Part shown: positions 1 through 64,000 of the stretch, piece after piece
How positions within the stretch are numbered: the first letter of the stretch is position 1
Layout of the letters: each line of letters begins with the position of its first letter
Origin: Paracoccaceae bacterium
Lineage (GTDB): Bacteria > Pseudomonadota > Alphaproteobacteria > MPNO01 > UBA830
Length of the DNA: 64,000 bases
Assembly: GCA_047638395.1 (NCBI GenBank)
Contig: JBLIMV010000017.1
Location: forward strand, 33,431-97,430
Reading direction: 5' to 3'
Made by a program: the position numbers and the translations under genes
Notes under the pieces: model-generated
Databases searched by the model: none
Told to the model about the DNA's origin: nothing
Seen by the model: only the letters and a program-made list of their open reading frames with translations

Positions 1-49
1 CGCTGCGAGCGCATTCGTGGCGGTACAGTAATCAAAAAGGGTGGGCCGG

Positions 50-2461
50 ATGAAAGAATTACGGATAGGCTTGGTGCTGTATGGCGGCGTCGCACTCGCC
101 GTTTATATCAATGGTGTTGTGACGGAGATCTGGCATGCGCTCCGCGCGTCACGGGCCATGCAGGATGGCGAAGACACCAATCTCGACAGCACGTCGGAAA
201 TTTATCGCGATCTCCTGGCGGAACTGAAAGAGACCGCCGATACCGACGAACTTCGTATCGTCGTAGATGCCGTGGCCGGCACGTCTGCCGGCGGCGTAAA
301 TGGTGCAGCCCTGTTCAAGGCGATCGTGCAGGGCGCCGACGCGTCGGTGCTGAACGATGTCTGGCTCGACGATGCGGATATCAAGAATCTGCAGGGGGAC
401 CCTGACCGTTTGCCCTGGTATCTGCGCGCTGCCGAAAACATGCTGCGTATTTTCCCGACACTGAAGAAACTGCGCAGCAACCTGCGCGAACAGACGACGC
501 TTGAATGGACCTGGATACGTGACACCATCTACACGTTGGCCGCGACCAAAGATCCGCAAAAATCCCCGCTAAAAGGCGATTTCTTCACGACAATCATTGC
601 CGCGTCTCTTCGGCGGATGTCCGAGAACAAGAAAAGCGAGCCGCTGCTGCCGACCCGCGGCACGTTCGACCTGTTTCTGACCAGGACGGACCTGCATGGC
701 TGGCCGCGCCATCTGCCTGTCAGCCGGAGGTATCACCCGACAGATCTGTATGAACGGACGCACGCCCATGTGATGGCCTACCGGGTACGCTTCGGCGATC
801 CACCATCCAAGATATCCGATTTCGAGCTGACCTATGGCGCCCGGACGACAGCCGGGTTTCCGCTCGCTTTTGCACCTGTCACTTACAAGGAAATCCGCCA
901 GAACTTCCTAGAAGCGCAACCTTCCGCGACACCACCTTCTGACGATGAATTCACCAATACGTATCTGCGGGAACATCACCTTAGCGGTTTCGATACAAGC
1001 AAAGCCCGTATGGTCGATGGCGGCGTGCTCGACAACCGCCCGTTCACCCATGTTACACGCGCCATCGAGGCAAAACCGGCCGACTTCGAAGTCCGCCGAA
1101 TTGTTGCCTATATAGAGCCCGACCCGGAGCGCGAGATCGACGCGGCACCCGATAACGGTCCGCTGACCAAGGATATGCTCGGAAACATGTTCCGCCTGTT
1201 CCGGAATGAACCGATTCTGGGCGACCTGCGCGAGCTGCAGAAAAGGAACGAAACCGTCAGCCGGATCCTTGAATTTCAGGCAGCAAACGCTCCCGTGACG
1301 GATGCCTTTATCAATCAGGTCGCTGGCAATCTTGATGGGGAAATCACCGAAGGCCGGCTAAACGACTGGCGGCGCGACGCCAATGCCCGCCTGCGGGCGG
1401 ACCCGATGTCCGGCTATCTGGGTTATGTCGGCCTGAAACTGCGAAGCGCATCAAACGTCTATGCAGATATCGCCTGCCGGGCACTGAATCTTCCCTATGA
1501 ATCACGCCATGCGTTTGCCGTCCGGCGCATCGTCCGACTATGGATGACCGGTCAGCCGGAAAATATTCTCGACCCGCTATCGGCCCAGCAGAATGGGTTG
1601 TCGGAGACGCTGACAGAGAACCAGATCACGCTGTTGCAGGCTTTCGACATACCTTTCCGGCTTCGCCGGATTCGCGCCATCGTCAAAACCATAAATGCTG
1701 AATACGATCACGCAACAGACCGCAGCGGTCTGGATGCCTGCAAGCGCGGCCTTGCCGATATCGTTTGCCGCTATGAAGTCGCGATGACCGACACTGGCGA
1801 CGACCTCCAGCAGATCGAACGCATCGTCGAAGACGATATCGACACCCTGCTTGACGTCCTTGCCGGCCAGCCAGAGACCATCGTTGCACAGTACGGAGAG
1901 ATGCTGGCGGGGATATTCGATGCGGTCGCCGGCCGCTTCCGGAATCTTGGTGTCGATGAAAACCGGAATATTGCAGAAGCGATCATGCTGCTGCCCGAGG
2001 AGGCGCGGCGCCGGGTCGCCCGGGCGCTGATCGCATTTCCGTATAACGACGTGATGATCTATCCGCTGATGGAAACGGCGGGCGTGACGGACCCGGTACC
2101 GGTCGAGACATTGCGCATATCCCCTTACGACGCCCGGATTGTGGGTGATCGTATAACACCGCTCGAATCCGCGGGATTCGGTGCATTCAAAGGATTCCTG
2201 AGCCGCCGCCTGCGGGAGATCGACCTTCTTTACGGCCGCCTGAACGGCATTGAACGCATGGTCGACCTGATTATCAACACCGCAGCGAAGGATCCCGCCT
2301 CACCCGCCATGCAGGAACGCCGGCAACGCTACACGGCCGCTGCAATGGCACGCGCGCTGGACGAGGCGGATGCCGCGGAAAAAACCGATATCAAACCGCT
2401 GGTCGCCGAGCTTCGAAAGAAACTGGATGCCTATGGAAACCAGGGCGGCCTCGTCGCCTGA
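50..2461 (+). CDS. patatin-like phospholipase family protein, large (~800 aa) with long C-terminal extension
   Basis: The GTSAG nucleophile elbow (GxSxG) and the DGGVLDNRPF catalytic-Asp motif are typical of patatin. ATG at 50 is preferred over GTG at 41 because of the upstream AAGGG. Beyond the patatin domain the protein has about 450 extra residues, as in the 'patatin-related' large bacterial proteins. Confidence 0.7.
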   Translation: MKELRIGLVLYGGVALAVYINGVVTEIWHALRASRAMQDGEDTNLDSTSEIYRDLLAELKETADTDELRIVVDAVAGTSAGGVNGAALFKAIVQGADASVLNDVWLDDADIKNLQGDPDRLPWYLRAAENMLRIFPTLKKLRSNLREQTTLEWTWIRDTIYTLAATKDPQKSPLKGDFFTTIIAASLRRMSENKKSEPLLPTRGTFDLFLTRTDLHGWPRHLPVSRRYHPTDLYERTHAHVMAYRVRFGDPPSKISDFELTYGARTTAGFPLAFAPVTYKEIRQNFLEAQPSATPPSDDEFTNTYLREHHLSGFDTSKARMVDGGVLDNRPFTHVTRAIEAKPADFEVRRIVAYIEPDPEREIDAAPDNGPLTKDMLGNMFRLFRNEPILGDLRELQKRNETVSRILEFQAANAPVTDAFINQVAGNLDGEITEGRLNDWRRDANARLRADPMSGYLGYVGLKLRSASNVYADIACRALNLPYESRHAFAVRRIVRLWMTGQPENILDPLSAQQNGLSETLTENQITLLQAFDIPFRLRRIRAIVKTINAEYDHATDRSGLDACKRGLADIVCRYEVAMTDTGDDLQQIERIVEDDIDTLLDVLAGQPETIVAQYGEMLAGIFDAVAGRFRNLGVDENRNIAEAIMLLPEEARRRVARALIAFPYNDVMIYPLMETAGVTDPVPVETLRISPYDARIVGDRITPLESAGFGAFKGFLSRRLREIDLLYGRLNGIERMVDLIINTAAKDPASPAMQERRQRYTAAAMARALDEADAAEKTDIKPLVAELRKKLDAYGNQGGLVA

Positions 2462-2483
2462 CGGCAGGCGCGGCAGCTTCGCC

Positions 2484-3464
2484 TCAGAGGTTGATCCGGA
2501 AGAGGTCCATCGTATTGGTGCGGCCGATCTTGATGCGGTCGGCTTCGCTGATGCTGCAGGTATCGAACCAGTCCGCCGCATGATCGACGTTCTCGAACGG
2601 CCAGTCAGCGGAAAACAGTACCCGGTCGGCACCAATCTCCAGCATCGCGTCGATCAGTGTCTGAGTACGGAAATTGCCCGATGTGGTGATGTAAAAATTG
2701 TTCTGAAAATACTCGCCCAGCATTTTCTGTGCCGGATAGCCCCGCTCATCCCCGACCCATTTATTCCGGTTGTCGATCCGCCACATGCTGTAGGGAAGAC
2801 CTTCGCCCATATGGCCCAGAACGATCTGCAGGTTGGGATGTTCATCGAACAGACCCGACGCCATCAATCGGAGCGCATGCACCGCCGTCTCCTGGCCGAA
2901 CGCCCAGGTCGGCCCCAATAGCCAGGGATGGCCTTCATAAATCTGCGCCATGCTCGGCAGCGGGTTGCGCGGATGCAGATAGAACGGCACGTCCAGCTTT
3001 GCGACGACGTCCCAGAACGGACGGTATTGCGGCAGGTCATAATACAGAGCGGATTCTTCAACATCGGCCTGCGAAAAGCCGTTGACCAGCGCGCCGACGA
3101 AGCCGAGTTCGTTCACGCAGCGTTCCATTTCGGCACAGGCCATATCGACATCCTGCAGGGGCAGCGCCGCGAAACCGCGGAACCGACCCGGATTGCGCTG
3201 AACCCATTCGGCCAGCATGTCGTTGGATTTTCTCGCTACCTCATTCGCCCGCTGGCGATCCGGGATCGCCTGAACAGCCGGTGCGTTGAGGGACAGTATC
3301 ATCATTTCGACGCCGTTCTGATCCATCTCGTCGATCCGGCGGCCTTCGATATCCATCAGGCGGCCGGAGAGTTCCTCCCAGGTTTCCGGCGGCAGATAGC
3401 CGTTCGAATCCTGCAGCGTATCCTCGATGGCGTAATGTTCTTCGAGCGCGATCTTGCCTTGCAT
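2484..3464 (-). CDS. amidohydrolase-2 family metal-dependent decarboxylase/hydrolase (ACMSD / gamma-resorcylate decarboxylase-like)
   Basis: The N-terminus MQGKIALEEHYAIEDTL matches the conserved start of ACMSD/LigW/gamma-RSD type amidohydrolase_2 proteins. The 326-aa length fits, and His/Asp metal ligands are spread through the sequence. Confidence 0.7.
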   Translation of the reverse strand: MQGKIALEEHYAIEDTLQDSNGYLPPETWEELSGRLMDIEGRRIDEMDQNGVEMMILSLNAPAVQAIPDRQRANEVARKSNDMLAEWVQRNPGRFRGFAALPLQDVDMACAEMERCVNELGFVGALVNGFSQADVEESALYYDLPQYRPFWDVVAKLDVPFYLHPRNPLPSMAQIYEGHPWLLGPTWAFGQETAVHALRLMASGLFDEHPNLQIVLGHMGEGLPYSMWRIDNRNKWVGDERGYPAQKMLGEYFQNNFYITTSGNFRTQTLIDAMLEIGADRVLFSADWPFENVDHAADWFDTCSISEADRIKIGRTNTMDLFRINL

Positions 3465-3552
3465 GACGGTCTCCCCGTTGAGATTGGATATCCCCGCTAT
3501 TCAGACGAGGTTTGTTGACCCTGTTTCTAGATGGGCCTCGATATTATTTCAA

Positions 3553-3571
3553 TATGAAAATGTTTCATATA
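3553..3571. promoter_or_regulatory. perfect 8-bp inverted repeat ATATGAAA-ATG-TTTCATAT in AT-rich spacer upstream of the amidohydrolase gene
   Basis: This palindrome was read directly in the 3465-3575 intergenic spacer, about 90 bp upstream of the start at 3464. It is a candidate operator; no regulator gene lies adjacent. Confidence 0.25.
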
Positions 3572-3575
3572 AAAT

Positions 3576-4886
3576 TCAATGAGTGGCACAGGTCCGAAAC
3601 CCGGCGAAGATATCCTGCCGGTGCGGCGGAAAGTAATTCCGGTATTTCGCGTTGATATAGCGGCTCCGCGTCACCCAGGAACCGCCGCGCAAGACCTTGG
3701 TATCGCCGAATAGCGGCTCCGAATATTCCTTGTAATCGTCCGGCGCAAAACCGTCGAACGGGCCGAACGTATCTGCCGTCCATTCCCACACATTGCCGAT
3801 CAGCTGCCGGCAGCCCCAGGCGTTTTCACCCGCCGCATAGTCTGCCGTATCGGCGTAGCCCATTCCGAACCCGTCCATATTGGCCCGGACAGGTGTGATC
3901 GGGTCGTTACCCCAGGGATAGTCTGACTTTATCAGCCCGGCATTACCGTCGGGGCGCATCGAGGCCGCAAATTCCCATTCGGCCTCGCTTGGCAGGCGGC
4001 GGCCCGCCCATTGGCAATAGGCAGTCGCTTCATGCCAGTTCACATGAACAACCGGCGCGTCCGGCGCAAGGTCCCGCCATTTATCGAACAGACGCACCTG
4101 CCAGGCATCGGTATCGACTCGTTTCCAGTAGACCGGATGCAGCGCACCCGCTTCCCGGCGCCAGGCAAGACCGGTCTCGGACCAAAGCGCATCGTTCAAA
4201 TACCCGCCGTCTTCGACAAATTCGGCATATGCGCCACAGGTTACCGGCGCCCGCGCCATACGGAACGGTGCAACGATGACATCATGCGCCCATTTTTCAT
4301 TGTCGAAGACAAAGGCGTCTTCAGGTCGTGCACCAAGACGGAATGTCCCGCCGGGAATGTCCGCATCGCCTTCGAGCGCCCCCGTCACGGCAAGCCGTTG
4401 CGCCGTCGCCGCGCCATCTGGCCGAAAGACCGGGGTCGGATATCCAAGCGTCTGACGTGCCCACGTAAAGGCCTCGTCATGCATGTCTTCGTGGAAGGCG
4501 GTGAACTGATAGAGGTAACTATCGCGCTCACTCGCAGCGCCTTTGTCCAGGCGCTCGATCAGCGTGTCCAGCACCGTCGCCATATACTCTTTCATCTCGC
4601 CCAGCGGATATACCGGCAGGTCCCAACGCGTATCGTGGGCAATCGCGATTGAATCGTAGAGCGCGTCTCCCCGCTCCAGCAACGGCTGATGGCCATCTCC
4701 CTGACGCAGGATGAAAAATTCATAGAACCAGGCCACATGCCCTATTTCCCAGATCGTTGGATTGAGGATCGGCAGTTTCGGTCCGACGAGTTGGTCGTCA
4801 GTCAATCCCTCCAGCAGCTCCAGCGTACGTTGCCGGGCGCTTTGCAGGGTCGATACGAGCTGGTCGCTGGTTACTTGTGCGGTCAT
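3576..4886 (-). CDS. senA: EgtB/SenA-family sulfoxide (or selenoxide) synthase: N-terminal DinB_2-like domain + C-terminal FGE-sulfatase (SUMF1-like) domain
   Basis: The N-terminal HVAWFYEFF DinB_2-type motif and the C-terminal RGGSW..R..YR..F FGE-family motifs match EgtB at 436 aa. Genomic context (SenB-like GT, SelD, no egtD) favours the selenoneine synthase subtype. Sequence alone cannot separate EgtB from SenA. Confidence 0.55.
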   Translation of the reverse strand: MTAQVTSDQLVSTLQSARQRTLELLEGLTDDQLVGPKLPILNPTIWEIGHVAWFYEFFILRQGDGHQPLLERGDALYDSIAIAHDTRWDLPVYPLGEMKEYMATVLDTLIERLDKGAASERDSYLYQFTAFHEDMHDEAFTWARQTLGYPTPVFRPDGAATAQRLAVTGALEGDADIPGGTFRLGARPEDAFVFDNEKWAHDVIVAPFRMARAPVTCGAYAEFVEDGGYLNDALWSETGLAWRREAGALHPVYWKRVDTDAWQVRLFDKWRDLAPDAPVVHVNWHEATAYCQWAGRRLPSEAEWEFAASMRPDGNAGLIKSDYPWGNDPITPVRANMDGFGMGYADTADYAAGENAWGCRQLIGNVWEWTADTFGPFDGFAPDDYKEYSEPLFGDTKVLRGGSWVTRSRYINAKYRNYFPPHRQDIFAGFRTCATH

Positions 4887-4907
4887 GAATCTTCGTTACG
4901 TTGGACC

Positions 4908-5865
4908 CATGAAGATTAGCCTCGTCACCCCCGCAGGGAAACAGTCGCGCGCGGGAAATCGTACCACCGCCATCCGATGGGCCCGGATTCTGAGCGATAT
5001 CGGGCACCGCGTCGAAATTTCGGAAGACAGTATCGGCAAGGGCGCGGACATGATGATCGCCGTCCATGCCTGGCGATCGGCAAAATCGATCCGGGCATTT
5101 TCACAGCAACATCCGGACCGACCGCTCGTCGTGCTGCTGGCCGGGACGGATATTTACCACTTCCAGCACAGTCATCCGGCGGAGACACTGGAATCGATGG
5201 AACGGGCGACCCAGCTGGTCTGCCTGCATGACCTGGTCCACCGGGCCATCCCCCGCAAGTTCGACAAAAAACTGCGGGTCATCCACCAATCCTCACCGCC
5301 GCTGACATCCCCGCGTCAGCCGTCGAAACGCTGGTTCGAGGTATGCGTTGCCGGACATCTGCGCGCGGAAAAGGATTCGCTGCGCACCGCCTATGCCGCG
5401 CGTCTGGCACCGGCGGACTCAAATCTGCGGGTGGTCCATCTCGGCAAGGCACATGACGATTCATGGGCGCGCGATGCCCGCGCGGAAGTGGCACACAACC
5501 CCCGCTTTGTGTGGCGTGGCGAGGTACCGGGCTGGCAGGTTCGCCGACAGTTCGCCCGCAGCCACGCAATGGTGATCAGCTCGGTCATGGAAGGTGGCGC
5601 GAACATTGTGTCCGAAGCCATCGTTTGTGGCGTGCCGGTGATTGCATCGCGTATCGACGGCAATATCGGGCTGCTTGGCGCAGATTACGAAGGCTATTAT
5701 CCGGCAAAGGATGAAGCCGCGCTGGCGGCACTGCTGCTGCGTGCCGAAAAGGAGCCGGCCTTCCTGAAGACCCTGGCACGCCAGTGTCGGGCCAAAAAAT
5801 CTTTGTTCGCGCCGGCAAAAGAAAAAGCCGCGTGGAAAACACTATTGAAAGATATGGGAGTCTGA
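4908..5865 (+). CDS. senB: small GT-B glycosyltransferase, SenB-like (selenosugar synthase candidate)
   Basis: A GT4-like C-terminal motif, EGGANIVSEAIVCGVPVIASRIDGN, is present. At about 319 aa it is shorter than typical GT4 enzymes. It is divergently adjacent to the EgtB-like gene (22 bp apart) and close to SelD. The start was chosen at ATG 4908, which gives MKISLVTPAG. Confidence 0.55.
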
Positions 5866-5867
5866 CA

Positions 5868-6791
5868 ATGCGGATCGCAATGATGGGCAGCGGCGGTATC
5901 GGTGGTTATTTCGGTGGCCGGATGGCGGCGGCCGGGACCGATGTGAGCTTTATCGCCCGGGGCCGGCACCTGGCGGCAATGCAGGAAGCCGGCCTGCGGC
6001 TCGACAGCCGGGATATGGGCGATGTCACCATCAAACCGGTCAGCGCCACCGACAACCCTGCAGAAATCGGTCCGGTCGACTACCTGATCATCGGTGTGAA
6101 ACTCTGGGATACCGAAGATGTCGGAAAATCGATCCTGCCGATGCTTGGCCCCGACACCACCATCCTGTCGCTACAGAACGGCGTCGACTGCGACGATATT
6201 CTGGCGCCCATCGTCGGCCGGGAGCGGCTGATCAGCGGCGTCGCCTTCATCGCAAGCTCAATCTCGGAACCGGGCGTCATTCGCCATATCGGCACGATGC
6301 AGCGCATCGTGATGGGCGAACCGGACGGCAGCATTTCCCCGCGCCTGACGGCCCTGCAAGACATGATGGTCCAGGGCGGAATCACCGCCGAGACCAGCGA
6401 CGATATCCAGCGCACGCTGTGGGAGAAGTTCGTGTTTCTCGTAGGGCTGAGTTCAACCACCACGTTGATGCGCACCACGCTCGGCCCGATCCGCGAGGCC
6501 CCCGAAAGCCGGGAATTCCTGTTCGGTGTGATGCGCGAAGCGACGGCTGTCGGACGGGCCATCGGCATCGACCTGCCGGAAGATTTCGCCGATACCCGTC
6601 TAATTTTTGCAGATGGCCTGCCGGTCGATATGACATCGTCGATGCACCACGATTTCGAGGCCGGCAATAAGCTGGAGCTATCCTGGCTGGCAGGAACCAT
6701 CGTTCGGCTGGGCCGCGAGGCCGGCATTTCAACGCCCGTATGCCAGACGGTCTATGCGGCGCTGCTGCCGAAGGCCGGCGGGGCGGCCTGA
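5868..6791 (+). CDS. 2-dehydropantoate 2-reductase family (PanE/ApbA-like) NAD(P)H oxidoreductase
   Basis: The N-terminal MRIAMMGSGGIGGYFGG Rossmann motif is typical of ketopantoate reductases. A GGGAG ribosome-binding site lies upstream. The start is 3 nt after the senB-like stop, so the two are translationally coupled. Confidence 0.7.
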   Translation: MRIAMMGSGGIGGYFGGRMAAAGTDVSFIARGRHLAAMQEAGLRLDSRDMGDVTIKPVSATDNPAEIGPVDYLIIGVKLWDTEDVGKSILPMLGPDTTILSLQNGVDCDDILAPIVGRERLISGVAFIASSISEPGVIRHIGTMQRIVMGEPDGSISPRLTALQDMMVQGGITAETSDDIQRTLWEKFVFLVGLSSTTTLMRTTLGPIREAPESREFLFGVMREATAVGRAIGIDLPEDFADTRLIFADGLPVDMTSSMHHDFEAGNKLELSWLAGTIVRLGREAGISTPVCQTVYAALLPKAGGAA

Positions 6792-9061
6792 CTAAACCCT
6801 GACCGTGATCGGCTCCAACCGGTCCGACTGTTCTTTTACCTCACCGACGATCATCGTCCGCGTATAGCCGAGTTCGATCAGCCTGGCGACACAGGCATCC
6901 GCGCGGTCGGCGGGCACGCTGGCAAGCAGGCCGCCCGCGGTCTGCGGATCGAAAATCAGCGGATATCGGGGATCTTTGCCGGCTTCTTCCAGATTGGCGA
7001 CCGCGCGGCGCAGGCGCACGTTCTGCGGCTGCAGCGATGAGACGATCCCAGCGCGCACGGTATCTTCGGCACCGTCCATCATCGGCACGGCATCAAGCAC
7101 AAGCTCGACATCGACCTCGGATGCCCGCACCATTTCCACCAGATGGCCGAGCAGGCCGAACCCGGTGATATCAGTCGCCGCCCGGCTGCCATATTCAACC
7201 AGGCACTGCGCACCGAGGCGGTTCGACATCACCATATGATCGAGCGCAGCGGCGATCCACCGGCCCTTGGCCTTGTGGCGCATGTCGGCCGCGAACAATG
7301 TGCCGGTCCCGATCGGCTTGGTGACAATCAGCTTGTCGCCGGGCTTAAGGCCGCCCTTGCGCATGATCTTGTCCCTGTCGATTAGCCCGTTGACCGAAAA
7401 ACCAAGGCTGAGCTCGGGGCCTTCGCTGGTATGGCCGCCGACAAGGCTGCAATTGGTATCGTTCAGGATCTCCATCGCGCCGGACATCATCTGGGTCAGC
7501 GTATCCTCGACCTTGGATTCGATGCCAAACGGCACCGTGGCGACAGCAAGCGCGGTCTGCGGATCGGCGCCCATGGCGAAGATATCGCCGAGGCTGTGAT
7601 TGGCCGCGATTTTGCCGAACACGTACGGATCATCGATCATCGAGCGGAAATAGTCGACCGTGTGCACCATCACTTTGCCCGGCGGCACTTCGACCACAGC
7701 GGCATCGTCCGGCTCGTGCAGGCCGATCAGCACATCGTCGCGCGGCGCGGGCGTCAGTGTATTGAGGGCCCGCGACAACACGCTGGCCCCAACCTTGGCG
7801 CCGCAGCCGCCGCAGCGCATGGCAATTGCCGAGATTTCCTTGACCACATCGGCACTCGCCAGCCCGGCGGGCAGATCGGTTTTTTCTTCCTCGTCCATGT
7901 CGGGGAGGTCGTTGAACTTGTCCATAAAGCGGCGGTCGATCCAGTCTTTCCAGCGCCACAACGCCTCGCCCTTGATGGACCAGCCACCGCGCGACGCGAC
8001 GGCGAATTTGTCGCCGGTCGAAATCAGTCCGAGGAAATTCTTTTGCGGCCGGAAGGGGCGCTGCGTCTGCCCCAGAAGCGCCCGGCGCAGGTTTCGTTCC
8101 AGCGGCTTACCCTGACGCACTGCGAACACGCCCGACTTGGGCCGCGGATGATTGACCATCGCGGCAACGTCACCCGCAGCATAAACGTCTGGATGAGACG
8201 TCGATTGCAACGTATCGCCGACCTTGATAAAGCCGCCGTCATCCACATCGAAACCGGCTTCGCTTGGCCAGGACGGCGCGCCCGCGGCGGTTACCCACAG
8301 GATTTCATCGGCGGCAATCTCTTCACCACCGCCCGTCTTCAACAGCCCCGGCATAATCTCGGTGACGGGCTGTCCGAGATGCAGGTTCACGCCGCGGCGC
8401 TGAAGCACTTCCATAAAGGTCCGGCGCGCCCGGGCGTTATGGGTCGGCAGGATCTCCGCCGTATTGCTGAACAAATGGAATTCAATGTTGTCCGCCGCAT
8501 TGCCAGCAGCTTCACGCAGTTCGCTCAGCCGGTGCTGAATTGCCAGCAGAATTTCCACGCCACCTGCCCCGGCACCGACGACGGCAATCCGCAGCGGACC
8601 TTCATGCGCCATGGCCCGGACACTCAGCGCTTCCCACCGGTCAAGAAAATTATTGATCGGTTTGACCGGAACCACATTGCCCGTCGCACCGGGCACACCC
8701 GATGTATTTGGGGTCGAACCCGTATTGATCGATACCAGTTCGAACGGCACGGGCGGCCGGTCATCACAGATCACGCGCCGTTCCCGCAGGTCGAGCCCCG
8801 TGACGGTCGAATGATAGAAGCGCGCATTGGCAAACCGTGCCAACGCACCGAGATCGATATGTGCTTCGTCATAAGTGTAATGACCGGCAACGTATCCAGG
8901 CAGCATCCCCGAATAGGGCGTGTGCGCATCACGGCAGATCAACGTGAGGCGAACACCGGGCACGGGTTTCATACCGAAACGTTTGAGCACCGCGACATGG
9001 CTGTGTCCGCCGCCAATCAGCACCAGGTCTTTGACAATCGGGGTATCGGATTTTTGCATAA
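6792..9061 (-). CDS. selD: bifunctional FAD-dependent pyridine nucleotide-disulfide oxidoreductase (NADH dehydrogenase-like) / selenide, water dikinase SelD
   Basis: The N-terminal VLIGGGHSHVAV dinucleotide-binding motif marks the oxidoreductase half. The C-terminal half begins MRCGGCGAKVGASVL, the SelD Cys-type glycine-rich active-site loop, and continues with AIR-synthase-related PurM-like folds. The start was placed at the internal ATG (MQKSDTPIVKDLVLIGGG), 4 nt after the permease stop. Confidence 0.8.
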
Positions 9062-9063
9062 GA

Positions 9064-10551
9064 CTATCGTTGTTCCAAAGTTGTCTGAAGGCGCAGCCGG
9101 GACCGGATGGACCGGGAAATTGCATCGACGCAGATATTGAGCATCGCCGTAATCAGGATCAATAACAGCGCCCGGTCGAACCGCAGGTCGGCGAACGCAC
9201 TGTCTACATAGAATCCCAATGTCGCAATGCCGAGAATACCGAGAATGGCCGTTTCGCGGAGGATGACCTCCCAACGGTAGAACAGCAATGCCAGCATTGG
9301 CCGGTAGACACGGGGAAGCACCTCGTAGAAATACCTGTTCACGCCCTTCACGGCATCAATCCGGAGTTGAACTGTTTCAGTGTAGCGCCCGATAAGATGT
9401 CCGATAATCGCCGCATTGTGCAGGCTGAGAGCGACAATCGCCGGCAACATCGAGGGGCCCCATAGATTGAGCAGAACAAAGGCAAGGATATATTCCGGCG
9501 TTGACCGGACAATCACCAGAAACGTATGCCCGCCGGTACGCGCCGCGCGACCCAGCAAAAGCGGCGAAATCAGCGGAAAAAAGATCAGCGTGAGAAAACC
9601 GGTCGCAACCAGCGCAATCATGGTGAGCTGGATTGTCGCCACCATTCCGGGCCAGGCCTGATCAAACAGCATCATCGCGAGCCAGTCGCCAAAGGCTGCG
9701 AGCGATCCATCACCACCGACACGCAGCGGATACGGCACGATATCGACCGTAAAGAACCGCGAGACATTCGACCACGAGAACGCAACACCCCAGGGCAGGA
9801 TTGCGGCTGCCGCCACCAGGTAAACCGGCAGTAGCGGCTTTTTCATCCAGATCCGCATGGTCGCGATCACCAGATAGAACAGGATCAGCAGCGCGGAGAC
9901 CTCGGAGTAATAACCTTCCTTGAACGCCGTTTCGAGATGAAACCCAAGCGTCGGCAGCCCGATAAAACCCAACACCGCCGATGACCGAAGACCGCATTCG
10001 AGCCGGTACATCGAATAACTTCGAAAATGAGCCCAGGCATCCGGCAGACGCACGAACAAAAAAGTCGATGCCCTGCCCGCGCCAACCGGCACCGCACTCA
10101 ACGGTCGCTGATCGGCTTCTTCAAGAATTTCCGCATAGACCTTGGCAATGATCCCGGCATAGGGGATGGCGATCGCCAGCACACCGGTTAGCGGCGACAA
10201 CCCAAACATCTGTAGGAAAATCAGTGCCCAGAACAATTCATGGATCGAGCGAATAAAAGCACAGCCGACCCGGACGGTCCGGCTATGAAATATGAGCGCG
10301 AGGCCGAATCCAAAGATGTTGGCCAGTGCCACGCCAAGCAGTGCAAACGCAAGCGTATAGGCAAGCGCCAGGCCCAGGCTGTTGGTTGCATAGAAATCCG
10401 GTGTGACGATCCCTTTGAGCAGCAGCCCGAATTCTCGCCACGGGTCGGCCGTCGAGATCGCGATGTCGGCAAATATCCAGCAGACGATCGCGACGAACAG
10501 AAATCCCGTGGTCGTACGCGCGAGCGGAGAGGGTTCGCGGCGCGCGATCAT
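9064..10551 (-). CDS. ABC transporter permease, PhnE-like, fused double transmembrane domain
   Basis: This 495-aa polytopic membrane protein carries two PhnE-type permease repeats. Its start overlaps the ATPase gene and its stop lies 4 nt before the SelD-fusion start. Confidence 0.75.
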   Translation of the reverse strand: MIARREPSPLARTTTGFLFVAIVCWIFADIAISTADPWREFGLLLKGIVTPDFYATNSLGLALAYTLAFALLGVALANIFGFGLALIFHSRTVRVGCAFIRSIHELFWALIFLQMFGLSPLTGVLAIAIPYAGIIAKVYAEILEEADQRPLSAVPVGAGRASTFLFVRLPDAWAHFRSYSMYRLECGLRSSAVLGFIGLPTLGFHLETAFKEGYYSEVSALLILFYLVIATMRIWMKKPLLPVYLVAAAAILPWGVAFSWSNVSRFFTVDIVPYPLRVGGDGSLAAFGDWLAMMLFDQAWPGMVATIQLTMIALVATGFLTLIFFPLISPLLLGRAARTGGHTFLVIVRSTPEYILAFVLLNLWGPSMLPAIVALSLHNAAIIGHLIGRYTETVQLRIDAVKGVNRYFYEVLPRVYRPMLALLFYRWEVILRETAILGILGIATLGFYVDSAFADLRFDRALLLILITAMLNICVDAISRSIRSRLRLQTTLEQR

Positions 10552-11213
10552 TCCACGCCGTTAAGATACAGATTGTCGAGATCGCCGGGCGTCATTCCGG
10601 CAGATTCCTGATCCATCACGATCTGCCCGGCCTTGACGCCGATCAACCGGTCGGCAAACTCAATCGCCAGCGCACGGTCGTGCATCGCGAGAATAACGGT
10701 TTGTTTCTGCGCATTCATGGTTTCGAGAATTTCACGCGCCTGATGTTCATCGACCGACGATACCGGCTCGTCAGCGACGATGATGTCTCCGGTATGGAAC
10801 AGGGCGCGGGCAAGCGCGGTGCGCTGATACTGACCGCCCGATAGCTGGCCAACGCCCGAAAACATCTTGTCTTCCAGCCGCAGTGGAATGAGAATCTCTC
10901 GAACCTCCTCCACATCATCACGCGCCGGCAACACAAGATTGCGCAGGTTGCGCCAGACTGACCGCTGGTGAAGCCGCCCCATATAGACGTTATGAAAGAC
11001 TGTCAGCGCCTGAACGAGCGCAGAATCCTGAGGCATCAGAGCCGCTTTTGCCCCAAGACGCTCATAAAAAAGACGGAGCAGGGTGGATTTCCCTGCTCCG
11101 CTTTCTCCGATGAGCGCAATTCGCTCACCAGGTTCGATACTCAGCGTGAGCCCGCGAAGAATCTCTTTGCCGTTATAGCCGGCCGATTCGTCTTTGAGCT
11201 CAAGCAGGGCCAT
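10548..11213 (-). CDS. ABC transporter ATP-binding protein, PhnC-like
   Basis: The Walker A GESGAGKST, the LSGGQ signature LSGGQYQRTALARAL, and Walker B with D-loop IIVADEPVSSVD are all present. Confidence 0.8.
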   Translation of the reverse strand: MALLELKDESAGYNGKEILRGLTLSIEPGERIALIGESGAGKSTLLRLFYERLGAKAALMPQDSALVQALTVFHNVYMGRLHQRSVWRNLRNLVLPARDDVEEVREILIPLRLEDKMFSGVGQLSGGQYQRTALARALFHTGDIIVADEPVSSVDEHQAREILETMNAQKQTVILAMHDRALAIEFADRLIGVKAGQIVMDQESAGMTPGDLDNLYLNGVE

Positions 11214-12085
11214 CAGTCGATCAGGCCGATCGTCTTTGCCGTATCCTTAATCGGCGCATAATCAGAATTCTTGGCCGGAATGAAGGAGGCTCTCGGAAAT
11301 GAACTCAACAAATCCGGATCGTTCATCGATATCAGTGCGGATTGAACTTTATCGGCGAAACCCGGACCAAAGGTCTTGTCGACATCGCCCCGAATGGACC
11401 AGTTGTAGTCCGGGTAGCCCGGGGTTTTCCAGATAACACGGACCTTTTTGGGATCAATCGTTCCGTTTTTGATCCCCTTTTTCCACACCTTGAAATTTGT
11501 TGCCCCTACTTCGTAAGCACCGGACTGAACCAACGCTACCGTCCTCGAGTGGTTTCCACTAAAGCCGACACGGCTGAAAACCTGCTGGGGCACTTTTCCG
11601 AAAGCCTTTCGGATATGAAATTCGGGCATCAGGCGCCCGGAAGTTGAGCCCTTGGAACCGAACGTGAAGGTTTTACCGGCGATCGCTTTCGGAAAGTCCT
11701 TCGACAAGGTAAGTCCGGTACTGGCGTTGGCGATAAAATAGGTCTCGAAATTCGGATCAGCCTTACCCTGCGCAATTGCCTTTGATCCCTCCACAAGTCC
11801 CCTTGCCCGGACCCCCGACAAACCACCAAACCACGCCAACTGGACCTGATTGTTACGGAAGGCCGTAACCGCCGCTGAGTAGGATTTAACGGGAACATAT
11901 TCGACTTTTGTTGAGAGTGTTTTTGAAAGATATTTCGCCACCTTATCAAAGCGCTTACGTAGCTGGCTTTCGTCCTGATCCGGAATTGCGGTAAAGACGA
12001 ATCCTTCGGCAGCATTTGCCTGCGTTGCCGGCAGGACCGGCAGCGCGATTACCGCAGCAGCGGCAAGAACAGTAAGGAATCTCAT
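11213..12085 (-). CDS. PhnD/PtxB-like periplasmic substrate-binding protein; putative selenate/selenite-binding
   Basis: A signal peptide (MRFLTVLAAAAVIALPVLPATQANA) is followed by a PhnD-fold pattern, FVFTAIPDQD..VEYVPVKSYSAAVTAF..QVQLAWFG. The gene sits in an operon with selD, like the family annotated as putative selenate ABC binding protein. Confidence 0.65.
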   Translation of the reverse strand: MRFLTVLAAAAVIALPVLPATQANAAEGFVFTAIPDQDESQLRKRFDKVAKYLSKTLSTKVEYVPVKSYSAAVTAFRNNQVQLAWFGGLSGVRARGLVEGSKAIAQGKADPNFETYFIANASTGLTLSKDFPKAIAGKTFTFGSKGSTSGRLMPEFHIRKAFGKVPQQVFSRVGFSGNHSRTVALVQSGAYEVGATNFKVWKKGIKNGTIDPKKVRVIWKTPGYPDYNWSIRGDVDKTFGPGFADKVQSALISMNDPDLLSSFPRASFIPAKNSDYAPIKDTAKTIGLID

Positions 12086-12311
12086 ATAACGTCTCCTGTT
12101 GAATGCGCGGGTGCTCCAAGCCTCTCCCGAAGCAAGCTGACACCCACGATAATAATGAAATGACGGGACAAAACACCCCGTTGCAGGGGCTCTTGTCTAA
12201 ATAGCTGTGTAAAGATTACGTGACCAGCGTAAAGCGGGATTTGTTATGCTAAAATTCGGCCTGAAAAAGACGCCTGAAGGCCATATCAGGCCTGCGTCAG
12301 ATCGGTAATGG

Positions 12312-13451
12312 CTAACGACCGGCCGCTTCACGCAACACACCAAGGGTCTGCCGCGCCGTTTCTTCCCAGGTAAAGGTCCGCGCCCGGCGCGCGGCTTTCC
12401 TGCCCAATTCCACACGTAGCTTCGGTTCGACCAGCAACGTGGCAATGCGGGCGGCTATCTCTTTGGCATTGTCAGGATCAAACATCAGTCCGGCATCGCC
12501 GATGACTTCGGGCATTGCCGCCGCGTTTGATGTCGCAATCGGTGCGCCGTGGGCCATTGCCTCGAGCAGCGGATTGCCGAATGTTTCTACCGACGACGGG
12601 AAAACGAATAACTGGCAATCCCGGTACAGCGCATCCAGCTCCGACGTCTCGACATGGCCGACAAACTTCACCGTGTCTTCCAGCCCAAGATCGCGGACCA
12701 GACCGCGGAGAGTTTCCGCATAGTGACTGTCGATCTCACGCCCCACGACCGTCAGCGTCAGATCCGAGCGGCTCTGCCGCAGAATAGACATGGCATGCAG
12801 GAGCGTATGGTAGTTCTTCTGAATATATATATCCGACACCGCCAGCAGGTTGGTGCCCTGTACTTCGTTGTCCTCGCGGGGTGCGACGACAGGTGCGGTC
12901 CCGTGATAGACGACACTTACCTTTTTCCCGCGAACGCCTTTCAGCCCGAATGTCAGCAAGCCTGCGGCGTAATTCGACACCGCGATGGCTCGCCGCGCGG
13001 TCAGCAGTGATGCAAGTGTCGCCCCTGACAGCATGAACCAGTACGTCAACGGCTTCAGCCGCCGGGCCAGCCGTATGACCGAAGTCGCATTTCGTAACAA
13101 TAAAATATGATTCCGGGCAAAGACCGGCCCAAAATTGGCGGGCGAGAAAAGCACGTCCACGGACAGCCTTCGGGCGATCCCGGGCAGTTTGAACTGTTCC
13201 CAGAAAAGAGTTGGGAAAAAACCGGGTCGGTAATCACACGTCACGACGTCGATCCCATCGGGAACCGGGTCAAACAAAGGGAGCTGGTCTTTGTGTAATA
13301 TCAGATGCAGGCTGACACCGGGTTCGGCGGCCAGGAGTGGCAGCATCTGGCGCAGATAGGTTACACCGCCGCCGGTCTTGGCGTGGGACGCATTAATCGC
13401 AATGCGAAACGGTAGCGGGGCCTGACCCGAGAGGGATGCTGCGGTGGACAT
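12312..13451 (-). CDS. glycosyltransferase family 4 (GT-B)
   Basis: The GT4 signature E..FGNPLLEAMAHGAPIATS lies near the C-terminus. Length is 379 aa. Confidence 0.7.
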   Translation of the reverse strand: MSTAASLSGQAPLPFRIAINASHAKTGGGVTYLRQMLPLLAAEPGVSLHLILHKDQLPLFDPVPDGIDVVTCDYRPGFFPTLFWEQFKLPGIARRLSVDVLFSPANFGPVFARNHILLLRNATSVIRLARRLKPLTYWFMLSGATLASLLTARRAIAVSNYAAGLLTFGLKGVRGKKVSVVYHGTAPVVAPREDNEVQGTNLLAVSDIYIQKNYHTLLHAMSILRQSRSDLTLTVVGREIDSHYAETLRGLVRDLGLEDTVKFVGHVETSELDALYRDCQLFVFPSSVETFGNPLLEAMAHGAPIATSNAAAMPEVIGDAGLMFDPDNAKEIAARIATLLVEPKLRVELGRKAARRARTFTWEETARQTLGVLREAAGR

Positions 13452-13586
13452 ATATAATCCGAAATCTACTTTGCACGCCGGTATACACTAACATGCGGGC
13501 GAGTTAGCAAGAAAGCGGGCCTGAACCCGGCCCGATGCCGATTTCCTTCATATGCAACGTTTTTCGTTGACGGACAGATACCCGGG

Positions 13587-14972
13587 CTAGAGCCCGCCCG
13601 GTTCCAGCGTCGTGGTATATTTATCAAGGTCGGCAGATGGCACAGGAACACGCTCATACCGCCCGGCAAACCCGAATGGCAGCGACGCATCAATACCAAC
13701 TTTGGTCCGCACGCCTTTGTCCGAGATTGACACATATTCATGCCCGCGCGCGCCGGGCATCGTAATCAGCCCCGTCGACGCATCCCAGCGGGTCGCAAGG
13801 GCCCATTCGACGTCGTTCCAGTCATGGATGTTGATATCGTCGTCCACCACGATCACGAGATCGAGATCCTTCAATGCCGCGATCGCCGCAAAGATAGCGT
13901 TGCGCTGATAGCCTTCATCGGCGGCGCTCCGCTTGTTGACCGAAATCAGCAGATGGAACCGGTAGAGACCGCCCGGTGTAAGGGCGACATCCGTCACGCA
14001 GGGTGCGGATGCCTTAACCGCCTTCAGGATAGCGCCTTCAAGGACATGCTTGCGCAAGATGGGCGCTTCCTTGGTCATGATCACATGCCAGATCGGGTCT
14101 TCGCGGTGATAGATACAGTTGATCGTCGTCAAGGGTGACGGGCTGACATCCGAATACAACCCGACGAATTCGAGGAACGGACCCTCTTCCATTTCCACAT
14201 CGGGTGAAATGGTCCCTTCCATGATGATTTCGGCGTCCGCGGGCACCTGAAGCGGAATTGTTTTACAGTCGATCAGTTCCAGCGGTTTGCGCGATAGCCC
14301 GGATGCGACGTCGTATTCGTCCATGTCGCGGGGCAACTGCGCGCCCATCATGCCGGCCGCATATTGCAGGCCGACATCAGCGCCAATGACGATCGCAATC
14401 GGCAGTTCTTCGCCTTTTTCCTTCGCCCGCTCCCACAGCGCGCGCAGATCGCGGCCGAGGTCGAGCTGGATCAACAGCTTGTTGCCCTCGACATGCATGA
14501 AGCGGTGATAGGACGCATTGTTCACGCCGGTATCGGGATCCTTCGCGATCACCACGCCACCGGAAATATAACGCCCGCCATCGTTCGGCGCATAACGCGG
14601 CAGCGGCAGATATTCGAGCAGGTCTGGATTGTTGCGATAGACCGCCTGAACCGGGCCTTCATCGACATGCTTGGGCGGAATCGGGTTCGCAAGTCCCTCG
14701 CCGATATAATCGCGCAGACCAGACACATCATGTTCATAAATTGCCAACACGTTTTCCTCGCAACCAAGGAAATTACCGACGACCCGTGTGTCGTAGCCAC
14801 GCACGTTCTTGAACAGCATCGCCCGCTCTGTCTGCTTGAACAGCACACCGGTCATTTCAAGGTCGGTGTCGACTTCATCTGCGACTTTTAGCAACAGATT
14901 TGCCGCGTCGAGTCGCCCCAGCGCCGCACGAAAACTGAGATCGGGAATATGGGGTTCTTTTTTATCGTTCAC
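13587..14972 (-). CDS. UbiD-family (prFMN-dependent) decarboxylase
   Basis: The 461-aa protein shows UbiD-like N-terminal organisation (LSFRAALGRL...GCEENVLA) and a conserved middle region. Its stop lies 35 nt downstream of the gltD stop on the same strand. Confidence 0.7.
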   Translation of the reverse strand: MNDKKEPHIPDLSFRAALGRLDAANLLLKVADEVDTDLEMTGVLFKQTERAMLFKNVRGYDTRVVGNFLGCEENVLAIYEHDVSGLRDYIGEGLANPIPPKHVDEGPVQAVYRNNPDLLEYLPLPRYAPNDGGRYISGGVVIAKDPDTGVNNASYHRFMHVEGNKLLIQLDLGRDLRALWERAKEKGEELPIAIVIGADVGLQYAAGMMGAQLPRDMDEYDVASGLSRKPLELIDCKTIPLQVPADAEIIMEGTISPDVEMEEGPFLEFVGLYSDVSPSPLTTINCIYHREDPIWHVIMTKEAPILRKHVLEGAILKAVKASAPCVTDVALTPGGLYRFHLLISVNKRSAADEGYQRNAIFAAIAALKDLDLVIVVDDDINIHDWNDVEWALATRWDASTGLITMPGARGHEYVSISDKGVRTKVGIDASLPFGFAGRYERVPVPSADLDKYTTTLEPGGL

Positions 14973-15007
14973 TGTACAGCTCCTCGTAACGGGAAATGGC
15001 GAGCCGC

Positions 15008-16429
15008 CTAGCGCGGCAGCTCGGTCGTCCCCATAAGATATTTATCGACGGCATGGGCTGCCTGACGCCCCTCACGGATCGCCCAGACGACAAGAGATTG
15101 TCCACGCCGCATATCGCCAGCCGTGAAGATTTTCTCGCGGCTCGTTTCATACGCGACCGTATCCGCCTTGACGTTCCCGCGGCCATCGAGCTCAACACCA
15201 AGCTGTTCGAGCATGCCTTCCGCCATCGGATGGACAAAGCCCATGGCCAGCAGAACGAGGTCTGCCTTCAATTCGAATTCACCCCCGTCGACCGGCTGGA
15301 ACTTCTCGTCCACACGCTGACAGTTGATGTGCGTGACGCGGCCTTCTTGGCCGCCCATGCTATTGGTCGTCACGGAGAAATCGCGTTCCGCACCCTCTGC
15401 CTGGCTGGAAGAGGTCCGCATCTTCAGTGGCCAGTGCGGCCAGGTAAGGCCTTTGTTTTCCTTCTCCGGCGGCTCTGGCATGATTTCGAGCTGAGTGACC
15501 GAAAGGGCCCCCTGGCGGATAGAAGTACCGATACAGTCCGACCCCGTATCGCCGCCACCGATCACGACAACATGTTTTTCAGTCGCGACTATCGGTTCGA
15601 CATCACCGTCCAGATTGCTACCGGCAACGCGGCGGTTCTGCTGTGGCAAAAATTCCATCGCGAAATGGACACCCTCCAGATCACGCCCATCAACCGGTAG
15701 ATCACGCGGCTTCTCGGACCCACCGGTCAGCAGAACCGCATCATGGTTCGCCTCCAGGTCGGCCGCACTCAGATCGACGCCCACATGCACACCGCAATGA
15801 AGGGTCACGCCCTCGGCGATCATCTGTTCCATGCGGCGGTCGATCAGATGCTTTTCCATCTTGAAATCGGGAATGCCGAGCCGCAAAAGACCGCCGGGGG
15901 TTTCGTTCTTTTCATAGAGATGAACGTCATGGCCGACGCGGGCGAGCTGCTGCGCTGCCGCCATACCGGCGGGGCCTGATCCGACGACAGCAATTTTCTT
16001 GCCGGTCTTCACATCGGGAACCTGCGGCGTGATCCAGCCCTCTTCCCACGCCCGGTCAACGATGGCACATTCGATGGTTTTGATGGTCACCGGTGCATCG
16101 TCGATATTCAGCGTGCAGGCCGCTTCGCACGGCGCGGGGCAGACCCGGCCCGTAAACTCCGGGAAGTTGTTGGTCGAGTGAAGGTTGTGCGACGCCTGCT
16201 CCCAGTCGGACTGGTAGACAAGGTCGTTCCAATCGGGAATCTGGTTATTCACCGGACAGCCGCTATGGCAGAACGGAATACCGCAATCCATGCACCGCGC
16301 CGCCTGCCGTTCGAGGTCACGCTCCTCGAGCGGGATGACAAATTCCTTGTAGTTCCGAATGCGATCGCTGGCCGACTTATAAGTACGGTCGTGCCGTTCA
16401 ATCTCGATGAAGCCTGTTACCTTGCCCAT
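15008..16429 (-). CDS. gltD: glutamate synthase small (beta) subunit, NADPH-dependent
   Basis: The N-terminus [12 protein letters not shown]...[10 protein letters not shown] carries the [4Fe-4S] cluster cysteines. Two dinucleotide-binding motifs are present, [12 protein letters not shown] and [10 protein letters not shown]. Confidence 0.9.
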
Positions 16430-19400
16430 CAGCTTCTCCTCATCCCGATATTCATCTCGCCGGTCTGTTCGACCTGCAATTCCTGCAACGCACGGCGGTA
16501 TTCGACCGGCATCACTTTGACGAATTTGGACAGGTAATCGTCCCAGTTATCCAGAATATCCTGGGCACGGCTCGACGCGGTGTAGTGCGCATGGTTCTGG
16601 ATAAGCTGACGCAAACGTTCGGCATCAAAGCGGGTCATATCGGATTTCACATCAACCAGCCCGTGCGATTCGATATCGGAGCGATGAAGTTTCTCCATCA
16701 CTTCCTCTTCGTCTTCGACGGGTTCCAGATCGACCATCGACAGATTACAGCGTCGCTCGAAATCGCCGGATTCGTCCAGCACATAGGCAATCCCGCCGGA
16801 CATACCCGCGGCAAAGTTGCGCCCGGTTTCACCCAGCACGACGACAATCCCGCCGGTCATGTATTCACACCCATGATCACCCGCGCCTTCGACAACCGCG
16901 ATCGCCCCGGAATTACGCACGGCGAACCGTTCGCCCGCGATGCCCCGGAAATAGCATTCGCCATTTACCGCGCCGTACAGGACGGTATTGCCGACGATCA
17001 TGCTCTCGTTCGGGTTGATCCCGCTAACAGGATCGGGGCGAACGATCAGTTTGCCGCCCGACAGACCCTTGCCAACATAGTCGTTGGCTTCGCCGATGAG
17101 CTCGAGGGTAACGCCCTTTGTAACCCAGGCACCGAAGCTTTGTCCGGCGACGCCTTTCAGCTTCAACCAGATCGTGTCGTCCGGCAGTCCGGCGTGACCG
17201 TATTTCAGCGCCAATTGCCCTGACAACATCGTGCCGGCAGATCGGTCGGTATTGCCGATCGGGAATTCGGCCTGCACAGCTGTGCCGTTCTCAAACGCCG
17301 GGGCCGCCACCTCGATGAACTTCCGGTCGAGGATATCCTTGATCGGGTGGTTCTGTTTAGTCGTATGATGGACATCGACGCTATCGGCTTCAACTGGCCG
17401 GAAAAAGAGCTTGCTGAAATCAAGCCCGTTGGCTTTCCAGTGATCGATCGCCTTCGCGGTATCAAGGACATCTGTCTGGCCGATCATGTCGTTGATCGTG
17501 CGGAAGCCCATTTCAGCCATCAGCTCGCGCAGTTCTTCAGCCACGTAGAAAAAGAAATTGACGACGTGTTCCGGCTCCCCGGTGAACTTCTTTCGAAGTT
17601 CGGGGTCCTGCGTCGCGATCCCGACCGGACAGGTATTGAGATGGCATTTACGCATCATGATGCAGCCCGATGCGATCAGCGGTGCTGTCGCAAACCCGAA
17701 TTCATCGGCGCCAAGCAGCGCGCCCACCGCAACATCGCGGCCGGTCCGTAGCCCGCCATCCACTTGGACGGCGATGCGACCGCGCAGGTCGTTCATCACC
17801 AGGGTCTGCTGGGTTTCGGCAAGACCAATTTCCCAGGGCGAACCCGCATGTTTGATCGAGGTCAGCGGAGAGGCCCCGGTGCCGCCCTCAAACCCCGAAA
17901 TCGTCACATGATCGGCACGGGCCTTGGAAACCCCGGCGGCCACCGTGCCGACGCCGATTTCGGAAACCAGCTTCACGCTGATATCCGCCGTCGGCGTCAC
18001 GTTCTTCAGATCGAAGATCAGCTGCGCCAGATCCTCGATCGAGTAGATATCATGATGCGGCGGCGGCGAGATCAAGCCGACGCCGGCCGTCGAATGCCGG
18101 ACCTTCGCGATGACTGCATCCACCTTGTGGCCCGGCAGCTGTCCGCCTTCGCCCGGCTTCGCGCCCTGGGCCATTTTGATCTGAATCATGTCGGCATTTA
18201 CGAGGTATTCGGTCGTCACACCAAACCGGCCAGACGCGACCTGCTTGATCGCGGAACGCATCGAATCGCCGTTTTCCATCGGCACAAACCGGTCTGACTC
18301 TTCACCACCTTCACCGGTATTGGATTTGCCGCCGATACGGTTCATCGCAATAGCGAGATTCGTGTGGGCTTCACGGCTGATCGACCCATACGACATTGCC
18401 CCGGTGGCAAAGCGTTTGACGATATCTTCCGCCGCCTCGACCTCGTCCAGCGGGACCGGATTGCGGCCGGTTTCCTCGGCCGGCTTCAGACGGAACAGAC
18501 CGCGCAGCGTCATCAGCTGTTCGCTCTGTTCGTTGATTCCTGCCGCATAGGACCGATACTTATCAGGCAACTGGCCACGCACTGCGTGCTGCAGATCGGC
18601 CACCGCCTCCGGCGACCAGGAATGCTTTTCCCCCCGGATGCGAAACGCGTATTCGCCACCGACGTCCAACGCCTTTTCATAAATCGGATTGTTCCCGAAG
18701 GCATCCGAATGACGCATCAACGTCTCGGCCGCAATTTCCTGAAGGCCGACGCCTTCAATCGCCGTATGCGTGCCCGTGAAATACCTTTCTACGAAGGACG
18801 ACTGCAGTCCGACCGCATCGAATATCTGGGCGCCACAATAGGATTGGTAAGTCGAAATGCCCATCTTCGACATGACCTTCAGCAACCCTTTGTCGATACC
18901 TTTTATGAAGCGCTTGTTGATCTCGTCGTGGCTCAACTCGCCATCGATCTTTTCACGCAGGTCTTCCAGCGTCTCGAAAGCGAGCCACGGATTGATCGCC
19001 TCTGCACCAAAACCGGCAAGGGTCGCAAAATGATGAACTTCGCGCGCTTCACCGGTTTCCACGACCAGACCAACCGACGTCCGAAGACCCTTGCGGATCA
19101 GATGATGGTGGACGGCAGACGTCGCCAGTAATGACGGTATGGCCACCCGGTCCGACGCCATCAGACGATCAGACAGAATGATAATGTTATGGCCCTGACC
19201 GACGCTGGTTTCAGCGCGCTCACAAAGATTGTCGATCGCCTCTTCCATGTACTCGGCGCCACGCTGCACATTGAACGTGATATCGAGCGTGATGGTCAGA
19301 AACTGATTGTCAGCGATATCGCCAATCGCGCGAATTTTCTCCAGCCCCTCGTTGGAAATGATCGGCTGGCGGACTTCAAGCCGCTTCAGGCTGGACGTGC

Positions 19401-21126
19401 CTTCGAGATCGAGCAGGTTGGGCCTCGGCCCGATAAACGATACCAGCGACATCACAATCTCTTCGCGGATCGGGTCAATCGGCGGATTTGTGACCTGGGC
19501 GAAGAGTTGTTTGAAATATGACGCAAGTGTTTTGGGTCGCGACGACAATGCCGATAGCGGGGTGTCCGTACCCATAGCGCCGGTCGCTTCCTGGCCAGTC
19601 TGGGCCATCGGCGACATAAGGAATTTGATATCTTCCTCGGAATACCCGAATGCCTGCTGGCGCTCCAGTAGCGGAATCGCAGAAGCGGTCGGAGCACGGC
19701 CGGTATCTGGCAGGTCACGGAGCTGAATCTGTGTGTGTGCCAGCCATTCCTTGTACGGGTGGCTATTGGCAAGTTCGGCTTTCAAATCTTCGTCGGAGAC
19801 AATTTTGCCCTGCTCCAGATCGATCAGCAGCATCTTGCCCGGCTGAAGCCGCCATTTGCGGACGATGTTTTCTTCGGGAATATCGAGCACGCCCATCTCG
19901 GACGCGAGCAGCACGAAGCCGTCCTTGGTTTCCAGATAGCGCGCAGGACGCAGGCCGTTCCGGTCGAGCGTCGCACCGACGACCTTGCCGTCGGTAAAAG
20001 CGATCGCGGCGGGGCCGTCCCATGGCTCCATCAGGGCCGCGTTGTATTCGTAGAACGCCCGAGATGTTTCATCCATCAGCGGGTTGCCGGCCCAGGCTTC
20101 CGGGATCAGCATCATCATGGCGTGGGGCAGCGAATAACCGCCCTGATAGAGCAGTTCCAGCGCGTTATCGAAACACGCTGAATCCGACTGCCCCTCGTAG
20201 GAAATCGGCCAGAGTTTCTGCATGTCGTCGCCGAATGTCGGAGACGACATTGTCGCCTGACGCGCCGCCATCCAGTTCGAGTTGCCGCGCAGTGTATTGA
20301 TCTCACCGTTATGGCAGATCATCCGGTAGGGATGCGCCAGCGGCCAGGACGGGAAAGTGTTGGTCGAGAAACGCTGATGCACCAGCGCCACCGCGGATAC
20401 CACACGCTCGTCCTGCAGGTCCCTGTAATATTTGGCCACGCCATCAGCAAGAACAAGTCCCTTATAGACGATGGTGCGGGACGAACAGGACACCGGATAG
20501 TACCCGACAGCCGCATCCGGATGGTTGGCCCGGACATGATTCGAGGCGACCTTGCGGGCCACATACAGCTTGCGTTCGAATGTGTCGTCATCGGCAATGT
20601 TGCTGCCCCGCGCGATGAACACCTGGCGGTGCACCGGCTCGGTCGGTTTGACACTCTCGCCGAGAACGGAGGAATCCACCGGCACATCACGCCAGCCAAT
20701 GATTTTCAGGCCTTCCTGGACCGTCGACATTTCATAAGCAGCTTCGATGGTCTTACGATGATCTGCATCACGCGGCATAAACAAATGCGCAACGCCGTAA
20801 TGATTGGGTTCGGGCAGGTCGAAGCCAAGCGCCTTCATCTCGGCGGCAAAAAATTCGTGCGGCAACTGAATCAGGATACCTGCGCCATCGCCGGCCTTGG
20901 GGTCGGCGCCAACGGCCCCACGGTGTTCGAGATTGCAGAGAATTTTCAACCCGTCTTCGACAATCTTCCGGCTCCGCTCATTGCGGATCGAACAGATCAT
21001 CCCGATGCCACAGGCATCATGCTCATTCGCAGCGTTATAAAGGCCCTGGTCAGGCTTAAGACCCGCATAGAGCGGGCGCGGCGCTACGTTCGCCGTCTCG
21101 CCTGCACGCCCCTTAGCGGGGTTCAT
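16429..21126 (-). CDS. gltB: glutamate synthase large (alpha) subunit
   Basis: The N-terminal amidotransferase domain (CGIGMI active-site Cys after the propeptide), FMN-binding domain and C-terminal GXGXG domain are all recognisable. The start was chosen at the internal ATG (MNPAKG), 17 codons inside the longest ORF. Confidence 0.9.
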
Positions 21127-21603
21127 AATCTTTTTCTGTCGCAATGTCGGCGCCCTTCGAAAAATGCACTCCACCACATGTGTTCCATAGACCGATCAGG
21201 ACCAGCCTCAGAACCTGTTCCACTGTTCTTGCCGCACCAAATCGGCGTGCGAAGATCGGCATATGACCTGCGGTGGGGTTATCAATGTACAGCGATACGC
21301 AATCCGGGGCTCTATTTCAATAGTTTGCCGTTTTGAATTCGCACCGGCATGATTCTGAAATAACCTCAAACGGCGCATAAATTGTGCCTTTTCCAGAACA
21401 GCTATAGTCAAACTGCACTTTGATAGGCACCTAGTAATTCCAACTAGCGAATTAATAGAATCTTCGATACAAATATAGATGTCATGTCGTCATAGGCGTG
21501 TAGGGCTGGGCGCGGCACTTCAGAACAAAATGATTGGATTTTCCGCGGTAGAACAATAAGTCTGCAGAAATGGTGCAGGGTAAGTAGTAAATTGGGGGGC
21601 AAG

Positions 21604-23190
21604 ATGCCAACGCACTGGTACGCAGACAGGCACTATTTGAGTATCCGGAAGACTGTTTTTGCGATCGCTCTGCTGGTCGCGGCAGGTTCTTTCTCTCAGC
21701 AAACACTGGCGTCAGAGACATCCGACAGATTGGTCGCCCGCGGCCTGATCCAGCTTAAAGCAGGTCAGTTCATCGCCGCCACGAAGTATTTCAATGGGGC
21801 CGTCCAGCTCGATTCGAAGGATCCGCGCGCGCTGTTTTATCTTGGCGTCGCGCTGAACCGGATCGGCCAGCATGGGGCCGCGCTGGAATCATTTCAGCGC
21901 ATGTGGGCGCTCAAAGTCACTAGTCGCCAACTCGGGCTTGAAGGCGGCTGGGCGGCGATTGCACAGGGCCGGACGGCACTGGCGATCACGCTGCTGGAAC
22001 CCTACGTGAAAGCAAACCCGAAAAACGCGAAGGCGCGCGAATTCCTAGGACGCGCCTATATCGGCGATGGCCGGCTGGATGATGCGGAGCGGGAACTAAA
22101 ACGCGCGATCGAGCTGGATGCAGCTCTAAAACCGACGGCGCTCTATTACCTTGGGAATATTGCCGCCCTGCGCAAAGACACAAAGGGCGTGGCAACGGCG
22201 CTGACTGGCATGCTGCAACAAAGCCCGGACAGCCGGACCAGCAATATCCTGCGCGATACGCTGCGTCGCGCAGCGACAGCGCCGCAACAGGAGCGGAAAT
22301 CCTGGTTCGCGGCACTCTCCTTGTCAGGTGGCGACAATTCCAATGTGATTGGCCTCGCGGACGAAGCCGTTCTTCCGGCCGACGTGTCCTCCCGATCTTC
22401 CAAATTTCTCCGCACCCAACTGGACATCGGCTATAATTTACGACTTAACGACATCAGTTCTCTGACAGGCGGCTACAGCTTTTCACACGAACGATACTCG
22501 GATATCGAAGGCTTCGATTCGATGTCCAACACGGTTTATCTCGACTACCGTCGCAAGTTAGCCGAGCGTGTCGAAGGCGGATTGCGCATATCCCGCAGCC
22601 TGTCGGCCACGGACGGCGAGACCAAAGTTCGGCGGACAACAATAACACCATCGGCGCTCTATCGCTGGAGCGAGACCGATGTGACCACACTGCGCTACAA
22701 CCTGTCATTCACGAGTTATGTTCCCGAGCCCGTTCGACCGGCGCTTAATCGCGACGTGAGAAATCATGTCTTTACCCTGTCGCACAGAACCATGGTGGAT
22801 GGCCCGATCCTGCCACTGGGGGTAAGCCTCGAGGTCGGACTGAGCCGGACCCTCAACAATGCGGAAGGTGCCGACTATGTGTATGACGGGCTTGGCGGCT
22901 TCATCTCGGCTTCCCGCAAATTTCCGCTCGAAATCCGCGGCGCGATCACCTTCAGCCACCAGCGCGACACCTATACCGAGCTGAACAGCCTGGCGGGCGC
23001 AGGCTTCGCCTTTAACCGCGAAGACCGGATCGACAGGCTGAACCTGTTTCTTGAAAGGCCGCTGACCGTGTTCGACGTCAAGAATGCGTCCGTCTTCCTG
23101 AACTGGCAGTACCTGAACAACAAATCGAATCTCAGCTTTTTCAATTACGAACAGACATCATTCAATTTCGGCATAAGCGCGCGGTTCTGA
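21604..23190 (+). CDS. outer-membrane protein: signal peptide + N-terminal TPR domain + C-terminal beta-barrel ending in ...FNFGISARF (Slam/DUF560-like architecture)
   Basis: A GGGGGG ribosome-binding site lies 7 nt before ATG 21604. The signal peptide is MPTHWYADRHYLSIRKTVFAIALLVAAGSFSQQTLA. TPR-like repeats span roughly residues 50-230. Alternating hydrophobic strands follow, ending in a C-terminal aromatic Phe, the classic OMP barrel signature. At about 529 aa the length matches Slam-type translocons. Confidence 0.5.
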   Translation: MPTHWYADRHYLSIRKTVFAIALLVAAGSFSQQTLASETSDRLVARGLIQLKAGQFIAATKYFNGAVQLDSKDPRALFYLGVALNRIGQHGAALESFQRMWALKVTSRQLGLEGGWAAIAQGRTALAITLLEPYVKANPKNAKAREFLGRAYIGDGRLDDAERELKRAIELDAALKPTALYYLGNIAALRKDTKGVATALTGMLQQSPDSRTSNILRDTLRRAATAPQQERKSWFAALSLSGGDNSNVIGLADEAVLPADVSSRSSKFLRTQLDIGYNLRLNDISSLTGGYSFSHERYSDIEGFDSMSNTVYLDYRRKLAERVEGGLRISRSLSATDGETKVRRTTITPSALYRWSETDVTTLRYNLSFTSYVPEPVRPALNRDVRNHVFTLSHRTMVDGPILPLGVSLEVGLSRTLNNAEGADYVYDGLGGFISASRKFPLEIRGAITFSHQRDTYTELNSLAGAGFAFNREDRIDRLNLFLERPLTVFDVKNASVFLNWQYLNNKSNLSFFNYEQTSFNFGISARF

Positions 23191-23221
23191 GCCGCTGCTG
23201 CCCACCGGAAGGAGAAACCAG

Positions 23222-25519
23222 ATGCGCAAGATTTTGTTCCTGTTCACGTTCTTCGCTGCCGCAGGCCTGTTTGGTCCGGCATCGGAAGAAGCCGCGGCGC
23301 AATGTACGCATCTTGGCGGTCAAGGCACCTGCCCGGTCGGTATTCCGAACGGATCGAGCAGCACCACTTTCAATGCGAATGGCACCATTAACTGGAGCAG
23401 TGGCGGTATTTCCGGTGCCTGCTGTGCTGCACCCAGCGGCATCGAGACCGGCGGGGGGTTGCTGAACCTGAATAATCAGCTCGGCGGCAGCGGACCGGGT
23501 ACCGGGAACCCTCCCGCCAACAATCCCAACGCAGATTCGCCCTTCAGAACCGACGGCGTGAACGTGGCAGGACCCGGCGAGATCCCCGTCATGGTGTATC
23601 CCGACGACTGCGGCGCAGGCGGCTGCACGCAAGGAGCAGCGGGTCAGATCTTCGGTGCCAATCCGAACAGCGGCTATCTCTGCGATTCAGGCGGACCGGG
23701 TTGCGGCAATGACCTGTGGACATCGGCACCCCAGCCCGGCTTCGGAAGCTGCGGCCCCGGCGGATGCGGCGGGGCGGCTCCGATCGCGCCGATAAATTTT
23801 GCGGAGATCCCTGGCACTGGGCCCTACAGCCAGAACAACACAACCGGCGAGGTCGATCCCTTCGGCGGGGGCTCGTCGTTTCAGGACCCGATCACGGGCG
23901 AAACGGAAAGCCTTTCGGATAATCCGGCCGAGTGGCCCAACCATGTCAGACACGCCGACGAGCTGAACACTGCTTATGCCAACGACGAGATTCATTACCC
24001 GTTCGACGACCCGGACTGGCGAAATAAATCGCTCGAAGAGCTCAAGGAAGATTTCAGGAACCTGCCGCCGCCGGGCCTGGACAACATATCAAGACCGTTG
24101 GAGCCTTATTCGACGGGCAATTCGGATGCAGCAGCGGCCGATAGCGGCGGTACGCCGTCGACCGGCAGCGCCCCGAAATTCTCAAACAAATCCGGCCGGT
24201 TCGGCATCGGCAACGACACCACGCTCGGCGGCGTGAACGGTCTGTCCGCGCGCTTTCAGGTCGCCAAGAATTTTGGCGTACAGGCAATTGTTAGTTTTAC
24301 CCGTGTCGATATCAACGATGAAAACCCGAACGCCGATCTGACCAACTATGTGAGCGCGTTCCTCGCGACCACCCAGCCGGGTACCCCGCCCGCGAACTTC
24401 GTATCCGTGCTGCCGGTGGTTACTCCGACGCCGAGTCCTGCGTCCAGGCCAGCAGACGAAGACACCACAGAAGCGCCCGAACCACGCTCGGAGAGCACGC
24501 CGCTGAGAACCCGCAGTTTTGATAGCCGTACCGGTTGGGATAACCGATCCTCGATCAGCCGCATCGAAACAGAAGGTCGGGAAACTGTTTATGAAGTTTA
24601 TTCCGAAGAAGCTGACCAGAATCGGTACGTCGAATTCAAAAGCCGGGAGGACGCGTTCGTTTTCTCTGACAGGCTGAATGACGCACCCGAAGGCAAGACC
24701 TTCGACCAGGTGCTGGGCGAACTTCCGGCAGAGCGCGCGCCGATTAATGTCGACCCTGTGAACACCAACCTGACCGATACACTCATCGAGAATGTGCCCG
24801 AGGGGTTTCAGGCACCCAAAGTGAATAATCTGAGGCTCGATGAGTTTCAGATAACGGATCCGCGGACCGGCCGTCGGATAGACGTCAAATCGGCGGAGCA
24901 GAGGGACGCAGTGCTCAACGCCATGAACAACGGCGCGACCCTGAAAGAGGCCGCGGAAATAGCGAAGAACGCTCCCGTGGTCACGCCGGACGGCCTCGCA
25001 TCGGCAACGACCAGCAGCACCCCAAGGTCAACACAGTCGACCCCTGCCCCGGCCGGCAGCGCGCCGACCTTTACCGACAACCGACCGGCAATCATCGTTG
25101 CACCGACGCGACCGGAAGGCACAAGTGTCGGCTCCATGAAAGGCGTGATACAGGGACAAGCATACGACATCGAAGTTATCAGGGCCGAAAACGGCAAGGT
25201 TTACGCGGTCGGCACCGGCGAAAACGCAAATCATGTTTTTGGCGAAGTAAAGGAAACCAGCAACAAACTGTTCGGCGACTGGCGGCGCGAAGGGCCGTGG
25301 ACCCCGCCGCCTTCGAAGACACAGACTGCGCCTGCGACGACGACTGCAACAGCGACCACCCCAACAGCGACATCGCAGCGCACACCGCCGCCACAGGCCG
25401 CCAATAACCGGGTCCGGTCGCAGATCGCAAATAGTGACCGCGATTATATGATGCAGCCGCAGTTCACGGACGGGTTTGAATCGGGCAACTTTCAGGCTTG
25501 GACAACGACCAACCCCTAG
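23222..25519 (+). CDS. large secreted low-complexity protein (Gly/Cys-rich N-terminal region, Pro/Thr-rich linkers); putative cargo of the upstream TPR-barrel protein
   Basis: A strong GGAAGGAG ribosome-binding site precedes the start. The signal peptide is MRKILFLFTFFAAAGLFGPASEEAAAQ and there is no canonical lipobox. About 14 Cys cluster in the first ~200 residues within G-rich sequence. PT-rich tracts occur (VVTPTPSPASRP, TAPATTTATATTPTAT). The gene begins 32 nt after the barrel gene stop. Confidence 0.6.
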   Translation: MRKILFLFTFFAAAGLFGPASEEAAAQCTHLGGQGTCPVGIPNGSSSTTFNANGTINWSSGGISGACCAAPSGIETGGGLLNLNNQLGGSGPGTGNPPANNPNADSPFRTDGVNVAGPGEIPVMVYPDDCGAGGCTQGAAGQIFGANPNSGYLCDSGGPGCGNDLWTSAPQPGFGSCGPGGCGGAAPIAPINFAEIPGTGPYSQNNTTGEVDPFGGGSSFQDPITGETESLSDNPAEWPNHVRHADELNTAYANDEIHYPFDDPDWRNKSLEELKEDFRNLPPPGLDNISRPLEPYSTGNSDAAAADSGGTPSTGSAPKFSNKSGRFGIGNDTTLGGVNGLSARFQVAKNFGVQAIVSFTRVDINDENPNADLTNYVSAFLATTQPGTPPANFVSVLPVVTPTPSPASRPADEDTTEAPEPRSESTPLRTRSFDSRTGWDNRSSISRIETEGRETVYEVYSEEADQNRYVEFKSREDAFVFSDRLNDAPEGKTFDQVLGELPAERAPINVDPVNTNLTDTLIENVPEGFQAPKVNNLRLDEFQITDPRTGRRIDVKSAEQRDAVLNAMNNGATLKEAAEIAKNAPVVTPDGLASATTSSTPRSTQSTPAPAGSAPTFTDNRPAIIVAPTRPEGTSVGSMKGVIQGQAYDIEVIRAENGKVYAVGTGENANHVFGEVKETSNKLFGDWRREGPWTPPPSKTQTAPATTTATATTPTATSQRTPPPQAANNRVRSQIANSDRDYMMQPQFTDGFESGNFQAWTTTNP

Positions 25520-25585
25520 GATTGCCCCTGGGGCACCTCTGACCGGCAAGCTGACGCAGGTATTTTCCTGTGGTAAAATGCGGTC

Positions 25586-27070
25586 ATGACAAATCCCGCC
25601 GAGACGCCCCCCACCGCCGCAACGAATGCCGGCTGCGCCCTGCAATATGACGATCTGCGCGACTGGCTTGCCGCGGTCGAGGCCAATGGCGACCTGAAAA
25701 CCGTCAAAGGCGCCAACTGGCATACCGATATCGGCCAGGTGGTCGAAGTGATGTGCCATGACGAAGGTACGCCGTCGGTCCTGTTCGATGACGTCGAGGA
25801 CTGCCCGCCGGGCTTTCGCATCCTGATCAACTGGTTCACCGGTACACGGAAGAACCTGACGCTGGGCTTCCCCGAAGACTTCAACAAGCTTGAACTGTCA
25901 CGCGGCTATAACGAGCACACCAAAAATCTCGAACCGATCCCGCACCAGGTCATCGATGACGGACCCGTGTTTGAAAACGTCCTCGAAGGGGAGGACATCG
26001 ACGTCACCAAGTTTCCCGCCCCGCTATGGAACCCGAAGGACGGCGGGCGGTATATCGGCACCGGGTGCTTCATCATCACCCGCGATCCGGATACGGGCTG
26101 GATCAATTGCGGCACCTACCGCGTTATGGTGCATGATGAAAAGCGTGTGGCGCTTTATATCTCGCCCGGCAAACACGGGCGCATCCACCGTGACAAGTAC
26201 ATGGCGAAGGGCGAGCCGATGCCAGTCTGCATCGTGGTCGGCACCGATCCGCTGTCATTCCTGACATCGTCCACCGAAGCCCCCGAGGGCATGTGCGAGC
26301 TGGATATGATGGGCGCTTATCGCGGCCACGCGGTCGAGTGCGTGAACGGTAAACATACCGGCCTGCCTTTCCCGGCGGCGTCCGAGGTCGTGATCGAAGG
26401 CTTTATCCATCCTGGCAATACCGCGCCCGAAGGCCCGTTCGGCGAATGGCTGGGCTATCAGGGCGGGCGGATGGAGGCGGAGCCCTGGGTCGATATATCT
26501 GCCATCTACCACCGCAACGATCCCATCCTGCTGGGGGCAGCGCATATCCGCCTGCCCTATGAATACGCCCGTTACCGGGCCATCAGCCGCTCGGCAATTT
26601 TGAAGGAAAACATCGCCCGGGCCGGCGTGCCGGACGTTACCGAGGTCTGGGCACATGAGGTCGGCGGCTCACGCCTGTTCCTGGCCGTTGCCATCAAACA
26701 GCGCTATCCAGGCCATGCGGTGCAGGCGGGCCATATCGCCGCCATGTGCCATGCCGGTGCCTATCTCGGCCGCTTCGTGATTGTCGTCGACGAAGACGTG
26801 GATGTGACGAATCTCGAAGAAGTCATCTGGGCGGCATGTACACGCTGCGACCCGGCGGACGATATCGGCTTTATCAAGAATGCCTGGTCGTCCGCGCTTG
26901 ACCCGGTGATCTCACCCGACGACCGCAAGGCCGGAAAACTTTATAACAGCCGCGCCATCATCAATGCCTGCCGACCGTTCCACTGGAAAGACGAATTCCA
27001 GGAGGTCAACCAGCCGTCCCCCAAAGCACGCCGAGAAGCCTGGGACCGCTGGGCGCATCTGAGAGAATAG
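25586..27070 (+). CDS. UbiD-family (prFMN-dependent) aromatic acid decarboxylase, second paralogue
   Basis: The 494-aa protein has a UbiD-like N-terminus LQYDDLRDWLAAVEANGDLKTV and conserved core blocks (GGRYIGTG, RDPDTGW...). Confidence 0.7.
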   Translation: MTNPAETPPTAATNAGCALQYDDLRDWLAAVEANGDLKTVKGANWHTDIGQVVEVMCHDEGTPSVLFDDVEDCPPGFRILINWFTGTRKNLTLGFPEDFNKLELSRGYNEHTKNLEPIPHQVIDDGPVFENVLEGEDIDVTKFPAPLWNPKDGGRYIGTGCFIITRDPDTGWINCGTYRVMVHDEKRVALYISPGKHGRIHRDKYMAKGEPMPVCIVVGTDPLSFLTSSTEAPEGMCELDMMGAYRGHAVECVNGKHTGLPFPAASEVVIEGFIHPGNTAPEGPFGEWLGYQGGRMEAEPWVDISAIYHRNDPILLGAAHIRLPYEYARYRAISRSAILKENIARAGVPDVTEVWAHEVGGSRLFLAVAIKQRYPGHAVQAGHIAAMCHAGAYLGRFVIVVDEDVDVTNLEEVIWAACTRCDPADDIGFIKNAWSSALDPVISPDDRKAGKLYNSRAIINACRPFHWKDEFQEVNQPSPKARREAWDRWAHLRE

Positions 27071-27074
27071 GATT

Positions 27075-28181
27075 TTGGAGCTCCCTGCCACGCGCAGCTT
27101 CGACCGCCACAAACTGAAACTGGGCCTGTTCGGACTGAACTGTTCCGGGGGTTTATCAGCGACACTGGCGCCTGAGCGCTGGGAAGGTACCTGGGCGCAG
27201 AATCTGGCCGCCGCGAAAATGGCGGACGCCGCCGGGCTCGACTTTCTGCTGCCGCTCGGCCGGTGGAAAGGCTATGGCGGCGAGACCGACCACAATGGCG
27301 GCAGTCTGGAAACCCTGACCTGGGCGGCGGGCATCCTGGCCGCGACAGAAAACATCATGGCGTTCGGCACGGTCCACGTGCCGCTGTTCAACCCGATCGT
27401 CGCGGCCAAACAGATGGTCACGGCTGACCAGATCGGCGCCGGGCGCTTTGGGCTCAACATCGTGTGCGGCTGGAACATCGATGAATTCAACATGGCAGGC
27501 GTCGAGATGAACGCCCACGAGGCCCGCTACGAACAGGGCCAGGAATGGGTCGACATCGTCACCCGGGCGTGGACGTCGGACGTGCCGTTCGACTATGCGG
27601 GCGATCACTATTCGGTCACCGGTGCACTGATGAAGCCGAAGCCCGCTTCAAAAGACCGGCCGATGATTGTCAGCGCCGGCAGTTCGGACCGGGGCCGCGC
27701 CTTCGCCGCCCGCAATTCAGACATGATGTTTACCGGCATCCGCACGGCGGTGGATGAAATCAGCGGCGACATCGCGTCGCTAAAGGCCGAGGCCCGCGGC
27801 TATGGCCGCGAGATCGGCATGTTCACCAACTGCTACATCGTCTGCCGCCCGACCCGCCGGGAAGCGGAGGAATACCACGACTACTACGCGCTGGAGATGG
27901 CGGATGAGGGCGCGGTCGAAACCCTTGTCGCGCGCCGGAACCGCCGCGGCAAGTTCGACGACCTGCCACAAGACATGCGGCGCAACCTTCGCCAGCGCGC
28001 CGCCGGCGGCAACGGCGCCTACCCGATCATCGGCGACCCCGACGATGTGGCCGGGCTGCTGATCCGCCTCCACGAAGCGGGCATAGATGCGTTCGCCATG
28101 GGCTTTGCGAACTACACCGAGCACCTGCCCTATTTTCGCGATGAGGTACTGCCGCGGCTGGAAGCAGCGGGCGTACGCTAA
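27075..28181 (+). CDS. LLM-class (luciferase-like) flavin-dependent oxidoreductase
   Basis: A TIM-barrel LLM pattern is present, with KLGLFGLN near the N-terminus and a central GRFGLNIVCGW region. The start is an alternative TTG and is uncertain. Confidence 0.65.
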   Translation: MELPATRSFDRHKLKLGLFGLNCSGGLSATLAPERWEGTWAQNLAAAKMADAAGLDFLLPLGRWKGYGGETDHNGGSLETLTWAAGILAATENIMAFGTVHVPLFNPIVAAKQMVTADQIGAGRFGLNIVCGWNIDEFNMAGVEMNAHEARYEQGQEWVDIVTRAWTSDVPFDYAGDHYSVTGALMKPKPASKDRPMIVSAGSSDRGRAFAARNSDMMFTGIRTAVDEISGDIASLKAEARGYGREIGMFTNCYIVCRPTRREAEEYHDYYALEMADEGAVETLVARRNRRGKFDDLPQDMRRNLRQRAAGGNGAYPIIGDPDDVAGLLIRLHEAGIDAFAMGFANYTEHLPYFRDEVLPRLEAAGVR

Positions 28182-30505
28182 GACGCTTTCGCGGCTTCAA
28201 TCGTCTGCCAGATCCGCTGCGGCGTTGCCGGCATATCTATATGAGCCACACCCAGCGGTTTCAGCGCATCCACCACGGCATTGATGGTCGCTGGCAGCGC
28301 ACCGGTGGGCCCGGATTCACCGCCACCCTTCGCGCCAATCAGGTTTGATTCCGTGATTGTCGGCGCACTGATGATATCCATGTTGCAGGTATCGTCGGCG
28401 CGCGGCAGGCAGTAGTCCATCAGCGAACCGGTGATCAGCTGGCCGTCGGCGTCATAGACAATGTCTTCCACCAGCGCCTGACCGATCCCCTGTACGATAC
28501 CGCCATGCATCTGGGCCTTGAGCAGCATCGGGTTCACCACGGTGCCGACATCGTCGACACAGACGAAATTTACGAGTGCCGTCTCCCCGGTCTCCGGGTC
28601 GATCTCCAGCTCGCAGACCTGAACGCCGGTCGGCCAGTTCCAGTATTGCGGCGCGAAAGTGCCAACCTCGTACAGGCCGGGTTCGATATCCGCAGGCAAT
28701 GCGCCGGGGCGGAACGCCGTCGCTGCGACGTCCAGCATTGTCACCAAACGATCCGTGCCGCCGACGGCAAAGTTACCATCGGCAAAATCAATATCGTCAA
28801 CCGCCGCTTCAAGCATATGGGCGGCGATCCGTTTTGCCTTCTCGATCGTCTTGTCGCAGGCGAGAGAGACCGCCGAGCCGCCGATCGACATGGAGCGCGA
28901 ATTGAACGTGCCCCGACCGTAAGAGACAAGATCGGTATCGCCCTGCACGTAGCGAATCGATGCTGGGTCGATACCCAGCCGGTCGCAGACAATCTGTTTG
29001 AACACGGTTTCATGCCCCTGCCCGTGGCTGATGGTTCCCATGATGAGGGTGACCGAGCCCGACGGATCGAAGCGGATGCTGCTCGATTCCGGGAAGGGCG
29101 ATGACGTTTTTTTCACGGTGTTCGAGAAACCGATTCCCCGCAGCATGCCGCGGGTGGCAGCTTCCGCGCGACGGTCTTCAAAACCTTTGTAGTCCGCGGC
29201 GTCCAACGCCTTTTCCATATTGCCGGGAAAATCACCGCAATCGTAAGTGAAGCCGAGCGCATTGGTCCACGGCATCTGATCCGGCGTCACACTGTTGATC
29301 CGGCGGATCTCCGCCGCATCCATACCAAGCTCGCGCGCCGCCATATCTACGAGCCGCTCTCCCAGATAGGCGGCCTCGGGAGCGCCGGCGCCGCGATACG
29401 GATTGGTCGGCACTGTGTTGGTGAACACGCCGGTGATTTCCACATACACCGCCGGCGTCCGGTAAACGCCTGCCAGTGTGCCGAGATTGTTGGTCGGCGG
29501 GCGCGGGCCGCGGATTGCCAAATACGCCCCCATATCGGCAAGCGTGCTGACCCTCAACCCCAGAAACCTGCCGTCCTTGTCGAGCGCAAGCGCGACGTCA
29601 CTGACATTGTCGCGCCCGTGACTGTCAGACATGAAACCTTCCGACCGGTCGCAGCGCCACTTTACCGGCCGCCCCGTCAGACGGGACGCCCAGAGCACCA
29701 GGACAAGCTCGTTATAGGTGCCGCCGCGCATCCCGAAACTGCCGCCGACATCACCCGGTACAACACGCACGCTGGTTTCCGGAATATCAAATACCTGGCG
29801 GGCAATCTGATAGCGCAGCGGGTGCGGGTTCTGAAGGCCCGTATACAGCGTGTACCGCTCGTACCGGCTGTCGTAATCGCCGATGCAGCCGCGCGGCTCG
29901 AGCGCCACCGCGGTGACCCGGTTATTGATCAGTTTCTGGCGAACGATGTGGTCTGCCTTATCGAACGCCGCATCGACCGCGTCTGCATCGCCCTTTTTCT
30001 CAAGAAAACAGACATTGTCCTCACAGTCGGGCCAGACTGCCGGTGCACCCGGTGCAACGGCACGTTCCACGCCCGAGACCGATTGCAGCGGTGCGTAGTC
30101 TACTTCGATAAGCTCGGCGGCATCGCGCGCCTGAAGTTCGGTTTCGGCAATCACAAAGGCGACACAGTCACCGACCAGGCGTGTGCGCTCATTGACGAGA
30201 GCAGGCCAGGTCGGGTGAAACATCGGCGATCCGTCAGACCGTTTCTTGGTCGCATCCTCACACGGAAGCCCACCGTAATTTTCCGCCGCCCAGTCCCCCC
30301 CGGTCAGAACACGCAATACACCCGGCGCGGTTTCCGCCGCCGCGATATCGATTGATTTAATATCCGCCATCGCGTGAGGAGAGCGCAGGACATAGCCCCA
30401 TGCCTGATCGCGCAGGTTAACGTCGTCCAGAAATTCACCACCACCGGTCAGAAGCCTCGGATCTTCTTCCCGCGGCACGGATTGTCCAACTGCGAACTCG
30501 CCCAT
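28178..30505 (-). CDS. xanthine dehydrogenase/aldehyde oxidase family molybdopterin-binding large subunit (CoxL-like)
   Basis: The N-terminus MGEFAVGQSVPREEDPRLLTGGG is the canonical start of CoxL/XdhA-type MoCo subunits. The start was placed at the internal ATG (MGEFAVG). No cognate FeS or FAD subunit gene lies adjacent. Confidence 0.8.
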   Translation of the reverse strand: MGEFAVGQSVPREEDPRLLTGGGEFLDDVNLRDQAWGYVLRSPHAMADIKSIDIAAAETAPGVLRVLTGGDWAAENYGGLPCEDATKKRSDGSPMFHPTWPALVNERTRLVGDCVAFVIAETELQARDAAELIEVDYAPLQSVSGVERAVAPGAPAVWPDCEDNVCFLEKKGDADAVDAAFDKADHIVRQKLINNRVTAVALEPRGCIGDYDSRYERYTLYTGLQNPHPLRYQIARQVFDIPETSVRVVPGDVGGSFGMRGGTYNELVLVLWASRLTGRPVKWRCDRSEGFMSDSHGRDNVSDVALALDKDGRFLGLRVSTLADMGAYLAIRGPRPPTNNLGTLAGVYRTPAVYVEITGVFTNTVPTNPYRGAGAPEAAYLGERLVDMAARELGMDAAEIRRINSVTPDQMPWTNALGFTYDCGDFPGNMEKALDAADYKGFEDRRAEAATRGMLRGIGFSNTVKKTSSPFPESSSIRFDPSGSVTLIMGTISHGQGHETVFKQIVCDRLGIDPASIRYVQGDTDLVSYGRGTFNSRSMSIGGSAVSLACDKTIEKAKRIAAHMLEAAVDDIDFADGNFAVGGTDRLVTMLDVAATAFRPGALPADIEPGLYEVGTFAPQYWNWPTGVQVCELEIDPETGETALVNFVCVDDVGTVVNPMLLKAQMHGGIVQGIGQALVEDIVYDADGQLITGSLMDYCLPRADDTCNMDIISAPTITESNLIGAKGGGESGPTGALPATINAVVDALKPLGVAHIDMPATPQRIWQTIEAAKAS

Positions 30506-30696
30506 CTCTACATACGCTCCCGGTTTTTGCTTTTGACGCGGCCAAACTGACCCGCACCGGTTATTTATAACGGATCGGCGCGCGTTGCGGCATAGCTGGA
30601 CGGGAATTTGCAGAAATGCGCGGGATGTTGCATTAGAATGAGTACCAGCGCTGCCCACGCGCGCATGTCTGATACCGGAACAAAGGGATAAAAATC

Positions 30697-31707
30697 GTGA
30701 TCATCGATTGTCATGGCCATTACACCACCGAGCCTTCGCAGCTCACCGATTACCGCAAATCACAGCTCGATGCGCTGGATGCCGATCCCTCTTTCGTGCC
30801 GACACCGGCCGATCTGAAAATTTCGGATGACGAGATCCGCGAACGACTGGAACCGAACCAGATCAAGCTGTTGCGGGAACGCGGCATCGACAAGACAATT
30901 TTTTCGCCGCGTGCCGTCGGCATGGGCCATCATCTCGGTACCGAACAGACGGGGTATTACTGGGCTGAGGTCTGCAACAACATGATCCGCCGGGTTTGCG
31001 ACCTCTATCCCGACAAATTCATCCCGGTCTGCCAGCTGCCGCAATTTCCCGGCGTCGAGCCGGCAAAAGCCGTGGCGGAGCTCGAACGCTGCGTCAACGA
31101 GATGGGCTTTATCGGCTGCAACGTGAACCCGGATCCGTCCGGCGCGTGGTGGACCGACCCGCCGATCACCGACAAGTGGTGGTATCCGCTATGGGAGAAA
31201 ATGGTCGAACTGGATGTGCCGGGCATGCTGCATGTTTCAGGCTCGTGCAATCCGAACTTCCATCACACCGGCGCGCATTACATCGCCGGCGATACCACGG
31301 TGTTCATGCAGCTCATCGTCGGCGATCTGTTCAAGGATTTCCCAACGCTGAAATTCATCATCCCGCATGGCGGCGGGGCTGTGCCATTCCATTGGGGCCG
31401 TTACCGCGGCCTGGCACAGGACATGGGCAAACCGACGCTGGACGAGCACCTGCTGAATAATGTGTTCTTCGACACCTGCGTCTATCACCAGCCGGGCATC
31501 GACTGCATGACCAAGGTTATCCCGACCAAGAACATCCTGTTCGCATCCGAAATGGTCGGTGCTGTACGCGGCATCGATCCGGAAACCGGGTTCAATTACG
31601 ACGACACGAAACGATATATCGACGGCACACCGAACCTGACCGATGCCGAAAAGACAGAAGTATTCAGCGGCAATGTCCAGAAAGTGTTCAGCCGGCTGAA
31701 GATCTGA
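30697..31707 (+). CDS. amidohydrolase-2 family protein (ACMSD-like metal-dependent decarboxylase/hydrolase)
   Basis: The N-terminus MIIDCHGHY is the HxH metal motif of the amidohydrolase_2 family. Length is 336 aa. An AAGGGA ribosome-binding site precedes the GTG start. Confidence 0.7.
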   Translation: MIIDCHGHYTTEPSQLTDYRKSQLDALDADPSFVPTPADLKISDDEIRERLEPNQIKLLRERGIDKTIFSPRAVGMGHHLGTEQTGYYWAEVCNNMIRRVCDLYPDKFIPVCQLPQFPGVEPAKAVAELERCVNEMGFIGCNVNPDPSGAWWTDPPITDKWWYPLWEKMVELDVPGMLHVSGSCNPNFHHTGAHYIAGDTTVFMQLIVGDLFKDFPTLKFIIPHGGGAVPFHWGRYRGLAQDMGKPTLDEHLLNNVFFDTCVYHQPGIDCMTKVIPTKNILFASEMVGAVRGIDPETGFNYDDTKRYIDGTPNLTDAEKTEVFSGNVQKVFSRLKI

Positions 31708-31793
31708 CAGACGACACCTACAAAACGTCAGGGCCCCGCAGAATTTCTTCTGTGGGGCCCTTGTCGTTTTGGATCGTAAAGTAGCGAAGTGCC

Positions 31794-33080
31794 TTAAACG
31801 GTCGCCCGCAATTTGCCTTCCTCGGCCTGCATCTCATCCTGACAGGCTTCGGCGTATTTCAGGTTCGTATCGAGCACAACGGCGATAGAACGCACCTTCA
31901 TATGCTCAGGGTCGCGGCCGGGCGGCAGGATGCCTTTTTCCTGAAGCTCGGTGGCAGCCTTGCGCAGCCGGTTCCGGGTCATGACGATGCCGTAATCGGT
32001 CTGGACAAGGTTTTCCCGAGTCCGATCAACAATGGGCCCCATGGATTCCTGCAGGCTCGCATCCTGCATCCCGAAACCGAAAACCCCCGAATAAGTGTCG
32101 CCGCGCTTCTGGGCCTCGCGATCCATCATGTAGTCGTTGTCACTGTTCTGCTCGGGGCGGAACGTGCCCGGTATATTCTTGGTGTGGATGCCCTTGCCGT
32201 CGAGACAGGCCTGGCGCTCATCGGCGGTGAGCGGACGGGTCGGATGGTAGTCGTAGCTCCACGTCCAGCAATTTTCATCGTCAATCGGCACCCAGAAATG
32301 ACCGTGTTGCGGATGGTCTGCGCGTGGCGCGATCATCGTGAAGCAGGGCATCACCCACTGGGTAACGCGCCAGTAATGCTTGTCGCCTTCGACGTTTCGG
32401 CGCGCACCGATATACAGCCCGCCGTCAGACGGTTCGACCTCGAACACGGGTTTCAGGTCGCCCATATTGTAGCTATTGGCCTTGGCACCCTTGAACAAGG
32501 GATCGCGTTCCAGCTCGCGGGAATGCAGGAAGGACACGTGGCTGGAATCGATGCCGCCTTCGAGCGCCTGCAGCCAGTTGTTTTCCTGAATGCGTTTGGT
32601 GGTGACGGTTTGTTCCGGCGCCACGGTGGCAAATTCCCACAATGGTTCCGGCGGGCGGGATTCGGCGGGTCCCATGTAGGTCCACAGAACATCGCCGACC
32701 TTGATCAGCGGATAGGCCTGAAGTTTTACTTCTTCCCTGAACTTGCTGTCATCACCCTCCGACGGGATGTCGACGCAATTGCCTTCAACGTCGAATTTCC
32801 AGCCATGATAGGGGCACCGCAGCCCACACTCCTCGTTGCGGCCAAACCACAACGACACACGCCGATGGGCGCAGAATTCCTCGAGGAGACCGTAGCGGCC
32901 GTCGGTATCGCGAAAGGCGATCATCGCTTCGCCAAGCAGTTTCACGCGGACCGGCGGGCAATCGTTCTCCGGCAGCTCGGAGGCCAGCATCGCAGGCATC
33001 CAGTACTGACGAAAGAGCTCGCCCATCGGCGTACCGGCGTCGGTCTGCGTCAGTAAATCGTTCACTTCCTTGCGAAGCAT
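31794..33080 (-). CDS. Rieske [2Fe-2S] aromatic ring-hydroxylating oxygenase alpha subunit (phthalate-family / VanA-like, no beta subunit)
   Basis: The Rieske motif reads CAHRRVSLWFG...CPYHGWKF (CxH-x17-CxxH). The C-terminal catalytic domain carries mononuclear-iron His/Asp ligands. Length is 428 aa. Confidence 0.8.
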   Translation of the reverse strand: MLRKEVNDLLTQTDAGTPMGELFRQYWMPAMLASELPENDCPPVRVKLLGEAMIAFRDTDGRYGLLEEFCAHRRVSLWFGRNEECGLRCPYHGWKFDVEGNCVDIPSEGDDSKFREEVKLQAYPLIKVGDVLWTYMGPAESRPPEPLWEFATVAPEQTVTTKRIQENNWLQALEGGIDSSHVSFLHSRELERDPLFKGAKANSYNMGDLKPVFEVEPSDGGLYIGARRNVEGDKHYWRVTQWVMPCFTMIAPRADHPQHGHFWVPIDDENCWTWSYDYHPTRPLTADERQACLDGKGIHTKNIPGTFRPEQNSDNDYMMDREAQKRGDTYSGVFGFGMQDASLQESMGPIVDRTRENLVQTDYGIVMTRNRLRKAATELQEKGILPPGRDPEHMKVRSIAVVLDTNLKYAEACQDEMQAEEGKLRATV

Positions 33081-33174
33081 GTATCGTCTCCTGTATCACT
33101 TTCTGGATCGAAACCATGTCCGGTCCACGTGGAATTCTTGCCCTGTCTATAACGGTCTAGCGTCGTCGCTCCAA

Positions 33175-33249
33175 TATATTGTGGCGATGGCTGCCAGCCA
33201 GAATTTATCCGGGTGCGCCTGTAAACATAGCATTCTAAGTATATTGTGG
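33175..33249. promoter_or_regulatory. pair of 10-bp direct repeats TATATTGTGG (33175-33184 and 33240-33249) in the divergent promoter region between the Rieske oxygenase and alpha/beta hydrolase genes
   Basis: The repeats were read directly from the sequence. They lie 65 bp apart inside a 257-bp divergent intergenic spacer. Confidence 0.2.
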
Positions 33250-33337
33250 GAATTGATCATAGTTAAGTTAGGGAGCGCAGACTGACAAGTGTGCGACGCG
33301 ATGACCGCGATCCTTGATAGGCAAAAGGTAGAATAAC

Positions 33338-34192
33338 ATGCCCTTCACCGAAATAGACGGTATCGACACCCATTACGATGTCCGGGGAAACGGTCCTGCC
33401 CTGCTGATGTATGCGCCGGGCGGGTTCGATGCACGAATCGGACAGTGGAGCGACCTTGGCGTCTATAAACGCATAAAACTGCTCGACCATCTGCCTACCA
33501 AATACAGGTGTATCCTGTTCGACCGGCGCGAAAACGGCCAGTCCGGCGGCCGGGTGGAGCAAATCACGTGGGATCATTTCGTCCGTCAGGGCGCCGGCCT
33601 GCTGGATGCGCTGGGCGTCGACAAAGCACATATCATGGGCGGGTGCATGGGGTGCTGCCCGGTCTCGGCCTTCGCGGTGGCGCATCCCGAGCGGACCCTG
33701 TCGATGGTGCATTACTGGCCGGTGGGCGGTGCCCAATACCGCATCAGCAGCCATCAGCGGTTTGCAGCCCATGTCGAATTTGTTGAGGCGAACGGACTGC
33801 AGGCCGTCATCGATTTAGTGCATAGCCACGATAAAAACTTTTCCGGCGATCCGCGCGGCGGGCCATGGGGCCAGCCGATCCGGAATTCGGACACCTTCGC
33901 AACGGCCTATGCCGCCCTCGACCCGGCAAACTACGTTCAAACCGTGACGGCGATGTACCGCGACCTGATCGATCGCGACACATCCCCTGGTGCGGAGCCG
34001 GAAGACCTGATCGCGCTGAGAATTCCAAGCCTTATCGTGCCCGGCAACGATAATTTCCACGCGACATCTGCAGCGCATTATCTGCATGAATGCCTGGAAG
34101 GTTCCGAATTCTGGGATATGCCGGTCGACGATCAGACCGAAGAAAATGCACCGTCGCGGGTTCTCGACTTCCTGGACAGTGTCTCCGGTTAA
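33338..34192 (+). CDS. alpha/beta-fold hydrolase with Cys in the nucleophile elbow (GGCMG)
   Basis: The N-terminal HYDVRGNGPALLMYAPGGF pattern is present. The nucleophile elbow IMGGCMGCC has Cys in the Sm-x-Nu-x-Sm position, as in dienelactone-hydrolase-type enzymes. Confidence 0.6.
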   Translation: MPFTEIDGIDTHYDVRGNGPALLMYAPGGFDARIGQWSDLGVYKRIKLLDHLPTKYRCILFDRRENGQSGGRVEQITWDHFVRQGAGLLDALGVDKAHIMGGCMGCCPVSAFAVAHPERTLSMVHYWPVGGAQYRISSHQRFAAHVEFVEANGLQAVIDLVHSHDKNFSGDPRGGPWGQPIRNSDTFATAYAALDPANYVQTVTAMYRDLIDRDTSPGAEPEDLIALRIPSLIVPGNDNFHATSAAHYLHECLEGSEFWDMPVDDQTEENAPSRVLDFLDSVSG

Positions 34193-35130
34193 GCGACAGC
34201 GTTATGCACCGGCTTCGCAAACAGATCTTCGAGCGCCATCCGTTCAGGGATAATCTGCTGAGTGACCGCGTGCCCGATCAGCCCTTCGAGGGTGTCGCGG
34301 TTGGGGTCGATGCCGTAAGGCAGCGGATCATCCATGTAATCGAGCGCCGCCTGATGGATCTTGTCGACCCGGCTTGGCACTGAAACCCGCCCGGCTTTCA
34401 GATCGTCGACATAAAGCCGTTTTGACGCCGCGAAGGCATCGAACACCTGAACCGCAACATCGGGGTTGTCCTTCAACAGTTCGTCACGCACGACGACGCA
34501 GTGATTGATCGGATACAACCCCCGGGTCTTCAGCGCCGACACAGCGGCGGCGAACGGATCTTCGAACATCGTTGCGACATCCGGGTGATTGACCTTCGCG
34601 CCGACCGCAGCGACCAGATCGCCCGATGACAGCCGCCCTTCAAGATCGCCGTCTTCCAGTGGTTGTACATTATCGGGGGCACGGTATTCCGCGACATGCT
34701 CATCACCTGACGGCGCCCAGGTGATCGATGCCAGATCGACATCGAACTCATCCTGAATAATCGACCGCGCCCAAACGCCGGTGGTCACAGTATAGCCCCG
34801 GTTCACCCCGACCCGTTTGCCGATGAGGCCTGCCGGCGAGATCAGCCCCGACGGGACATGGTGCAGAATCGCATCGTGATGAAAATCGCGCACGAGAAAG
34901 ATCGGCAGGGCCGTAAACTTCACGCCATGCGCCTTGGCACATATATAGGTCGTCAGCGCCATTTCGCAGACATCATAGGCGAGTTCGCGCACCATCCGGC
35001 GGAATCCGTGTACCAGAACGGGCACTTCCTCGAAATCGAGGTCGAAATCAGGCAGTGAAATCTCGCCTTCCTTCAATGCGCGATTGTTGCCCTGGGTCCG
35101 GGAGACGGCGCGAATTTTAGTCTTAGTCAT
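34189..35130 (-). CDS. NMT1/THI5-like (periplasmic-binding-protein fold) protein, 4,5-dihydroxyphthalate decarboxylase (PhtD)-like
   Basis: The N-terminal pattern MTKTKIRAV..EGEISLPDFDLDFEEV resembles the PhtD family (KL.L...DYD....L..G.V...G.D). Length is 313 aa. Confidence 0.45.
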   Translation of the reverse strand: MTKTKIRAVSRTQGNNRALKEGEISLPDFDLDFEEVPVLVHGFRRMVRELAYDVCEMALTTYICAKAHGVKFTALPIFLVRDFHHDAILHHVPSGLISPAGLIGKRVGVNRGYTVTTGVWARSIIQDEFDVDLASITWAPSGDEHVAEYRAPDNVQPLEDGDLEGRLSSGDLVAAVGAKVNHPDVATMFEDPFAAAVSALKTRGLYPINHCVVVRDELLKDNPDVAVQVFDAFAASKRLYVDDLKAGRVSVPSRVDKIHQAALDYMDDPLPYGIDPNRDTLEGLIGHAVTQQIIPERMALEDLFAKPVHNAVA

Positions 35131-35154
35131 CGTTTTGTCTTTTCTTTCAGTGAG

Positions 35155-35448
35155 TTAGCAACAATCTATATCGCCGTTATCTTCCAGCGCCGGCAACAAC
35201 CAGCGGACCGGCAGGTCGGCATCCTGCACCGTTGCCACCGGTGAGAATACCTTCAGCCGGTAGCGGCGCTCGGCTTTCCAGAAGATCACATTGGTCTCCT
35301 GCGGCGGAAACCCCGGCCTGATCCCCGGATCCTGCGACACCAGGATAATCTCGGATTCAGGGATACCAAAATGCGCGCGCACCAGACCCTCAACGCGCGA
35401 AATATCGCCAAGGGTGTTTTTTTCCGGTCCGAGTCTTCTGAACATCCG
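35155..35448 (-). CDS. small hypothetical protein (~97 aa)
   Basis: Only the short version of the ORF, from the internal ATG (MFRRLGPEKN), is retained. The longer six-frame ORF overlaps the ADH gene. The stop lies 24 nt upstream of the PhtD-like start on the same strand. No recognisable motif was found. Confidence 0.3.
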   Translation of the reverse strand, partial: RMFRRLGPEKNTLGDISRVEGLVRAHFGIPESEIILVSQDPGIRPGFPPQETNVIFWKAERRYRLKVFSPVATVQDADLPVRWLLPALEDNGDIDCC

Positions 35449-35526
35449 TGATTCCGCAGCTACGACATTGCCGGAACTCTGCCGCTTTGGTAAGTCATGG
35501 TCAATAAGAACACAGGAGAGATCGGC

Positions 35527-36630
35527 GTGACTGAAAAAGTAAACGCGGCCGTCAGAACGGCGCCCCAGACAACCGAATTTCGTGAATACGACATGCCGGA
35601 CATCCCGGACGAAGCAGCGCTTCTGAAGGTCGAGGTCGCCGGCATCTGCGGCACGGACGTAAAATTCTATTCTAAGCCGCCATTCGAAGGTCCCGTCATC
35701 ATGGGCCACGAAAACATCGGCTACATCGCCAAGGCGGGCAAAACGTTCCAGAAACGCCGCGGGCTGAAAGAAGGCGATCTTGTCTTTGCCGAACATTATG
35801 TCGGCTGCATGAATTGCGAACATTGCCACCGCGGTGATTACCGCCTGTGCATGGCAACCGACTGGCGCAAAAACCCGGAAGGGCTACGCTTCGGCTACAC
35901 GCTGGCCGAACGCGCGCCGCATCTGTTCGGCGGGTTTGCCGAATACATGTACCTGCCGTGGAACTCGGTTATTCACAAAGTACCGGACGGGCTGTCACCC
36001 GAACTGGCCGGTGTCGTCACGCCGATGGCCAATGGTATTCAGTGGGCCCTGTTCGACTGCGGCGTCGGGTATGACAGCCGCGTGCTGATCCAGGGACCCG
36101 GCCAGCAGGGTCTGAGCCAGCTGGTTGCCTGCAAACAGGCTGGTGCATCGCTGATTATTATCACCGGCACCGCGAAGGACACCGCACGCATGGAGGTCGC
36201 AAAGAAACTCGGCGCCGACTGCGTGATCAATGTGGACGAGGAAGATCCGCTCGAGAAAATCAACGAAGTCACCGGCGGCGAAGGCGTTGACGTGTCTCTC
36301 GATTGCACGGCAGGCGCCGGCACCATCCCGGTCCTGCTCGGCATCGAAGCGCTGAAGCGCAAGGGCGGCACCCTGTTGATCCAGGGCGACGTCGCGGAGT
36401 TCCCGAACTTCCCGTTGGGCAAGGTTGCGACAAAATACATCACCGTCAAAGCCGCCCGTGGCCACAATTACGAGAGCTGCGAACTGGCGCTCAGGCAACT
36501 TAATTCCGACCGGTTTGATCTGGATATGATCACAACACACCGCTTTGCGCTCAAAGATACGCATGAGGCGATCAACGCGGTCGGTGGAAGCGGCGACGTC
36601 ATCCACGTCTCGCTGATGCCCTGGGCGTAA
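35527..36630 (+). CDS. zinc-dependent medium-chain alcohol dehydrogenase (MDR family)
   Basis: The catalytic Zn ligands GICGTD..H, the structural-Zn Cys cluster CMNCEHCHRGDYRLC and the Rossmann GPGQQG motif are present. The start is GTG 35527, which lies behind a perfect AGGAGAG ribosome-binding site. Confidence 0.8.
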   Translation: MTEKVNAAVRTAPQTTEFREYDMPDIPDEAALLKVEVAGICGTDVKFYSKPPFEGPVIMGHENIGYIAKAGKTFQKRRGLKEGDLVFAEHYVGCMNCEHCHRGDYRLCMATDWRKNPEGLRFGYTLAERAPHLFGGFAEYMYLPWNSVIHKVPDGLSPELAGVVTPMANGIQWALFDCGVGYDSRVLIQGPGQQGLSQLVACKQAGASLIIITGTAKDTARMEVAKKLGADCVINVDEEDPLEKINEVTGGEGVDVSLDCTAGAGTIPVLLGIEALKRKGGTLLIQGDVAEFPNFPLGKVATKYITVKAARGHNYESCELALRQLNSDRFDLDMITTHRFALKDTHEAINAVGGSGDVIHVSLMPWA

Positions 36631-36633
36631 CAA

Positions 36634-37659
36634 TTGACCGTCCCCGCCGAAACCCCTGACACAAGGATACCGGTTACGGTCCTGACGGGGTTTCTGGGGG
36701 CGGGCAAAACGACCCTGCTCAACCGCCTGCTGTCGGAACTTTCGGGAAAGCGTTTCGCCGTCATCGTCAATGAGTTCGGCGATATCGGAATCGACGGCGA
36801 TCTGATTGAAACCGGCGAGGAAGAGCTGATCGAACTGAGCAGCGGCTGTATCTGCTGTGTCGTTCGGGGCGATCTGATCCGGGGCATGCGCAACCTGCTG
36901 GTCGAGAAACCGGGCCTCGACGGGATCATTATCGAGACCACAGGTCTCGCCAACCCCAGCCCGGTGATCCAGACCCTGGTCATCGATCAGGTCATCGGTG
37001 CGCAGTGCCGCCTGGATTCGGTGCTCTGTGTGGTCGACGCGGTACATATCACCGCCCAACTGACGGAAGGCGTCGACGCCGCCGACCAGATCGCGTTCAG
37101 CGACCATCTGGTTTTGAATAAAATCGACGATGCCACACAGCCCGTCGCCGACATAGAAGCCAGCCTGCGCCAACTTAACCCGTTCGCCCCGATCACCCGT
37201 ACAAACCGTGCCGATGTCCCGGCTAGTCAGGTACTAAACCGCAACGGGTTCGATCTCGACCGGATCGAGGCCCAGCTGCCAGCCGATACGGATCATGACC
37301 ACCAGGATCACGACGGGCATCAGGATCATGGCGGACACATCGACAAAACAGGGATCACCAGCGTGTCGTTGACCTGCGCTGAACCGCTGCACGCAGACCT
37401 GCTGGAAGAATGGCTACAGGATCTGCTGGCGCGCCATGGAACAGACATCCTGCGCACAAAGGGCATCCTGTCCATCGCGGGAGAAAACCGGAAACTGGCC
37501 CTGCAGGCGGTGAACATGATGCTGGAAGGCGATTTTATCGGCGCATGGGGAACTGAACAGCGCGGATCGCGCATCGTCTTTATCGGCCGGAACCTGGACC
37601 GCAACAATCTGTATCAGGCTTTCCAGAAATGCCGGGCGGCGGTCGCCGCAGAAGCCTAA
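36634..37659 (+). CDS. COG0523 (CobW/YeiR/ZigA-like) metallochaperone GTPase with His-rich insertion
   Basis: The Walker [12 protein letters not shown] and the CxCC motif GCICCV are present. A His-rich stretch, [18 protein letters not shown], is typical of Zn-responsive COG0523 members. Confidence 0.75.
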
Positions 37660-37678
37660 GACTTAGGGAGCTTAGATC

Positions 37679-38227
37679 ATGACCAGAATTCCCGTCCTCG
37701 ACCGGGACGACATGGATGCCGAACAGCAGGCAGTCCATGACCGGATTGTCGCCAATAACGCCCGCGTCGGGTTCGGCCCGGCCATCGGTTACGCCTATTC
37801 CGCAGGTGTCTGGCAGATACACAACACATCCAGCGCACATCTGCTGGATTGTTCCCTCACCAACGCGCAGGTGCGCATCGTGTCGCTGATGACAGTGCGG
37901 CACTGGAAAGCGGCCTACCCCTGGAGCGCGCAGGCGAAAACAGCGCTGAAGGCAGGACTTGATCCTGCAATCATCGAGGCGATCAATGAGGGTACGGACC
38001 CGGACTTCGACGATGCCGCGGATGCCGCCGTGCATGACGCCGCCCGTGAACTTCTGGCGACCGGTACGCTGTCAGACGAAGGGTTCAAGGCGGCTGAGAC
38101 AACGCTCGGCTATCAGCGTGTGGTCGAGCTTGTTGGCGCGATCGGACATTTCTGCACGACGGCGATGATGGCAAACGTGGTCGGCGTAACACCAGCCGCC
38201 GATGCGCCATCGCACCTCAAAAAATAG
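37679..38227 (+). CDS. carboxymuconolactone decarboxylase (CMD/AhpD-like) family protein
   Basis: The 182-aa protein has an AhpD-like helical fold pattern (HLLDCSLTN...RHWKAAYPW). An AGGGAG ribosome-binding site precedes the start. Confidence 0.6.
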   Translation: MTRIPVLDRDDMDAEQQAVHDRIVANNARVGFGPAIGYAYSAGVWQIHNTSSAHLLDCSLTNAQVRIVSLMTVRHWKAAYPWSAQAKTALKAGLDPAIIEAINEGTDPDFDDAADAAVHDAARELLATGTLSDEGFKAAETTLGYQRVVELVGAIGHFCTTAMMANVVGVTPAADAPSHLKK

Positions 38228-38270
38228 CCAAAAGACTCCAATACAAGAATAACGGGAAAAGGGACCCCCG

Positions 38271-39260
38271 ATGAACAAGCTCAAACTCAGTATCGCCTCG
38301 ACGGATTACGATCACTTCCGCGATTTCCGTACCGGTGACGTCCGGGCCGAAGGGATCGACCATACATGGTCGATGCTGGGTCACCACGAAGTGTTCGCGC
38401 GCTTCACTGCGAACCGTGAATGGGATGTCGCCGAGCTCAGCTTTGCCAAGTTCTCGGCCCAGATCACCCGCGATGACTGCGACATCGTCGGCCTGCCGGT
38501 GGTGTGTTCGCGCCTGTTCCGGTTCTCATCGTTCTATGTGAACAAGAACGCGGGCATCAAAACGGTCGAGGACCTGAAGGGCAAACGCATCGGCTCGCCA
38601 GAGTGGGCGCACTCCGCCGCCGTCTATATGCGCGGCTGGATGCATAACGACTGCGGCGTCAAACTGCCTGACGTACACTGGTATCAGGCGGGCGCCAACG
38701 CGCCGGGCCGCGTCGAAAAGGTCGAACTGAACCTGCCCGAAGGTGTCGAGATTACTCGCGTCGCCGACAAGTCGCTGTCGGAAATGCTGGCGTCAGGCGA
38801 GATCGATTGCGCCATCATCGCCCGTCCGCCGACCTGTTTTCTCGAAGGCCACCCGGATATCGAGCGGCTCTTCCCCGACTATCTGGAAATGGAAGAAGAC
38901 TATTACGACCGCACCAAGGTGTGGCCGATCATGCATATCATCGCGATCCAGAAACATATTTTGGATGAAAACCCGTGGGTCGCGCGCAACCTGTTCAACG
39001 CCTTCAACGAATCCAAGCGGCGCAGCCTGGAACGCATGTTCGATCCGGCGGTGTCACGCTATCCCCTGCCCTGGGTGCCGACTTATGCGCGCAAAGTTCA
39101 GGAAACCTTCGGCGATGACCCGTTCCCGTTCGGGATCGACGAGAACCGCGCGACCTGGGAACAGATGCTGCTCTATACCTATCAGCAGGGCATCGCACTC
39201 AAGCATGTCGCGCCCGAAGATATTTTTCCGAAGGGGCTGATGACCAAAGTCGTCGTTTAG
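38271..39260 (+). CDS. 4,5-dihydroxyphthalate decarboxylase (PhtD)-like NMT1/THI5-fold protein
   Basis: The N-terminus MNKLKLSIASTDYDHFRDFRTGDVRAEGID...WDVAELSFAKF closely follows the PhtD family pattern. Length is 329 aa. Confidence 0.55.
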   Translation: MNKLKLSIASTDYDHFRDFRTGDVRAEGIDHTWSMLGHHEVFARFTANREWDVAELSFAKFSAQITRDDCDIVGLPVVCSRLFRFSSFYVNKNAGIKTVEDLKGKRIGSPEWAHSAAVYMRGWMHNDCGVKLPDVHWYQAGANAPGRVEKVELNLPEGVEITRVADKSLSEMLASGEIDCAIIARPPTCFLEGHPDIERLFPDYLEMEEDYYDRTKVWPIMHIIAIQKHILDENPWVARNLFNAFNESKRRSLERMFDPAVSRYPLPWVPTYARKVQETFGDDPFPFGIDENRATWEQMLLYTYQQGIALKHVAPEDIFPKGLMTKVVV

Positions 39261-39280
39261 GATCACAGGGACAGATCGAT

Positions 39281-39964
39281 ATGAGCGAGATAGAAGACCA
39301 TAAACAACAGATCGTGCGCTGCATCCGCATGCTGGAGCGCTGCGGCATCATGGATTATAACGGCCATGCGAGCACCCGGATCGGCGACAACCGGATGCTG
39401 ATCAATATCGGATCCTGCCAACGCAGCCGACTGACAACCGACGATATCTGTACCATCGATTTCGACGGGAATGTGATCGAAGGGAATGGCAAGCCGCCGC
39501 TCGAATTTCATCTGCACGCCGGCATCTACAAGGCGCGCGCAGATGTCGATGCCGTCGTTCACTGCCACCCGCGGTGGTCGACCACACTGTCGACGGCGGG
39601 GGTCGAATACCTGCCGGTCTACGCGCAGGGCTCGCTGGTCTACCCGCTGCCGGTGCTCGATTCACCGGATTCAATCAACAACCCGGTCATGTCGGGGCGG
39701 CTGAACGACACGCTCGGCGAGCGCCCGGCAGCATTGATGAAAGCGCACGGCGCGGTGACGACGGGCAAGACCCTGATCGATGCCTTCGTGTTGCTCAACT
39801 ATCTGGAAGAAAACGCCGAGCGTCAGTACATGGCGGCGCAGATCGGCACACCTTATGCATTTACGGCAGACGAGCTTGCGCTGTGCCGTGAAAAACTGTG
39901 GACCGCGAGCCTGTTCCAGCGCACCTGGGACCATTTCAGCGCAAAACTGGATGATGGTGCCTGA
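39281..39964 (+). CDS. class II aldolase/adducin-domain protein (aldolase or decarboxylase)
   Basis: The metal-binding His pattern (EFHLH...VVHCHP) of the class II aldolase family is present. Length is 227 aa. Confidence 0.7.
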   Translation: MSEIEDHKQQIVRCIRMLERCGIMDYNGHASTRIGDNRMLINIGSCQRSRLTTDDICTIDFDGNVIEGNGKPPLEFHLHAGIYKARADVDAVVHCHPRWSTTLSTAGVEYLPVYAQGSLVYPLPVLDSPDSINNPVMSGRLNDTLGERPAALMKAHGAVTTGKTLIDAFVLLNYLEENAERQYMAAQIGTPYAFTADELALCREKLWTASLFQRTWDHFSAKLDDGA

Positions 39965-48541: not shown

Positions 48542-49770
48542 TAATGCTCTCCCAGCGCGCGCAGCACCGAGTCCAGGTCAGGCGCCACATCAGGTGCGCC
48601 GAGCGGCGGCACGCCGGACACGCCAAAATCCTTCAGCCCGGACGCCGTCAGAATCGCCACCACATCGTCACCCGGCATAATGACGTCGTTCTCGCTTAGC
48701 GTATCGACGGCGGCGAAGGCGGCAGCCGACGACGTTTCGACCGACAGGCCGGACCCGGTCGCCAGTTTGTTGCGCGCCCGGATCAGGTCTTCATCATCCA
48801 GCGTGATGGCGATGCCGTCAGACTGTCTGAGCGCCGCATGCGCCTGAAAAGTGCCCTGGGTGACGTCGATCGAATTGGCGATGCTTTTGCTGTTGCGCGA
48901 CACCACGGGCGGCATATCCGCCTCACCATCCATCGCCGCAGACAACGAGCCGGAGATTTCCGCCGCGACCAGGCGCGGCATTTTCTCAATCCAGCCCCAG
49001 CGCTTCATCTCGTCGAAGCCTTTCCACATGCCGTACAGGGCATCGCCGTAACACACCGGCAGAATGCACCAGTCCGGCGGGTTCCAGTCGGATTGCTCGG
49101 CAATCTCATAGGCGAGCGTCTTGTAGCCCTCGATACCGATGGGGTTGCTGCCGATGGCGGGTCCGAAAAACGGCGATGTGGGGAACCAGCCGAATTGTTC
49201 GACCGCAGCCGAGAGAACCCGCCAGCGGTCGTCCATCGCCGGAACCGTCAGCACCATGGCACCATAAGAGCGCATCTGAGAGACGATCGCGCCGGCGGCC
49301 CCTTTATAGGTCAGCACTACGCAGGGCAGACCCGCCCGCGCGGCATAGGCCGCCGCTGCCGCACCCGCATTCCCGGTGGAGCTGGTCGCAATCGCCGGCG
49401 CGCCGATTTTGTTGGCCCAGGACACCGCCACGGTCGCCAGCCGGTCCTTGAACGACCAGGTCGGATTGCGCGATTCGTCCTTTACGCGGAGAGGGCCATG
49501 ACCGAACCCGTCAACCGCGATCATCGGCGTCATACCTTCGCCGAGCGAGACGGCGTTGGCGGCCTCCAGCGGCAGAAACCGGTCATACCGCCAGAGCGAA
49601 TTGGGAGACCCCGTCAGCGAATCCCTGTCGGGGGCCGCAGCCTCCGGATAGGTAAGCGTAAGATTGCTGGAGACACCATCCGCCGCACAGGCCGCACAAA
49701 GCCGATCGAACGCGTCGAGCGGATAGACCTTGCGGCATCGCATACATTCAAGGCTGTCGGGTTGCGTCAT
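48526..49770 (-). CDS. thrC: threonine synthase (PLP-dependent, ThrC family) with N-terminal Cys4 zinc-ribbon
   Basis: The PLP-lysine motif NPTWSFKDR and glycine-rich PLP-phosphate loop are present. The N-terminal C-x2-C-x13-C-x2-C ribbon is found in a subset of threonine synthases. Confidence 0.6.
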   Translation of the reverse strand: MTQPDSLECMRCRKVYPLDAFDRLCAACAADGVSSNLTLTYPEAAAPDRDSLTGSPNSLWRYDRFLPLEAANAVSLGEGMTPMIAVDGFGHGPLRVKDESRNPTWSFKDRLATVAVSWANKIGAPAIATSSTGNAGAAAAAYAARAGLPCVVLTYKGAAGAIVSQMRSYGAMVLTVPAMDDRWRVLSAAVEQFGWFPTSPFFGPAIGSNPIGIEGYKTLAYEIAEQSDWNPPDWCILPVCYGDALYGMWKGFDEMKRWGWIEKMPRLVAAEISGSLSAAMDGEADMPPVVSRNSKSIANSIDVTQGTFQAHAALRQSDGIAITLDDEDLIRARNKLATGSGLSVETSSAAAFAAVDTLSENDVIMPGDDVVAILTASGLKDFGVSGVPPLGAPDVAPDLDSVLRALGEHYDYNV

Positions 49771-49992
49771 GGACCCTCAGGTTCACCGCGCGCGAAGAGC
49801 GGTTCTACGTTTATCCGATAATTTTAAAGCATTCGCCGGGGGCGGTCACGGGGCGTTGAGGGAAATCATCGACGAGGGTATTCGGCACCGACACCTTCAC
49901 ACGTGAAAACGTTCGTTCAATCAAGGACTTCACGTGACATACCCCCCGGACGTTGTCGGGGCAGATCATAACTGGCAAAGGTGTGGGAAATA

Positions 49993-50083
49993 CTGGCGGA
50001 GAGGGGGAGATTCGAACTCCCGAGACGCTTGCACGCCCAATAGTTTTCGAGACTACCGCATTCAACCACTCTGCCACCTCTCC
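49993..50083 (-). tRNA. tRNA-Ser (anticodon CGA), 91 nt with long variable arm and encoded CCA
   Basis: The reverse complement reads GGAGAGGTGGCAGAGTGGTTGAATGC...TCTCGAAAACTAT...GGGAGTTCGAATCTCCCCCTCTCCGCCA. Acceptor, D, anticodon (loop CTCGAAA) and T arms fold canonically. The long extra arm is typical of Ser. Confidence 0.85.
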
Positions 50084-50279
50084 GCTGGGTGTCTTAATAT
50101 CAGATTTCTCCCGCCGGACAAGTTCCTAGAAACGACGCCAGATCGAAATCCGGTTCATTCGACGCCGAATTTCGCCGCAAACCCGCCCCGCCGGAGTTCA
50201 CCTGATACAATTTGAGGCTACATCCCGGATTTCTGCGAAAATTCCCTGCGATTACCCGCCCGAAAACCGTTGACACAGA

Positions 50280-50307
50280 ACAATCTCGGCGTATATTCCC
50301 GCCTCTC
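50280..50307 (+). promoter_or_regulatory. sigma70-like promoter candidate for rplU-rpmA (TTGACA-16 nt-TATATT)
   Basis: The -35 TTGACA lies at 50280-50285 and the -10 TATATT at 50302-50307, about 120 nt upstream of rplU. Confidence 0.35.
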
Positions 50308-50428
50308 TCGAAATGAGCGCGAGGCCCTGTGCCCGGATTTGTTTGGCACGGCGTTATTTTTGCGGTCATTTTTTTGAATTATAGTTGCTCTACCGGTTCT
50401 GCCGGCGAGCCGAAAGCGGATAACAACC

Positions 50429-50902
50429 ATGTACGCAGTGGTCAAAACAGGCGGAAAGCAATACCGCGTCGCCAAGGACGATGTCCTGACGGTCGAAAAA
50501 CTCGACGGCGAAGCCGGCGCTGTTGTCGAACTTGAAGAAGTTCTGGCAATAGATGACGGCAAAGGTCTGACCATCGGCACGCCGATGATCGACGGCGCAC
50601 GCGTCGCAGCGACGGTGCTTGAGCAGAAGAAGGCCGACAAGGTCATCATCTTCAAGAAAAAGCGCCGCCAGAATTACCGCCGCACGAAAGGCCATCGCCA
50701 GCAGGTGACGGTCATTCGCATCAGCGATATTCTTGCCAAGGGCCAGAAAGCGGCGGCAGCGAAAGCAGCCCCGGCAGCCGACGCAGACGCGCCGGCGAAG
50801 AAGGCCCCTGCAAAGGCAAAGGCGAAAGCCCCCGCCAAGGCAAAAGCCAAAGCCAAGACCGCGGCGAAAAAAGCGCCCGCAAAAGACAAATCGGAAGACT
50901 GA
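50429..50902 (+). CDS. rplU: 50S ribosomal protein L21 with Ala/Lys-rich C-terminal extension
   Basis: MYAVVKTGGKQYRV is the canonical L21 N-terminus. The C-terminal ~55 residues form an AKAPAKAK low-complexity tail. Confidence 0.9.
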   Translation: MYAVVKTGGKQYRVAKDDVLTVEKLDGEAGAVVELEEVLAIDDGKGLTIGTPMIDGARVAATVLEQKKADKVIIFKKKRRQNYRRTKGHRQQVTVIRISDILAKGQKAAAAKAAPAADADAPAKKAPAKAKAKAPAKAKAKAKTAAKKAPAKDKSED

Positions 50903-50940
50903 GTATTACCGGACGGTTCACGTCCACAGGAGATTGAACG

Positions 50941-51198
50941 ATGGCCCATAAAAAAGCTGGTGGTAGTTCCCGTAACGGTCGCGATTCCGAAGGCCGGCGT
51001 CTCGGCGTGAAGAAATTCGGCGGCGAACAGGTAATCCCGGGGAATATCATCCTTCGTCAGCGCGGCACGAAATGGCATCCCGGCACCAATGTCGGCATCG
51101 GCAAGGACCACACGATTTTTGCGACGAGCGAAGGCCATGTAGCTTTCACGCGCAAAGCCGGCGGACGGGTCTTCGTGTCGGTTAACCCGGCGGCCTGA
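50941..51198 (+). CDS. rpmA: 50S ribosomal protein L27
   Basis: [28 protein letters not shown] is the canonical L27 sequence. Confidence 0.95.
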
Positions 51199-51215
51199 AC
51201 AGGCCCGATAGTATG

Positions 51216-51241
51216 CCGGTCCGCCCTTTGAGACGGACCGG
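51216..51241 (+). terminator. GC-rich hairpin CCGGTCCG-N10-CGGACCGG between rpmA and obgE (possible attenuator/terminator)
   Basis: An 8-bp perfect inverted repeat was read from the sequence. No immediate U-tract follows, so it may be a partial terminator or a processing site. Confidence 0.3.
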
Positions 51242-51295
51242 AAACATGCCAGATTTCGACATCTTTTAGGCCTCGTTCTGCCGGACGGGGCTTAA

Positions 51296-53525
<2,230 letters not shown>

Positions 53526-53529
<4 letters not shown>

Positions 53530-54836
53530 ACGTCGCGACGGCAATCGCCAACGGCCAGACTGACGCCGACACAAACGGTCAAGATATAGCCGGTCAAATG
53601 GATCAGCTCGGCCGCAGCGCGCGCGCCGCGGTGCAGATCCTTGCTCAGGCATCATCCGATACGAAAAACACGGCACTACGGGCGGCAGCTGCAAGCCTGC
53701 GTGCCCGAACGGCCGAGCTGCTAGCCGCCAATGCCCGCGACATGTCGGCGGCCGAAGAACGCAAGATCGCGCCCTCGCTGCTCGACCGCCTCAAACTGGA
53801 CGAAGCCCGTGTCGATGCGATGGCCGCAGGTTTGGAACAGATTGCCGACCTGCCCGACCCGGTTGGCGAAGTGCTGGCCGCCTGGGACCGACCGAACGGA
53901 CTGAACATTTCCCGTGTGCGTGTCCCGCTCGGCGTGATTGGCATCATTTATGAATCACGGCCCAACGTGACCGCAGATGCGGGCGGGCTGTGCCTGAAAT
54001 CCGGCAATGCCGCTATTCTGCGCGGCGGCTCAGAGAGCTTTCATTCGTCGGGCGCTATTCTTGAATGTCTGCAGGCCGGGCTTGCCGAAGCAGGTCTTCC
54101 CGAAGGCTCCATCCAGCTTGTGCCGACGACGGACCGTGCCGCCGTCGGCGAAATGCTGACAATGACCGACTATATCGACATCATTGTGCCGCGTGGCGGC
54201 AAGTCACTGATCGAACGCGTGCAACAGGAAAGCAAAATTCCCGTCATCGCCCATCTTGAGGGGCTGTGCCACACCTATATCGATGGCGCCTCCGACCCCG
54301 TGATGGCGCGCGATATCGTGGTCAACGCCAAGATGCGCCGCCCCGGTATCTGCGGCGCGACAGAGACCCTGCTGGTTGACCAGTCGGTCGCCGCACAGAC
54401 ATTGCCCGATATCATCGAGGCACTCACCGCGGCGGGCTGCGAGTTGCGGGGCGACGATGCTACCCGCGCACTGGATGACCGCGTCAAACCGGCAACCGAA
54501 GCCGATTGGCGGACCGAATATCTGGAGCCCATTCTCGCAATCCGACAGGTTGATGGACTTGATGGCGCGATCGCGCATATCGGCACCTATAGCTCCCATC
54601 ACACTGAATCGATCATCACCGACGATGCAGCCCGGGCCGAGAAATTTCTGAATGCCGTCGATTCCGCCATCGTGATGCATAATGCATCGACCCAGTTTGC
54701 CGATGGCGGCGAGTTCGGCATGGGCGCCGAGATCGGTATTTCGACCGGGCGGCTCCATGCACGTGGACCGGTCGGTGTGGAACAGCTGACAACCTTCAAA
54801 TACATCGTCCGCGGCGCGGGGCAGGTCCGGCCCTGA
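53526..54836 (+). CDS. proA: glutamate-5-semialdehyde dehydrogenase (gamma-glutamyl phosphate reductase)
   Basis: The ALDH-like fold has catalytic Cys in the ...TETLLVD.. region. The start overlaps the proB stop. Confidence 0.9.
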
Positions 54837-54883
54837 AAACACTCGCCAATATCCGCCGGGGTCATTCCGTAACGGGGCTCCGG

Positions 54884-55498
54884 GTGGGAATTTTGGGCGG
54901 TTCGTTCAATCCCGCACATGAAGGCCACCTTCACATCAGCCTGCTCGCGCTGAAACTGCTGAAGCTGGACGAAGTATGGTGGATGGTCTCCCCCCAGAAC
55001 CCGCTGAAGTCGTCAGACGGCATGGCACCGTTCGAGGATCGCCTCGCCGAAGCGCGCGCACTGGTGCGCCATCCCAATATCCGTATCACGGATATCGAGA
55101 CACGGCTCGGCACAACCAATACGGCGGAATCCCTCGCCGTTCTGAAGCACGGGTTTCCGAAGACCCGTTTCGTCTGGCTGATGGGCGCGGACAATCTGAA
55201 ACAGATTTCGCGCTGGTATCAATGGACGAGAATCTTTAATCAAGTTCCCATTGCGGTTTTTGACCGTGCTCCTTATTCTTTTGGAGCGCTCGCTGGCAAG
55301 GCAGCAAAAGCGTTTTTCCGGTTTAAGAAAAAACCGACAGACGCCTGCAACCTTGCAGATATGCCGGCGCCGGCCTGGATGTTTTTCCATACAAGGCTTC
55401 ATCCCGGATCGGCAACGAACATTAGAGCGCACCGTGAGTCGTCGCCTGGCCCTGATGGGCAGACAGGTGCCGAGGAACGGCAAAAGGTGAATAAGTGA
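54884..55498 (+). CDS. nadD: nicotinate-nucleotide adenylyltransferase
   Basis: GILGGSFNPAHEGH carries the (H/T)xGH nucleotidyltransferase motif. The start is a GTG and its N-terminal boundary is uncertain. Confidence 0.8.
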   Translation: MGILGGSFNPAHEGHLHISLLALKLLKLDEVWWMVSPQNPLKSSDGMAPFEDRLAEARALVRHPNIRITDIETRLGTTNTAESLAVLKHGFPKTRFVWLMGADNLKQISRWYQWTRIFNQVPIAVFDRAPYSFGALAGKAAKAFFRFKKKPTDACNLADMPAPAWMFFHTRLHPGSATNIRAHRESSPGPDGQTGAEERQKVNK

Positions 55499-55926
55499 GT
55501 GTAAAACAGGAAGCACACACACTGACAAAACGATCAAAAGACAGCACCAAAGACGCCAGACCGGCAGACGGGCTGCTCGCCGACATCGTGGAATCGCTGG
55601 AAGATCACAAGGCGACCGATATCGTCGTCATCGATCTTAAAGGCAAATCCGACATAGCCGACTACATGGTCATTGCGACCGGTCAGTCTGGCCGCCAGGT
55701 ATCGACCATGGCCGACAGGTTGTCCCTGGTCGTCAAGGATCATGGCGTCGTCGGCGCGGTTCCAGAGGGCCGCGGGCAGGCAGATTGGGTTCTGCTCGAC
55801 GCGGTCGACGTGATTGTGCATCTGTTCCGCCCGGAAGTGCGGGAGTTCTACAATCTGGAAAAAATGTGGAATGCAGACCTGCCCGACACGCCGGAATCAG
55901 ATGCCCCGAAACCGGCGACTGTCTGA
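55495..55926 (+). CDS. rsfS: ribosome silencing factor RsfS (Iojap)
   Basis: The conserved DIVVIDLKGKSDIADYMVIATGQS..Q Iojap core is present. Confidence 0.85.
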   Translation: MSVKQEAHTLTKRSKDSTKDARPADGLLADIVESLEDHKATDIVVIDLKGKSDIADYMVIATGQSGRQVSTMADRLSLVVKDHGVVGAVPEGRGQADWVLLDAVDVIVHLFRPEVREFYNLEKMWNADLPDTPESDAPKPATV

Positions 55927-55938
55927 CGCGATTTTCCC

Positions 55939-56394
55939 GTGCGGCTGACTATTTGCACCGTTGGGCGGCTAAAAGCCGGCCCTGAGCGCGATCTGATCGA
56001 CAAATACAAAAGACGCGTACAATGGCCGCTTGAGATCGTAGAGGTCGAAGAACGGCGCAAACTCTCTGCCGCAGAGCTTAAATCACGCGAAAGCGATCTG
56101 CTGACCGCCGCGCTTCCTGCTGGCGCTGTGCGCATAGCCATGGACGAGCGTGGCAAAACGCTCAGCAGCCAGGGTTTTGCCGGAAAACTCGGCGCATGGC
56201 GCGATCAGGGCCGTGATATCGCCTTCCTGATCGGCGGTGCCGGCGGTCTGGCACCCGAACACCGCCAGGGCGCCGATCTGGTGCTGTCATTTGGCGCAGC
56301 GACATGGCCCCATATGCTGGCCCGCGTCATGCTGGTCGAGCAGATCTACCGGGCGCAGGAGATCCTCGCAGGACATCCCTATCACCGAGATTGA
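55939..56394 (+). CDS. rlmH: 23S rRNA (pseudouridine1915-N3)-methyltransferase RlmH
   Basis: The SPOUT fold (MRLTICTVGRLK...) is present. Length is 151 aa. Confidence 0.85.
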   Translation: MRLTICTVGRLKAGPERDLIDKYKRRVQWPLEIVEVEERRKLSAAELKSRESDLLTAALPAGAVRIAMDERGKTLSSQGFAGKLGAWRDQGRDIAFLIGGAGGLAPEHRQGADLVLSFGAATWPHMLARVMLVEQIYRAQEILAGHPYHRD

Positions 56395-56489
56395 AACGCC
56401 GGAATGAATTCTGGTCCGGAACCCACGCCGAAGTACCATTTGTCAATTATTCGCCTATATAATGGGTGCACATCATTCAGGGACCCGAG

Positions 56490-58094
56490 ATGAGTAGCGA
56501 TCGAGCATCAGTGCCGCACGCGGATTTGCCAAAACCGGTCGTCTTGTGCGTACTGGATGGCTGGGGCCATCGTGACGACGAAACCGAAAACGCGATCACC
56601 CCCGCCAATACACCCAATTTCCAGCGTCTGTGGGCAGCAAGCCCGCATACGTTTATCGAAACCAGTGGTATCGATGTCGGCCTGCCGCAGGGACAGATGG
56701 GGAATTCCGAGGTCGGGCACATGAATCTGGGCGCCGGACGGATCGTTAATCAGGACATCCGCCGCATCGATGCGGCCGTTGAAGACGGCTCCCTGGCGAC
56801 AAATACGGCGCTGACAGGTTATATCGATGCGCTGAAGGCATCGGGCGGAACCTGCCACCTTCTGGGTCTGCTTTCCCCCGGCGGCGTTCACTCGCATCAG
56901 GATCACGTCGTAAAACTGGTGGATATCATAGCGAATGAAGGTATTCCGGTTTCCATACATATGTTTCTCGATGGACGGGATACCCCGCCGGAAAGCGCCG
57001 CCGGATTCGTCTCCGAGTTCGCCCGGCAGATCGAAACTATTGCGGGCGTTTCGCTGGCCACCATGTGCGGCCGGTTTTTTGCCATGGACCGGGACCAGCG
57101 CTGGGACCGGGTCGAAAAGGCCTATAACCTGATCATCTCGGCGACCGGAACCCCGACAGATGATGCAGTGGCCGCCATCCGGAAAAGCTACGCGGCCGGG
57201 ATTACCGATGAATTCATGGAGCCGACGGCGCTGAACGGATATGCGGGCGTGCAGGATGGCGACGGCGTATTGATGAGCAATTTCCGATCCGATCGGGCGC
57301 GTGAAATTCTACAGGCCCTGCTGGATCCCGATTTCGACGGTTTTGCCCGGACCCGCGTCGCAGCTTTCAAGGCCGCCCTGGGTGTGACCGAATATTCAGC
57401 CGCCCATAACGCGTATATGGAGACCATGTTCCCGGCGGTATCGCTGGACAACATCCTCGCCGGGCTTGTGGCAGATGCAGGCAAAAAGCAGCTGCGGATT
57501 GCCGAAACCGAGAAATACGCCCATGTGACGTTCTTCTTCAATGGCGGCGAGGAAACACCGTTTCCGGGAGAAGACCGGGTATTGATTCCCTCGCCCAGGG
57601 TCGCGACCTATGATCTGCAGCCCGAAATGTCCGCACACGAGGTTACTGACCGGCTGATCGAGGTCATCGAGGCCGGAACCTACGATTTCATCCTGGTAAA
57701 CTACGCCAACCCCGACATGGTCGGTCACACCGGCATTCTCGAAGCCGCACAGATTGCGATCCGTACAGTGGATGATTGCATCGCACTCCTTGCAACGGCT
57801 GTCGAAGCCGCTGGGGGCGCGCTGTTGATCACCGCCGATCATGGAAATGCGGAGACCATGCGGGATGCTGAAACCGGTGCCCCCCATACGGCCCACACGC
57901 TCAACGTGGTCCCGGCTGTTCTGGTCAACGCGCCGAACGACGTGCATGAGCTGCGCAATGGGCGGCTCGCCGATATTGCGCCCACACTGCTCCACCTGAT
58001 GCAGATCGATCAACCGGCAGAGATGACCGGCGTATCGCTTATTAAAACCACAGACACAGCCGCAACGTTATCGGAAGAACGTGTTTCAGCCTGA
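56490..58094 (+). CDS. gpmI: 2,3-bisphosphoglycerate-independent phosphoglycerate mutase
   Basis: The motifs VLCVLDGWG and MGNSEVGHMNLGAGR match the iPGM catalytic core. The start was chosen at ATG 56490. Confidence 0.9.
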   Translation: MSSDRASVPHADLPKPVVLCVLDGWGHRDDETENAITPANTPNFQRLWAASPHTFIETSGIDVGLPQGQMGNSEVGHMNLGAGRIVNQDIRRIDAAVEDGSLATNTALTGYIDALKASGGTCHLLGLLSPGGVHSHQDHVVKLVDIIANEGIPVSIHMFLDGRDTPPESAAGFVSEFARQIETIAGVSLATMCGRFFAMDRDQRWDRVEKAYNLIISATGTPTDDAVAAIRKSYAAGITDEFMEPTALNGYAGVQDGDGVLMSNFRSDRAREILQALLDPDFDGFARTRVAAFKAALGVTEYSAAHNAYMETMFPAVSLDNILAGLVADAGKKQLRIAETEKYAHVTFFFNGGEETPFPGEDRVLIPSPRVATYDLQPEMSAHEVTDRLIEVIEAGTYDFILVNYANPDMVGHTGILEAAQIAIRTVDDCIALLATAVEAAGGALLITADHGNAETMRDAETGAPHTAHTLNVVPAVLVNAPNDVHELRNGRLADIAPTLLHLMQIDQPAEMTGVSLIKTTDTAATLSEERVSA

Positions 58095-59307
58095 TCGCCT
58101 AGGCGCACTCCTGGTTCTGGGCGTCTGCCTTGCCGCCACCACTGCGATCTTAGGGCCTGCGGTTGCGGGCGAGCTTGAAAACAAGCTCGAAGCAATTCAA
58201 CAGGATATCGACAAAAGCCGGGAGAAACGTGCCAACCTCGACAAGGCCGCGCGGAAAGCAGCCGCGGAGCTCCAGACGATCAAGCGCCGCGGCGTCAACC
58301 TCGCGGGGAAAATGCACCGCCATTCAACCGATGCCGACCGCATCGAGGCCCAGCTGATCGCCCTGGAAAAGCAGGAACGCACGAAGTCAGAAAAGATGCA
58401 GCAGCGGAAAACACAACTCTCCGCGACCCTGGCAGCCCTGCAGCGCATCGCCCGTATGCCAACGGCAACGCTGGTCGCCATACCGCAATCGACCGATAAG
58501 ACAATTCGCACAGCCATCCTGCTCCGCGCGGCGGTACCGAAACTGCAGCGAGATGCCATCACCCTGGGTGACGACCTTCGCACCCTGACGTCGCTGCGCG
58601 ACAGGATTCGCGCAGACAAAACGGCCCTGTCCGACTCGTTAGCGCGCCTCAAATCCGAGCGAAAATCGCTTGCTGGCCTGACCGCCGACAAGATGAGCCT
58701 TTTGAAAACGATGAAAACGGCCGAACGTACGGCGGCGCAGCAGACGGCCCGTTTGTCAGCCCGGGCGGGCAGCATGCGCGAGCTGCTCGAGAAACTATCT
58801 AATCGGCAACAGCGCCCGGCCCTGCGCGGGCCCGATTTCGAGCCATCACCCAGTGTTCGGGCCCCGGTGCGGAAAAAAGCCGCCATCGCGCCCCCGCGCG
58901 CGTCGGTCACAATATCGCGAGGCGCGCTCCCGGCGCCCGGCCGCGTCGTAACCTCTTTTGGACAAAAGATGCCGAATGGCACGTTAAGCAAAGGCGTCTT
59001 CGTCATTACAAGGCCCGCAGCGGCCGTTGTCGCCCCGGTACCGGGGCGAATCGTCTTCGCAGGAGAGTTCCGTGGATACGGAAACCTTGTCATACTGGAG
59101 CTGCGCGACAGGGGGCACGCGTTGATTTCGGGTATGTCCAGGATCGATGCACAGGTCGGGGATGAAGTATTGGTAGGAGAACCACTCGGCGAGATGACCC
59201 CCTCGACGAGCGCCACGCCAAAACTGTATTTTGAGCTCAGAAGAAGGGGTCAACCGATTAACCCGTTGCCGTCAGATGCGGCACGCAGGAATAAGGTAAG
59301 CGGATAA
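58081..59307 (+). CDS. murein hydrolase activator EnvC-like protein (coiled coil + degenerate peptidase M23/LytM domain)
   Basis: A signal/transmembrane N-terminus is followed by a long coiled-coil region. The C-terminal LytM-like domain lacks the HxxxD and HxH zinc ligands. Confidence 0.7.
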   Translation: MFQPDRLGALLVLGVCLAATTAILGPAVAGELENKLEAIQQDIDKSREKRANLDKAARKAAAELQTIKRRGVNLAGKMHRHSTDADRIEAQLIALEKQERTKSEKMQQRKTQLSATLAALQRIARMPTATLVAIPQSTDKTIRTAILLRAAVPKLQRDAITLGDDLRTLTSLRDRIRADKTALSDSLARLKSERKSLAGLTADKMSLLKTMKTAERTAAQQTARLSARAGSMRELLEKLSNRQQRPALRGPDFEPSPSVRAPVRKKAAIAPPRASVTISRGALPAPGRVVTSFGQKMPNGTLSKGVFVITRPAAAVVAPVPGRIVFAGEFRGYGNLVILELRDRGHALISGMSRIDAQVGDEVLVGEPLGEMTPSTSATPKLYFELRRRGQPINPLPSDAARRNKVSG

Positions 59308-60596
59308 TGATGAAACGAATACTGGCGGCTGGCGCGATCGTTGGGGGTATTGCCCTCTCACTCCCCGCCGTGGCCCAGAACAACAACTCGGAAACATACC
59401 GGCAGCTGAACCTGTTCGGCGATGTGTTTGAGCGGGTGCGGGCGGATTACGTCGAAGACGTCTCCGACGAGGCACTCATCGAAGCGGCCATTAACGGCAT
59501 GCTGACATCTCTTGATCCGCATTCGAGCTATCTCAGCCCCAAGAATTTCCGCGATATGCAGGTACAGACCCGCGGTGAGTTCGGCGGGCTCGGCATCGAA
59601 GTCACCATGGAGAACGGCTACGTAAAGGTCGTCTCTCCAATTGATGACACGCCGGCCTTTCGCGCTGGCCTGAAGCCGAACGATCTCATCACCCATCTCG
59701 ATGGTGAACAGGTGCAGGGTCTGACCCTGTCCCAAGCGGTCGAGAAAATGCGCGGCAAGGTCGGCAGTGATCTCAAGCTGACTGTGAGACGCGAAGGTCG
59801 CGAAGCCTTTGATGTAAGTGTTACCCGTGCGGTGATTAAAATCCGCTCGGTCCGGTCCCGGATGGAAGGCGAGGACATCGGATATGTCCGGATTACGTCG
59901 TTCAGCGAACAGACCGCGACGGGCGTCCAGCGCGCAATCAAGCGATTCCGCGAAACTGCCAAGGACAAGCTCAAGGGGCTTGTGCTCGATCTTCGCAATA
60001 ACCCGGGCGGCCTGCTGGACCAGTCCGTCAAGGTGTCGGACGCGTTCCTTAACCAGGGCGAAATCGTCTCCACCCGATCACGCCGGGCCGACGAGGGGCA
60101 ACGCTTCAACGCCAAACCTGGCGACGCGGCAGAAGGCCTGCCGATCGTTGTGCTGATGAATGGGGGTTCTGCCTCTGCGTCGGAGATCGTCGCGGGCGCT
60201 CTGCAGGATCATCGCCGCGGTATCATTATGGGAACACGGTCATTCGGCAAGGGGTCGGTTCAGACGATCGTTCCCCTGTCGGGCCACGGTGCTATCCGCC
60301 TGACGACAGCACGGTACTACACGCCGTCGGGCCGATCGATCCAGGCAAAGGGCATCGATCCCGACATCATTGTCGAGCAGGCAACAGTTCAGAAAGTAAC
60401 CCAGCCGCGCCGGACACGTGAAGACGATCTGCGTGGCCGGTTGGACAATCCGAACGGCGATGCGGCACCAGAGGCGCCCGAGAAACCCGAGGACTCGAGC
60501 GAGGTTGCGCCCGAGAAACCTCAGGATTACCAGCTCTCGCGGGCGCTGGACCTGCTGCGGGGAATCGCCCTGTATGGCGCCCGCGCCGCCAACTGA
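59307..60596 (+). CDS. ctpA: carboxy-terminal processing protease (S41 family) with PDZ domain
   Basis: A signal peptide, a PDZ domain and the S41 catalytic Ser/Lys region (GSASASEIVAGAL...FGKGSVQT) are present. Confidence 0.85.
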   Translation: MMKRILAAGAIVGGIALSLPAVAQNNNSETYRQLNLFGDVFERVRADYVEDVSDEALIEAAINGMLTSLDPHSSYLSPKNFRDMQVQTRGEFGGLGIEVTMENGYVKVVSPIDDTPAFRAGLKPNDLITHLDGEQVQGLTLSQAVEKMRGKVGSDLKLTVRREGREAFDVSVTRAVIKIRSVRSRMEGEDIGYVRITSFSEQTATGVQRAIKRFRETAKDKLKGLVLDLRNNPGGLLDQSVKVSDAFLNQGEIVSTRSRRADEGQRFNAKPGDAAEGLPIVVLMNGGSASASEIVAGALQDHRRGIIMGTRSFGKGSVQTIVPLSGHGAIRLTTARYYTPSGRSIQAKGIDPDIIVEQATVQKVTQPRRTREDDLRGRLDNPNGDAAPEAPEKPEDSSEVAPEKPQDYQLSRALDLLRGIALYGARAAN

Positions 60597-60675
60597 GACG
60601 ACGCTAACCGAGACCGGGAGACAATTCCGGAATCCCGCCCGTGATTTTCACGGGCGGGTCTGAACGGGGACAAAA

Positions 60676-62031
60676 GTGAAGGCTTCAACACGCGGAAAGA
60701 GTGGCGCGCGCCTGCCCCTGATGCTGTTGCTTGGTTTTGTCGTCCTGATTGCGGGCGTCGCCGTGTGGCTTATAGTATCTTCTCCGGACCCCGTTGAGGT
60801 CGCTGAAACACCGGTCGAAAAGAAGACCGCCACGGCAGAACAAAAGCCTGCACAAAAATCTGCCGATAAACCCGCCACGGGGCCGATCACAGCCCCCGCC
60901 GCGAAGCCCGACGATAAATCGGCACATGACTCTCCCAAGGGCGAAAAGATACCAGCAACCCACAGTGATGATGCAGCTCACCAACGCCCGATTGATAAAA
61001 ACACTGCCAAGAAACCGGACCCGGCAGCAGCGAAGTCACCTGCGCAGACGGCGACTGCACCGCCGGAAATAGCGCCTAAGACCGCCGCGGACACACAGTC
61101 CAAGCCGCCAGCAAAACCAGCCCGAAAACCCGCCGTCACAAAACCGCAGGAGTCTTCGGCCATAACCCGCGCGGTGATGCCAAAAAAACTGCCGGCTGTG
61201 CCGCGGGATCCGCCCCTGTCACCATCGCCGGACCCGGCGCTGGTGCAGATGACGGCGCTTGGTCCGTTGCCCCGCGTGGGCGACGACGGACGGCTGCCCC
61301 GGCAGGTCTATGCAAAGCCGTTCAATACCGCCGACAACCGTCCGCGGATCGCAATCGTCGTGACCGGCCTTGGCCTCTCAGCCGCCGCAACTGAATCGGC
61401 AATCCAGGGATTGCCCGGCAGTGTTACGCTGGCATTCGCCCCGTATTCTCCGCGGTTAAACGAATGGATACGGCTGGCGCGCGCAGCCGGCCACGAAGTA
61501 CTGATCAATGTTCCGATGGAACCGACCAACTATCCGGCCTACGACCCCGGTCCTCAGACGCTGCTGACGACGCTCAATGCGGAGGGAAACCTCGACCGTC
61601 TGTTATGGAGCCTTAGTCGCGGGACCGGTTACGTGGGCGTGGTCGATTTTCTGGGATCGCAATTCACAACATCGCGGGATCATATGACCCCGGTCCTGAA
61701 TGCAATCAAACGACGCGGCCTGCTCTACCTCGACAGCAACAGTTCTCCGCGCAGCGTGTCGACAGTGGTGGCGGCGAGGCTCAACCTGGTCTCCGCCAAG
61801 GCGACGCTGACACTCGACGAGCGCGCTTCGCGGACGGAAATCGACCGACGGTTTGCAGAACTGGAACAGCGCGCCAAACGGGAACGGCGGGCAATCGGCA
61901 TCGCATCGCCCTATCCGGTATCGCTGGAGCGGATCGCGATTTGGGTGCGTCAGCTCGAAGCCCGTGGAATCGCGATAGCCCCTGTATCGGCCCTGACACA
62001 GGCACCTACACCTCCGAAAGCGGCACAATGA
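60676..62031 (+). CDS. divergent polysaccharide deacetylase family protein (YibQ-like) with N-terminal TM helix and Pro/Ala/Lys-rich linker
   Basis: The C-terminal domain pattern IAIVVTGLG..., NVPMEP, LYLDS is typical of YibQ/DUF610 proteins. Confidence 0.75.
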   Translation: MKASTRGKSGARLPLMLLLGFVVLIAGVAVWLIVSSPDPVEVAETPVEKKTATAEQKPAQKSADKPATGPITAPAAKPDDKSAHDSPKGEKIPATHSDDAAHQRPIDKNTAKKPDPAAAKSPAQTATAPPEIAPKTAADTQSKPPAKPARKPAVTKPQESSAITRAVMPKKLPAVPRDPPLSPSPDPALVQMTALGPLPRVGDDGRLPRQVYAKPFNTADNRPRIAIVVTGLGLSAAATESAIQGLPGSVTLAFAPYSPRLNEWIRLARAAGHEVLINVPMEPTNYPAYDPGPQTLLTTLNAEGNLDRLLWSLSRGTGYVGVVDFLGSQFTTSRDHMTPVLNAIKRRGLLYLDSNSSPRSVSTVVAARLNLVSAKATLTLDERASRTEIDRRFAELEQRAKRERRAIGIASPYPVSLERIAIWVRQLEARGIAIAPVSALTQAPTPPKAAQ

Positions 62032-62513
62032 CACTCAACTCGCCTCCACCGGCAGGGTATCGACCCTGTGTCGGCATCCTGTTGATCAACGATGATGGAG
62101 CGATCTTCGTGGGCGAGCGGATTGACACACCGGGCGCCTGGCAGATGCCGCAGGGCGGAATTGACACAGGTGAAACCGCCGTGGATGCCGTATTTCGCGA
62201 ACTGAAAGAGGAAACCGGGATAGCAACCGCCGAGCTTCTTGGCATCAGCGACACCTGGCGGAGTTACGACGTGCCACCGTCGATTGCGGCAACGGCCTGG
62301 GGCGGGCGGTTTCGCGGGCAGACACAGCTCTGGTCGGCGTTGCGATTTACAGGCACCCCGGGCGATATAGACATTCAGACAGAGCATGCCGAATTCAATC
62401 AATGGAAATGGACGGACCCGCAGACACTTCTGGCGGAAATCGTTGATTTCAAACGCGATTTGTACGCCGAGGTGCTATCGGAATTTCATATGCATGTCGG
62501 CCTGACGGCATAG
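62028..62513 (+). CDS. rppH: RNA pyrophosphohydrolase (NUDIX)
   Basis: The Nudix box GGIDTGETAVDAVFRELKEETGI is present. The N-terminus MTLNSPPPAGYRPCVGILLIN is typical of alphaproteobacterial RppH. Confidence 0.8.
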   Translation: MTLNSPPPAGYRPCVGILLINDDGAIFVGERIDTPGAWQMPQGGIDTGETAVDAVFRELKEETGIATAELLGISDTWRSYDVPPSIAATAWGGRFRGQTQLWSALRFTGTPGDIDIQTEHAEFNQWKWTDPQTLLAEIVDFKRDLYAEVLSEFHMHVGLTA

Positions 62514-62537
62514 AATCTCCAAGTACAATCGCAGCGT

Positions 62538-63395
62538 CTATTGCCGCGCCGCGCCGGACAGCCAGGACATCCAGATAGCGGCCCTGGGCGTAAATCGCCC
62601 ACGATACCAAATAAAGGCACGCGCGATGCGCGTAACAATCCAGCCGAGCGGGCCGGATGGATCAAGGCCCAAGGCATCGAAGACCATATCAATCATACGC
62701 CTGATATGGCTTGGCCTGTAATACCGCAGGGTTCCGCGGGCATAGGCGACGGAGTTCGGCCGCCGATCGAAGGGTTCATTCGGGCGGTTCGCCGCCCAAT
62801 ACGCCGTGGCGAGTTCGTCATCCTCTGCCTCGGAAATGCGCTCGAACGCAACGCGAAGACGCTCGCGGAGTGAGAGATCCTCGTTCTTGAGATACCGGCG
62901 CATGTAACTATGGAACATATGATAATGCGCGAATTCGTCTTCAGCGATACGGCGGCAGATTTCCTTCAGGGCCGGCTCATCCGTCGCATCCGCAAGCGCA
63001 CTGTAAAATGAGCTGGTACCGATCTCGACCATGCAGCGGGCCACCAGTTCACCAACCCGCGATCCCCGGACCGACTGTGAGACATCGAGCGGAAAAGCAA
63101 AGTTTTCCACGAACAGCTCGTAACTGCGCTCAAAGTTAAAGGTCGGATCAGCAAGTTCAGCCCATTTTCCCAAGACGGTGCCATGCTGAATTTCCTCGAG
63201 CGACCATTGCCGTATCGCCGCCTGGGTGCGCGCGTCGTCGTCGAGGACGTTGCTCAGATAATGGCGGTAGTCATCCGCGTTATATTCGACGACACATGCC
63301 GCTTTGATGATCGGCACAATTCCAGGGTCGACCCGGGATGCATCGAAGCTATCCCACGGAATATCTTTAAGCGACCAGCTTCCCATCTTCGCCAC
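62538..63395 (-). CDS. ferritin-like di-iron carboxylate domain protein
   Basis: Two ExxH motifs (LEEIQH and AEDEFAHYH) are spaced as in di-iron four-helix-bundle proteins. Length is 285 aa. The function is unknown. Confidence 0.5.
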   Translation of the reverse strand: MAKMGSWSLKDIPWDSFDASRVDPGIVPIIKAACVVEYNADDYRHYLSNVLDDDARTQAAIRQWSLEEIQHGTVLGKWAELADPTFNFERSYELFVENFAFPLDVSQSVRGSRVGELVARCMVEIGTSSFYSALADATDEPALKEICRRIAEDEFAHYHMFHSYMRRYLKNEDLSLRERLRVAFERISEAEDDELATAYWAANRPNEPFDRRPNSVAYARGTLRYYRPSHIRRMIDMVFDALGLDPSGPLGWIVTRIARAFIWYRGRFTPRAAIWMSWLSGAARQ

Positions 63396-63514
63396 CAGCA
63401 GGTTTGTGAGACCAACCGTTCACTACGCAGGCTAAACATGGTTTGGGTAAAATCGATTTCAACCCATCGTGGGCGTATTCAACCAGATACGGATAGATAC
63501 GTCTCGATCAATTT

Positions 63515-63543
63515 AGGGGCGGCGATATTGAATCGCCGCCCCT
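63515..63543 (-). terminator. rho-independent terminator candidate downstream of the ammonium transporter gene (GGGGCGGCGA-loop-TCGCCGCCCC)
   Basis: A 10-bp perfect GC-rich stem with a 7-nt loop sits about 30 nt after the amt stop on the minus strand. It is followed by a moderately U-rich run, UAAAUUGAU. Confidence 0.4.
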
Positions 63544-63574
63544 GATTAAATCGCTCTACGCAGGCGCGCGAACG

Positions 63575-64000
63575 TTAGTTGGGGTGGATACGCTCGCCAT
63601 GGGAGGTGATATCGAGCCCTTCGATCTCGTCCTCTTCATTGACGCGTAATCCAGTGGTTTTCTGGATGACCTTCACGATGATCCAGCTTATGACCAGCGA
63701 CCAGAGCGCTACGACGACAACGCCAAGGACCTGCACGCCAAACTGTTTGGTCATTGTCATGCCTTCACCAAGCCCCAGACCGCCAAGAGCCTCGGCGCCA
63801 AAGAACGATGTCAGCAAGATACCGAGTGCGCCGCCGACGCCATGAACCGCGAACACGTCGAGAGAATCGTCAATTTGGATCTTCTGCTTGATGAAACCGA
63901 CACACCAGTAGCACACGATGCCGGCGACAATACCGAACACCAGCGCGCCTGCCGGTCCGACAAAACCGGCGCCGGGGGTTATCGTCGCCAGCCCGGCAAC
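63575..64000 (-). CDS. amt: ammonium transporter (Amt family), C-terminal portion; gene continues beyond window end
   Basis: The C-terminal Amt transmembrane segments and cytoplasmic tail are present (VHGVGGALGILLTSFFG...EEDEIEGLDITSHGERIHPN). The ORF is open to the window edge. Confidence 0.85.
   Translation of the reverse strand, partial: VAGLATITPGAGFVGPAGALVFGIVAGIVCYWCVGFIKQKIQIDDSLDVFAVHGVGGALGILLTSFFGAEALGGLGLGEGMTMTKQFGVQVLGVVVVALWSLVISWIIVKVIQKTTGLRVNEEDEIEGLDITSHGERIHPN

What the first reader, a model, noticed from the sequence alone, without database searches (positions are those of the whole stretch)
3576..12085. Selenoneine-type selenium metabolism cluster: EgtB/SenA-like synthase, SenB-like glycosyltransferase, SelD fusion and a dedicated ABC importer
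Three gene types co-occur within about 5.5 kb. They are an EgtB-family enzyme (DinB_2 + FGE-sulfatase domains), a small GT-B glycosyltransferase divergently abutting it, and a selenophosphate synthetase (SelD) domain. This is the genetic signature of the senA/senB/senC selenoneine pathway recently described in Variovorax paradoxus. No egtD (hercynine-forming methyltransferase) is present in the window. That argues against a plain ergothioneine locus and implies the hercynine comes from elsewhere. The arrangement here is divergent senA/senB, with SelD fused to an oxidoreductase and sitting in a transporter operon. It differs from the simple senCBA operon and may be a distinct architectural variant.
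Basis: partly seen in the sequence, partly recalled or inferred. Interest (0 to 1): 0.7.

Follow-up and report, generated by a model that had tools for sequence, protein, structure and literature searches.

The report
Selenoneine gene cluster with selenium importer
This is a real but already-known kind of gene cluster for making the selenium antioxidant selenoneine, in the layout shared by many uncultured marine alphaproteobacteria, where the selenium-activating enzyme is fused to a flavoprotein and sits behind an oxyanion importer.

Summary
Window 3576-12085 encodes a SenA-type selenoxide synthase, a SenB selenosugar synthase 22 bp away on the other strand, a PanE-like reductase, and a four-gene operon. 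That operon holds a binding protein, an ATPase, a permease and a flavoprotein-SelD fusion.

NCBI's curated models place the 436-aa protein in SenA (496 bits, cutoff 420). It falls below the EgtB cutoff (325 against 360). Its best solved-structure hit is the ovoselenol enzyme OvsA, but that is a length effect. The active-site residues are the hercynine/selenosugar type (H84, Y388, N417, Y418, F419), not OvsA's M/Q/A. SenB and SelD keep their catalytic residues.

No egtD exists anywhere in the 64 kb (six-frame profile search), which is normal for sen clusters.

The layout is not unique:
- Divergent senB/senA occurs in 13 of 17 other sen loci.
- The fusion and the nearby transporter are each already published.
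- The six core genes (all but the PanE-like gene) recur in at least six related marine alphaproteobacterial lineages, one of them without the importer. NCBI already names their proteins SenA.

One side observation: the importer's binding protein is a close homologue of picocyanobacterial PhnD1, which binds phosphite and phosphate in experiments. Its selenium ligand is therefore inferred only.

Verdict: new member of a known kind, modest interest.

The parts
3576..4886 (-). senA: selenoneine (selenoxide) synthase, 436 aa, long form with a 50-aa segment (residues 313-363) that V. paradoxus SenA lacks
   Evidence: NCBIfam SenA NF041186 scores 495.8 bits (cutoff 420); EgtB TIGR03440 scores 325.4 (cutoff 360). 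Fe triad H50/H132/H136 and catalytic Y385 are present. H84 and F419 stand in place of EgtB R87/D416. Y388-N417-Y418 is the hercynine-type motif. These residues are invariant across 118 clade members apart from H84 (117 of 118) and Y418 (102 Y, 16 F).
4887..4908 (.). 22-bp divergent gap between the senA and senB start codons
   Evidence: Sequence read directly. The gap is 22-26 bp in all six related loci. No room is left for two promoters, so each promoter must lie inside the other gene (inference).
4909..5865 (+). senB: selenosugar synthase (Se-glycosyltransferase), 318 aa
   Evidence: TIGR04348 scores 405.4 bits (cutoff 300). The match to the solved structure of Ramlibacter sp. SenB (RsSenB) is 188 bits. 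The equivalents of N20, T23, H58, D86, R155, K158, E231 (EGGA motif) and E239 are all conserved.
5868..6791 (+). PanE/ApbA-family NAD(P)H oxidoreductase, 307 aa, 2 nt after senB; membership in the pathway is uncertain
   Evidence: Pfam ApbA + ApbA_C; TIGR00745 subfamily at 234 bits. Present only in the close relatives with at least 78% SenA identity (L089-L091) and absent from L084, L085 and L087.
6807..7820 (-). SelD (selenophosphate synthetase) domain of the fusion protein; plays the SenC role
   Evidence: TIGR00476 selD scores 304 bits (cutoff 125). E. coli SelD scores 166 bits. C419 and K422 (755-aa numbering) align with the catalytic C17 and K20. Only 31-37% identical to the unfused sen-linked SelDs of other phyla and 32.5% to E. 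coli SelD.
7914..9029 (-). N-terminal FAD/NAD(P)H pyridine-nucleotide-disulfide oxidoreductase domain of the same ORF (whole ORF 6792-9059, 755 aa)
   Evidence: TIGR03169 'Nterm_to_SelD' scores 501 bits (cutoff 310). NDH-2-type structures match at 82 bits. The fusion class is described in PMC2432076 and PMC4561486.
9064..10551 (-). ABC permease, duplicated PhnE type, 495 aa
   Evidence: TIGR01097 PhnE scores 218 bits with two matched stretches. It overlaps the ATPase gene by 4 nt and ends 4 nt before the fusion start.
10548..11213 (-). ABC ATPase, 221 aa
   Evidence: Pfam ABC_tran; best NCBIfam match is PhnC-like.
11213..12085 (-). Periplasmic binding protein of the PhnD1 / TIGR04553 family, 290 aa
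   Evidence: TIGR04553 'putative selenate ABC SBP' scores 375.9 bits (cutoff 250). The closest solved structures are picocyanobacterial PhnD1 (7S6G 225 bits, 5LQ5 195 bits). Ligand residues Y44, S124-T125-S126, H156, D203, Y204, N174 and D11 are all conserved.

Best explanation
A six-gene selenium-to-selenoneine module of an uncultured, probably marine, alphaproteobacterium. The proposed steps are:

1. The PhnD1-type ABC importer takes up a selenium oxyanion. I think selenite is more likely than selenate.
2. The flavoprotein domain of the fusion protein uses NAD(P)H to bring the selenium to the selenide level. The SelD domain then converts selenide plus ATP into selenophosphate.
3. SenB transfers a sugar from a UDP-sugar (UDP-GlcNAc in the characterised system) onto selenophosphate and removes the phosphate, giving a 1-seleno-sugar.
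4. SenA, an Fe(II)/O2 enzyme, joins the selenosugar's selenium to C2 of hercynine. The selenoxide eliminates the sugar and leaves selenoneine.
5. Hercynine comes from an egtD elsewhere in the genome or from outside the cell.

What is shown: gene identities, conserved catalytic and specificity residues, operon structure, and conservation of the module across lineages.

What is inferred: every chemical step (by homology with the V. paradoxus enzymes), the ligand of the importer, the role of the flavoprotein domain, and the source of hercynine.
For: Family assignments
- Curated family models: SenA 495.8 (cutoff 420), SenB 405.4 (300), SelD 304 (125), Nterm_to_SelD 501 (310), TIGR04553 375.9 (250). 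EgtB falls short at 325.4 against 360.

SenA specificity
- The SenA signature published in the discovery paper (EgtB R87/D416 replaced by His and Phe/Tyr) is present as H84/F419.
- The hercynine-binding residues of SenA (Y366/N395/F396) appear as Y388/N417/Y418.
- The Fe triad and the catalytic Tyr are present. All these residues are invariant or near-invariant in 118 clade members.
- In an NJ tree the His84-type proteins separate from EgtB types in 194 of 200 bootstraps.
- In Propionibacteriales locus L010 another long-form SenA, whose branching relative to this clade is unresolved, has egtD immediately upstream.

SenB and SelD
- All SenB residues found to matter in mutagenesis are conserved.
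- The SelD Cys/Lys pair is conserved.

Genomic context
- The operon is tightly coupled.
- Related loci L084, L085, L087, L089, L090 and L091 all carry the fusion, senB and senA; five of the six also carry the importer.
- NCBI annotates 77-79% identical proteins as 'selenoneine synthase SenA'.
Against: - No egtD lies in the 64 kb or within 10 kb of the cluster in six relatives, so the hercynine supply is unproven.
- The best-scoring solved structure is OvsA, not SenA.
- SenA identity to the characterised enzyme is only 42.7%.
- The aromatic residue is Tyr where characterised SenA has Phe.
- The nearest experimentally studied relatives of the binding protein bind phosphite and phosphate; selenium ligands are not mentioned in that paper.
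- The SelD domain is not orthologous to the Burkholderiales SenC lineage and could also serve selenocysteine or selenouridine synthesis.
- No biochemical or metabolite data exist for this clade.
Confidence: 0.8

Rival explanations
1. It is an ovoselenol (ovs) cluster. The 436-aa enzyme would be an OvsA that selenylates free histidine at C5, which would explain the missing egtD. A separate OvsM methyltransferase would finish the product.
For: - The best solved-structure matches are OvsA entries (313.5 and 305.3 bits), against 239 for SenA.
- ovs organisms mostly lack egtD and are aquatic proteobacteria.
- In the tree the sister of the alpha clade is unresolved, and OvsA lies nearby.
Against: - The three residues that define OvsA specificity (M401, Q430, A431) are Y388, N417 and Y418 here. 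That is the state which converted OvsA into a SenA when engineered.
- The OvsA-YNF mutant structure scores higher than wild-type OvsA against the query.
- Per-residue identity is higher to SenA (42.7%) than to OvsA (39.6%). The bit-score advantage comes from a 46-50 aa segment that V. paradoxus SenA lacks.
- No OvsM-like or any candidate small-molecule methyltransferase is in the window.
- Alpha clade plus OvsA is recovered in only 10 of 200 bootstraps.
Confidence: 0.05
2. It is a selenosugar-dependent pathway to a different product. SenA-like chemistry would act on an acceptor other than hercynine, such as a partly methylated histidine or another imidazole, because this lineage has no EgtD.
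For: - egtD is absent from the window and from about 20 kb around the cluster in six relatives.
- The aromatic position is Tyr rather than Phe in 102 of 118 clade members.
- The clade is a distinct, deeply separated branch (200 of 200 bootstraps).
Against: - The Asn plus aromatic pair that binds the trimethylammonium group is kept, and EgtB uses Trp at the same place, so the aromatic residue is interchangeable.
- Most characterised sen clusters also lack a local egtD.
- A long-form relative (L010) has egtD next to senA.
Confidence: 0.1
3. The ABC transporter is not a selenium importer. It would be a PhnD1-type phosphite/phosphate transporter that is merely syntenic with the selD fusion, and selenium would enter by another route.
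For: - The closest characterised homologues (Synechococcus and Prochlorococcus PhnD1, 195-225 bits) bind phosphite at 0.7-3 uM, and phosphate and methylphosphonate more weakly.
- All their ligand-contacting residues are conserved here.
- In Synechococcus the same operon is followed by tesA, not selD.
- One clade member (L084) has the fusion, senB and senA without the transporter.
- The NCBIfam name is only a 'hypothetical equivalog'.
Against: - The transporter genes are translationally coupled to the SelD fusion, with 1-nt and 4-nt overlaps and a 4-nt gap.
- The arrangement is kept in 6 of 7 alphaproteobacterial lineages, counting the window.
- More distant homologues (34-36% identity) also flank sen clusters in Burkholderiales (L018, L020, L022).
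- The sen discovery paper reports the same association.
- The picocyanobacterial hosts cannot use phosphite and do not regulate the operon by phosphorus, so phosphite may not be the physiological ligand there either.
Confidence: 0.25
4. It is an ordinary ergothioneine EgtB locus, with sulfur chemistry, that happens to lie beside selenium genes.
For: - DinB_2 + FGE-sulfatase architecture is shared.
- Identity to M. thermoresistibile EgtB is 37%, with a full-length alignment that includes the 46-aa segment.
- Some JGI records call homologues EgtB.
Against: - The EgtB model scores below its cutoff.
- The thiol-binding R87/D416 pair is replaced by H84/F419.
- There is no egtA, egtC, egtD or egtE in the window.
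- The gene is adjacent to senB and SelD.
- The tree separates it from R87-type enzymes in 194 of 200 bootstraps.
Confidence: 0.02

Closest known systems
sen cluster (senA/senB/senC) of Variovorax paradoxus and other bacteria (Kayrouz et al. 2022; bioRxiv 10.1101/2022.04.13.486033)
   Same: - It has the same three enzyme functions.
- The SenA signature residues, SenB catalytic residues and SelD catalytic Cys/Lys are all present.
- There is no local egtD.
- A PhnD-type 'selenate transporter' lies nearby, as reported for many sen clusters.
- senB and senA are divergent, as in 13 of 17 other sen loci examined.
   Different: - SenA is a long form that keeps a 46-50 aa segment lost in V. paradoxus SenA. 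Long forms also occur in other phyla (L004-L010).
- Tyr replaces Phe at the cation-pi position.
- The SelD is from a different lineage (31-37% identity), is fused to an N-terminal flavoprotein, and sits at the end of the transporter operon, convergent on senB rather than downstream of it.
- In the window's sub-lineage a PanE-like gene follows senB.
ovs (ovoselenol) cluster of Halomonas utahensis / Marinobacter (Kayrouz et al. 2024; bioRxiv 10.1101/2024.04.10.588772)
   Same: - It uses the same selenosugar cassette plus an NHISS enzyme.
- It has a long-form enzyme, with 39.6% identity and the highest structure-database bit score.
- Its hosts are aquatic proteobacteria, and there is no local egtD.
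   Different: - The specificity residues are Y/N/Y (hercynine, C2), not M/Q/A (histidine, C5).
- No ovsM methyltransferase is present.
- The host is an alphaproteobacterium, not a gammaproteobacterium.
NADH-dehydrogenase-like-SelD fusions (TIGR03169 + SelD; Zhang et al. 2008 PMC2432076; Mariotti et al. 2015 PMC4561486)
   Same: - It has the same N-terminal COG1252-type flavoprotein fused to a Cys-type SelD.
- It carries the same prediction that the flavoprotein supplies reduced selenium to SelD.
   Different: Those papers tie the fusion to selenocysteine and selenouridine use. Here it is embedded in a selenoneine cluster and follows an importer operon. I found no paper in the searched library that describes the fusion serving as SenC.
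Picocyanobacterial PhnD1-C1-E1 transporter (Bisson et al. 2017 PMC5700983; Shah et al. 2023 PMC10284923)
   Same: - It belongs to the same NCBIfam family (TIGR04553). The crystallised PhnD1 proteins score 334 and 297 bits against a cutoff of 250.
- All ligand-binding residues are conserved.
- It has the same three-gene transporter layout with a duplicated permease.
   Different: - In cyanobacteria the operon is followed by tesA, and it is interpreted as a phosphate/phosphite system.
- Here it is coupled to flavoprotein-SelD and senB/senA.

Membership tests
SenA (selenoneine synthase, NHISS family) | DinB_2 + FGE-sulfatase two-domain fold, with the curated SenA HMM above its cutoff | tested here: met
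   Pfam domains found. NF041186 scores 495.8 bits against a cutoff of 420.
SenA (selenoneine synthase, NHISS family) | Three-His iron site and catalytic Tyr | tested here: met
   H50, H132, H136 and Y385 align with the ligands and Tyr of SenA, OvsA and EgtB. They are invariant in 118 homologues.
SenA (selenoneine synthase, NHISS family) | EgtB thiol-binding Arg87/Asp416 replaced by His and Phe/Tyr (selenosugar donor site) | tested here: met
   H84 and F419 are present.
SenA (selenoneine synthase, NHISS family) | Hercynine-binding Tyr366 / Asn395 / Phe396 (V. paradoxus numbering) | tested here: met
   Y388 / N417 / Y418. The aromatic residue is Tyr in 102 and Phe in 16 of 118 clade members.
SenA (selenoneine synthase, NHISS family) | Genomic linkage to senB and a selD | tested here: met
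   senB lies 22 bp away and the SelD domain about 1.9 kb away. The linkage is conserved in 6 related loci.
SenA (selenoneine synthase, NHISS family) | C2-selenylation of hercynine with a selenosugar; a hercynine supply (egtD) in the same organism | not testable with these tools
   No enzyme or metabolite data exist. egtD is absent from the 64-kb window, and the rest of the genome is unavailable.
OvsA (ovoselenol selenoxide synthase) | Histidine-binding motif Met401 / Gln430 / Ala431 | tested here: not met
   The query has Y388 / N417 / Y418 at these columns.
OvsA (ovoselenol selenoxide synthase) | Co-occurring OvsM N-pi-methyltransferase | tested here: not met
   No such methyltransferase is among the window's ORFs; the only methyltransferase is an RlmH-type SPOUT enzyme. 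The rest of the genome could not be tested.
EgtB type I (ergothioneine sulfoxide synthase) | Curated EgtB HMM above its cutoff; Arg87/Asp416 thiol-binding pair | tested here: not met
   TIGR03440 scores 325.4, below 360. H84/F419 stand in place of R/D. The protein is separated from R87-type enzymes in 194 of 200 bootstraps.
SenB (TIGR04348 selenosugar synthase) | Curated HMM above its cutoff; N20, T23, K158, E231 (EGGA motif) and E239 | tested here: met
   405.4 bits against 300. All residues are conserved.
SelD / SenC (selenophosphate synthetase) | SelD HMM above its cutoff; catalytic Cys17 (or Sec) and Lys20 in the glycine-rich loop | tested here: met
   TIGR00476 scores 304 bits against 125. 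The motif is GGC419GAK422.
SelD / SenC (selenophosphate synthetase) | Orthology with the stand-alone SenC of characterised sen clusters | tested here: not met
   31-37% identity to sen-linked SelDs of other phyla, no closer than to E. coli SelD at 32.5%. It is fused to a TIGR03169 domain that is absent from all 17 non-alphaproteobacterial sen loci.
TIGR04553 'putative selenate ABC transporter' binding protein | Curated HMM above its cutoff | tested here: met
   375.9 bits against 250.
TIGR04553 'putative selenate ABC transporter' binding protein | Binds a selenium oxyanion | not testable with these tools
   The family name is a hypothesis from gene context. Crystallised members (PhnD1) bind phosphite, phosphate and methylphosphonate.

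The most novel reading that the evidence does not exclude
The PhnD1/TIGR04553 importer family is physiologically a selenite transporter. Selenite is a trigonal XO3 oxyanion like phosphite, which these proteins bind best. Here the importer feeds a self-contained line from uptake through reduction and activation to selenoneine, in widespread marine alphaproteobacteria.

This would explain the published paradox that picocyanobacteria keep a phosphite-binding transporter although they cannot use phosphite and do not regulate the operon by phosphorus. It would also point to pelagic alphaproteobacteria as a source of the selenoneine that accumulates in marine animals.
Probability: 0.2. Interest if true: 0.6.

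Novelty: new member of a known kind. Interest (0 to 1): 0.3.

Why it matters
Selenoneine accumulates in tuna, whales and people who eat them, and its natural origin was described as enigmatic before the sen pathway was found.

This window, and the many metagenomic relatives (several from marine and Tara Oceans samples) that share its six core genes, indicate that a complete sen pathway with its own selenium uptake and activation genes is common in uncultured marine alphaproteobacteria. That gives a concrete candidate source to test.

It also gives the strongest gene-context argument available for a selenium role of the PhnD1-type transporter family, whose function in picocyanobacteria is unresolved.

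For annotation, nothing here is new. NCBI's models already name these proteins.

Tried and rejected
1. Ovoselenol hypothesis. It was raised by the OvsA top hit in the structure database. It was rejected on specificity residues, per-residue identity and the absence of ovsM.

2. Genome-contig scan with a clade alignment. The 17 distant sen loci were still useful as an architecture comparison. The close relatives were reached instead through the look-up of encoding contigs.

3. Rfam scan of the whole window. It found only one tRNA-Ser, with no riboswitch or SECIS-like family.

4. Promoter and terminator scan of 2300-13600. Promoter-like sites were below the shuffled expectation, and nothing usable was found for the 22-bp gap.

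5. The PanE-like gene as a pathway member. It is present only in the nearest relatives, where the whole neighbourhood (UbiD, GT4, Amidohydro_2, patatin) is syntenic. Adjacency there is therefore not evidence of function.

6. An unusual SenB sugar pocket (E in place of V157, N in place of H235). These turned out to be the majority states among SenB homologues.

7. Conserved cysteines in the flavoprotein domain as a hint to mechanism. This was uninformative because the homologues retrieved were all at least 75% identical.

8. A test of whether cyanobacterial phnD1C1E1 is also followed by selD. It is not; tesA follows.

9. A first tree attempt timed out and was redone with a faster distance method.

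Full report
**What is there**

- senA-like, 3576-4886 (-), 436 aa.
- senB-like, 4909-5865 (+), 318 aa. The start is fixed by the HMM alignment and by gene calls on identical contigs.
- A four-gene minus-strand operon: binding protein 11213-12085, ATPase 10548-11213, duplicated PhnE-type permease 9064-10551, and a 755-aa flavoprotein-SelD fusion 6792-9059. An upstream ATG at 9125 would give 777 aa.

The transporter genes overlap by 1 and 4 nt, and the fusion starts 4 nt after the permease stop.

The senA and senB start codons are 22 bp apart on opposite strands.

Identical copies of the SenA protein occur on contigs from JGI metagenome 3300054698 and two SRA runs. The window therefore comes from an uncultured organism. 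Its housekeeping genes, and the names attached to its homologues, point to an alphaproteobacterium.

**Is the EgtB-like enzyme a SenA?**

NCBI's curated SenA model scores 495.8 bits (cutoff 420). The EgtB model scores 325.4, below its cutoff of 360.

A search of solved structures gave an unexpected order: OvsA, the ovoselenol enzyme, at 313 and 305 bits, ahead of M. thermoresistibile EgtB at 245 and V. paradoxus SenA at 239. This raised a serious alternative, because the ovoselenol pathway uses free histidine and its hosts mostly lack egtD.

I read the two pathway papers for their diagnostic residues.
- The discovery paper states that EgtB's thiol-binding Arg87/Asp416 pair is replaced by His and Phe/Tyr in all SenA proteins.
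- The ovoselenol paper shows that OvsA differs from SenA at Met401/Gln430/Ala431, where SenA has Tyr/Asn/Phe. Mutating those three residues turns OvsA into a SenA.

In alignments built from the HMMER output, the window protein has:
- H50/H132/H136 (iron ligands) and Y385 (catalytic Tyr);
- H84 and F419 (selenosugar type, not the EgtB thiol type);
- Y388/N417/Y418 (hercynine type, not histidine type).

The engineered OvsA-YNF structure even scores higher than wild-type OvsA.

Per-residue identity is highest to SenA: 42.7%, against 39.6% to OvsA and 37.4% to EgtB. The OvsA bit-score lead arises because V. paradoxus SenA lacks a 46-50 aa segment (query residues 313-363) that the query shares with OvsA and EgtB.

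The motif is invariant in 118 clade members, apart from H84 (117 of 118) and Tyr/Phe at position 418.

A neighbour-joining tree separates all His84-type enzymes from Arg87-type EgtBs in 194 of 200 bootstraps. It recovers the alphaproteobacterial clade in 200 of 200. It leaves that clade's sister group unresolved; clade plus OvsA appears in only 10 of 200.

Conclusion: this is a SenA, of a long-form sub-branch.

**SenB and SelD**

The 318-aa protein scores 405 bits on the SenB model (cutoff 300) and 183-188 bits against solved SenB structures. It conserves every residue that mutagenesis showed to matter: N20, T23, K158, E231 in the EGGA motif, and E239.

Glu in place of Val157 and Asn in place of His235 looked unusual. 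They are in fact the majority states among SenB homologues.

The C-terminal half of the fusion passes the SelD model (304 bits against 125). It has the Cys/Lys pair of the E. coli active-site loop, GGC419GAK422. The N-terminal half passes TIGR03169, 'N-terminal to SelD' (501 bits against 310).

This fusion class is well documented, and the flavoprotein was predicted to supply reduced selenium to SelD.

The SelD domain is only 31-37% identical to the unfused SelDs that sit in sen clusters of other phyla. That is no closer than to E. coli SelD at 32.5%. This lineage therefore fills the SenC role with a different SelD.

**egtD**

None of the roughly 50 larger ORFs in the window hits the EgtD family.

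I then built an EgtD profile from three EgtDs found in fetched loci and searched all six frames. There was no hit at E<=10 in the window or in the six related alphaproteobacterial loci. The profile did recover egtD in L017, L020 and L010.

In L010 (Propionibacteriales), egtD lies directly upstream of another long-form SenA.

Absence of a local egtD is normal. [quoted passage not shown]

Whether this organism has egtD elsewhere cannot be tested with these tools.

**How special is the layout?**

In 17 sen loci from other phyla (Burkholderiales, Zixibacteria, Planctomycetota, Actinomycetota and others):
- senB and senA are divergent in 13;
- an unfused selD is nearby in 10;
- a PhnD-type binding protein is nearby in 3;
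- none has the flavoprotein domain.

In six alphaproteobacterial relatives with 64-86% SenA identity, several from marine metagenomes including a Tara Oceans scaffold:
- all have the fusion convergent on senB and a 22-26 bp senB/senA gap;
- five have the importer immediately upstream of the fusion;
- three, those with at least 78% identity, have the PanE-like gene.

Among those closest relatives the whole neighbourhood is syntenic (UbiD, GT4, Amidohydro_2, patatin-like). The PanE-like and Amidohydro_2 adjacencies therefore cannot be read as functional.

The fusion protein has homologues of 75-97% identity in a great many metagenomic contigs. They include 'MarineAlpha11' and Rhodospirillaceae MAGs.

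NCBI already labels 77-79% identical proteins 'selenoneine synthase SenA'.

The combination is thus a clade-typical variant. Each of its elements is already known.

**The importer**

The binding protein passes TIGR04553, 'putative selenate ABC transporter' (376 bits against 250). This is a model type that encodes a hypothesis from gene context.

Its closest solved relatives are picocyanobacterial PhnD1 proteins (225 and 195 bits). All PhnD1 ligand residues are conserved: Y44, the S-T-S motif, H156, D203, the capping Y204, N174 and D11.

Both crystallised PhnD1s themselves pass the TIGR04553 cutoff (334 and 297 bits). NCBI names the Synechococcus CC9311 protein accordingly.

Experimentally these proteins bind phosphite best, at 0.7-3 uM, then phosphate and methylphosphonate. 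Yet their hosts cannot grow on phosphite and do not regulate the operon by phosphorus, which the authors call paradoxical. That paper never mentions selenium.

In Synechococcus the operon is followed by tesA, not selD.

The selenium role therefore rests on gene context only, and the context in this window is strong: translational coupling to flavoprotein-SelD, conserved in 6 of 7 lineages counting the window.

I infer that selenite, which shares phosphite's three-oxygen trigonal shape, is a more likely ligand than selenate. This is untested. A plain phosphite/phosphate role remains a live rival, at about 0.25.

**Verdict**

It is a new member of a known kind, in a layout typical of uncultured, largely marine alphaproteobacteria.

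The claim of a distinct architecture is only partly justified.

Interest is modest at 0.3. The value lies in the ecological pointer (a marine bacterial source of selenoneine) and in the PhnD1 link, not in new biochemistry.

Noticed in passing
window 11213-12085 (-); loci L092-L094: The cluster's binding protein belongs to the same NCBIfam family (TIGR04553, 'putative selenate') as the crystallised picocyanobacterial PhnD1 proteins, and it keeps all their ligand residues. PhnD1 binds phosphite best, although its hosts cannot use phosphite, and the published work never considers selenium. Selenite as the true ligand would resolve that paradox. In Synechococcus the operon is followed by tesA, not selD.
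   Followed up: partly
window 5868-6791 (+): A PanE/ApbA-family NAD(P)H reductase starts 2 nt after the senB stop and ends back to back with the fusion gene stop. It is present only in relatives with at least 78% SenA identity, sometimes with an extra DUF4019 gene. It passes the general ketopantoate-reductase subfamily model but no equivalog model. Its role, if any, in the pathway is unknown.
   Followed up: partly
window 2484-3464 (-): An Amidohydro_2-family gene (326 aa, no NCBIfam hit) lies 111 bp downstream of senA on the same strand. It keeps this position in relatives down to 71% SenA identity (25-111 bp gaps in L085 and L089-L091), at 89-96% identity itself. It may be co-transcribed with senA or merely syntenic.
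   Followed up: partly
window 4887-4908; L084-L091 at about 9975-10000: The senB/senA divergent gap is only 22-26 bp in every alphaproteobacterial locus. Both promoters must therefore lie inside the opposing coding sequences, and the 5' ends of the two transcripts would overlap in antisense.
   Followed up: partly
L017 5600-11245; L020 5147-11116; L010 8829-14505: Some sen loci are combined with ergothioneine genes. L017 and L020 (Betaproteobacteria) have egtD, an Arg87-type EgtB that lacks the catalytic Tyr, selD and senB, all divergent from senA. L010 (Propionibacteriales) has egtD directly upstream of a long-form senA-senB, with selD further downstream.
   Followed up: partly
L004, L005, L007, L009: The non-alphaproteobacterial SenA proteins closest in identity (47-52%, Burkholderiales MAGs) sit in divergent senB/senA pairs. 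No selD lies within the sequence held, which for L004 is 10 kb on each side. Selenophosphate must come from a distant selD.
   Followed up: no
window 12163-12190 (-), upstream of the binding-protein gene: A GC-rich hairpin followed by a T-rich run (GCCCCTGCAACGGGGTGTTTTGTCCC) lies between the GT4 gene and the importer operon. It is conserved almost exactly in L089 and L091 but not in L090 or L085. It could be the terminator of the upstream gene or a regulatory element of the importer operon.
   Followed up: partly
window 13587-49770: This is a long run of catabolic-looking genes: two UbiD-family decarboxylases, three luciferase-like monooxygenases, a Rieske LigXa-like oxygenase, a molybdopterin hydroxylase, hydantoinase A/B and a second Amidohydro_2. 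Glutamate synthase genes are interspersed. A 765-aa ORF (23222-25519) and several ORFs of 220-330 aa have no Pfam hit.
   Followed up: no
window 46001-48000: G+C drops to 0.50 against about 0.59 elsewhere, around a 260-aa ORF (46713-47495, -) with no Pfam match. This may be a small foreign insertion.
   Followed up: no
L087/L088 2620-3285 (-): In the Rhodospirillales relative, a 218-aa class I SAM methyltransferase lies divergently upstream of the importer operon. It is too short for EgtD and lacks the EgtD family hit. It was not seen in the other lineages.
   Followed up: no

Follow-up and report, generated by a model that had tools for sequence, protein, structure and literature searches.

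Positions 6792–12085 of the window (the whole 64-kb stretch of DNA that was analysed) hold four tightly packed minus-strand genes, and all four open reading frames were found as the initial annotation had listed them. In the direction of reading, they code for a substrate-binding protein (SBP; 11213–12085, 290 aa, TIGR04553 and PF12974), a PhnC-like ABC ATPase (10548–11213, 221 aa, PF00005), a fused PhnE-type permease (9064–10551, 495 aa, TIGR01097) and an oxidoreductase::SelD fusion (6792–9059, 755 aa, Pyr_redox_2 and AIRS/AIRS_C). The ATPase and permease genes overlap by 4 nt (10548–10551, ATGA read directly), and the permease and fusion genes are separated by a 4-nt gap (TAG-tctt-ATG, with the stop codon at 9066–9064 and the ATG at 9059–9057), both as previously described. 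A minor correction applies to the SBP/ATPase junction, which had been given as an ATGA overlap: the sequence reads TGATG, and the SBP stop codon (11215–11213) and the ATPase start codon (11213–11211) share 1 nt. The fusion gene can mechanically be extended to an ATG at 9125 (777 aa); the start at 9059 is preferred because homologues are 751–755 aa long, because TIGR03169 matches the 755-aa protein from its residue 11 onwards, and because 15 related loci begin the fusion 6–76 nt past the permease. The SBP gene is preceded by an AGGAG Shine-Dalgarno sequence 7 nt 5' of its ATG. A terminator-like hairpin with a T-run (12163–12190, minus strand; a consensus match only), located by a consensus scan and in the sequence itself, separates the SBP gene from the GT4 glycosyltransferase gene upstream of it, and is the predicted 5' boundary of the operon. 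The order SBP-ATPase-permease is kept in 78 of 80 related loci, so the arrangement goes beyond chance.

The SBP scores 375.9 bits against the NCBIfam model TIGR04553 (“putative selenate ABC transporter substrate-binding protein”, curated cutoff 250), which the control Ps_PtxB fails with 162.5 bits. Against the equivalog of E. coli-type PhnD (TIGR03431), the SBP reaches 128 bits, under the cutoff of 261. It carries a Sec signal peptide that ends in QANA before the residues AE, and is closest in the PDB to 7S6G (1e-65) and 5LQ5 (2e-56). In the ATPase, the Walker A (GESGAGKS), LSGGQ and Walker B (IIVADE) motifs as well as H178 of the H-loop are intact; the protein has no C-terminal regulatory domain and scores 155 bits against TIGR02315, under its cutoff of 266. 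The permease matches the PhnE model TIGR01097 in two stretches (218 bits), and its two halves, both PhnE-like, are 30% identical to each other (E 1e-12), which indicates an internal duplication. Reading this importer as a selenium transporter is largely existing annotation, and the arrangement is already present in databases.

The fusion protein combines an NDH-2-like flavoprotein domain (residues 1–400; 7860–9059, minus strand), scoring 501 bits against TIGR03169 (cutoff 310), with a SelD (selenide, water dikinase) domain (6792–7829, minus strand), scoring 304 bits against the selD model TIGR00476 (cutoff 125) and matching E. coli SelD (3U0O) at 1.5e-47. The score of the fusion against TIGR04369 (“fusion_not_SelD”) is 462, under the cutoff of 700. 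The nearest PDB entry for the N-terminal domain is the NDH-2 structure 4NWZ (5.9e-23, residues 12–380), then YjlD and FSP1. The alignment with NDH-2 ends at residue 385 of the 405 of that chain, and residues 381–410 of the fusion form an acidic linker to SelD; since this linker stands in its place, the C-terminal membrane anchor of NDH-2 is absent. Among 29 aligned fusions, which are 43–94% identical, the FAD/NAD-type motifs are invariant: the N-terminal domain has two Rossmann motifs, with GGGHxH (here in the GGGHSH variant) and GAGAGG. No invariant cysteine was found in this domain across the same 29 sequences. The sole invariant redox motif is the CxxC of the glycine-rich SelD loop, with C416 and C419 present in 29/29 fusions (codons for C416-G-G-C419 at 7803–7814, minus strand); in this loop (C416GGC419GAK422), the catalytic Lys K422 aligns to K20 of the E. 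coli enzyme, where the motif is GCGCK. The earlier description of the N-terminal part as a pyridine-nucleotide-disulfide oxidoreductase holds for its Pyr_redox_2 match, but the domain is NDH-2-like and, having no invariant cysteine, is not a usual disulfide reductase. In its domain order, SelD-loop CxxC and marine distribution, the protein agrees with the Ndh-SelD fusions (COG1252::COG0709) of Zhang et al. 2008, and is a typical member with no material difference. Those authors suggested that the NADH-oxidoreductase part of the fusion supplies SelD by reducing a selenium compound; no experimental support for this function was found in the searched literature. The CxxC is reported as the hallmark of these fusions and is otherwise rare, co-occurring strictly with the fusion (PMC2398784).

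Next to the fusion lie the genes of a selenoneine cluster. The senA gene (selenoneine synthase, EgtB-like; 3576–4886, minus strand; NF041186, 495.8 bits with a cutoff of 420) is divergent from senB (selenosugar synthase; 4909–5865, plus strand; TIGR04348, 405.4 bits with a cutoff of 300), with 22 nt separating the start codons, and senA, senB and SelD, all above curated cutoffs, lie within 3576–9059. A PanE/ApbA-like NADPH reductase gene (5868–6791, plus strand; TIGR00745, 234 bits with a cutoff of 141) opens 2 nt past the senB stop codon and is convergent on the fusion gene, the two stop codons abutting; among the 80 related loci, only L001 and L003 have it in this position. The neighbouring senA and senB had been overlooked in the initial annotation. 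Since both adjoin it, the SelD fusion is the SenC of the selenoneine cluster. The steps of the sen pathway were described by Kayrouz et al. 2022, who also saw that many sen clusters have a gene for a putative selenate transporter close by. As in their senA-senB-senC cluster, SenA, SenB and SelD are here encoded within 6 kb together with a co-localised transporter. Unlike in that cluster, SenC is of the NDH-2-fused CxxC form and appears to share a transcript with the transporter and not with senA/senB, senB is followed by an inserted PanE-like reductase gene, and egtD is missing from the neighbourhood: a tblastn search of the 64-kb window found no egtD homologue for hercynine supply, and the gene may be located in another part of the genome.

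The linkage between importer and selenium genes was followed in 80 genome loci from several phyla carrying SBP homologues of at least 59% identity, with selenium genes sought within 10 kb. Such genes are present in 48 loci (46 with strict thresholds and 2 by relaxed inspection), and in 33–34 of the 54 loci whose flanks extend for 9 kb or more to either side; in about 40% of the whole set, no selenium gene lies within 10 kb. The chance expectation is estimated at less than 1 in 80 for a single-copy gene, a 20-kb window and a genome of 3–5 Mb. The layout SBP-ATPase-permease-fusion is found in 15 loci, and mnmH-SBP-ATPase-permease-fusion and selD-mnmH-SBP-ATPase-permease also occur. In other loci, a block of fused selD and senB lies upstream of the SBP gene (e.g. 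L028, L030 and L038), or senA/senB are adjacent with no selD (e.g. L016 and L037), and in 10–11 loci the transporter sits with an unfused SelD. For MnmH, EgtD and the unfused SelD, NCBIfam matches confirmed the identification. The existence of at least four operon layouts argues for repeated selection and not one inherited accident, and a selenium role is supported by the fact that the linkage spans several layouts and two independent pathways, those of selenoneine and tRNA selenouridine. The link of the importer to selenophosphate synthesis drawn in the initial annotation is thus real and recurrent. In a general neighbour survey of the 80 loci (with no dedicated ptxD model), no conserved neighbour or neighbour cluster was found besides the selenium genes; neither phosphorus-utilisation genes nor selenate-reducing or sulfate-activation genes are conserved there.

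The nearest characterised relatives of the importer are the picocyanobacterial PhnD1-C1-E1 systems, represented by PhnD1 from Prochlorococcus MIT9301 (PDB 5LQ5/5LQ8) and Synechococcus MITS9220 (PDB 7S6G). These two proteins also belong to TIGR04553 (297 and 334 bits, compared with 376 here) and are 40–44% identical to the SBP, with all 11 ligand-contact and cap residues in common: I34, D36, Y69, F113, S147, T148, S149, H179, N197, D226 and Y227 of the SBP correspond to I11, D13, Y46, F90, S126, T127, S128, H158, N176, D205 and Y206 of Prochlorococcus PhnD1. Prochlorococcus PhnE1 is likewise a fused double PhnE, of 497 aa compared with 495 aa here. The differences are a second-shell residue (G146 in the SBP, N or S in PhnD1) and the gene context: in Prochlorococcus (locus L081), tesA lies downstream of the transporter and selD is not nearby, whereas here no tesA follows the permease in the window and Ndh::SelD begins 4 nt after it, inside the sen cluster. 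PtxB/HtxB and E. coli PhnD share with the SBP the PF12974 fold, the S-T-S motif, the His and the capping Tyr, although E. coli PhnD matches only weakly (E 1.5e-11). In PtxB, the positions of F113, D226, N197 and I34 are occupied by Y, Q, S and L. The PtxB-type pocket (cf. Bisson et al.), in which a Tyr takes the place of F113 and the capping Tyr is not preceded by an Asp, is therefore not the one found here, where F113 and D226 stand in place of the Y and Q of Ps_PtxB. Distant homologues of very low similarity (E about 3e-4) are the arsenite-binding AioX and the arsenate-binding ArrX, which, unlike a nutrient importer, are partners of sensor or respiratory systems; they show a recruitment of the PhnD/PtxB scaffold for metalloid oxyanions. 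The initial annotation had preferred a selenium oxyanion over phosphonate as the substrate. The recurrent selenium-gene linkage agrees with this preference, but the residue comparison does not help it: the phosphite-binding set is fully retained, an outcome that the annotation had itself counted against a selenium substrate. As the 11/11 residues match those of a phosphite-binding PhnD1, this comparison cannot discriminate between phosphite and selenium.

Taken together, we lean towards a reading in which the four genes form one operon, the selenium-supply arm of the sen cluster, and in which the importer most likely serves for selenite. The SBP would capture a small selenium oxyanion in the periplasm, the likeliest being selenite/hydrogen-selenite, and the fused PhnE2 permease together with the ATPase would import it. 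In the cytoplasm, the selenium would be reduced to the level of selenide, and the SelD domain (SenC) would use ATP to make selenophosphate. With NAD(P)H as its probable electron donor, the NDH-2-like flavin domain would reduce selenium bound to the CxxC loop of SelD, for instance in the form of a selenotrisulfide or perselenide, such that toxic, oxygen-labile selenide would never be set free. SenB would then convert selenophosphate to a selenosugar, which SenA would join with hercynine to give selenoneine. Shown directly are the identities and families of the genes, their packing, the pocket shared with PhnD1 and the recurring linkage to selenium genes; we infer which species is transported, in which direction and on what substrate the flavin domain works, and that there is channelling between domains. 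The AlphaFold model of the fusion was of too poor quality for inter-domain geometry.

For the importer, this reading has to be weighed against the measured affinities. TIGR04553 members with 40–44% identity bind phosphite with a Kd of 0.05–4 µM (51–120 nM for Prochlorococcus PhnD1) and phosphate with 7–180 µM; they also bind methylphosphonate, and a crystal structure with phosphate exists. These constants, the 11/11 pocket identity and the position of the Prochlorococcus operon away from selD would all fit a reduced-phosphorus or phosphate transporter that behaves as PhnD1 does in vitro (phosphite over phosphate, and methylphosphonate), the selenium neighbours being irrelevant to the substrate. 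We nevertheless consider this unlikely, given the linkage with SelD, MnmH, SenA or SenB in 48 of the 80 loci in several independent layouts, and the lack of phosphorus-utilisation genes among their conserved neighbours. The bona fide phosphite binder Ps_PtxB, moreover, stays under the TIGR04553 cutoff and differs at four pocket positions. Phosphate in the oligotrophic ocean is orders of magnitude below the phosphate Kd of 7–180 µM. The physiological role of PhnD1 has been termed paradoxical in its literature: Shah et al. regard the affinity for phosphite as “fortuitous”, their strains fail to grow on phosphite or methylphosphonate, and P starvation does not induce the operon. The PhnD1 ligand screens contained no selenium species, and our full-text literature searches returned no experimental report of a TIGR04553 member binding or transporting a selenium oxyanion.

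As to which selenium oxyanion is taken up, selenite is a pyramidal XO3 ion with a pKa2 near 8, and selenate is tetrahedral and unprotonated. The PhnD1-type pocket offers three oxygen-binding sites, an Asp whose carboxylate touches the ligand, and a Tyr cap. A protonated ligand oxygen is expected because of the carboxylate, and a fourth substituent is disfavoured because of the cap, in line with the 10–3000-fold weaker binding of phosphate than of phosphite by PhnD1. The pocket chemistry therefore seems to favour the pyramidal, protonatable selenite over selenate. Against a fit of selenite counts its Se–O bond, about 0.2 Å longer than P–O. Selenate is a major dissolved selenium species in oxic water, and its uptake (SeO4 2-), followed by intracellular reduction to selenide for SelD, would make use of this prominent form. 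By the principle that separates sulfate- from phosphate-binding proteins, however, Asp repels a fully deprotonated oxyanion, and deprotonated selenate should accordingly be disfavoured, as is the tetrahedral XO4 ligand phosphate in the tight pocket; a selenate-reducing or sulfate-activation gene is also lacking among the conserved neighbours. The family name of TIGR04553, a label used by Kayrouz et al. as well, speaks for selenate, but it is a “hypoth_equivalog” label rather than the outcome of an experiment. We thus regard selenate as a quite improbable substrate. The role of the flavin domain can also be seen differently: instead of reducing imported selenium, its task may be to maintain the CxxC dithiol of SelD in the reduced state under the oxic conditions of the cell, or to link SelD to the quinone pool or the membrane in the manner of a true NDH-2. 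The nearest structures are indeed those of quinone-reducing NDH-2 and of FSP1, the domain has no conserved cysteine, and the fusions are enriched in marine, oxic samples (PMC2398784). The co-occurrence of fusion and CxxC fits both upkeep of the dithiol and selenium reduction, and does not separate them. In 10–11 loci, this transporter accompanies an unfused SelD, from which it follows that the imported substrate can be used without the reductase domain. The NDH-2 alignment, on the other hand, stops at about residue 380 where the acidic linker replaces the membrane anchor. We regard this alternative role as less likely.

According to two recent papers, a dedicated bacterial selenium transporter is still missing. 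The operon couples an importer to a selenium-activating enzyme beside a selenium natural-product pathway, and offers, on the bioinformatic evidence, a clean and compact example of the best candidate for such a transporter. A broader proposal, made tentatively and with somewhat less than even confidence, is that the whole TIGR04553 family, including the universally conserved PhnD1-C1-E1 of Prochlorococcus/Synechococcus, is the dedicated high-affinity bacterial selenite importer; the structures and binding constants of PhnD1 were not found joined with selenium genomics in the searched literature. If so, the nanomolar phosphite affinity of PhnD1 would be a by-product of HPO3(2-) mimicking pyramidal SeO3(2-)/HSeO3(-), and its poor phosphate affinity would be a selectivity filter allowing sub-nanomolar selenite uptake amid a large phosphate excess. 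Should selenium binding prove true, a selenium transporter would be identified and a core gene of the most abundant marine phototrophs reassigned; should the ligand be selenite, the “selenate” label propagating through genome annotation would be corrected.

The open reading frame listing, together with a direct reading of the junctions, confirmed four co-directional genes on the minus strand: a substrate-binding protein (SBP; 11213-12085, 290 aa), an ATPase (10548-11213, 221 aa), a permease (9064-10551, 495 aa) and an oxidoreductase::SelD fusion (6792-9059, 755 aa). The ATPase and permease genes share an ATGA overlap and the permease and fusion genes are separated as TAG-tctt-ATG, as initially annotated; the SBP/ATPase junction, however, is not the ATGA overlap that had been described, but TGATG with a 1-nt overlap. 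A 777-aa fusion starting from the ATG at 9125 is mechanically possible, but both the length of the homologues (751-755 aa) and the start of the TIGR03169 match speak against it. The SBP starts with a signal peptide and its gene is preceded by a good Shine-Dalgarno sequence, the ATPase carries the full set of catalytic motifs, and the permease is an internally duplicated PhnE unit. The SBP scores 375.9 bits against TIGR04553 ("putative selenate ABC transporter substrate-binding protein", cutoff 250), and falls short of the PhnD equivalog model (128, cutoff 261). The fusion is assigned to TIGR03169 ("Nterm_to_SelD") for its N-domain (501, cutoff 310) and to selD for its C-domain (304, cutoff 125). 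Membership in TIGR04369 ("fusion_not_SelD") was rejected, the score of 462 being below the cutoff of 700.

The sen genes lie just downstream of the operon and were absent from the initial annotation. SenA is encoded at 3576-4886 on the minus strand (495.8 bits, cutoff 420) and SenB at 4909-5865 on the plus strand (405.4 bits, cutoff 300). According to Kayrouz et al., SenC converts selenide to selenophosphate, SenB uses selenophosphate to form a selenosugar, and SenA joins the selenosugar with hercynine. Given this position of the sen genes, the operon belongs to a selenoneine cluster in which the fused SelD is the SenC. Neither mnmH, a second selD nor egtD was found within the 64-kb window, nor was a tRNA-Sec, the sole tRNA gene being a tRNA-Ser(CGA) at 49994-50083; for lack of mnmH, second selD and tRNA-Sec, a selenocysteine or selenouridine role in the window was rejected. 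The senA and senB genes point away from each other, their start codons just 22 nt apart (4887-4908), so both promoters must sit within neighbouring coding sequences. A PanE/ApbA-like NADPH reductase gene (5868-6791, plus strand) directly follows senB, beginning 2 nt past its stop codon, and its own stop (6789-6791) abuts that of the convergent fusion gene (6792-6794) with no intergenic base. Among the related loci, L001 and L003, which are the closest relatives, are the only ones with this reductase at the equivalent place.

On the other side of the operon, a terminator-like hairpin (12163-12190) separates it from an upstream glycosyltransferase gene. This hairpin is at most suggestive, since the terminator-like matches across the region (10, against 6.2 ± 2.5 expected from shuffling) are not clearly above expectation. 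Upstream of the SBP gene, a sigma-70 promoter scan gave no hit on the strand that carries the operon, and an Rfam scan of positions 3000-13000 gave no match at E up to 1, hence there is no known riboswitch or leader in that interval. Genes for a GT4 glycosyltransferase, a UbiD-family decarboxylase and a glutamate synthase small subunit lie upstream on the same strand, within 12312-16429 and 16429-21177, and the 1582-aa open reading frame after the small-subunit gene is probably the large subunit. These neighbours do not recur beside the transporter elsewhere, with the sole exception of GT4, which is also found in L003.

With one genome scanned per species, 80 loci with SBP homologues (at least 59% identity) were obtained, mostly marine, from Alpha- and Gammaproteobacteria, SAR324, Nitrospinaceae, Poribacteria, Entotheonella, Holophagae and Arcobacteraceae. 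Of these loci, 78 have the SBP-ATPase-permease trio, and when neighbouring open reading frames were clustered, the only recurrent ones were selenium genes: the Ndh::SelD fusion (28 loci), SenB (23), SenA (16), MnmH, the tRNA 2-selenouridine synthase (15; NF008751, 505 bits), unfused canonical SelD (9-11) and EgtD (5). At least one selenium gene lies within 10 kb in 46/80 loci (48/80 upon relaxed inspection), and in 33-34 of the 54 loci with full flanks; among the loci without a selenium neighbour the surrounding genes are heterogeneous and none recurs. In 15 loci the order is SBP-ATPase-permease-fusion, and the gaps span 6-76 nt. Two five-gene layouts, mnmH-SBP-ATPase-permease-Ndh::SelD and selD-mnmH-SBP-ATPase-permease (L032, L053, L062 and L070, and also L034, L040, L063, L066, L074, L076 and L077), tie the transporter to tRNA selenouridine synthesis. 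In others a fused selD and senB block lies upstream of the SBP gene (e.g. L028, L030, L038 and L061), or senA/senB adjoin the transporter without selD. The only requirement common to selenoneine and selenouridine synthesis is selenium in the form of selenophosphate, so that the linkage to these two pathways argues strongly for a role of the transporter in supplying selenium.

Within this set, Marinobacter and relatives (L028, L030, L038, L043, L061, L067 and L080) carry fused SelD and SenB upstream of the ABC operon, and SenA was not found within 10 kb in any of the seven; such loci may encode a selenosugar-only pathway, or use a different acceptor. The identities between the window and its closest relatives are mosaic: 98% for the SelD domain, 90% for the N-domain, 88% for the permease, 86% for the ATPase and 73% for the SBP in L003, and 84% for the SBP and 69-88% for the other genes in L001. 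Such a pattern points to recombination, or else to a raised rate of evolution, at the gene for the binding protein.

The solved structures closest to the SBP are those of picocyanobacterial PhnD1, from Synechococcus MITS9220 (phosphate-bound, PDB ID: 7S6G; E 1e-65) and Prochlorococcus MIT9301 (phosphite- and methylphosphonate-bound, PDB IDs: 5LQ5/5LQ8; E 2e-56). Both also exceed the cutoff of TIGR04553, with 334 and 297 bits, respectively, and Prochlorococcus PhnD1 already carries a TIGR04553-type name at NCBI; the genuine phosphite binder Ps_PtxB, used as a control, remains below the cutoff of 250 with 162.5. The published ligand-contact and cap residues of Pm_PhnD (I11, D13, Y46, F90, S126-T127-S128, H158, N176, D205 and Y206) are matched at every position in the window SBP (I34, D36, Y69, F113, S147-S149, H179, N197, D226 and Y227), and are essentially invariant among the 80 loci and 240 database homologues. 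The initial annotation had favoured a selenium oxyanion over phosphonate as the importer's ligand; compared with characterised binders, the pocket differs from that of PtxB at four of these positions, but it is that of PhnD1 throughout, and the phosphite-binding set is thus kept. The reported Kd values of PhnD1 are 0.05-4 µM for phosphite, 7-180 µM for phosphate and 17-109 µM for methylphosphonate. Its role was nevertheless termed paradoxical by its authors: the transporter occurs in 97/97 picocyanobacterial genomes, is not induced by P starvation, and the strains fail to grow on phosphite. Selenium is mentioned nowhere in either PhnD1 paper or their supplements. The Prochlorococcus operon continues from a fused 497-aa permease to tesA, and not to selD. 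As phnD1 was not found beside selD in the one complete Prochlorococcus genome considered for cyanobacteria, the cyanobacterial link is one of family membership and pocket identity only.

Selenite and hydrogen-selenite are pyramidal XO3 species with a pKa2 near 8, a lone pair where phosphite has its hydrogen, and an O...O spacing near the one in phosphite. Selenate is a tetrahedral, fully deprotonated species. The PhnD1-type pocket has three oxygen sites, its Asp carboxylate implies that one oxygen of the ligand is protonated, and its Tyr cap packs at the fourth position, disfavouring a fourth heavy atom. By the classic logic of phosphate- versus sulfate-binding proteins, the Asp should repel selenate. 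Since the pocket would suit a protonatable XO3 species, and since no selenate-activating gene is among the conserved neighbours in the 80 loci, we infer that selenite is favoured as substrate over the "selenate" of the TIGR04553 name. AioX and ArrX, from the same superfamily, are precedents for the binding of metalloid oxyanions.

The N-domain of the fusion most closely resembles type II NADH dehydrogenases (NDH-2) and FSP1, with an acidic linker in place of the C-terminal anchor of NDH-2. Among 29 fusions (43-94% identity), the GGGHxH, TPYSGMLPG, second Rossmann and GD motifs are conserved. The first dinucleotide-binding motif (residues 16-21, nt 8997-9014) reads GGGHSH instead of the canonical GxGxxG, an unusual family-specific variant in which both histidines are invariant. 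Only two cysteines of the fusion are invariant, C416 and C419, both in the SelD loop, with C723 kept in 28/29; the N-domain has no invariant one, and a conventional disulfide reductase mechanism was rejected for it. The most economical mechanism would have selenium held on the CxxC of the SelD loop and reduced by two electrons via the flavin. The same transporter type is also accompanied by unfused SelD in some related loci, which makes the reductase domain a dispensable refinement. An AlphaFold2 model of the full fusion, built from a 28-sequence homologue alignment (74-94% identity to the window protein), was too poor for inter-domain geometry (mean pLDDT 57.6, pTM 0.46, SelD domain mostly below 50).

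The initial reading of the operon as a selenium-oxyanion importer tied to SelD is partly supported, although it largely re-derives existing annotation and a published hypothesis. The Ndh-SelD fusion, its CxxC hallmark and its abundance in marine metagenomes were all described in 2008, along with the proposal that the NADH-oxidoreductase part serves SelD by reducing a selenium compound, and a gene for a "putative selenate transporter" was noted near many sen clusters by Kayrouz et al. No experimental characterisation of the TIGR04553 transporter or of the fusion was found in the open-access literature, an absence which is not proof, and a dedicated selenium transporter is still not known according to recent papers. 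As a compact example, the locus brings together a prediction from databases, the pathway to a natural product, and existing crystal structures of proteins whose physiological role is unexplained.

What the first reader, a model, noticed from the sequence alone, without database searches (positions are those of the whole stretch)
21604..25519. Slam-like TPR/beta-barrel outer-membrane protein paired with a 765-aa low-complexity secreted protein
The upstream gene encodes a signal peptide, roughly 180 aa of TPR repeats and a C-terminal amphipathic beta-strand region ending in the OMP signature ...SFNFGISARF. This is the architecture of Slam/DUF560 surface-protein translocons. Such translocons are characteristically encoded immediately upstream of their cargo. 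The next gene begins 32 nt downstream and encodes a signal-peptide-bearing, Gly/Cys/Pro/Thr-rich protein with no recognisable enzymatic motif and no lipobox. The locus sits on its own behind a roughly 430-bp AT-rich promoter region, divergent from gltB. This may be an uncharacterised two-gene surface-display or secretion module in a non-pathogen lineage.
Basis: partly seen in the sequence, partly recalled or inferred. Interest (0 to 1): 0.65.

Follow-up and report, generated by a model that had tools for sequence, protein, structure and literature searches.

The report
Slam-like outer-membrane barrel with partner gene
A marine alphaproteobacterial genome carries a conserved two-gene unit: an outer-membrane barrel distantly related to the Slam/type 11 secretion pores, and next to it a long, mostly disordered exported protein that lacks the usual cargo domain, so it may be a new kind of cargo or instead a periplasmic tether.

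Summary
Both genes are real and sit at the stated coordinates. ORF1 (21604-23190, 528 aa) has a signal peptide, about 188 aa of TPR helices and a confidently predicted 14-stranded barrel ending in ...GISARF. Its nearest solved barrels are the 14-stranded CymA and OmpG. By sequence its family sits between Pfam SlipAM (DUF560, the Slam/T11SS pore) and DUF2860. ORF1 itself misses the SlipAM threshold, but many family members match that model.

ORF2 (23222-25519, 765 aa) starts 31 nt downstream. It has a Sec signal and no lipobox, and more than half of it is predicted disordered. The pair is conserved in both directions in four different genomic contexts.

ORF2 has no TbpB-like 8-stranded barrel, which is the hallmark of known T11SS cargo. 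What stays constant among partners is a new C-terminal module of about 100-140 aa. The same module follows a porin domain in a clade whose barrel is only 32% identical to ORF1. About half of the ORF2 homologues carry LysM. Both facts also fit a periplasmic role for ORF2.

Verdict: the architecture and the linkage are supported, and the cargo role is plausible but unproven. I rate it a new variant of a known kind, of moderate interest.

The parts
21178..21603 (.). Intergenic region between divergent gltB and ORF1. It is relatively AT-rich and is presumed to hold the promoter.
   Evidence: GC is 0.48-0.50 here against 0.57-0.60 in the flanks. The consensus scan found no sigma-70-like site here, so the promoter is inferred only.
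21604..23190 (+). ORF1, 528 aa: a TPR plus beta-barrel outer-membrane protein. It belongs to a divergent family between Pfam SlipAM/DUF560 and DUF2860.
21604..21711 (+). ORF1 Sec signal peptide (residues 1-36, predicted cleavage TLA|SE)
   Evidence: Read from the sequence. The homologue alignment starts being conserved just after this point.
21715..22278 (+). ORF1 periplasmic TPR domain (residues 38-225, 11 helices)
22303..23187 (+). ORF1 14-stranded beta-barrel (residues 234-528), ending in Phe
23208..23215 (+). Ribosome-binding site of ORF2 (GAAGGAGA)
23222..25519 (+). ORF2, 765 aa: a Sec-exported partner protein that is mostly predicted disordered
23222..23302 (+). ORF2 signal peptide (residues 1-27, AAA|QC), with no standard lipobox
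   Evidence: Read from the sequence. It is conserved in the homologues.
23303..23767 (+). Gly-rich N-terminal region holding all ten Cys as closely spaced pairs (residues 28-182)
   Evidence: C28, C130, C135, C154, C161, C177 and C182 are nearly invariant.
23819..24070 (+). Conserved 'PFGGG...WP...YPF' module (residues 200-283). It is duplicated in several homologues.
   Evidence: Alignment. AlphaFold2 pLDDT is 79-88.
24188..24361 (+). Conserved 'GRFGIG...LSARFQVAKNFGVQAIVSF...DLTNYVS' segment (residues 323-380). In homologues a LysM domain sits just before it. Its resemblance to a porin hairpin is from memory only.
   Evidence: Alignment. AlphaFold2 confidence is low here. The profile search found no porin match.
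24488..24967 (+). Two small beta-alpha-alpha minidomains (residues 423-505 and 533-582)
   Evidence: AlphaFold2 pLDDT is 65-90. Alignment.
25103..25516 (+). C-terminal module (residues 628-765): a small beta domain with the invariant AVGTG..H.FGE.K...G.R.EGPW motif, a Pro/Thr linker, and the tail IANSDRD.M...FTDGFESG...W...
   Evidence: It holds most of the invariant columns of the family. It is shared with the porin-type partners of L016 and L013 (BLASTP E 4e-6; alignment). It has no Pfam match.

Best explanation
ORF1 and ORF2 form a two-gene operon for a divergent Slam/type 11 secretion-like system. Both proteins cross the inner membrane through Sec. ORF1 inserts into the outer membrane as a 14-stranded barrel, with its TPR domain in the periplasm. 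ORF2 is largely unfolded, and its only cysteines form short loops. Its conserved C-terminal module is recognised by the TPR domain or the barrel of ORF1. ORF2 is then passed through the barrel, or held in it, so that at least part of it reaches the cell surface or the medium.

Shown here: the domain architecture, the 14-strand prediction, the family-level sequence link to SlipAM/DUF2860, the conserved and reciprocal gene pairing, and the constant C-terminal module with mosaic N-terminal parts.

Inferred only: recognition of the module by ORF1, translocation itself, and the final location of ORF2.

For: 2. Homology. Of 95 family representatives, 28 match SlipAM (best E 2.4e-10) and 22 match DUF2860. 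Isolated barrels of P0021 and P0037 score 27.4 and 26.0 bits against SlipAM (threshold 22), and they align along most of that profile.

3. Operon signals. The gap is 31 nt, ORF2 has a good ribosome-binding site, and there is no terminator between the genes.

4. Pairing. An ORF2-type gene follows the barrel gene in the window and in L001, L003, L005, L011, L012, L017, L018, L019 and the P0092 contig. These loci cover four different flanking contexts. Every barrel homologue I inspected has an adjacent same-strand gene with no strong Pfam match. For those I translated (L006, L008, L010, L013, L016) I read a signal peptide from the sequence; for L009 and the P0040 contig I did not see one.

5. Cargo-like logic. 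The partners have mosaic N-terminal parts and a constant C-terminal module. This parallels the T11SS cargo layout of variable N-termini plus a shared C-terminal domain (PMC12282271) and the C-terminal specificity motif of Slam substrates (PMC9090332).

6. Compatibility with a narrow pore. In the ORF2 model 418 of 765 residues have pLDDT below 50, and all Cys are in pairs 1-9 residues apart. Slam1 translocates only unfolded substrate (PMC9090332).
Against: - ORF1 is below the SlipAM gathering score (14.7-16.9 against 22 bits).
- ORF2 has no TbpB-like 8-stranded barrel by Pfam or by the AlphaFold2 model, and no structural match at all.
- Twelve of the 25 ORF2 homologues carry LysM, which in Gram-negative bacteria usually binds peptidoglycan in the periplasm.
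- In L013 and L016 the same C-terminal module follows a Porin_4 barrel and a Pro/Thr hinge. This is an OmpA-like layout that places the module in the periplasm.
- In a further clade the partners are long charged coiled coils with a different C-terminus.
- There is no experimental data for any member.
Confidence: 0.42

Rival explanations
1. Periplasmic tether or scaffold. ORF2 stays in the periplasm. Its conserved C-terminal module or tail docks onto the periplasmic TPR domain of ORF1, which serves as the outer-membrane anchor. The rest of ORF2 consists of long Pro/Thr-rich linkers and, in many homologues, a LysM domain. It spans the periplasm and contacts peptidoglycan. The pair would then link the outer membrane to the cell wall or act as an envelope scaffold, and would not be a secretion system.
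For: - LysM occurs in 12 of 25 ORF2 homologues (49 bits in L012).
- The porin-type partners in L013 and L016 carry the same C-terminal module after a Porin_4 barrel and a hinge. By the usual topology of outer-membrane barrels (established knowledge), that places the module in the periplasm.
- TPR domains typically bind extended terminal peptides (established knowledge of TPR-ligand complexes).
- In another clade the partners are coiled coils of roughly 250-300 aa, rich in Glu, Arg and Ala. They resemble periplasm-spanning helices such as TolA domain II; this comparison is from memory.
Against: - A simple anchor would not need a 14-stranded barrel whose most conserved residues lie in the extracellular loops.
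- The only characterised relatives of the barrel are translocons (PMC9090332, PMC8406197).
- ORF2 of this window has no LysM.
- LysM can also bind chitin, which is abundant in the sea.
Confidence: 0.3
2. Threaded surface anchor, a two-gene analogue of an inverse autotransporter. The N-terminal part of ORF2 (Cys loops, and LysM in homologues) stays in the periplasm. The chain crosses the outer membrane through or beside the ORF1 barrel, perhaps using the conserved GRFGIG...SF hairpin. The C-terminal half is displayed outside the cell.
For: - The domain order in the homologues is LysM, then a beta-strand segment, then linkers and small domains. This mirrors the LysM, barrel, passenger order of intimin and invasin (established knowledge).
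- In L013 and L016 a complete porin domain lies upstream of the shared C-terminal module. Whether it corresponds to ORF2's short GRFGIG strand segment was not tested by alignment.
Against: - AlphaFold2 closes the ORF1 barrel on its own with 14 strands.
- The hairpin segment is predicted with low confidence.
- No profile match to porins was found.
- Under this model the C-terminal module would be extracellular. That conflicts with the periplasmic topology implied by the porin-fused partners.
Confidence: 0.1
3. ORF1 is an exopolysaccharide export porin of the BcsC/PgaA/PelB kind, and ORF2 is unrelated to it.
Against: - Those barrels have 16 strands (established knowledge) and score lower than the 14-stranded CymA and OmpG.
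- No glycosyltransferase or synthase genes flank the pair in any of the loci I examined.
- The conserved neighbour is always a gene for an exported protein.
Confidence: 0.03
4. The two genes are merely neighbours with no functional link.
For: There is no direct evidence of interaction. The partners differ between clades.
Against: The pairing is reciprocal and is kept in four different flanking contexts, down to 32% barrel identity, with gaps of only about 10-40 nt in the ORF2-type and porin-type pairs.
Confidence: 0.05

Closest known systems
Slam / type 11 secretion system outer-membrane proteins (Pfam PF04575 SlipAM, formerly DUF560), e.g. Neisseria Slam1/Slam2 and Xenorhabdus NilB/HrpB
   Same: - Both have a signal peptide, a periplasmic TPR domain and a 14-stranded C-terminal barrel.
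- Both are encoded next to a Sec-exported partner.
- The partners have variable N-terminal parts and a constant C-terminal part.
- Part of this family matches the SlipAM model (PMC5449769, PMC12282271).
   Different: - ORF1 is below the SlipAM threshold and matches DUF2860 better.
- The partner has no lipobox, no TbpB-like 8-stranded barrel, and no TonB or TonB-dependent receptor neighbours.
- The partner is two to three times longer than typical cargo, and in relatives it carries LysM or a porin domain.
- The organisms are free-living marine uncultured bacteria.
Marine 'cluster 3' T11SS of Rhodobacteraceae/Roseobacteraceae (Grossman et al. 2025, PMC12282271)
   Same: Both are marine alphaproteobacterial T11SS-like outer-membrane proteins that mostly lack canonical cargo next door.
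   Different: Cluster 3 co-occurs with DUF1194, thymidylate synthase and glyoxalase genes. None of these flank this pair. The neighbour here is the ORF2 family, which that paper does not describe.
DUF2860 (PF11059), an uncharacterised outer-membrane barrel family
   Same: ORF1 passes its gathering score (26.2-28 bits against 22.9) over profile positions 137-291 of 294.
   Different: Only the C-terminal half of the barrel matches. The only three papers in the searched library that mention DUF2860 are reverse-vaccinology and database papers and give no function. That typical DUF2860 proteins lack a TPR domain is my recollection and was not checked here.
Synthase-dependent exopolysaccharide exporters BcsC, PgaA and PelB
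   Same: A TPR domain is fused to an outer-membrane barrel. These are the only solved two-domain analogues.
   Different: Those have 16-stranded barrels, much longer TPR arrays, and always sit in synthase operons. None of this applies here.
OmpA-like and inverse-autotransporter layouts (barrel plus hinge plus periplasmic domain; LysM plus barrel plus passenger)
   Same: The porin-type partners (L013, L016) have a barrel, a Pro/Thr hinge and a C-terminal module. The ORF2 homologues have LysM ahead of a beta-strand segment.
   Different: There is no OmpA_C, intimin or invasin domain. ORF2 of this window has neither LysM nor a complete barrel.

Membership tests
Slam / T11SS outer-membrane protein (PF04575 SlipAM) | N-terminal periplasmic TPR domain | tested here: met
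   TPR_16 E 2e-16 and other TPR models. Eleven helices span residues 38-225 at pLDDT about 90.
Slam / T11SS outer-membrane protein (PF04575 SlipAM) | C-terminal 14-stranded beta-barrel | tested here: met
Slam / T11SS outer-membrane protein (PF04575 SlipAM) | Sequence match to the SlipAM/DUF560 model at the curated threshold | tested here: not met
   ORF1 scores 14.7 bits as a whole and 16.9 bits as the barrel alone, against a threshold of 22. Relatives P0021 and P0037 do pass (27.4 and 26.0 bits), and 28 of 95 family representatives match at E <= 1e-3. The family is therefore an outlying relative, and this protein is not a clear member.
Slam / T11SS system | Adjacent cargo gene whose product has a C-terminal 8-stranded (TbpB-like) beta-barrel | tested here: not met
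   No TbpBBD or any other Pfam hit was found for ORF2 or for its isolated C-terminal module. The AlphaFold2 model shows only a 5-stranded minidomain at residues 633-690. Foldseek found nothing. One caveat: the tail was modelled with low confidence, so a split small barrel is not excluded.
Slam / T11SS system | Cargo is a lipoprotein (SPII lipobox) or a soluble Sec substrate | tested here: met
   ORF2 has a Sec-type signal peptide with an AAA|QC site and no lipobox. Non-lipidated cargo is known for T11SS (PMC8406197).
Slam / T11SS system | Surface exposure or secretion of the cargo depends on the outer-membrane protein | not testable with these tools
   This needs co-expression and protease-shaving or secretion assays.
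DUF2860 (PF11059) | Sequence match at the curated threshold | tested here: met
   26.2 bits for the whole protein and 28.0 bits for the barrel alone, against a threshold of 22.9. Only profile positions 137-291 of 294 are matched.
Exopolysaccharide exporters (BcsC, PgaA, PelB) | 16-stranded barrel and a location in a polysaccharide synthase operon | tested here: not met
Two-partner secretion (TpsB/TpsA) | Omp85-type transporter with POTRA domains, and a TPS domain in the exoprotein | tested here: not met
   No POTRA, ShlB or TPS (haemagglutination activity) domain was hit in either protein.
LysM peptidoglycan-binding proteins | LysM domain (PF01476) | tested here: not met
   ORF2 has no LysM. 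Twelve of its 25 homologues do (L012 partner 49 bits).

The most novel reading that the evidence does not exclude
The pair defines a new cargo-recognition class within the Slam/T11SS superfamily. A previously undescribed C-terminal module of about 100-140 aa (a small beta domain plus an 'IA.SD...F.DGFESG...W' tail) replaces the canonical TbpB-like barrel as the element that couples mosaic envelope proteins to a TPR-barrel outer-membrane protein. Those mosaic proteins include forms with Cys loops, LysM or a fused porin. Alternatively, the same pair is an unrecognised link between the outer membrane and peptidoglycan in marine Alphaproteobacteria. Either reading would extend what T11SS-like barrels are thought to do beyond host-associated nutrient capture.
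Probability: 0.35. Interest if true: 0.65.

Novelty: new variant of a known kind. Interest (0 to 1): 0.5.

Why it matters
Type 11 secretion has been tested only in seven animal-associated systems (PMC12282271). Most environmental clusters have no known cargo, and marine members often lack the canonical cargo domain. This locus offers a compact two-gene candidate from free-living marine bacteria, with a clearly delimited conserved C-terminal module that could be tested as a recognition signal.

If ORF2 is exported, the cargo rules of T11SS become broader, and a new surface-display tag may follow. If ORF2 instead stays in the periplasm, that would show Slam-like barrels can serve as envelope anchors. 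Either result bears on how far function can be transferred by homology in this superfamily. Current public names for these proteins ('Flp pilus assembly protein TadD', 'TPR repeat protein', 'LysM repeat protein', 'hypothetical protein') do not reflect any of this.

Tried and rejected
- The AFDB50 fold library was not available, so no comparison with predicted Slam structures was possible.
- The full-length ORF1 profile against the PDB was swamped by TPR proteins.
- ORF2 had no hits in Pfam, NCBIfam or PHROGs. It had no significant Foldseek match (best E 0.1). The family profile against the PDB found only the LysM of the homologues.
- The isolated C-terminal module, with or without its linker, gave only an insignificant PilP hit (E 0.08-0.2).
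- I looked for similarity between ORF2 and the coiled-coil partners of the clade with 32% barrel identity and found none.
- The barrel-only alignment was too divergent for the genome pattern scan. A narrower alignment found six loci.
- The last homologue search, with the C-terminal-module profile, returned mainly C-terminal fragments of the same family and no new architecture.
- tblastn of the barrel against 72,556 plasmids found nothing. There is no paralogue in the window.
- I rejected the exopolysaccharide-exporter idea on strand number and gene context.
- From memory, the GRFGIG...SRFQV segment resembles the first hairpin of alphaproteobacterial porins. No search supported this, so I list it only as a lead.

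Full report
**1. The observation**

Both reading frames exist as described. ORF1 runs from 21604 (ATG) to 23190 and encodes 528 aa. ORF2 runs from 23222 to 25519 and encodes 765 aa. They are 31 nt apart. ORF2 has a GGAAGGAGAA ribosome-binding site, and no terminator-like site lies between the genes.

The gene upstream, on the other strand, is gltB, with all four glutamate synthase domains. The genes downstream encode a UbiD-family decarboxylase, a luciferase-like oxidoreductase and a molybdenum hydroxylase subunit. The 426-bp spacer before ORF1 has GC 0.48-0.50, against 0.57-0.60 on either side. The consensus scan found no promoter-like site in it.

ORF2 is identical to a hypothetical protein of a Paracoccaceae MAG (P0072). 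Close relatives of the pair lie in marine MAGs labelled Rhodospirillaceae or Paracoccaceae, one of them from a TARA Oceans sample.

**2. ORF1**

Pfam finds strong TPR matches in residues 40-210. In the C-terminal part it finds DUF2860 at 26.2 bits (threshold 22.9) and SlipAM, the Slam/DUF560 model, at 14.7 bits (threshold 22).

I ran AlphaFold2 on a 43-sequence alignment. The model has mean pLDDT 83. It shows a signal-peptide helix, eleven TPR helices (residues 38-225) and fourteen strands (residues 234-527), with short periplasmic turns and longer outer loops.

That condition is not met.

**3. Family placement of ORF1**

The 5.8-billion-protein search found about 49 full-length homologues. 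Where they are named at all, they are called 'TadD' or 'TPR repeat protein'.

A barrel-only profile searched against 1.84 billion cluster representatives gave 231 hits at E <= 1e-30, 1,543 at E <= 1e-10 and 3,585 at E <= 1e-3. Most of the top 150 are about 500 aa with the barrel at the C-terminus; the shorter ones look like fragments.

Of 95 such representatives, 28 match SlipAM (best E 2.4e-10) and 22 match DUF2860 (best E 2.4e-11). Among ten isolated barrels, two pass the SlipAM threshold over nearly the whole model and two pass DUF2860.

The family therefore lies between these two Pfam families. It is an outlying relative of the Slam/T11SS pores, not a clear member.

Mapping the invariant columns onto the strand order puts most of them in loops L1 (G243-D260), L4 (R383, D384), L5 (G422, D424), L6 (Y457-D474, NSLAGAGFAF.R.D) and L7 (S508, N509). 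By strand parity these are extracellular loops. Such conservation is unusual for an outer-membrane protein and suggests loops that fold into the pore.

**4. ORF2**

ORF2 has a Sec signal peptide (AAA|QC) and no standard lipobox. Proline, threonine and asparagine are about twice the local background. Cysteine is not enriched overall, but all ten Cys lie in residues 28-182 as pairs 1-9 residues apart. No Pfam, NCBIfam or PHROG family matches.

The AlphaFold2 model, built on 24 sequences, has mean pLDDT 53, and 418 residues score below 50. The folded pieces are small:
- residues 27-66
- residues 210-283
- residues 423-505
- residues 533-582
- residues 633-690

Foldseek finds nothing significant.

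The alignment of 25 homologues shows a mosaic:
- Cys loops
- a 'PFGGG...WP...YPF' module, present once or twice
- LysM in 12 of 25 homologues, but not in this window
- a conserved 'GRFGIG...SF' segment
- two beta-alpha-alpha minidomains
- 'TPDGLASA...NRPAIIV' units, present one to three times
- an always-terminal module that holds most of the invariant columns (AVGTG..H.FGE.K...G.R.EGPW, then a linker, then IANSDRD.M...FTDGFESG...W)

**5. Linkage of the two genes**

An ORF2-type gene follows the barrel gene at a distance of about 10-40 nt in the window and in L001, L003, L005, L011, L012, L017, L018, L019 and the P0092 contig. The flanks differ between four contexts:
- gltB and UbiD
- an AMP-binding enzyme and an amidohydrolase
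- mutS with a GerE-like gene, and malic enzyme
- a Ribonuc_L-PSP gene, and GFA with Phage_GPD

Starting from ORF2 homologues also led back to a TPR-barrel gene every time.

In clades with about 32% barrel identity the neighbour changes:
- In L013 and L016 the partner has a signal peptide, a Cys motif, a Porin_4 domain (36 and 61 bits), a Pro/Thr hinge and the same C-terminal module (BLASTP E 4e-6 to ORF2 residues 633-761).
- In L006, L008 and L015 it is a protein of about 600 aa with a long charged coiled coil. In L006 and L008 a 264-aa TPR protein follows, and the partner shows no similarity to ORF2.
- In L009, L010 and the P0040 contig there are other proteins with no strong Pfam match. The L010 product has a signal peptide. 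The L009 product as called does not start with one. No DNA was available for the P0040 contig.

A profile of the C-terminal module found only this family, mostly as fragments.

**6. Interpretation**

The characterised relatives are translocons. Slam1 alone moves unfolded TbpB across a bilayer and recognises a C-terminal specificity motif (PMC9090332). T11SS cargo has variable N-termini and a shared C-terminal 8-stranded barrel, and is usually encoded next to the pore (PMC5449769, PMC8406197, PMC12282271).

This locus repeats that logic in four ways: the pore architecture, the operon with a Sec substrate, the constant C-terminal element, and a partner that is unfolded and has only short disulfide loops. 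I therefore rank a T11SS-like translocon-cargo pair first, at a confidence of about 0.42.

It fails two membership tests: the SlipAM threshold for ORF1 and the canonical cargo barrel for ORF2.

Two observations favour a rival. LysM normally works on peptidoglycan in the periplasm. The porin-fused partners also place the shared module on the periplasmic side. There it could simply dock on the TPR domain, making the pair an envelope tether or scaffold (about 0.3). A threaded layout like an inverse autotransporter (about 0.1), an exopolysaccharide exporter (about 0.03) and mere neighbourhood (about 0.05) are less likely.

**7. Novelty and score**

T11SS-like barrels in environmental Proteobacteria are known. 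Marine members that lack canonical cargo have also been noted, in cluster 3, which co-occurs with DUF1194 (PMC12282271). The ORF2 family and its C-terminal module do not appear in the T11SS papers I read, and they match no Pfam, NCBIfam or PHROG model.

I rate the locus a new variant of a known kind, with interest 0.5. It is compact, clearly delimited and directly testable, but its function rests on analogy. The decisive steps are multimer modelling of ORF1 with the C-terminal module, and a surface-exposure assay with and without ORF1.

Noticed in passing
L011:5986-7572: The ORF1 orthologue in this Rhodospirillaceae MAG (72% identity, same gltB/UbiD synteny) is split into two reading frames, 5986-6822 and 6964-7572. 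The ORF2 homologue (1042 aa) is intact. This is either a pseudogene or an assembly frameshift.
   Followed up: no
L017:6933-9828 and L019:6308-7063: In one context the pair is followed by genes with Phage_GPD, Phage_base_V and Beta_helix domains. These resemble VgrG or a phage baseplate spike. They are absent from the window.
   Followed up: no
L003:6685-7806 and L018:1959-3137: A gene of 373-392 aa lies on the same strand just upstream of the pair, between mutS and the barrel gene. The L003 product has a weak GerE (LuxR-type HTH) hit; the L018 product has no Pfam hit on record. It could be a dedicated regulator. The window has no equivalent.
   Followed up: no
window 24980-25100 (ORF2 residues 587-626) and the homologues in alignment A2: A low-complexity unit, 'TPDGLASA..S.TPAPAGSAPTFT.NRPAIIV', is present once in ORF2 and two or three times in tandem in homologues such as P0073 and P0086. 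The 'PFGGG...YPF' module is likewise duplicated in P0083, P0084, P0087-P0089 and P0096. The partner family evolves by gaining and losing modules.
   Followed up: partly
L006:11272-12066 and L008:5148-5939: In the clade with coiled-coil partners, a third gene encodes a 264-aa TPR-only protein that overlaps the end of the partner gene. In L006 adenylate/guanylate cyclase-domain genes lie close by; in L008 a sensor kinase and response-regulator pair and one such cyclase-domain gene follow. This suggests a three-gene version of the system.
   Followed up: no
contig of P0040 (no DNA held): Here the barrel gene is overlapped at its 3' end by a 259-aa gene with a Flagellin_C hit. It is preceded, 7 nt upstream, by a 325-aa gene with no Pfam match.
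   Followed up: no
window 49994-50083 (-): tRNA-Ser (anticodon CGA) is the only tRNA in the window. It is unrelated to the finding.
   Followed up: no
ORF2 homologues P0092-P0094, P0096 and the partners of L013 and L016: In several partner types the predicted signal-peptidase site is A-x-A followed directly by Cys (AHA|C, ANA|C). A Cys is therefore conserved at or near the mature N-terminus without a canonical lipobox. Its significance is unknown.
   Followed up: no
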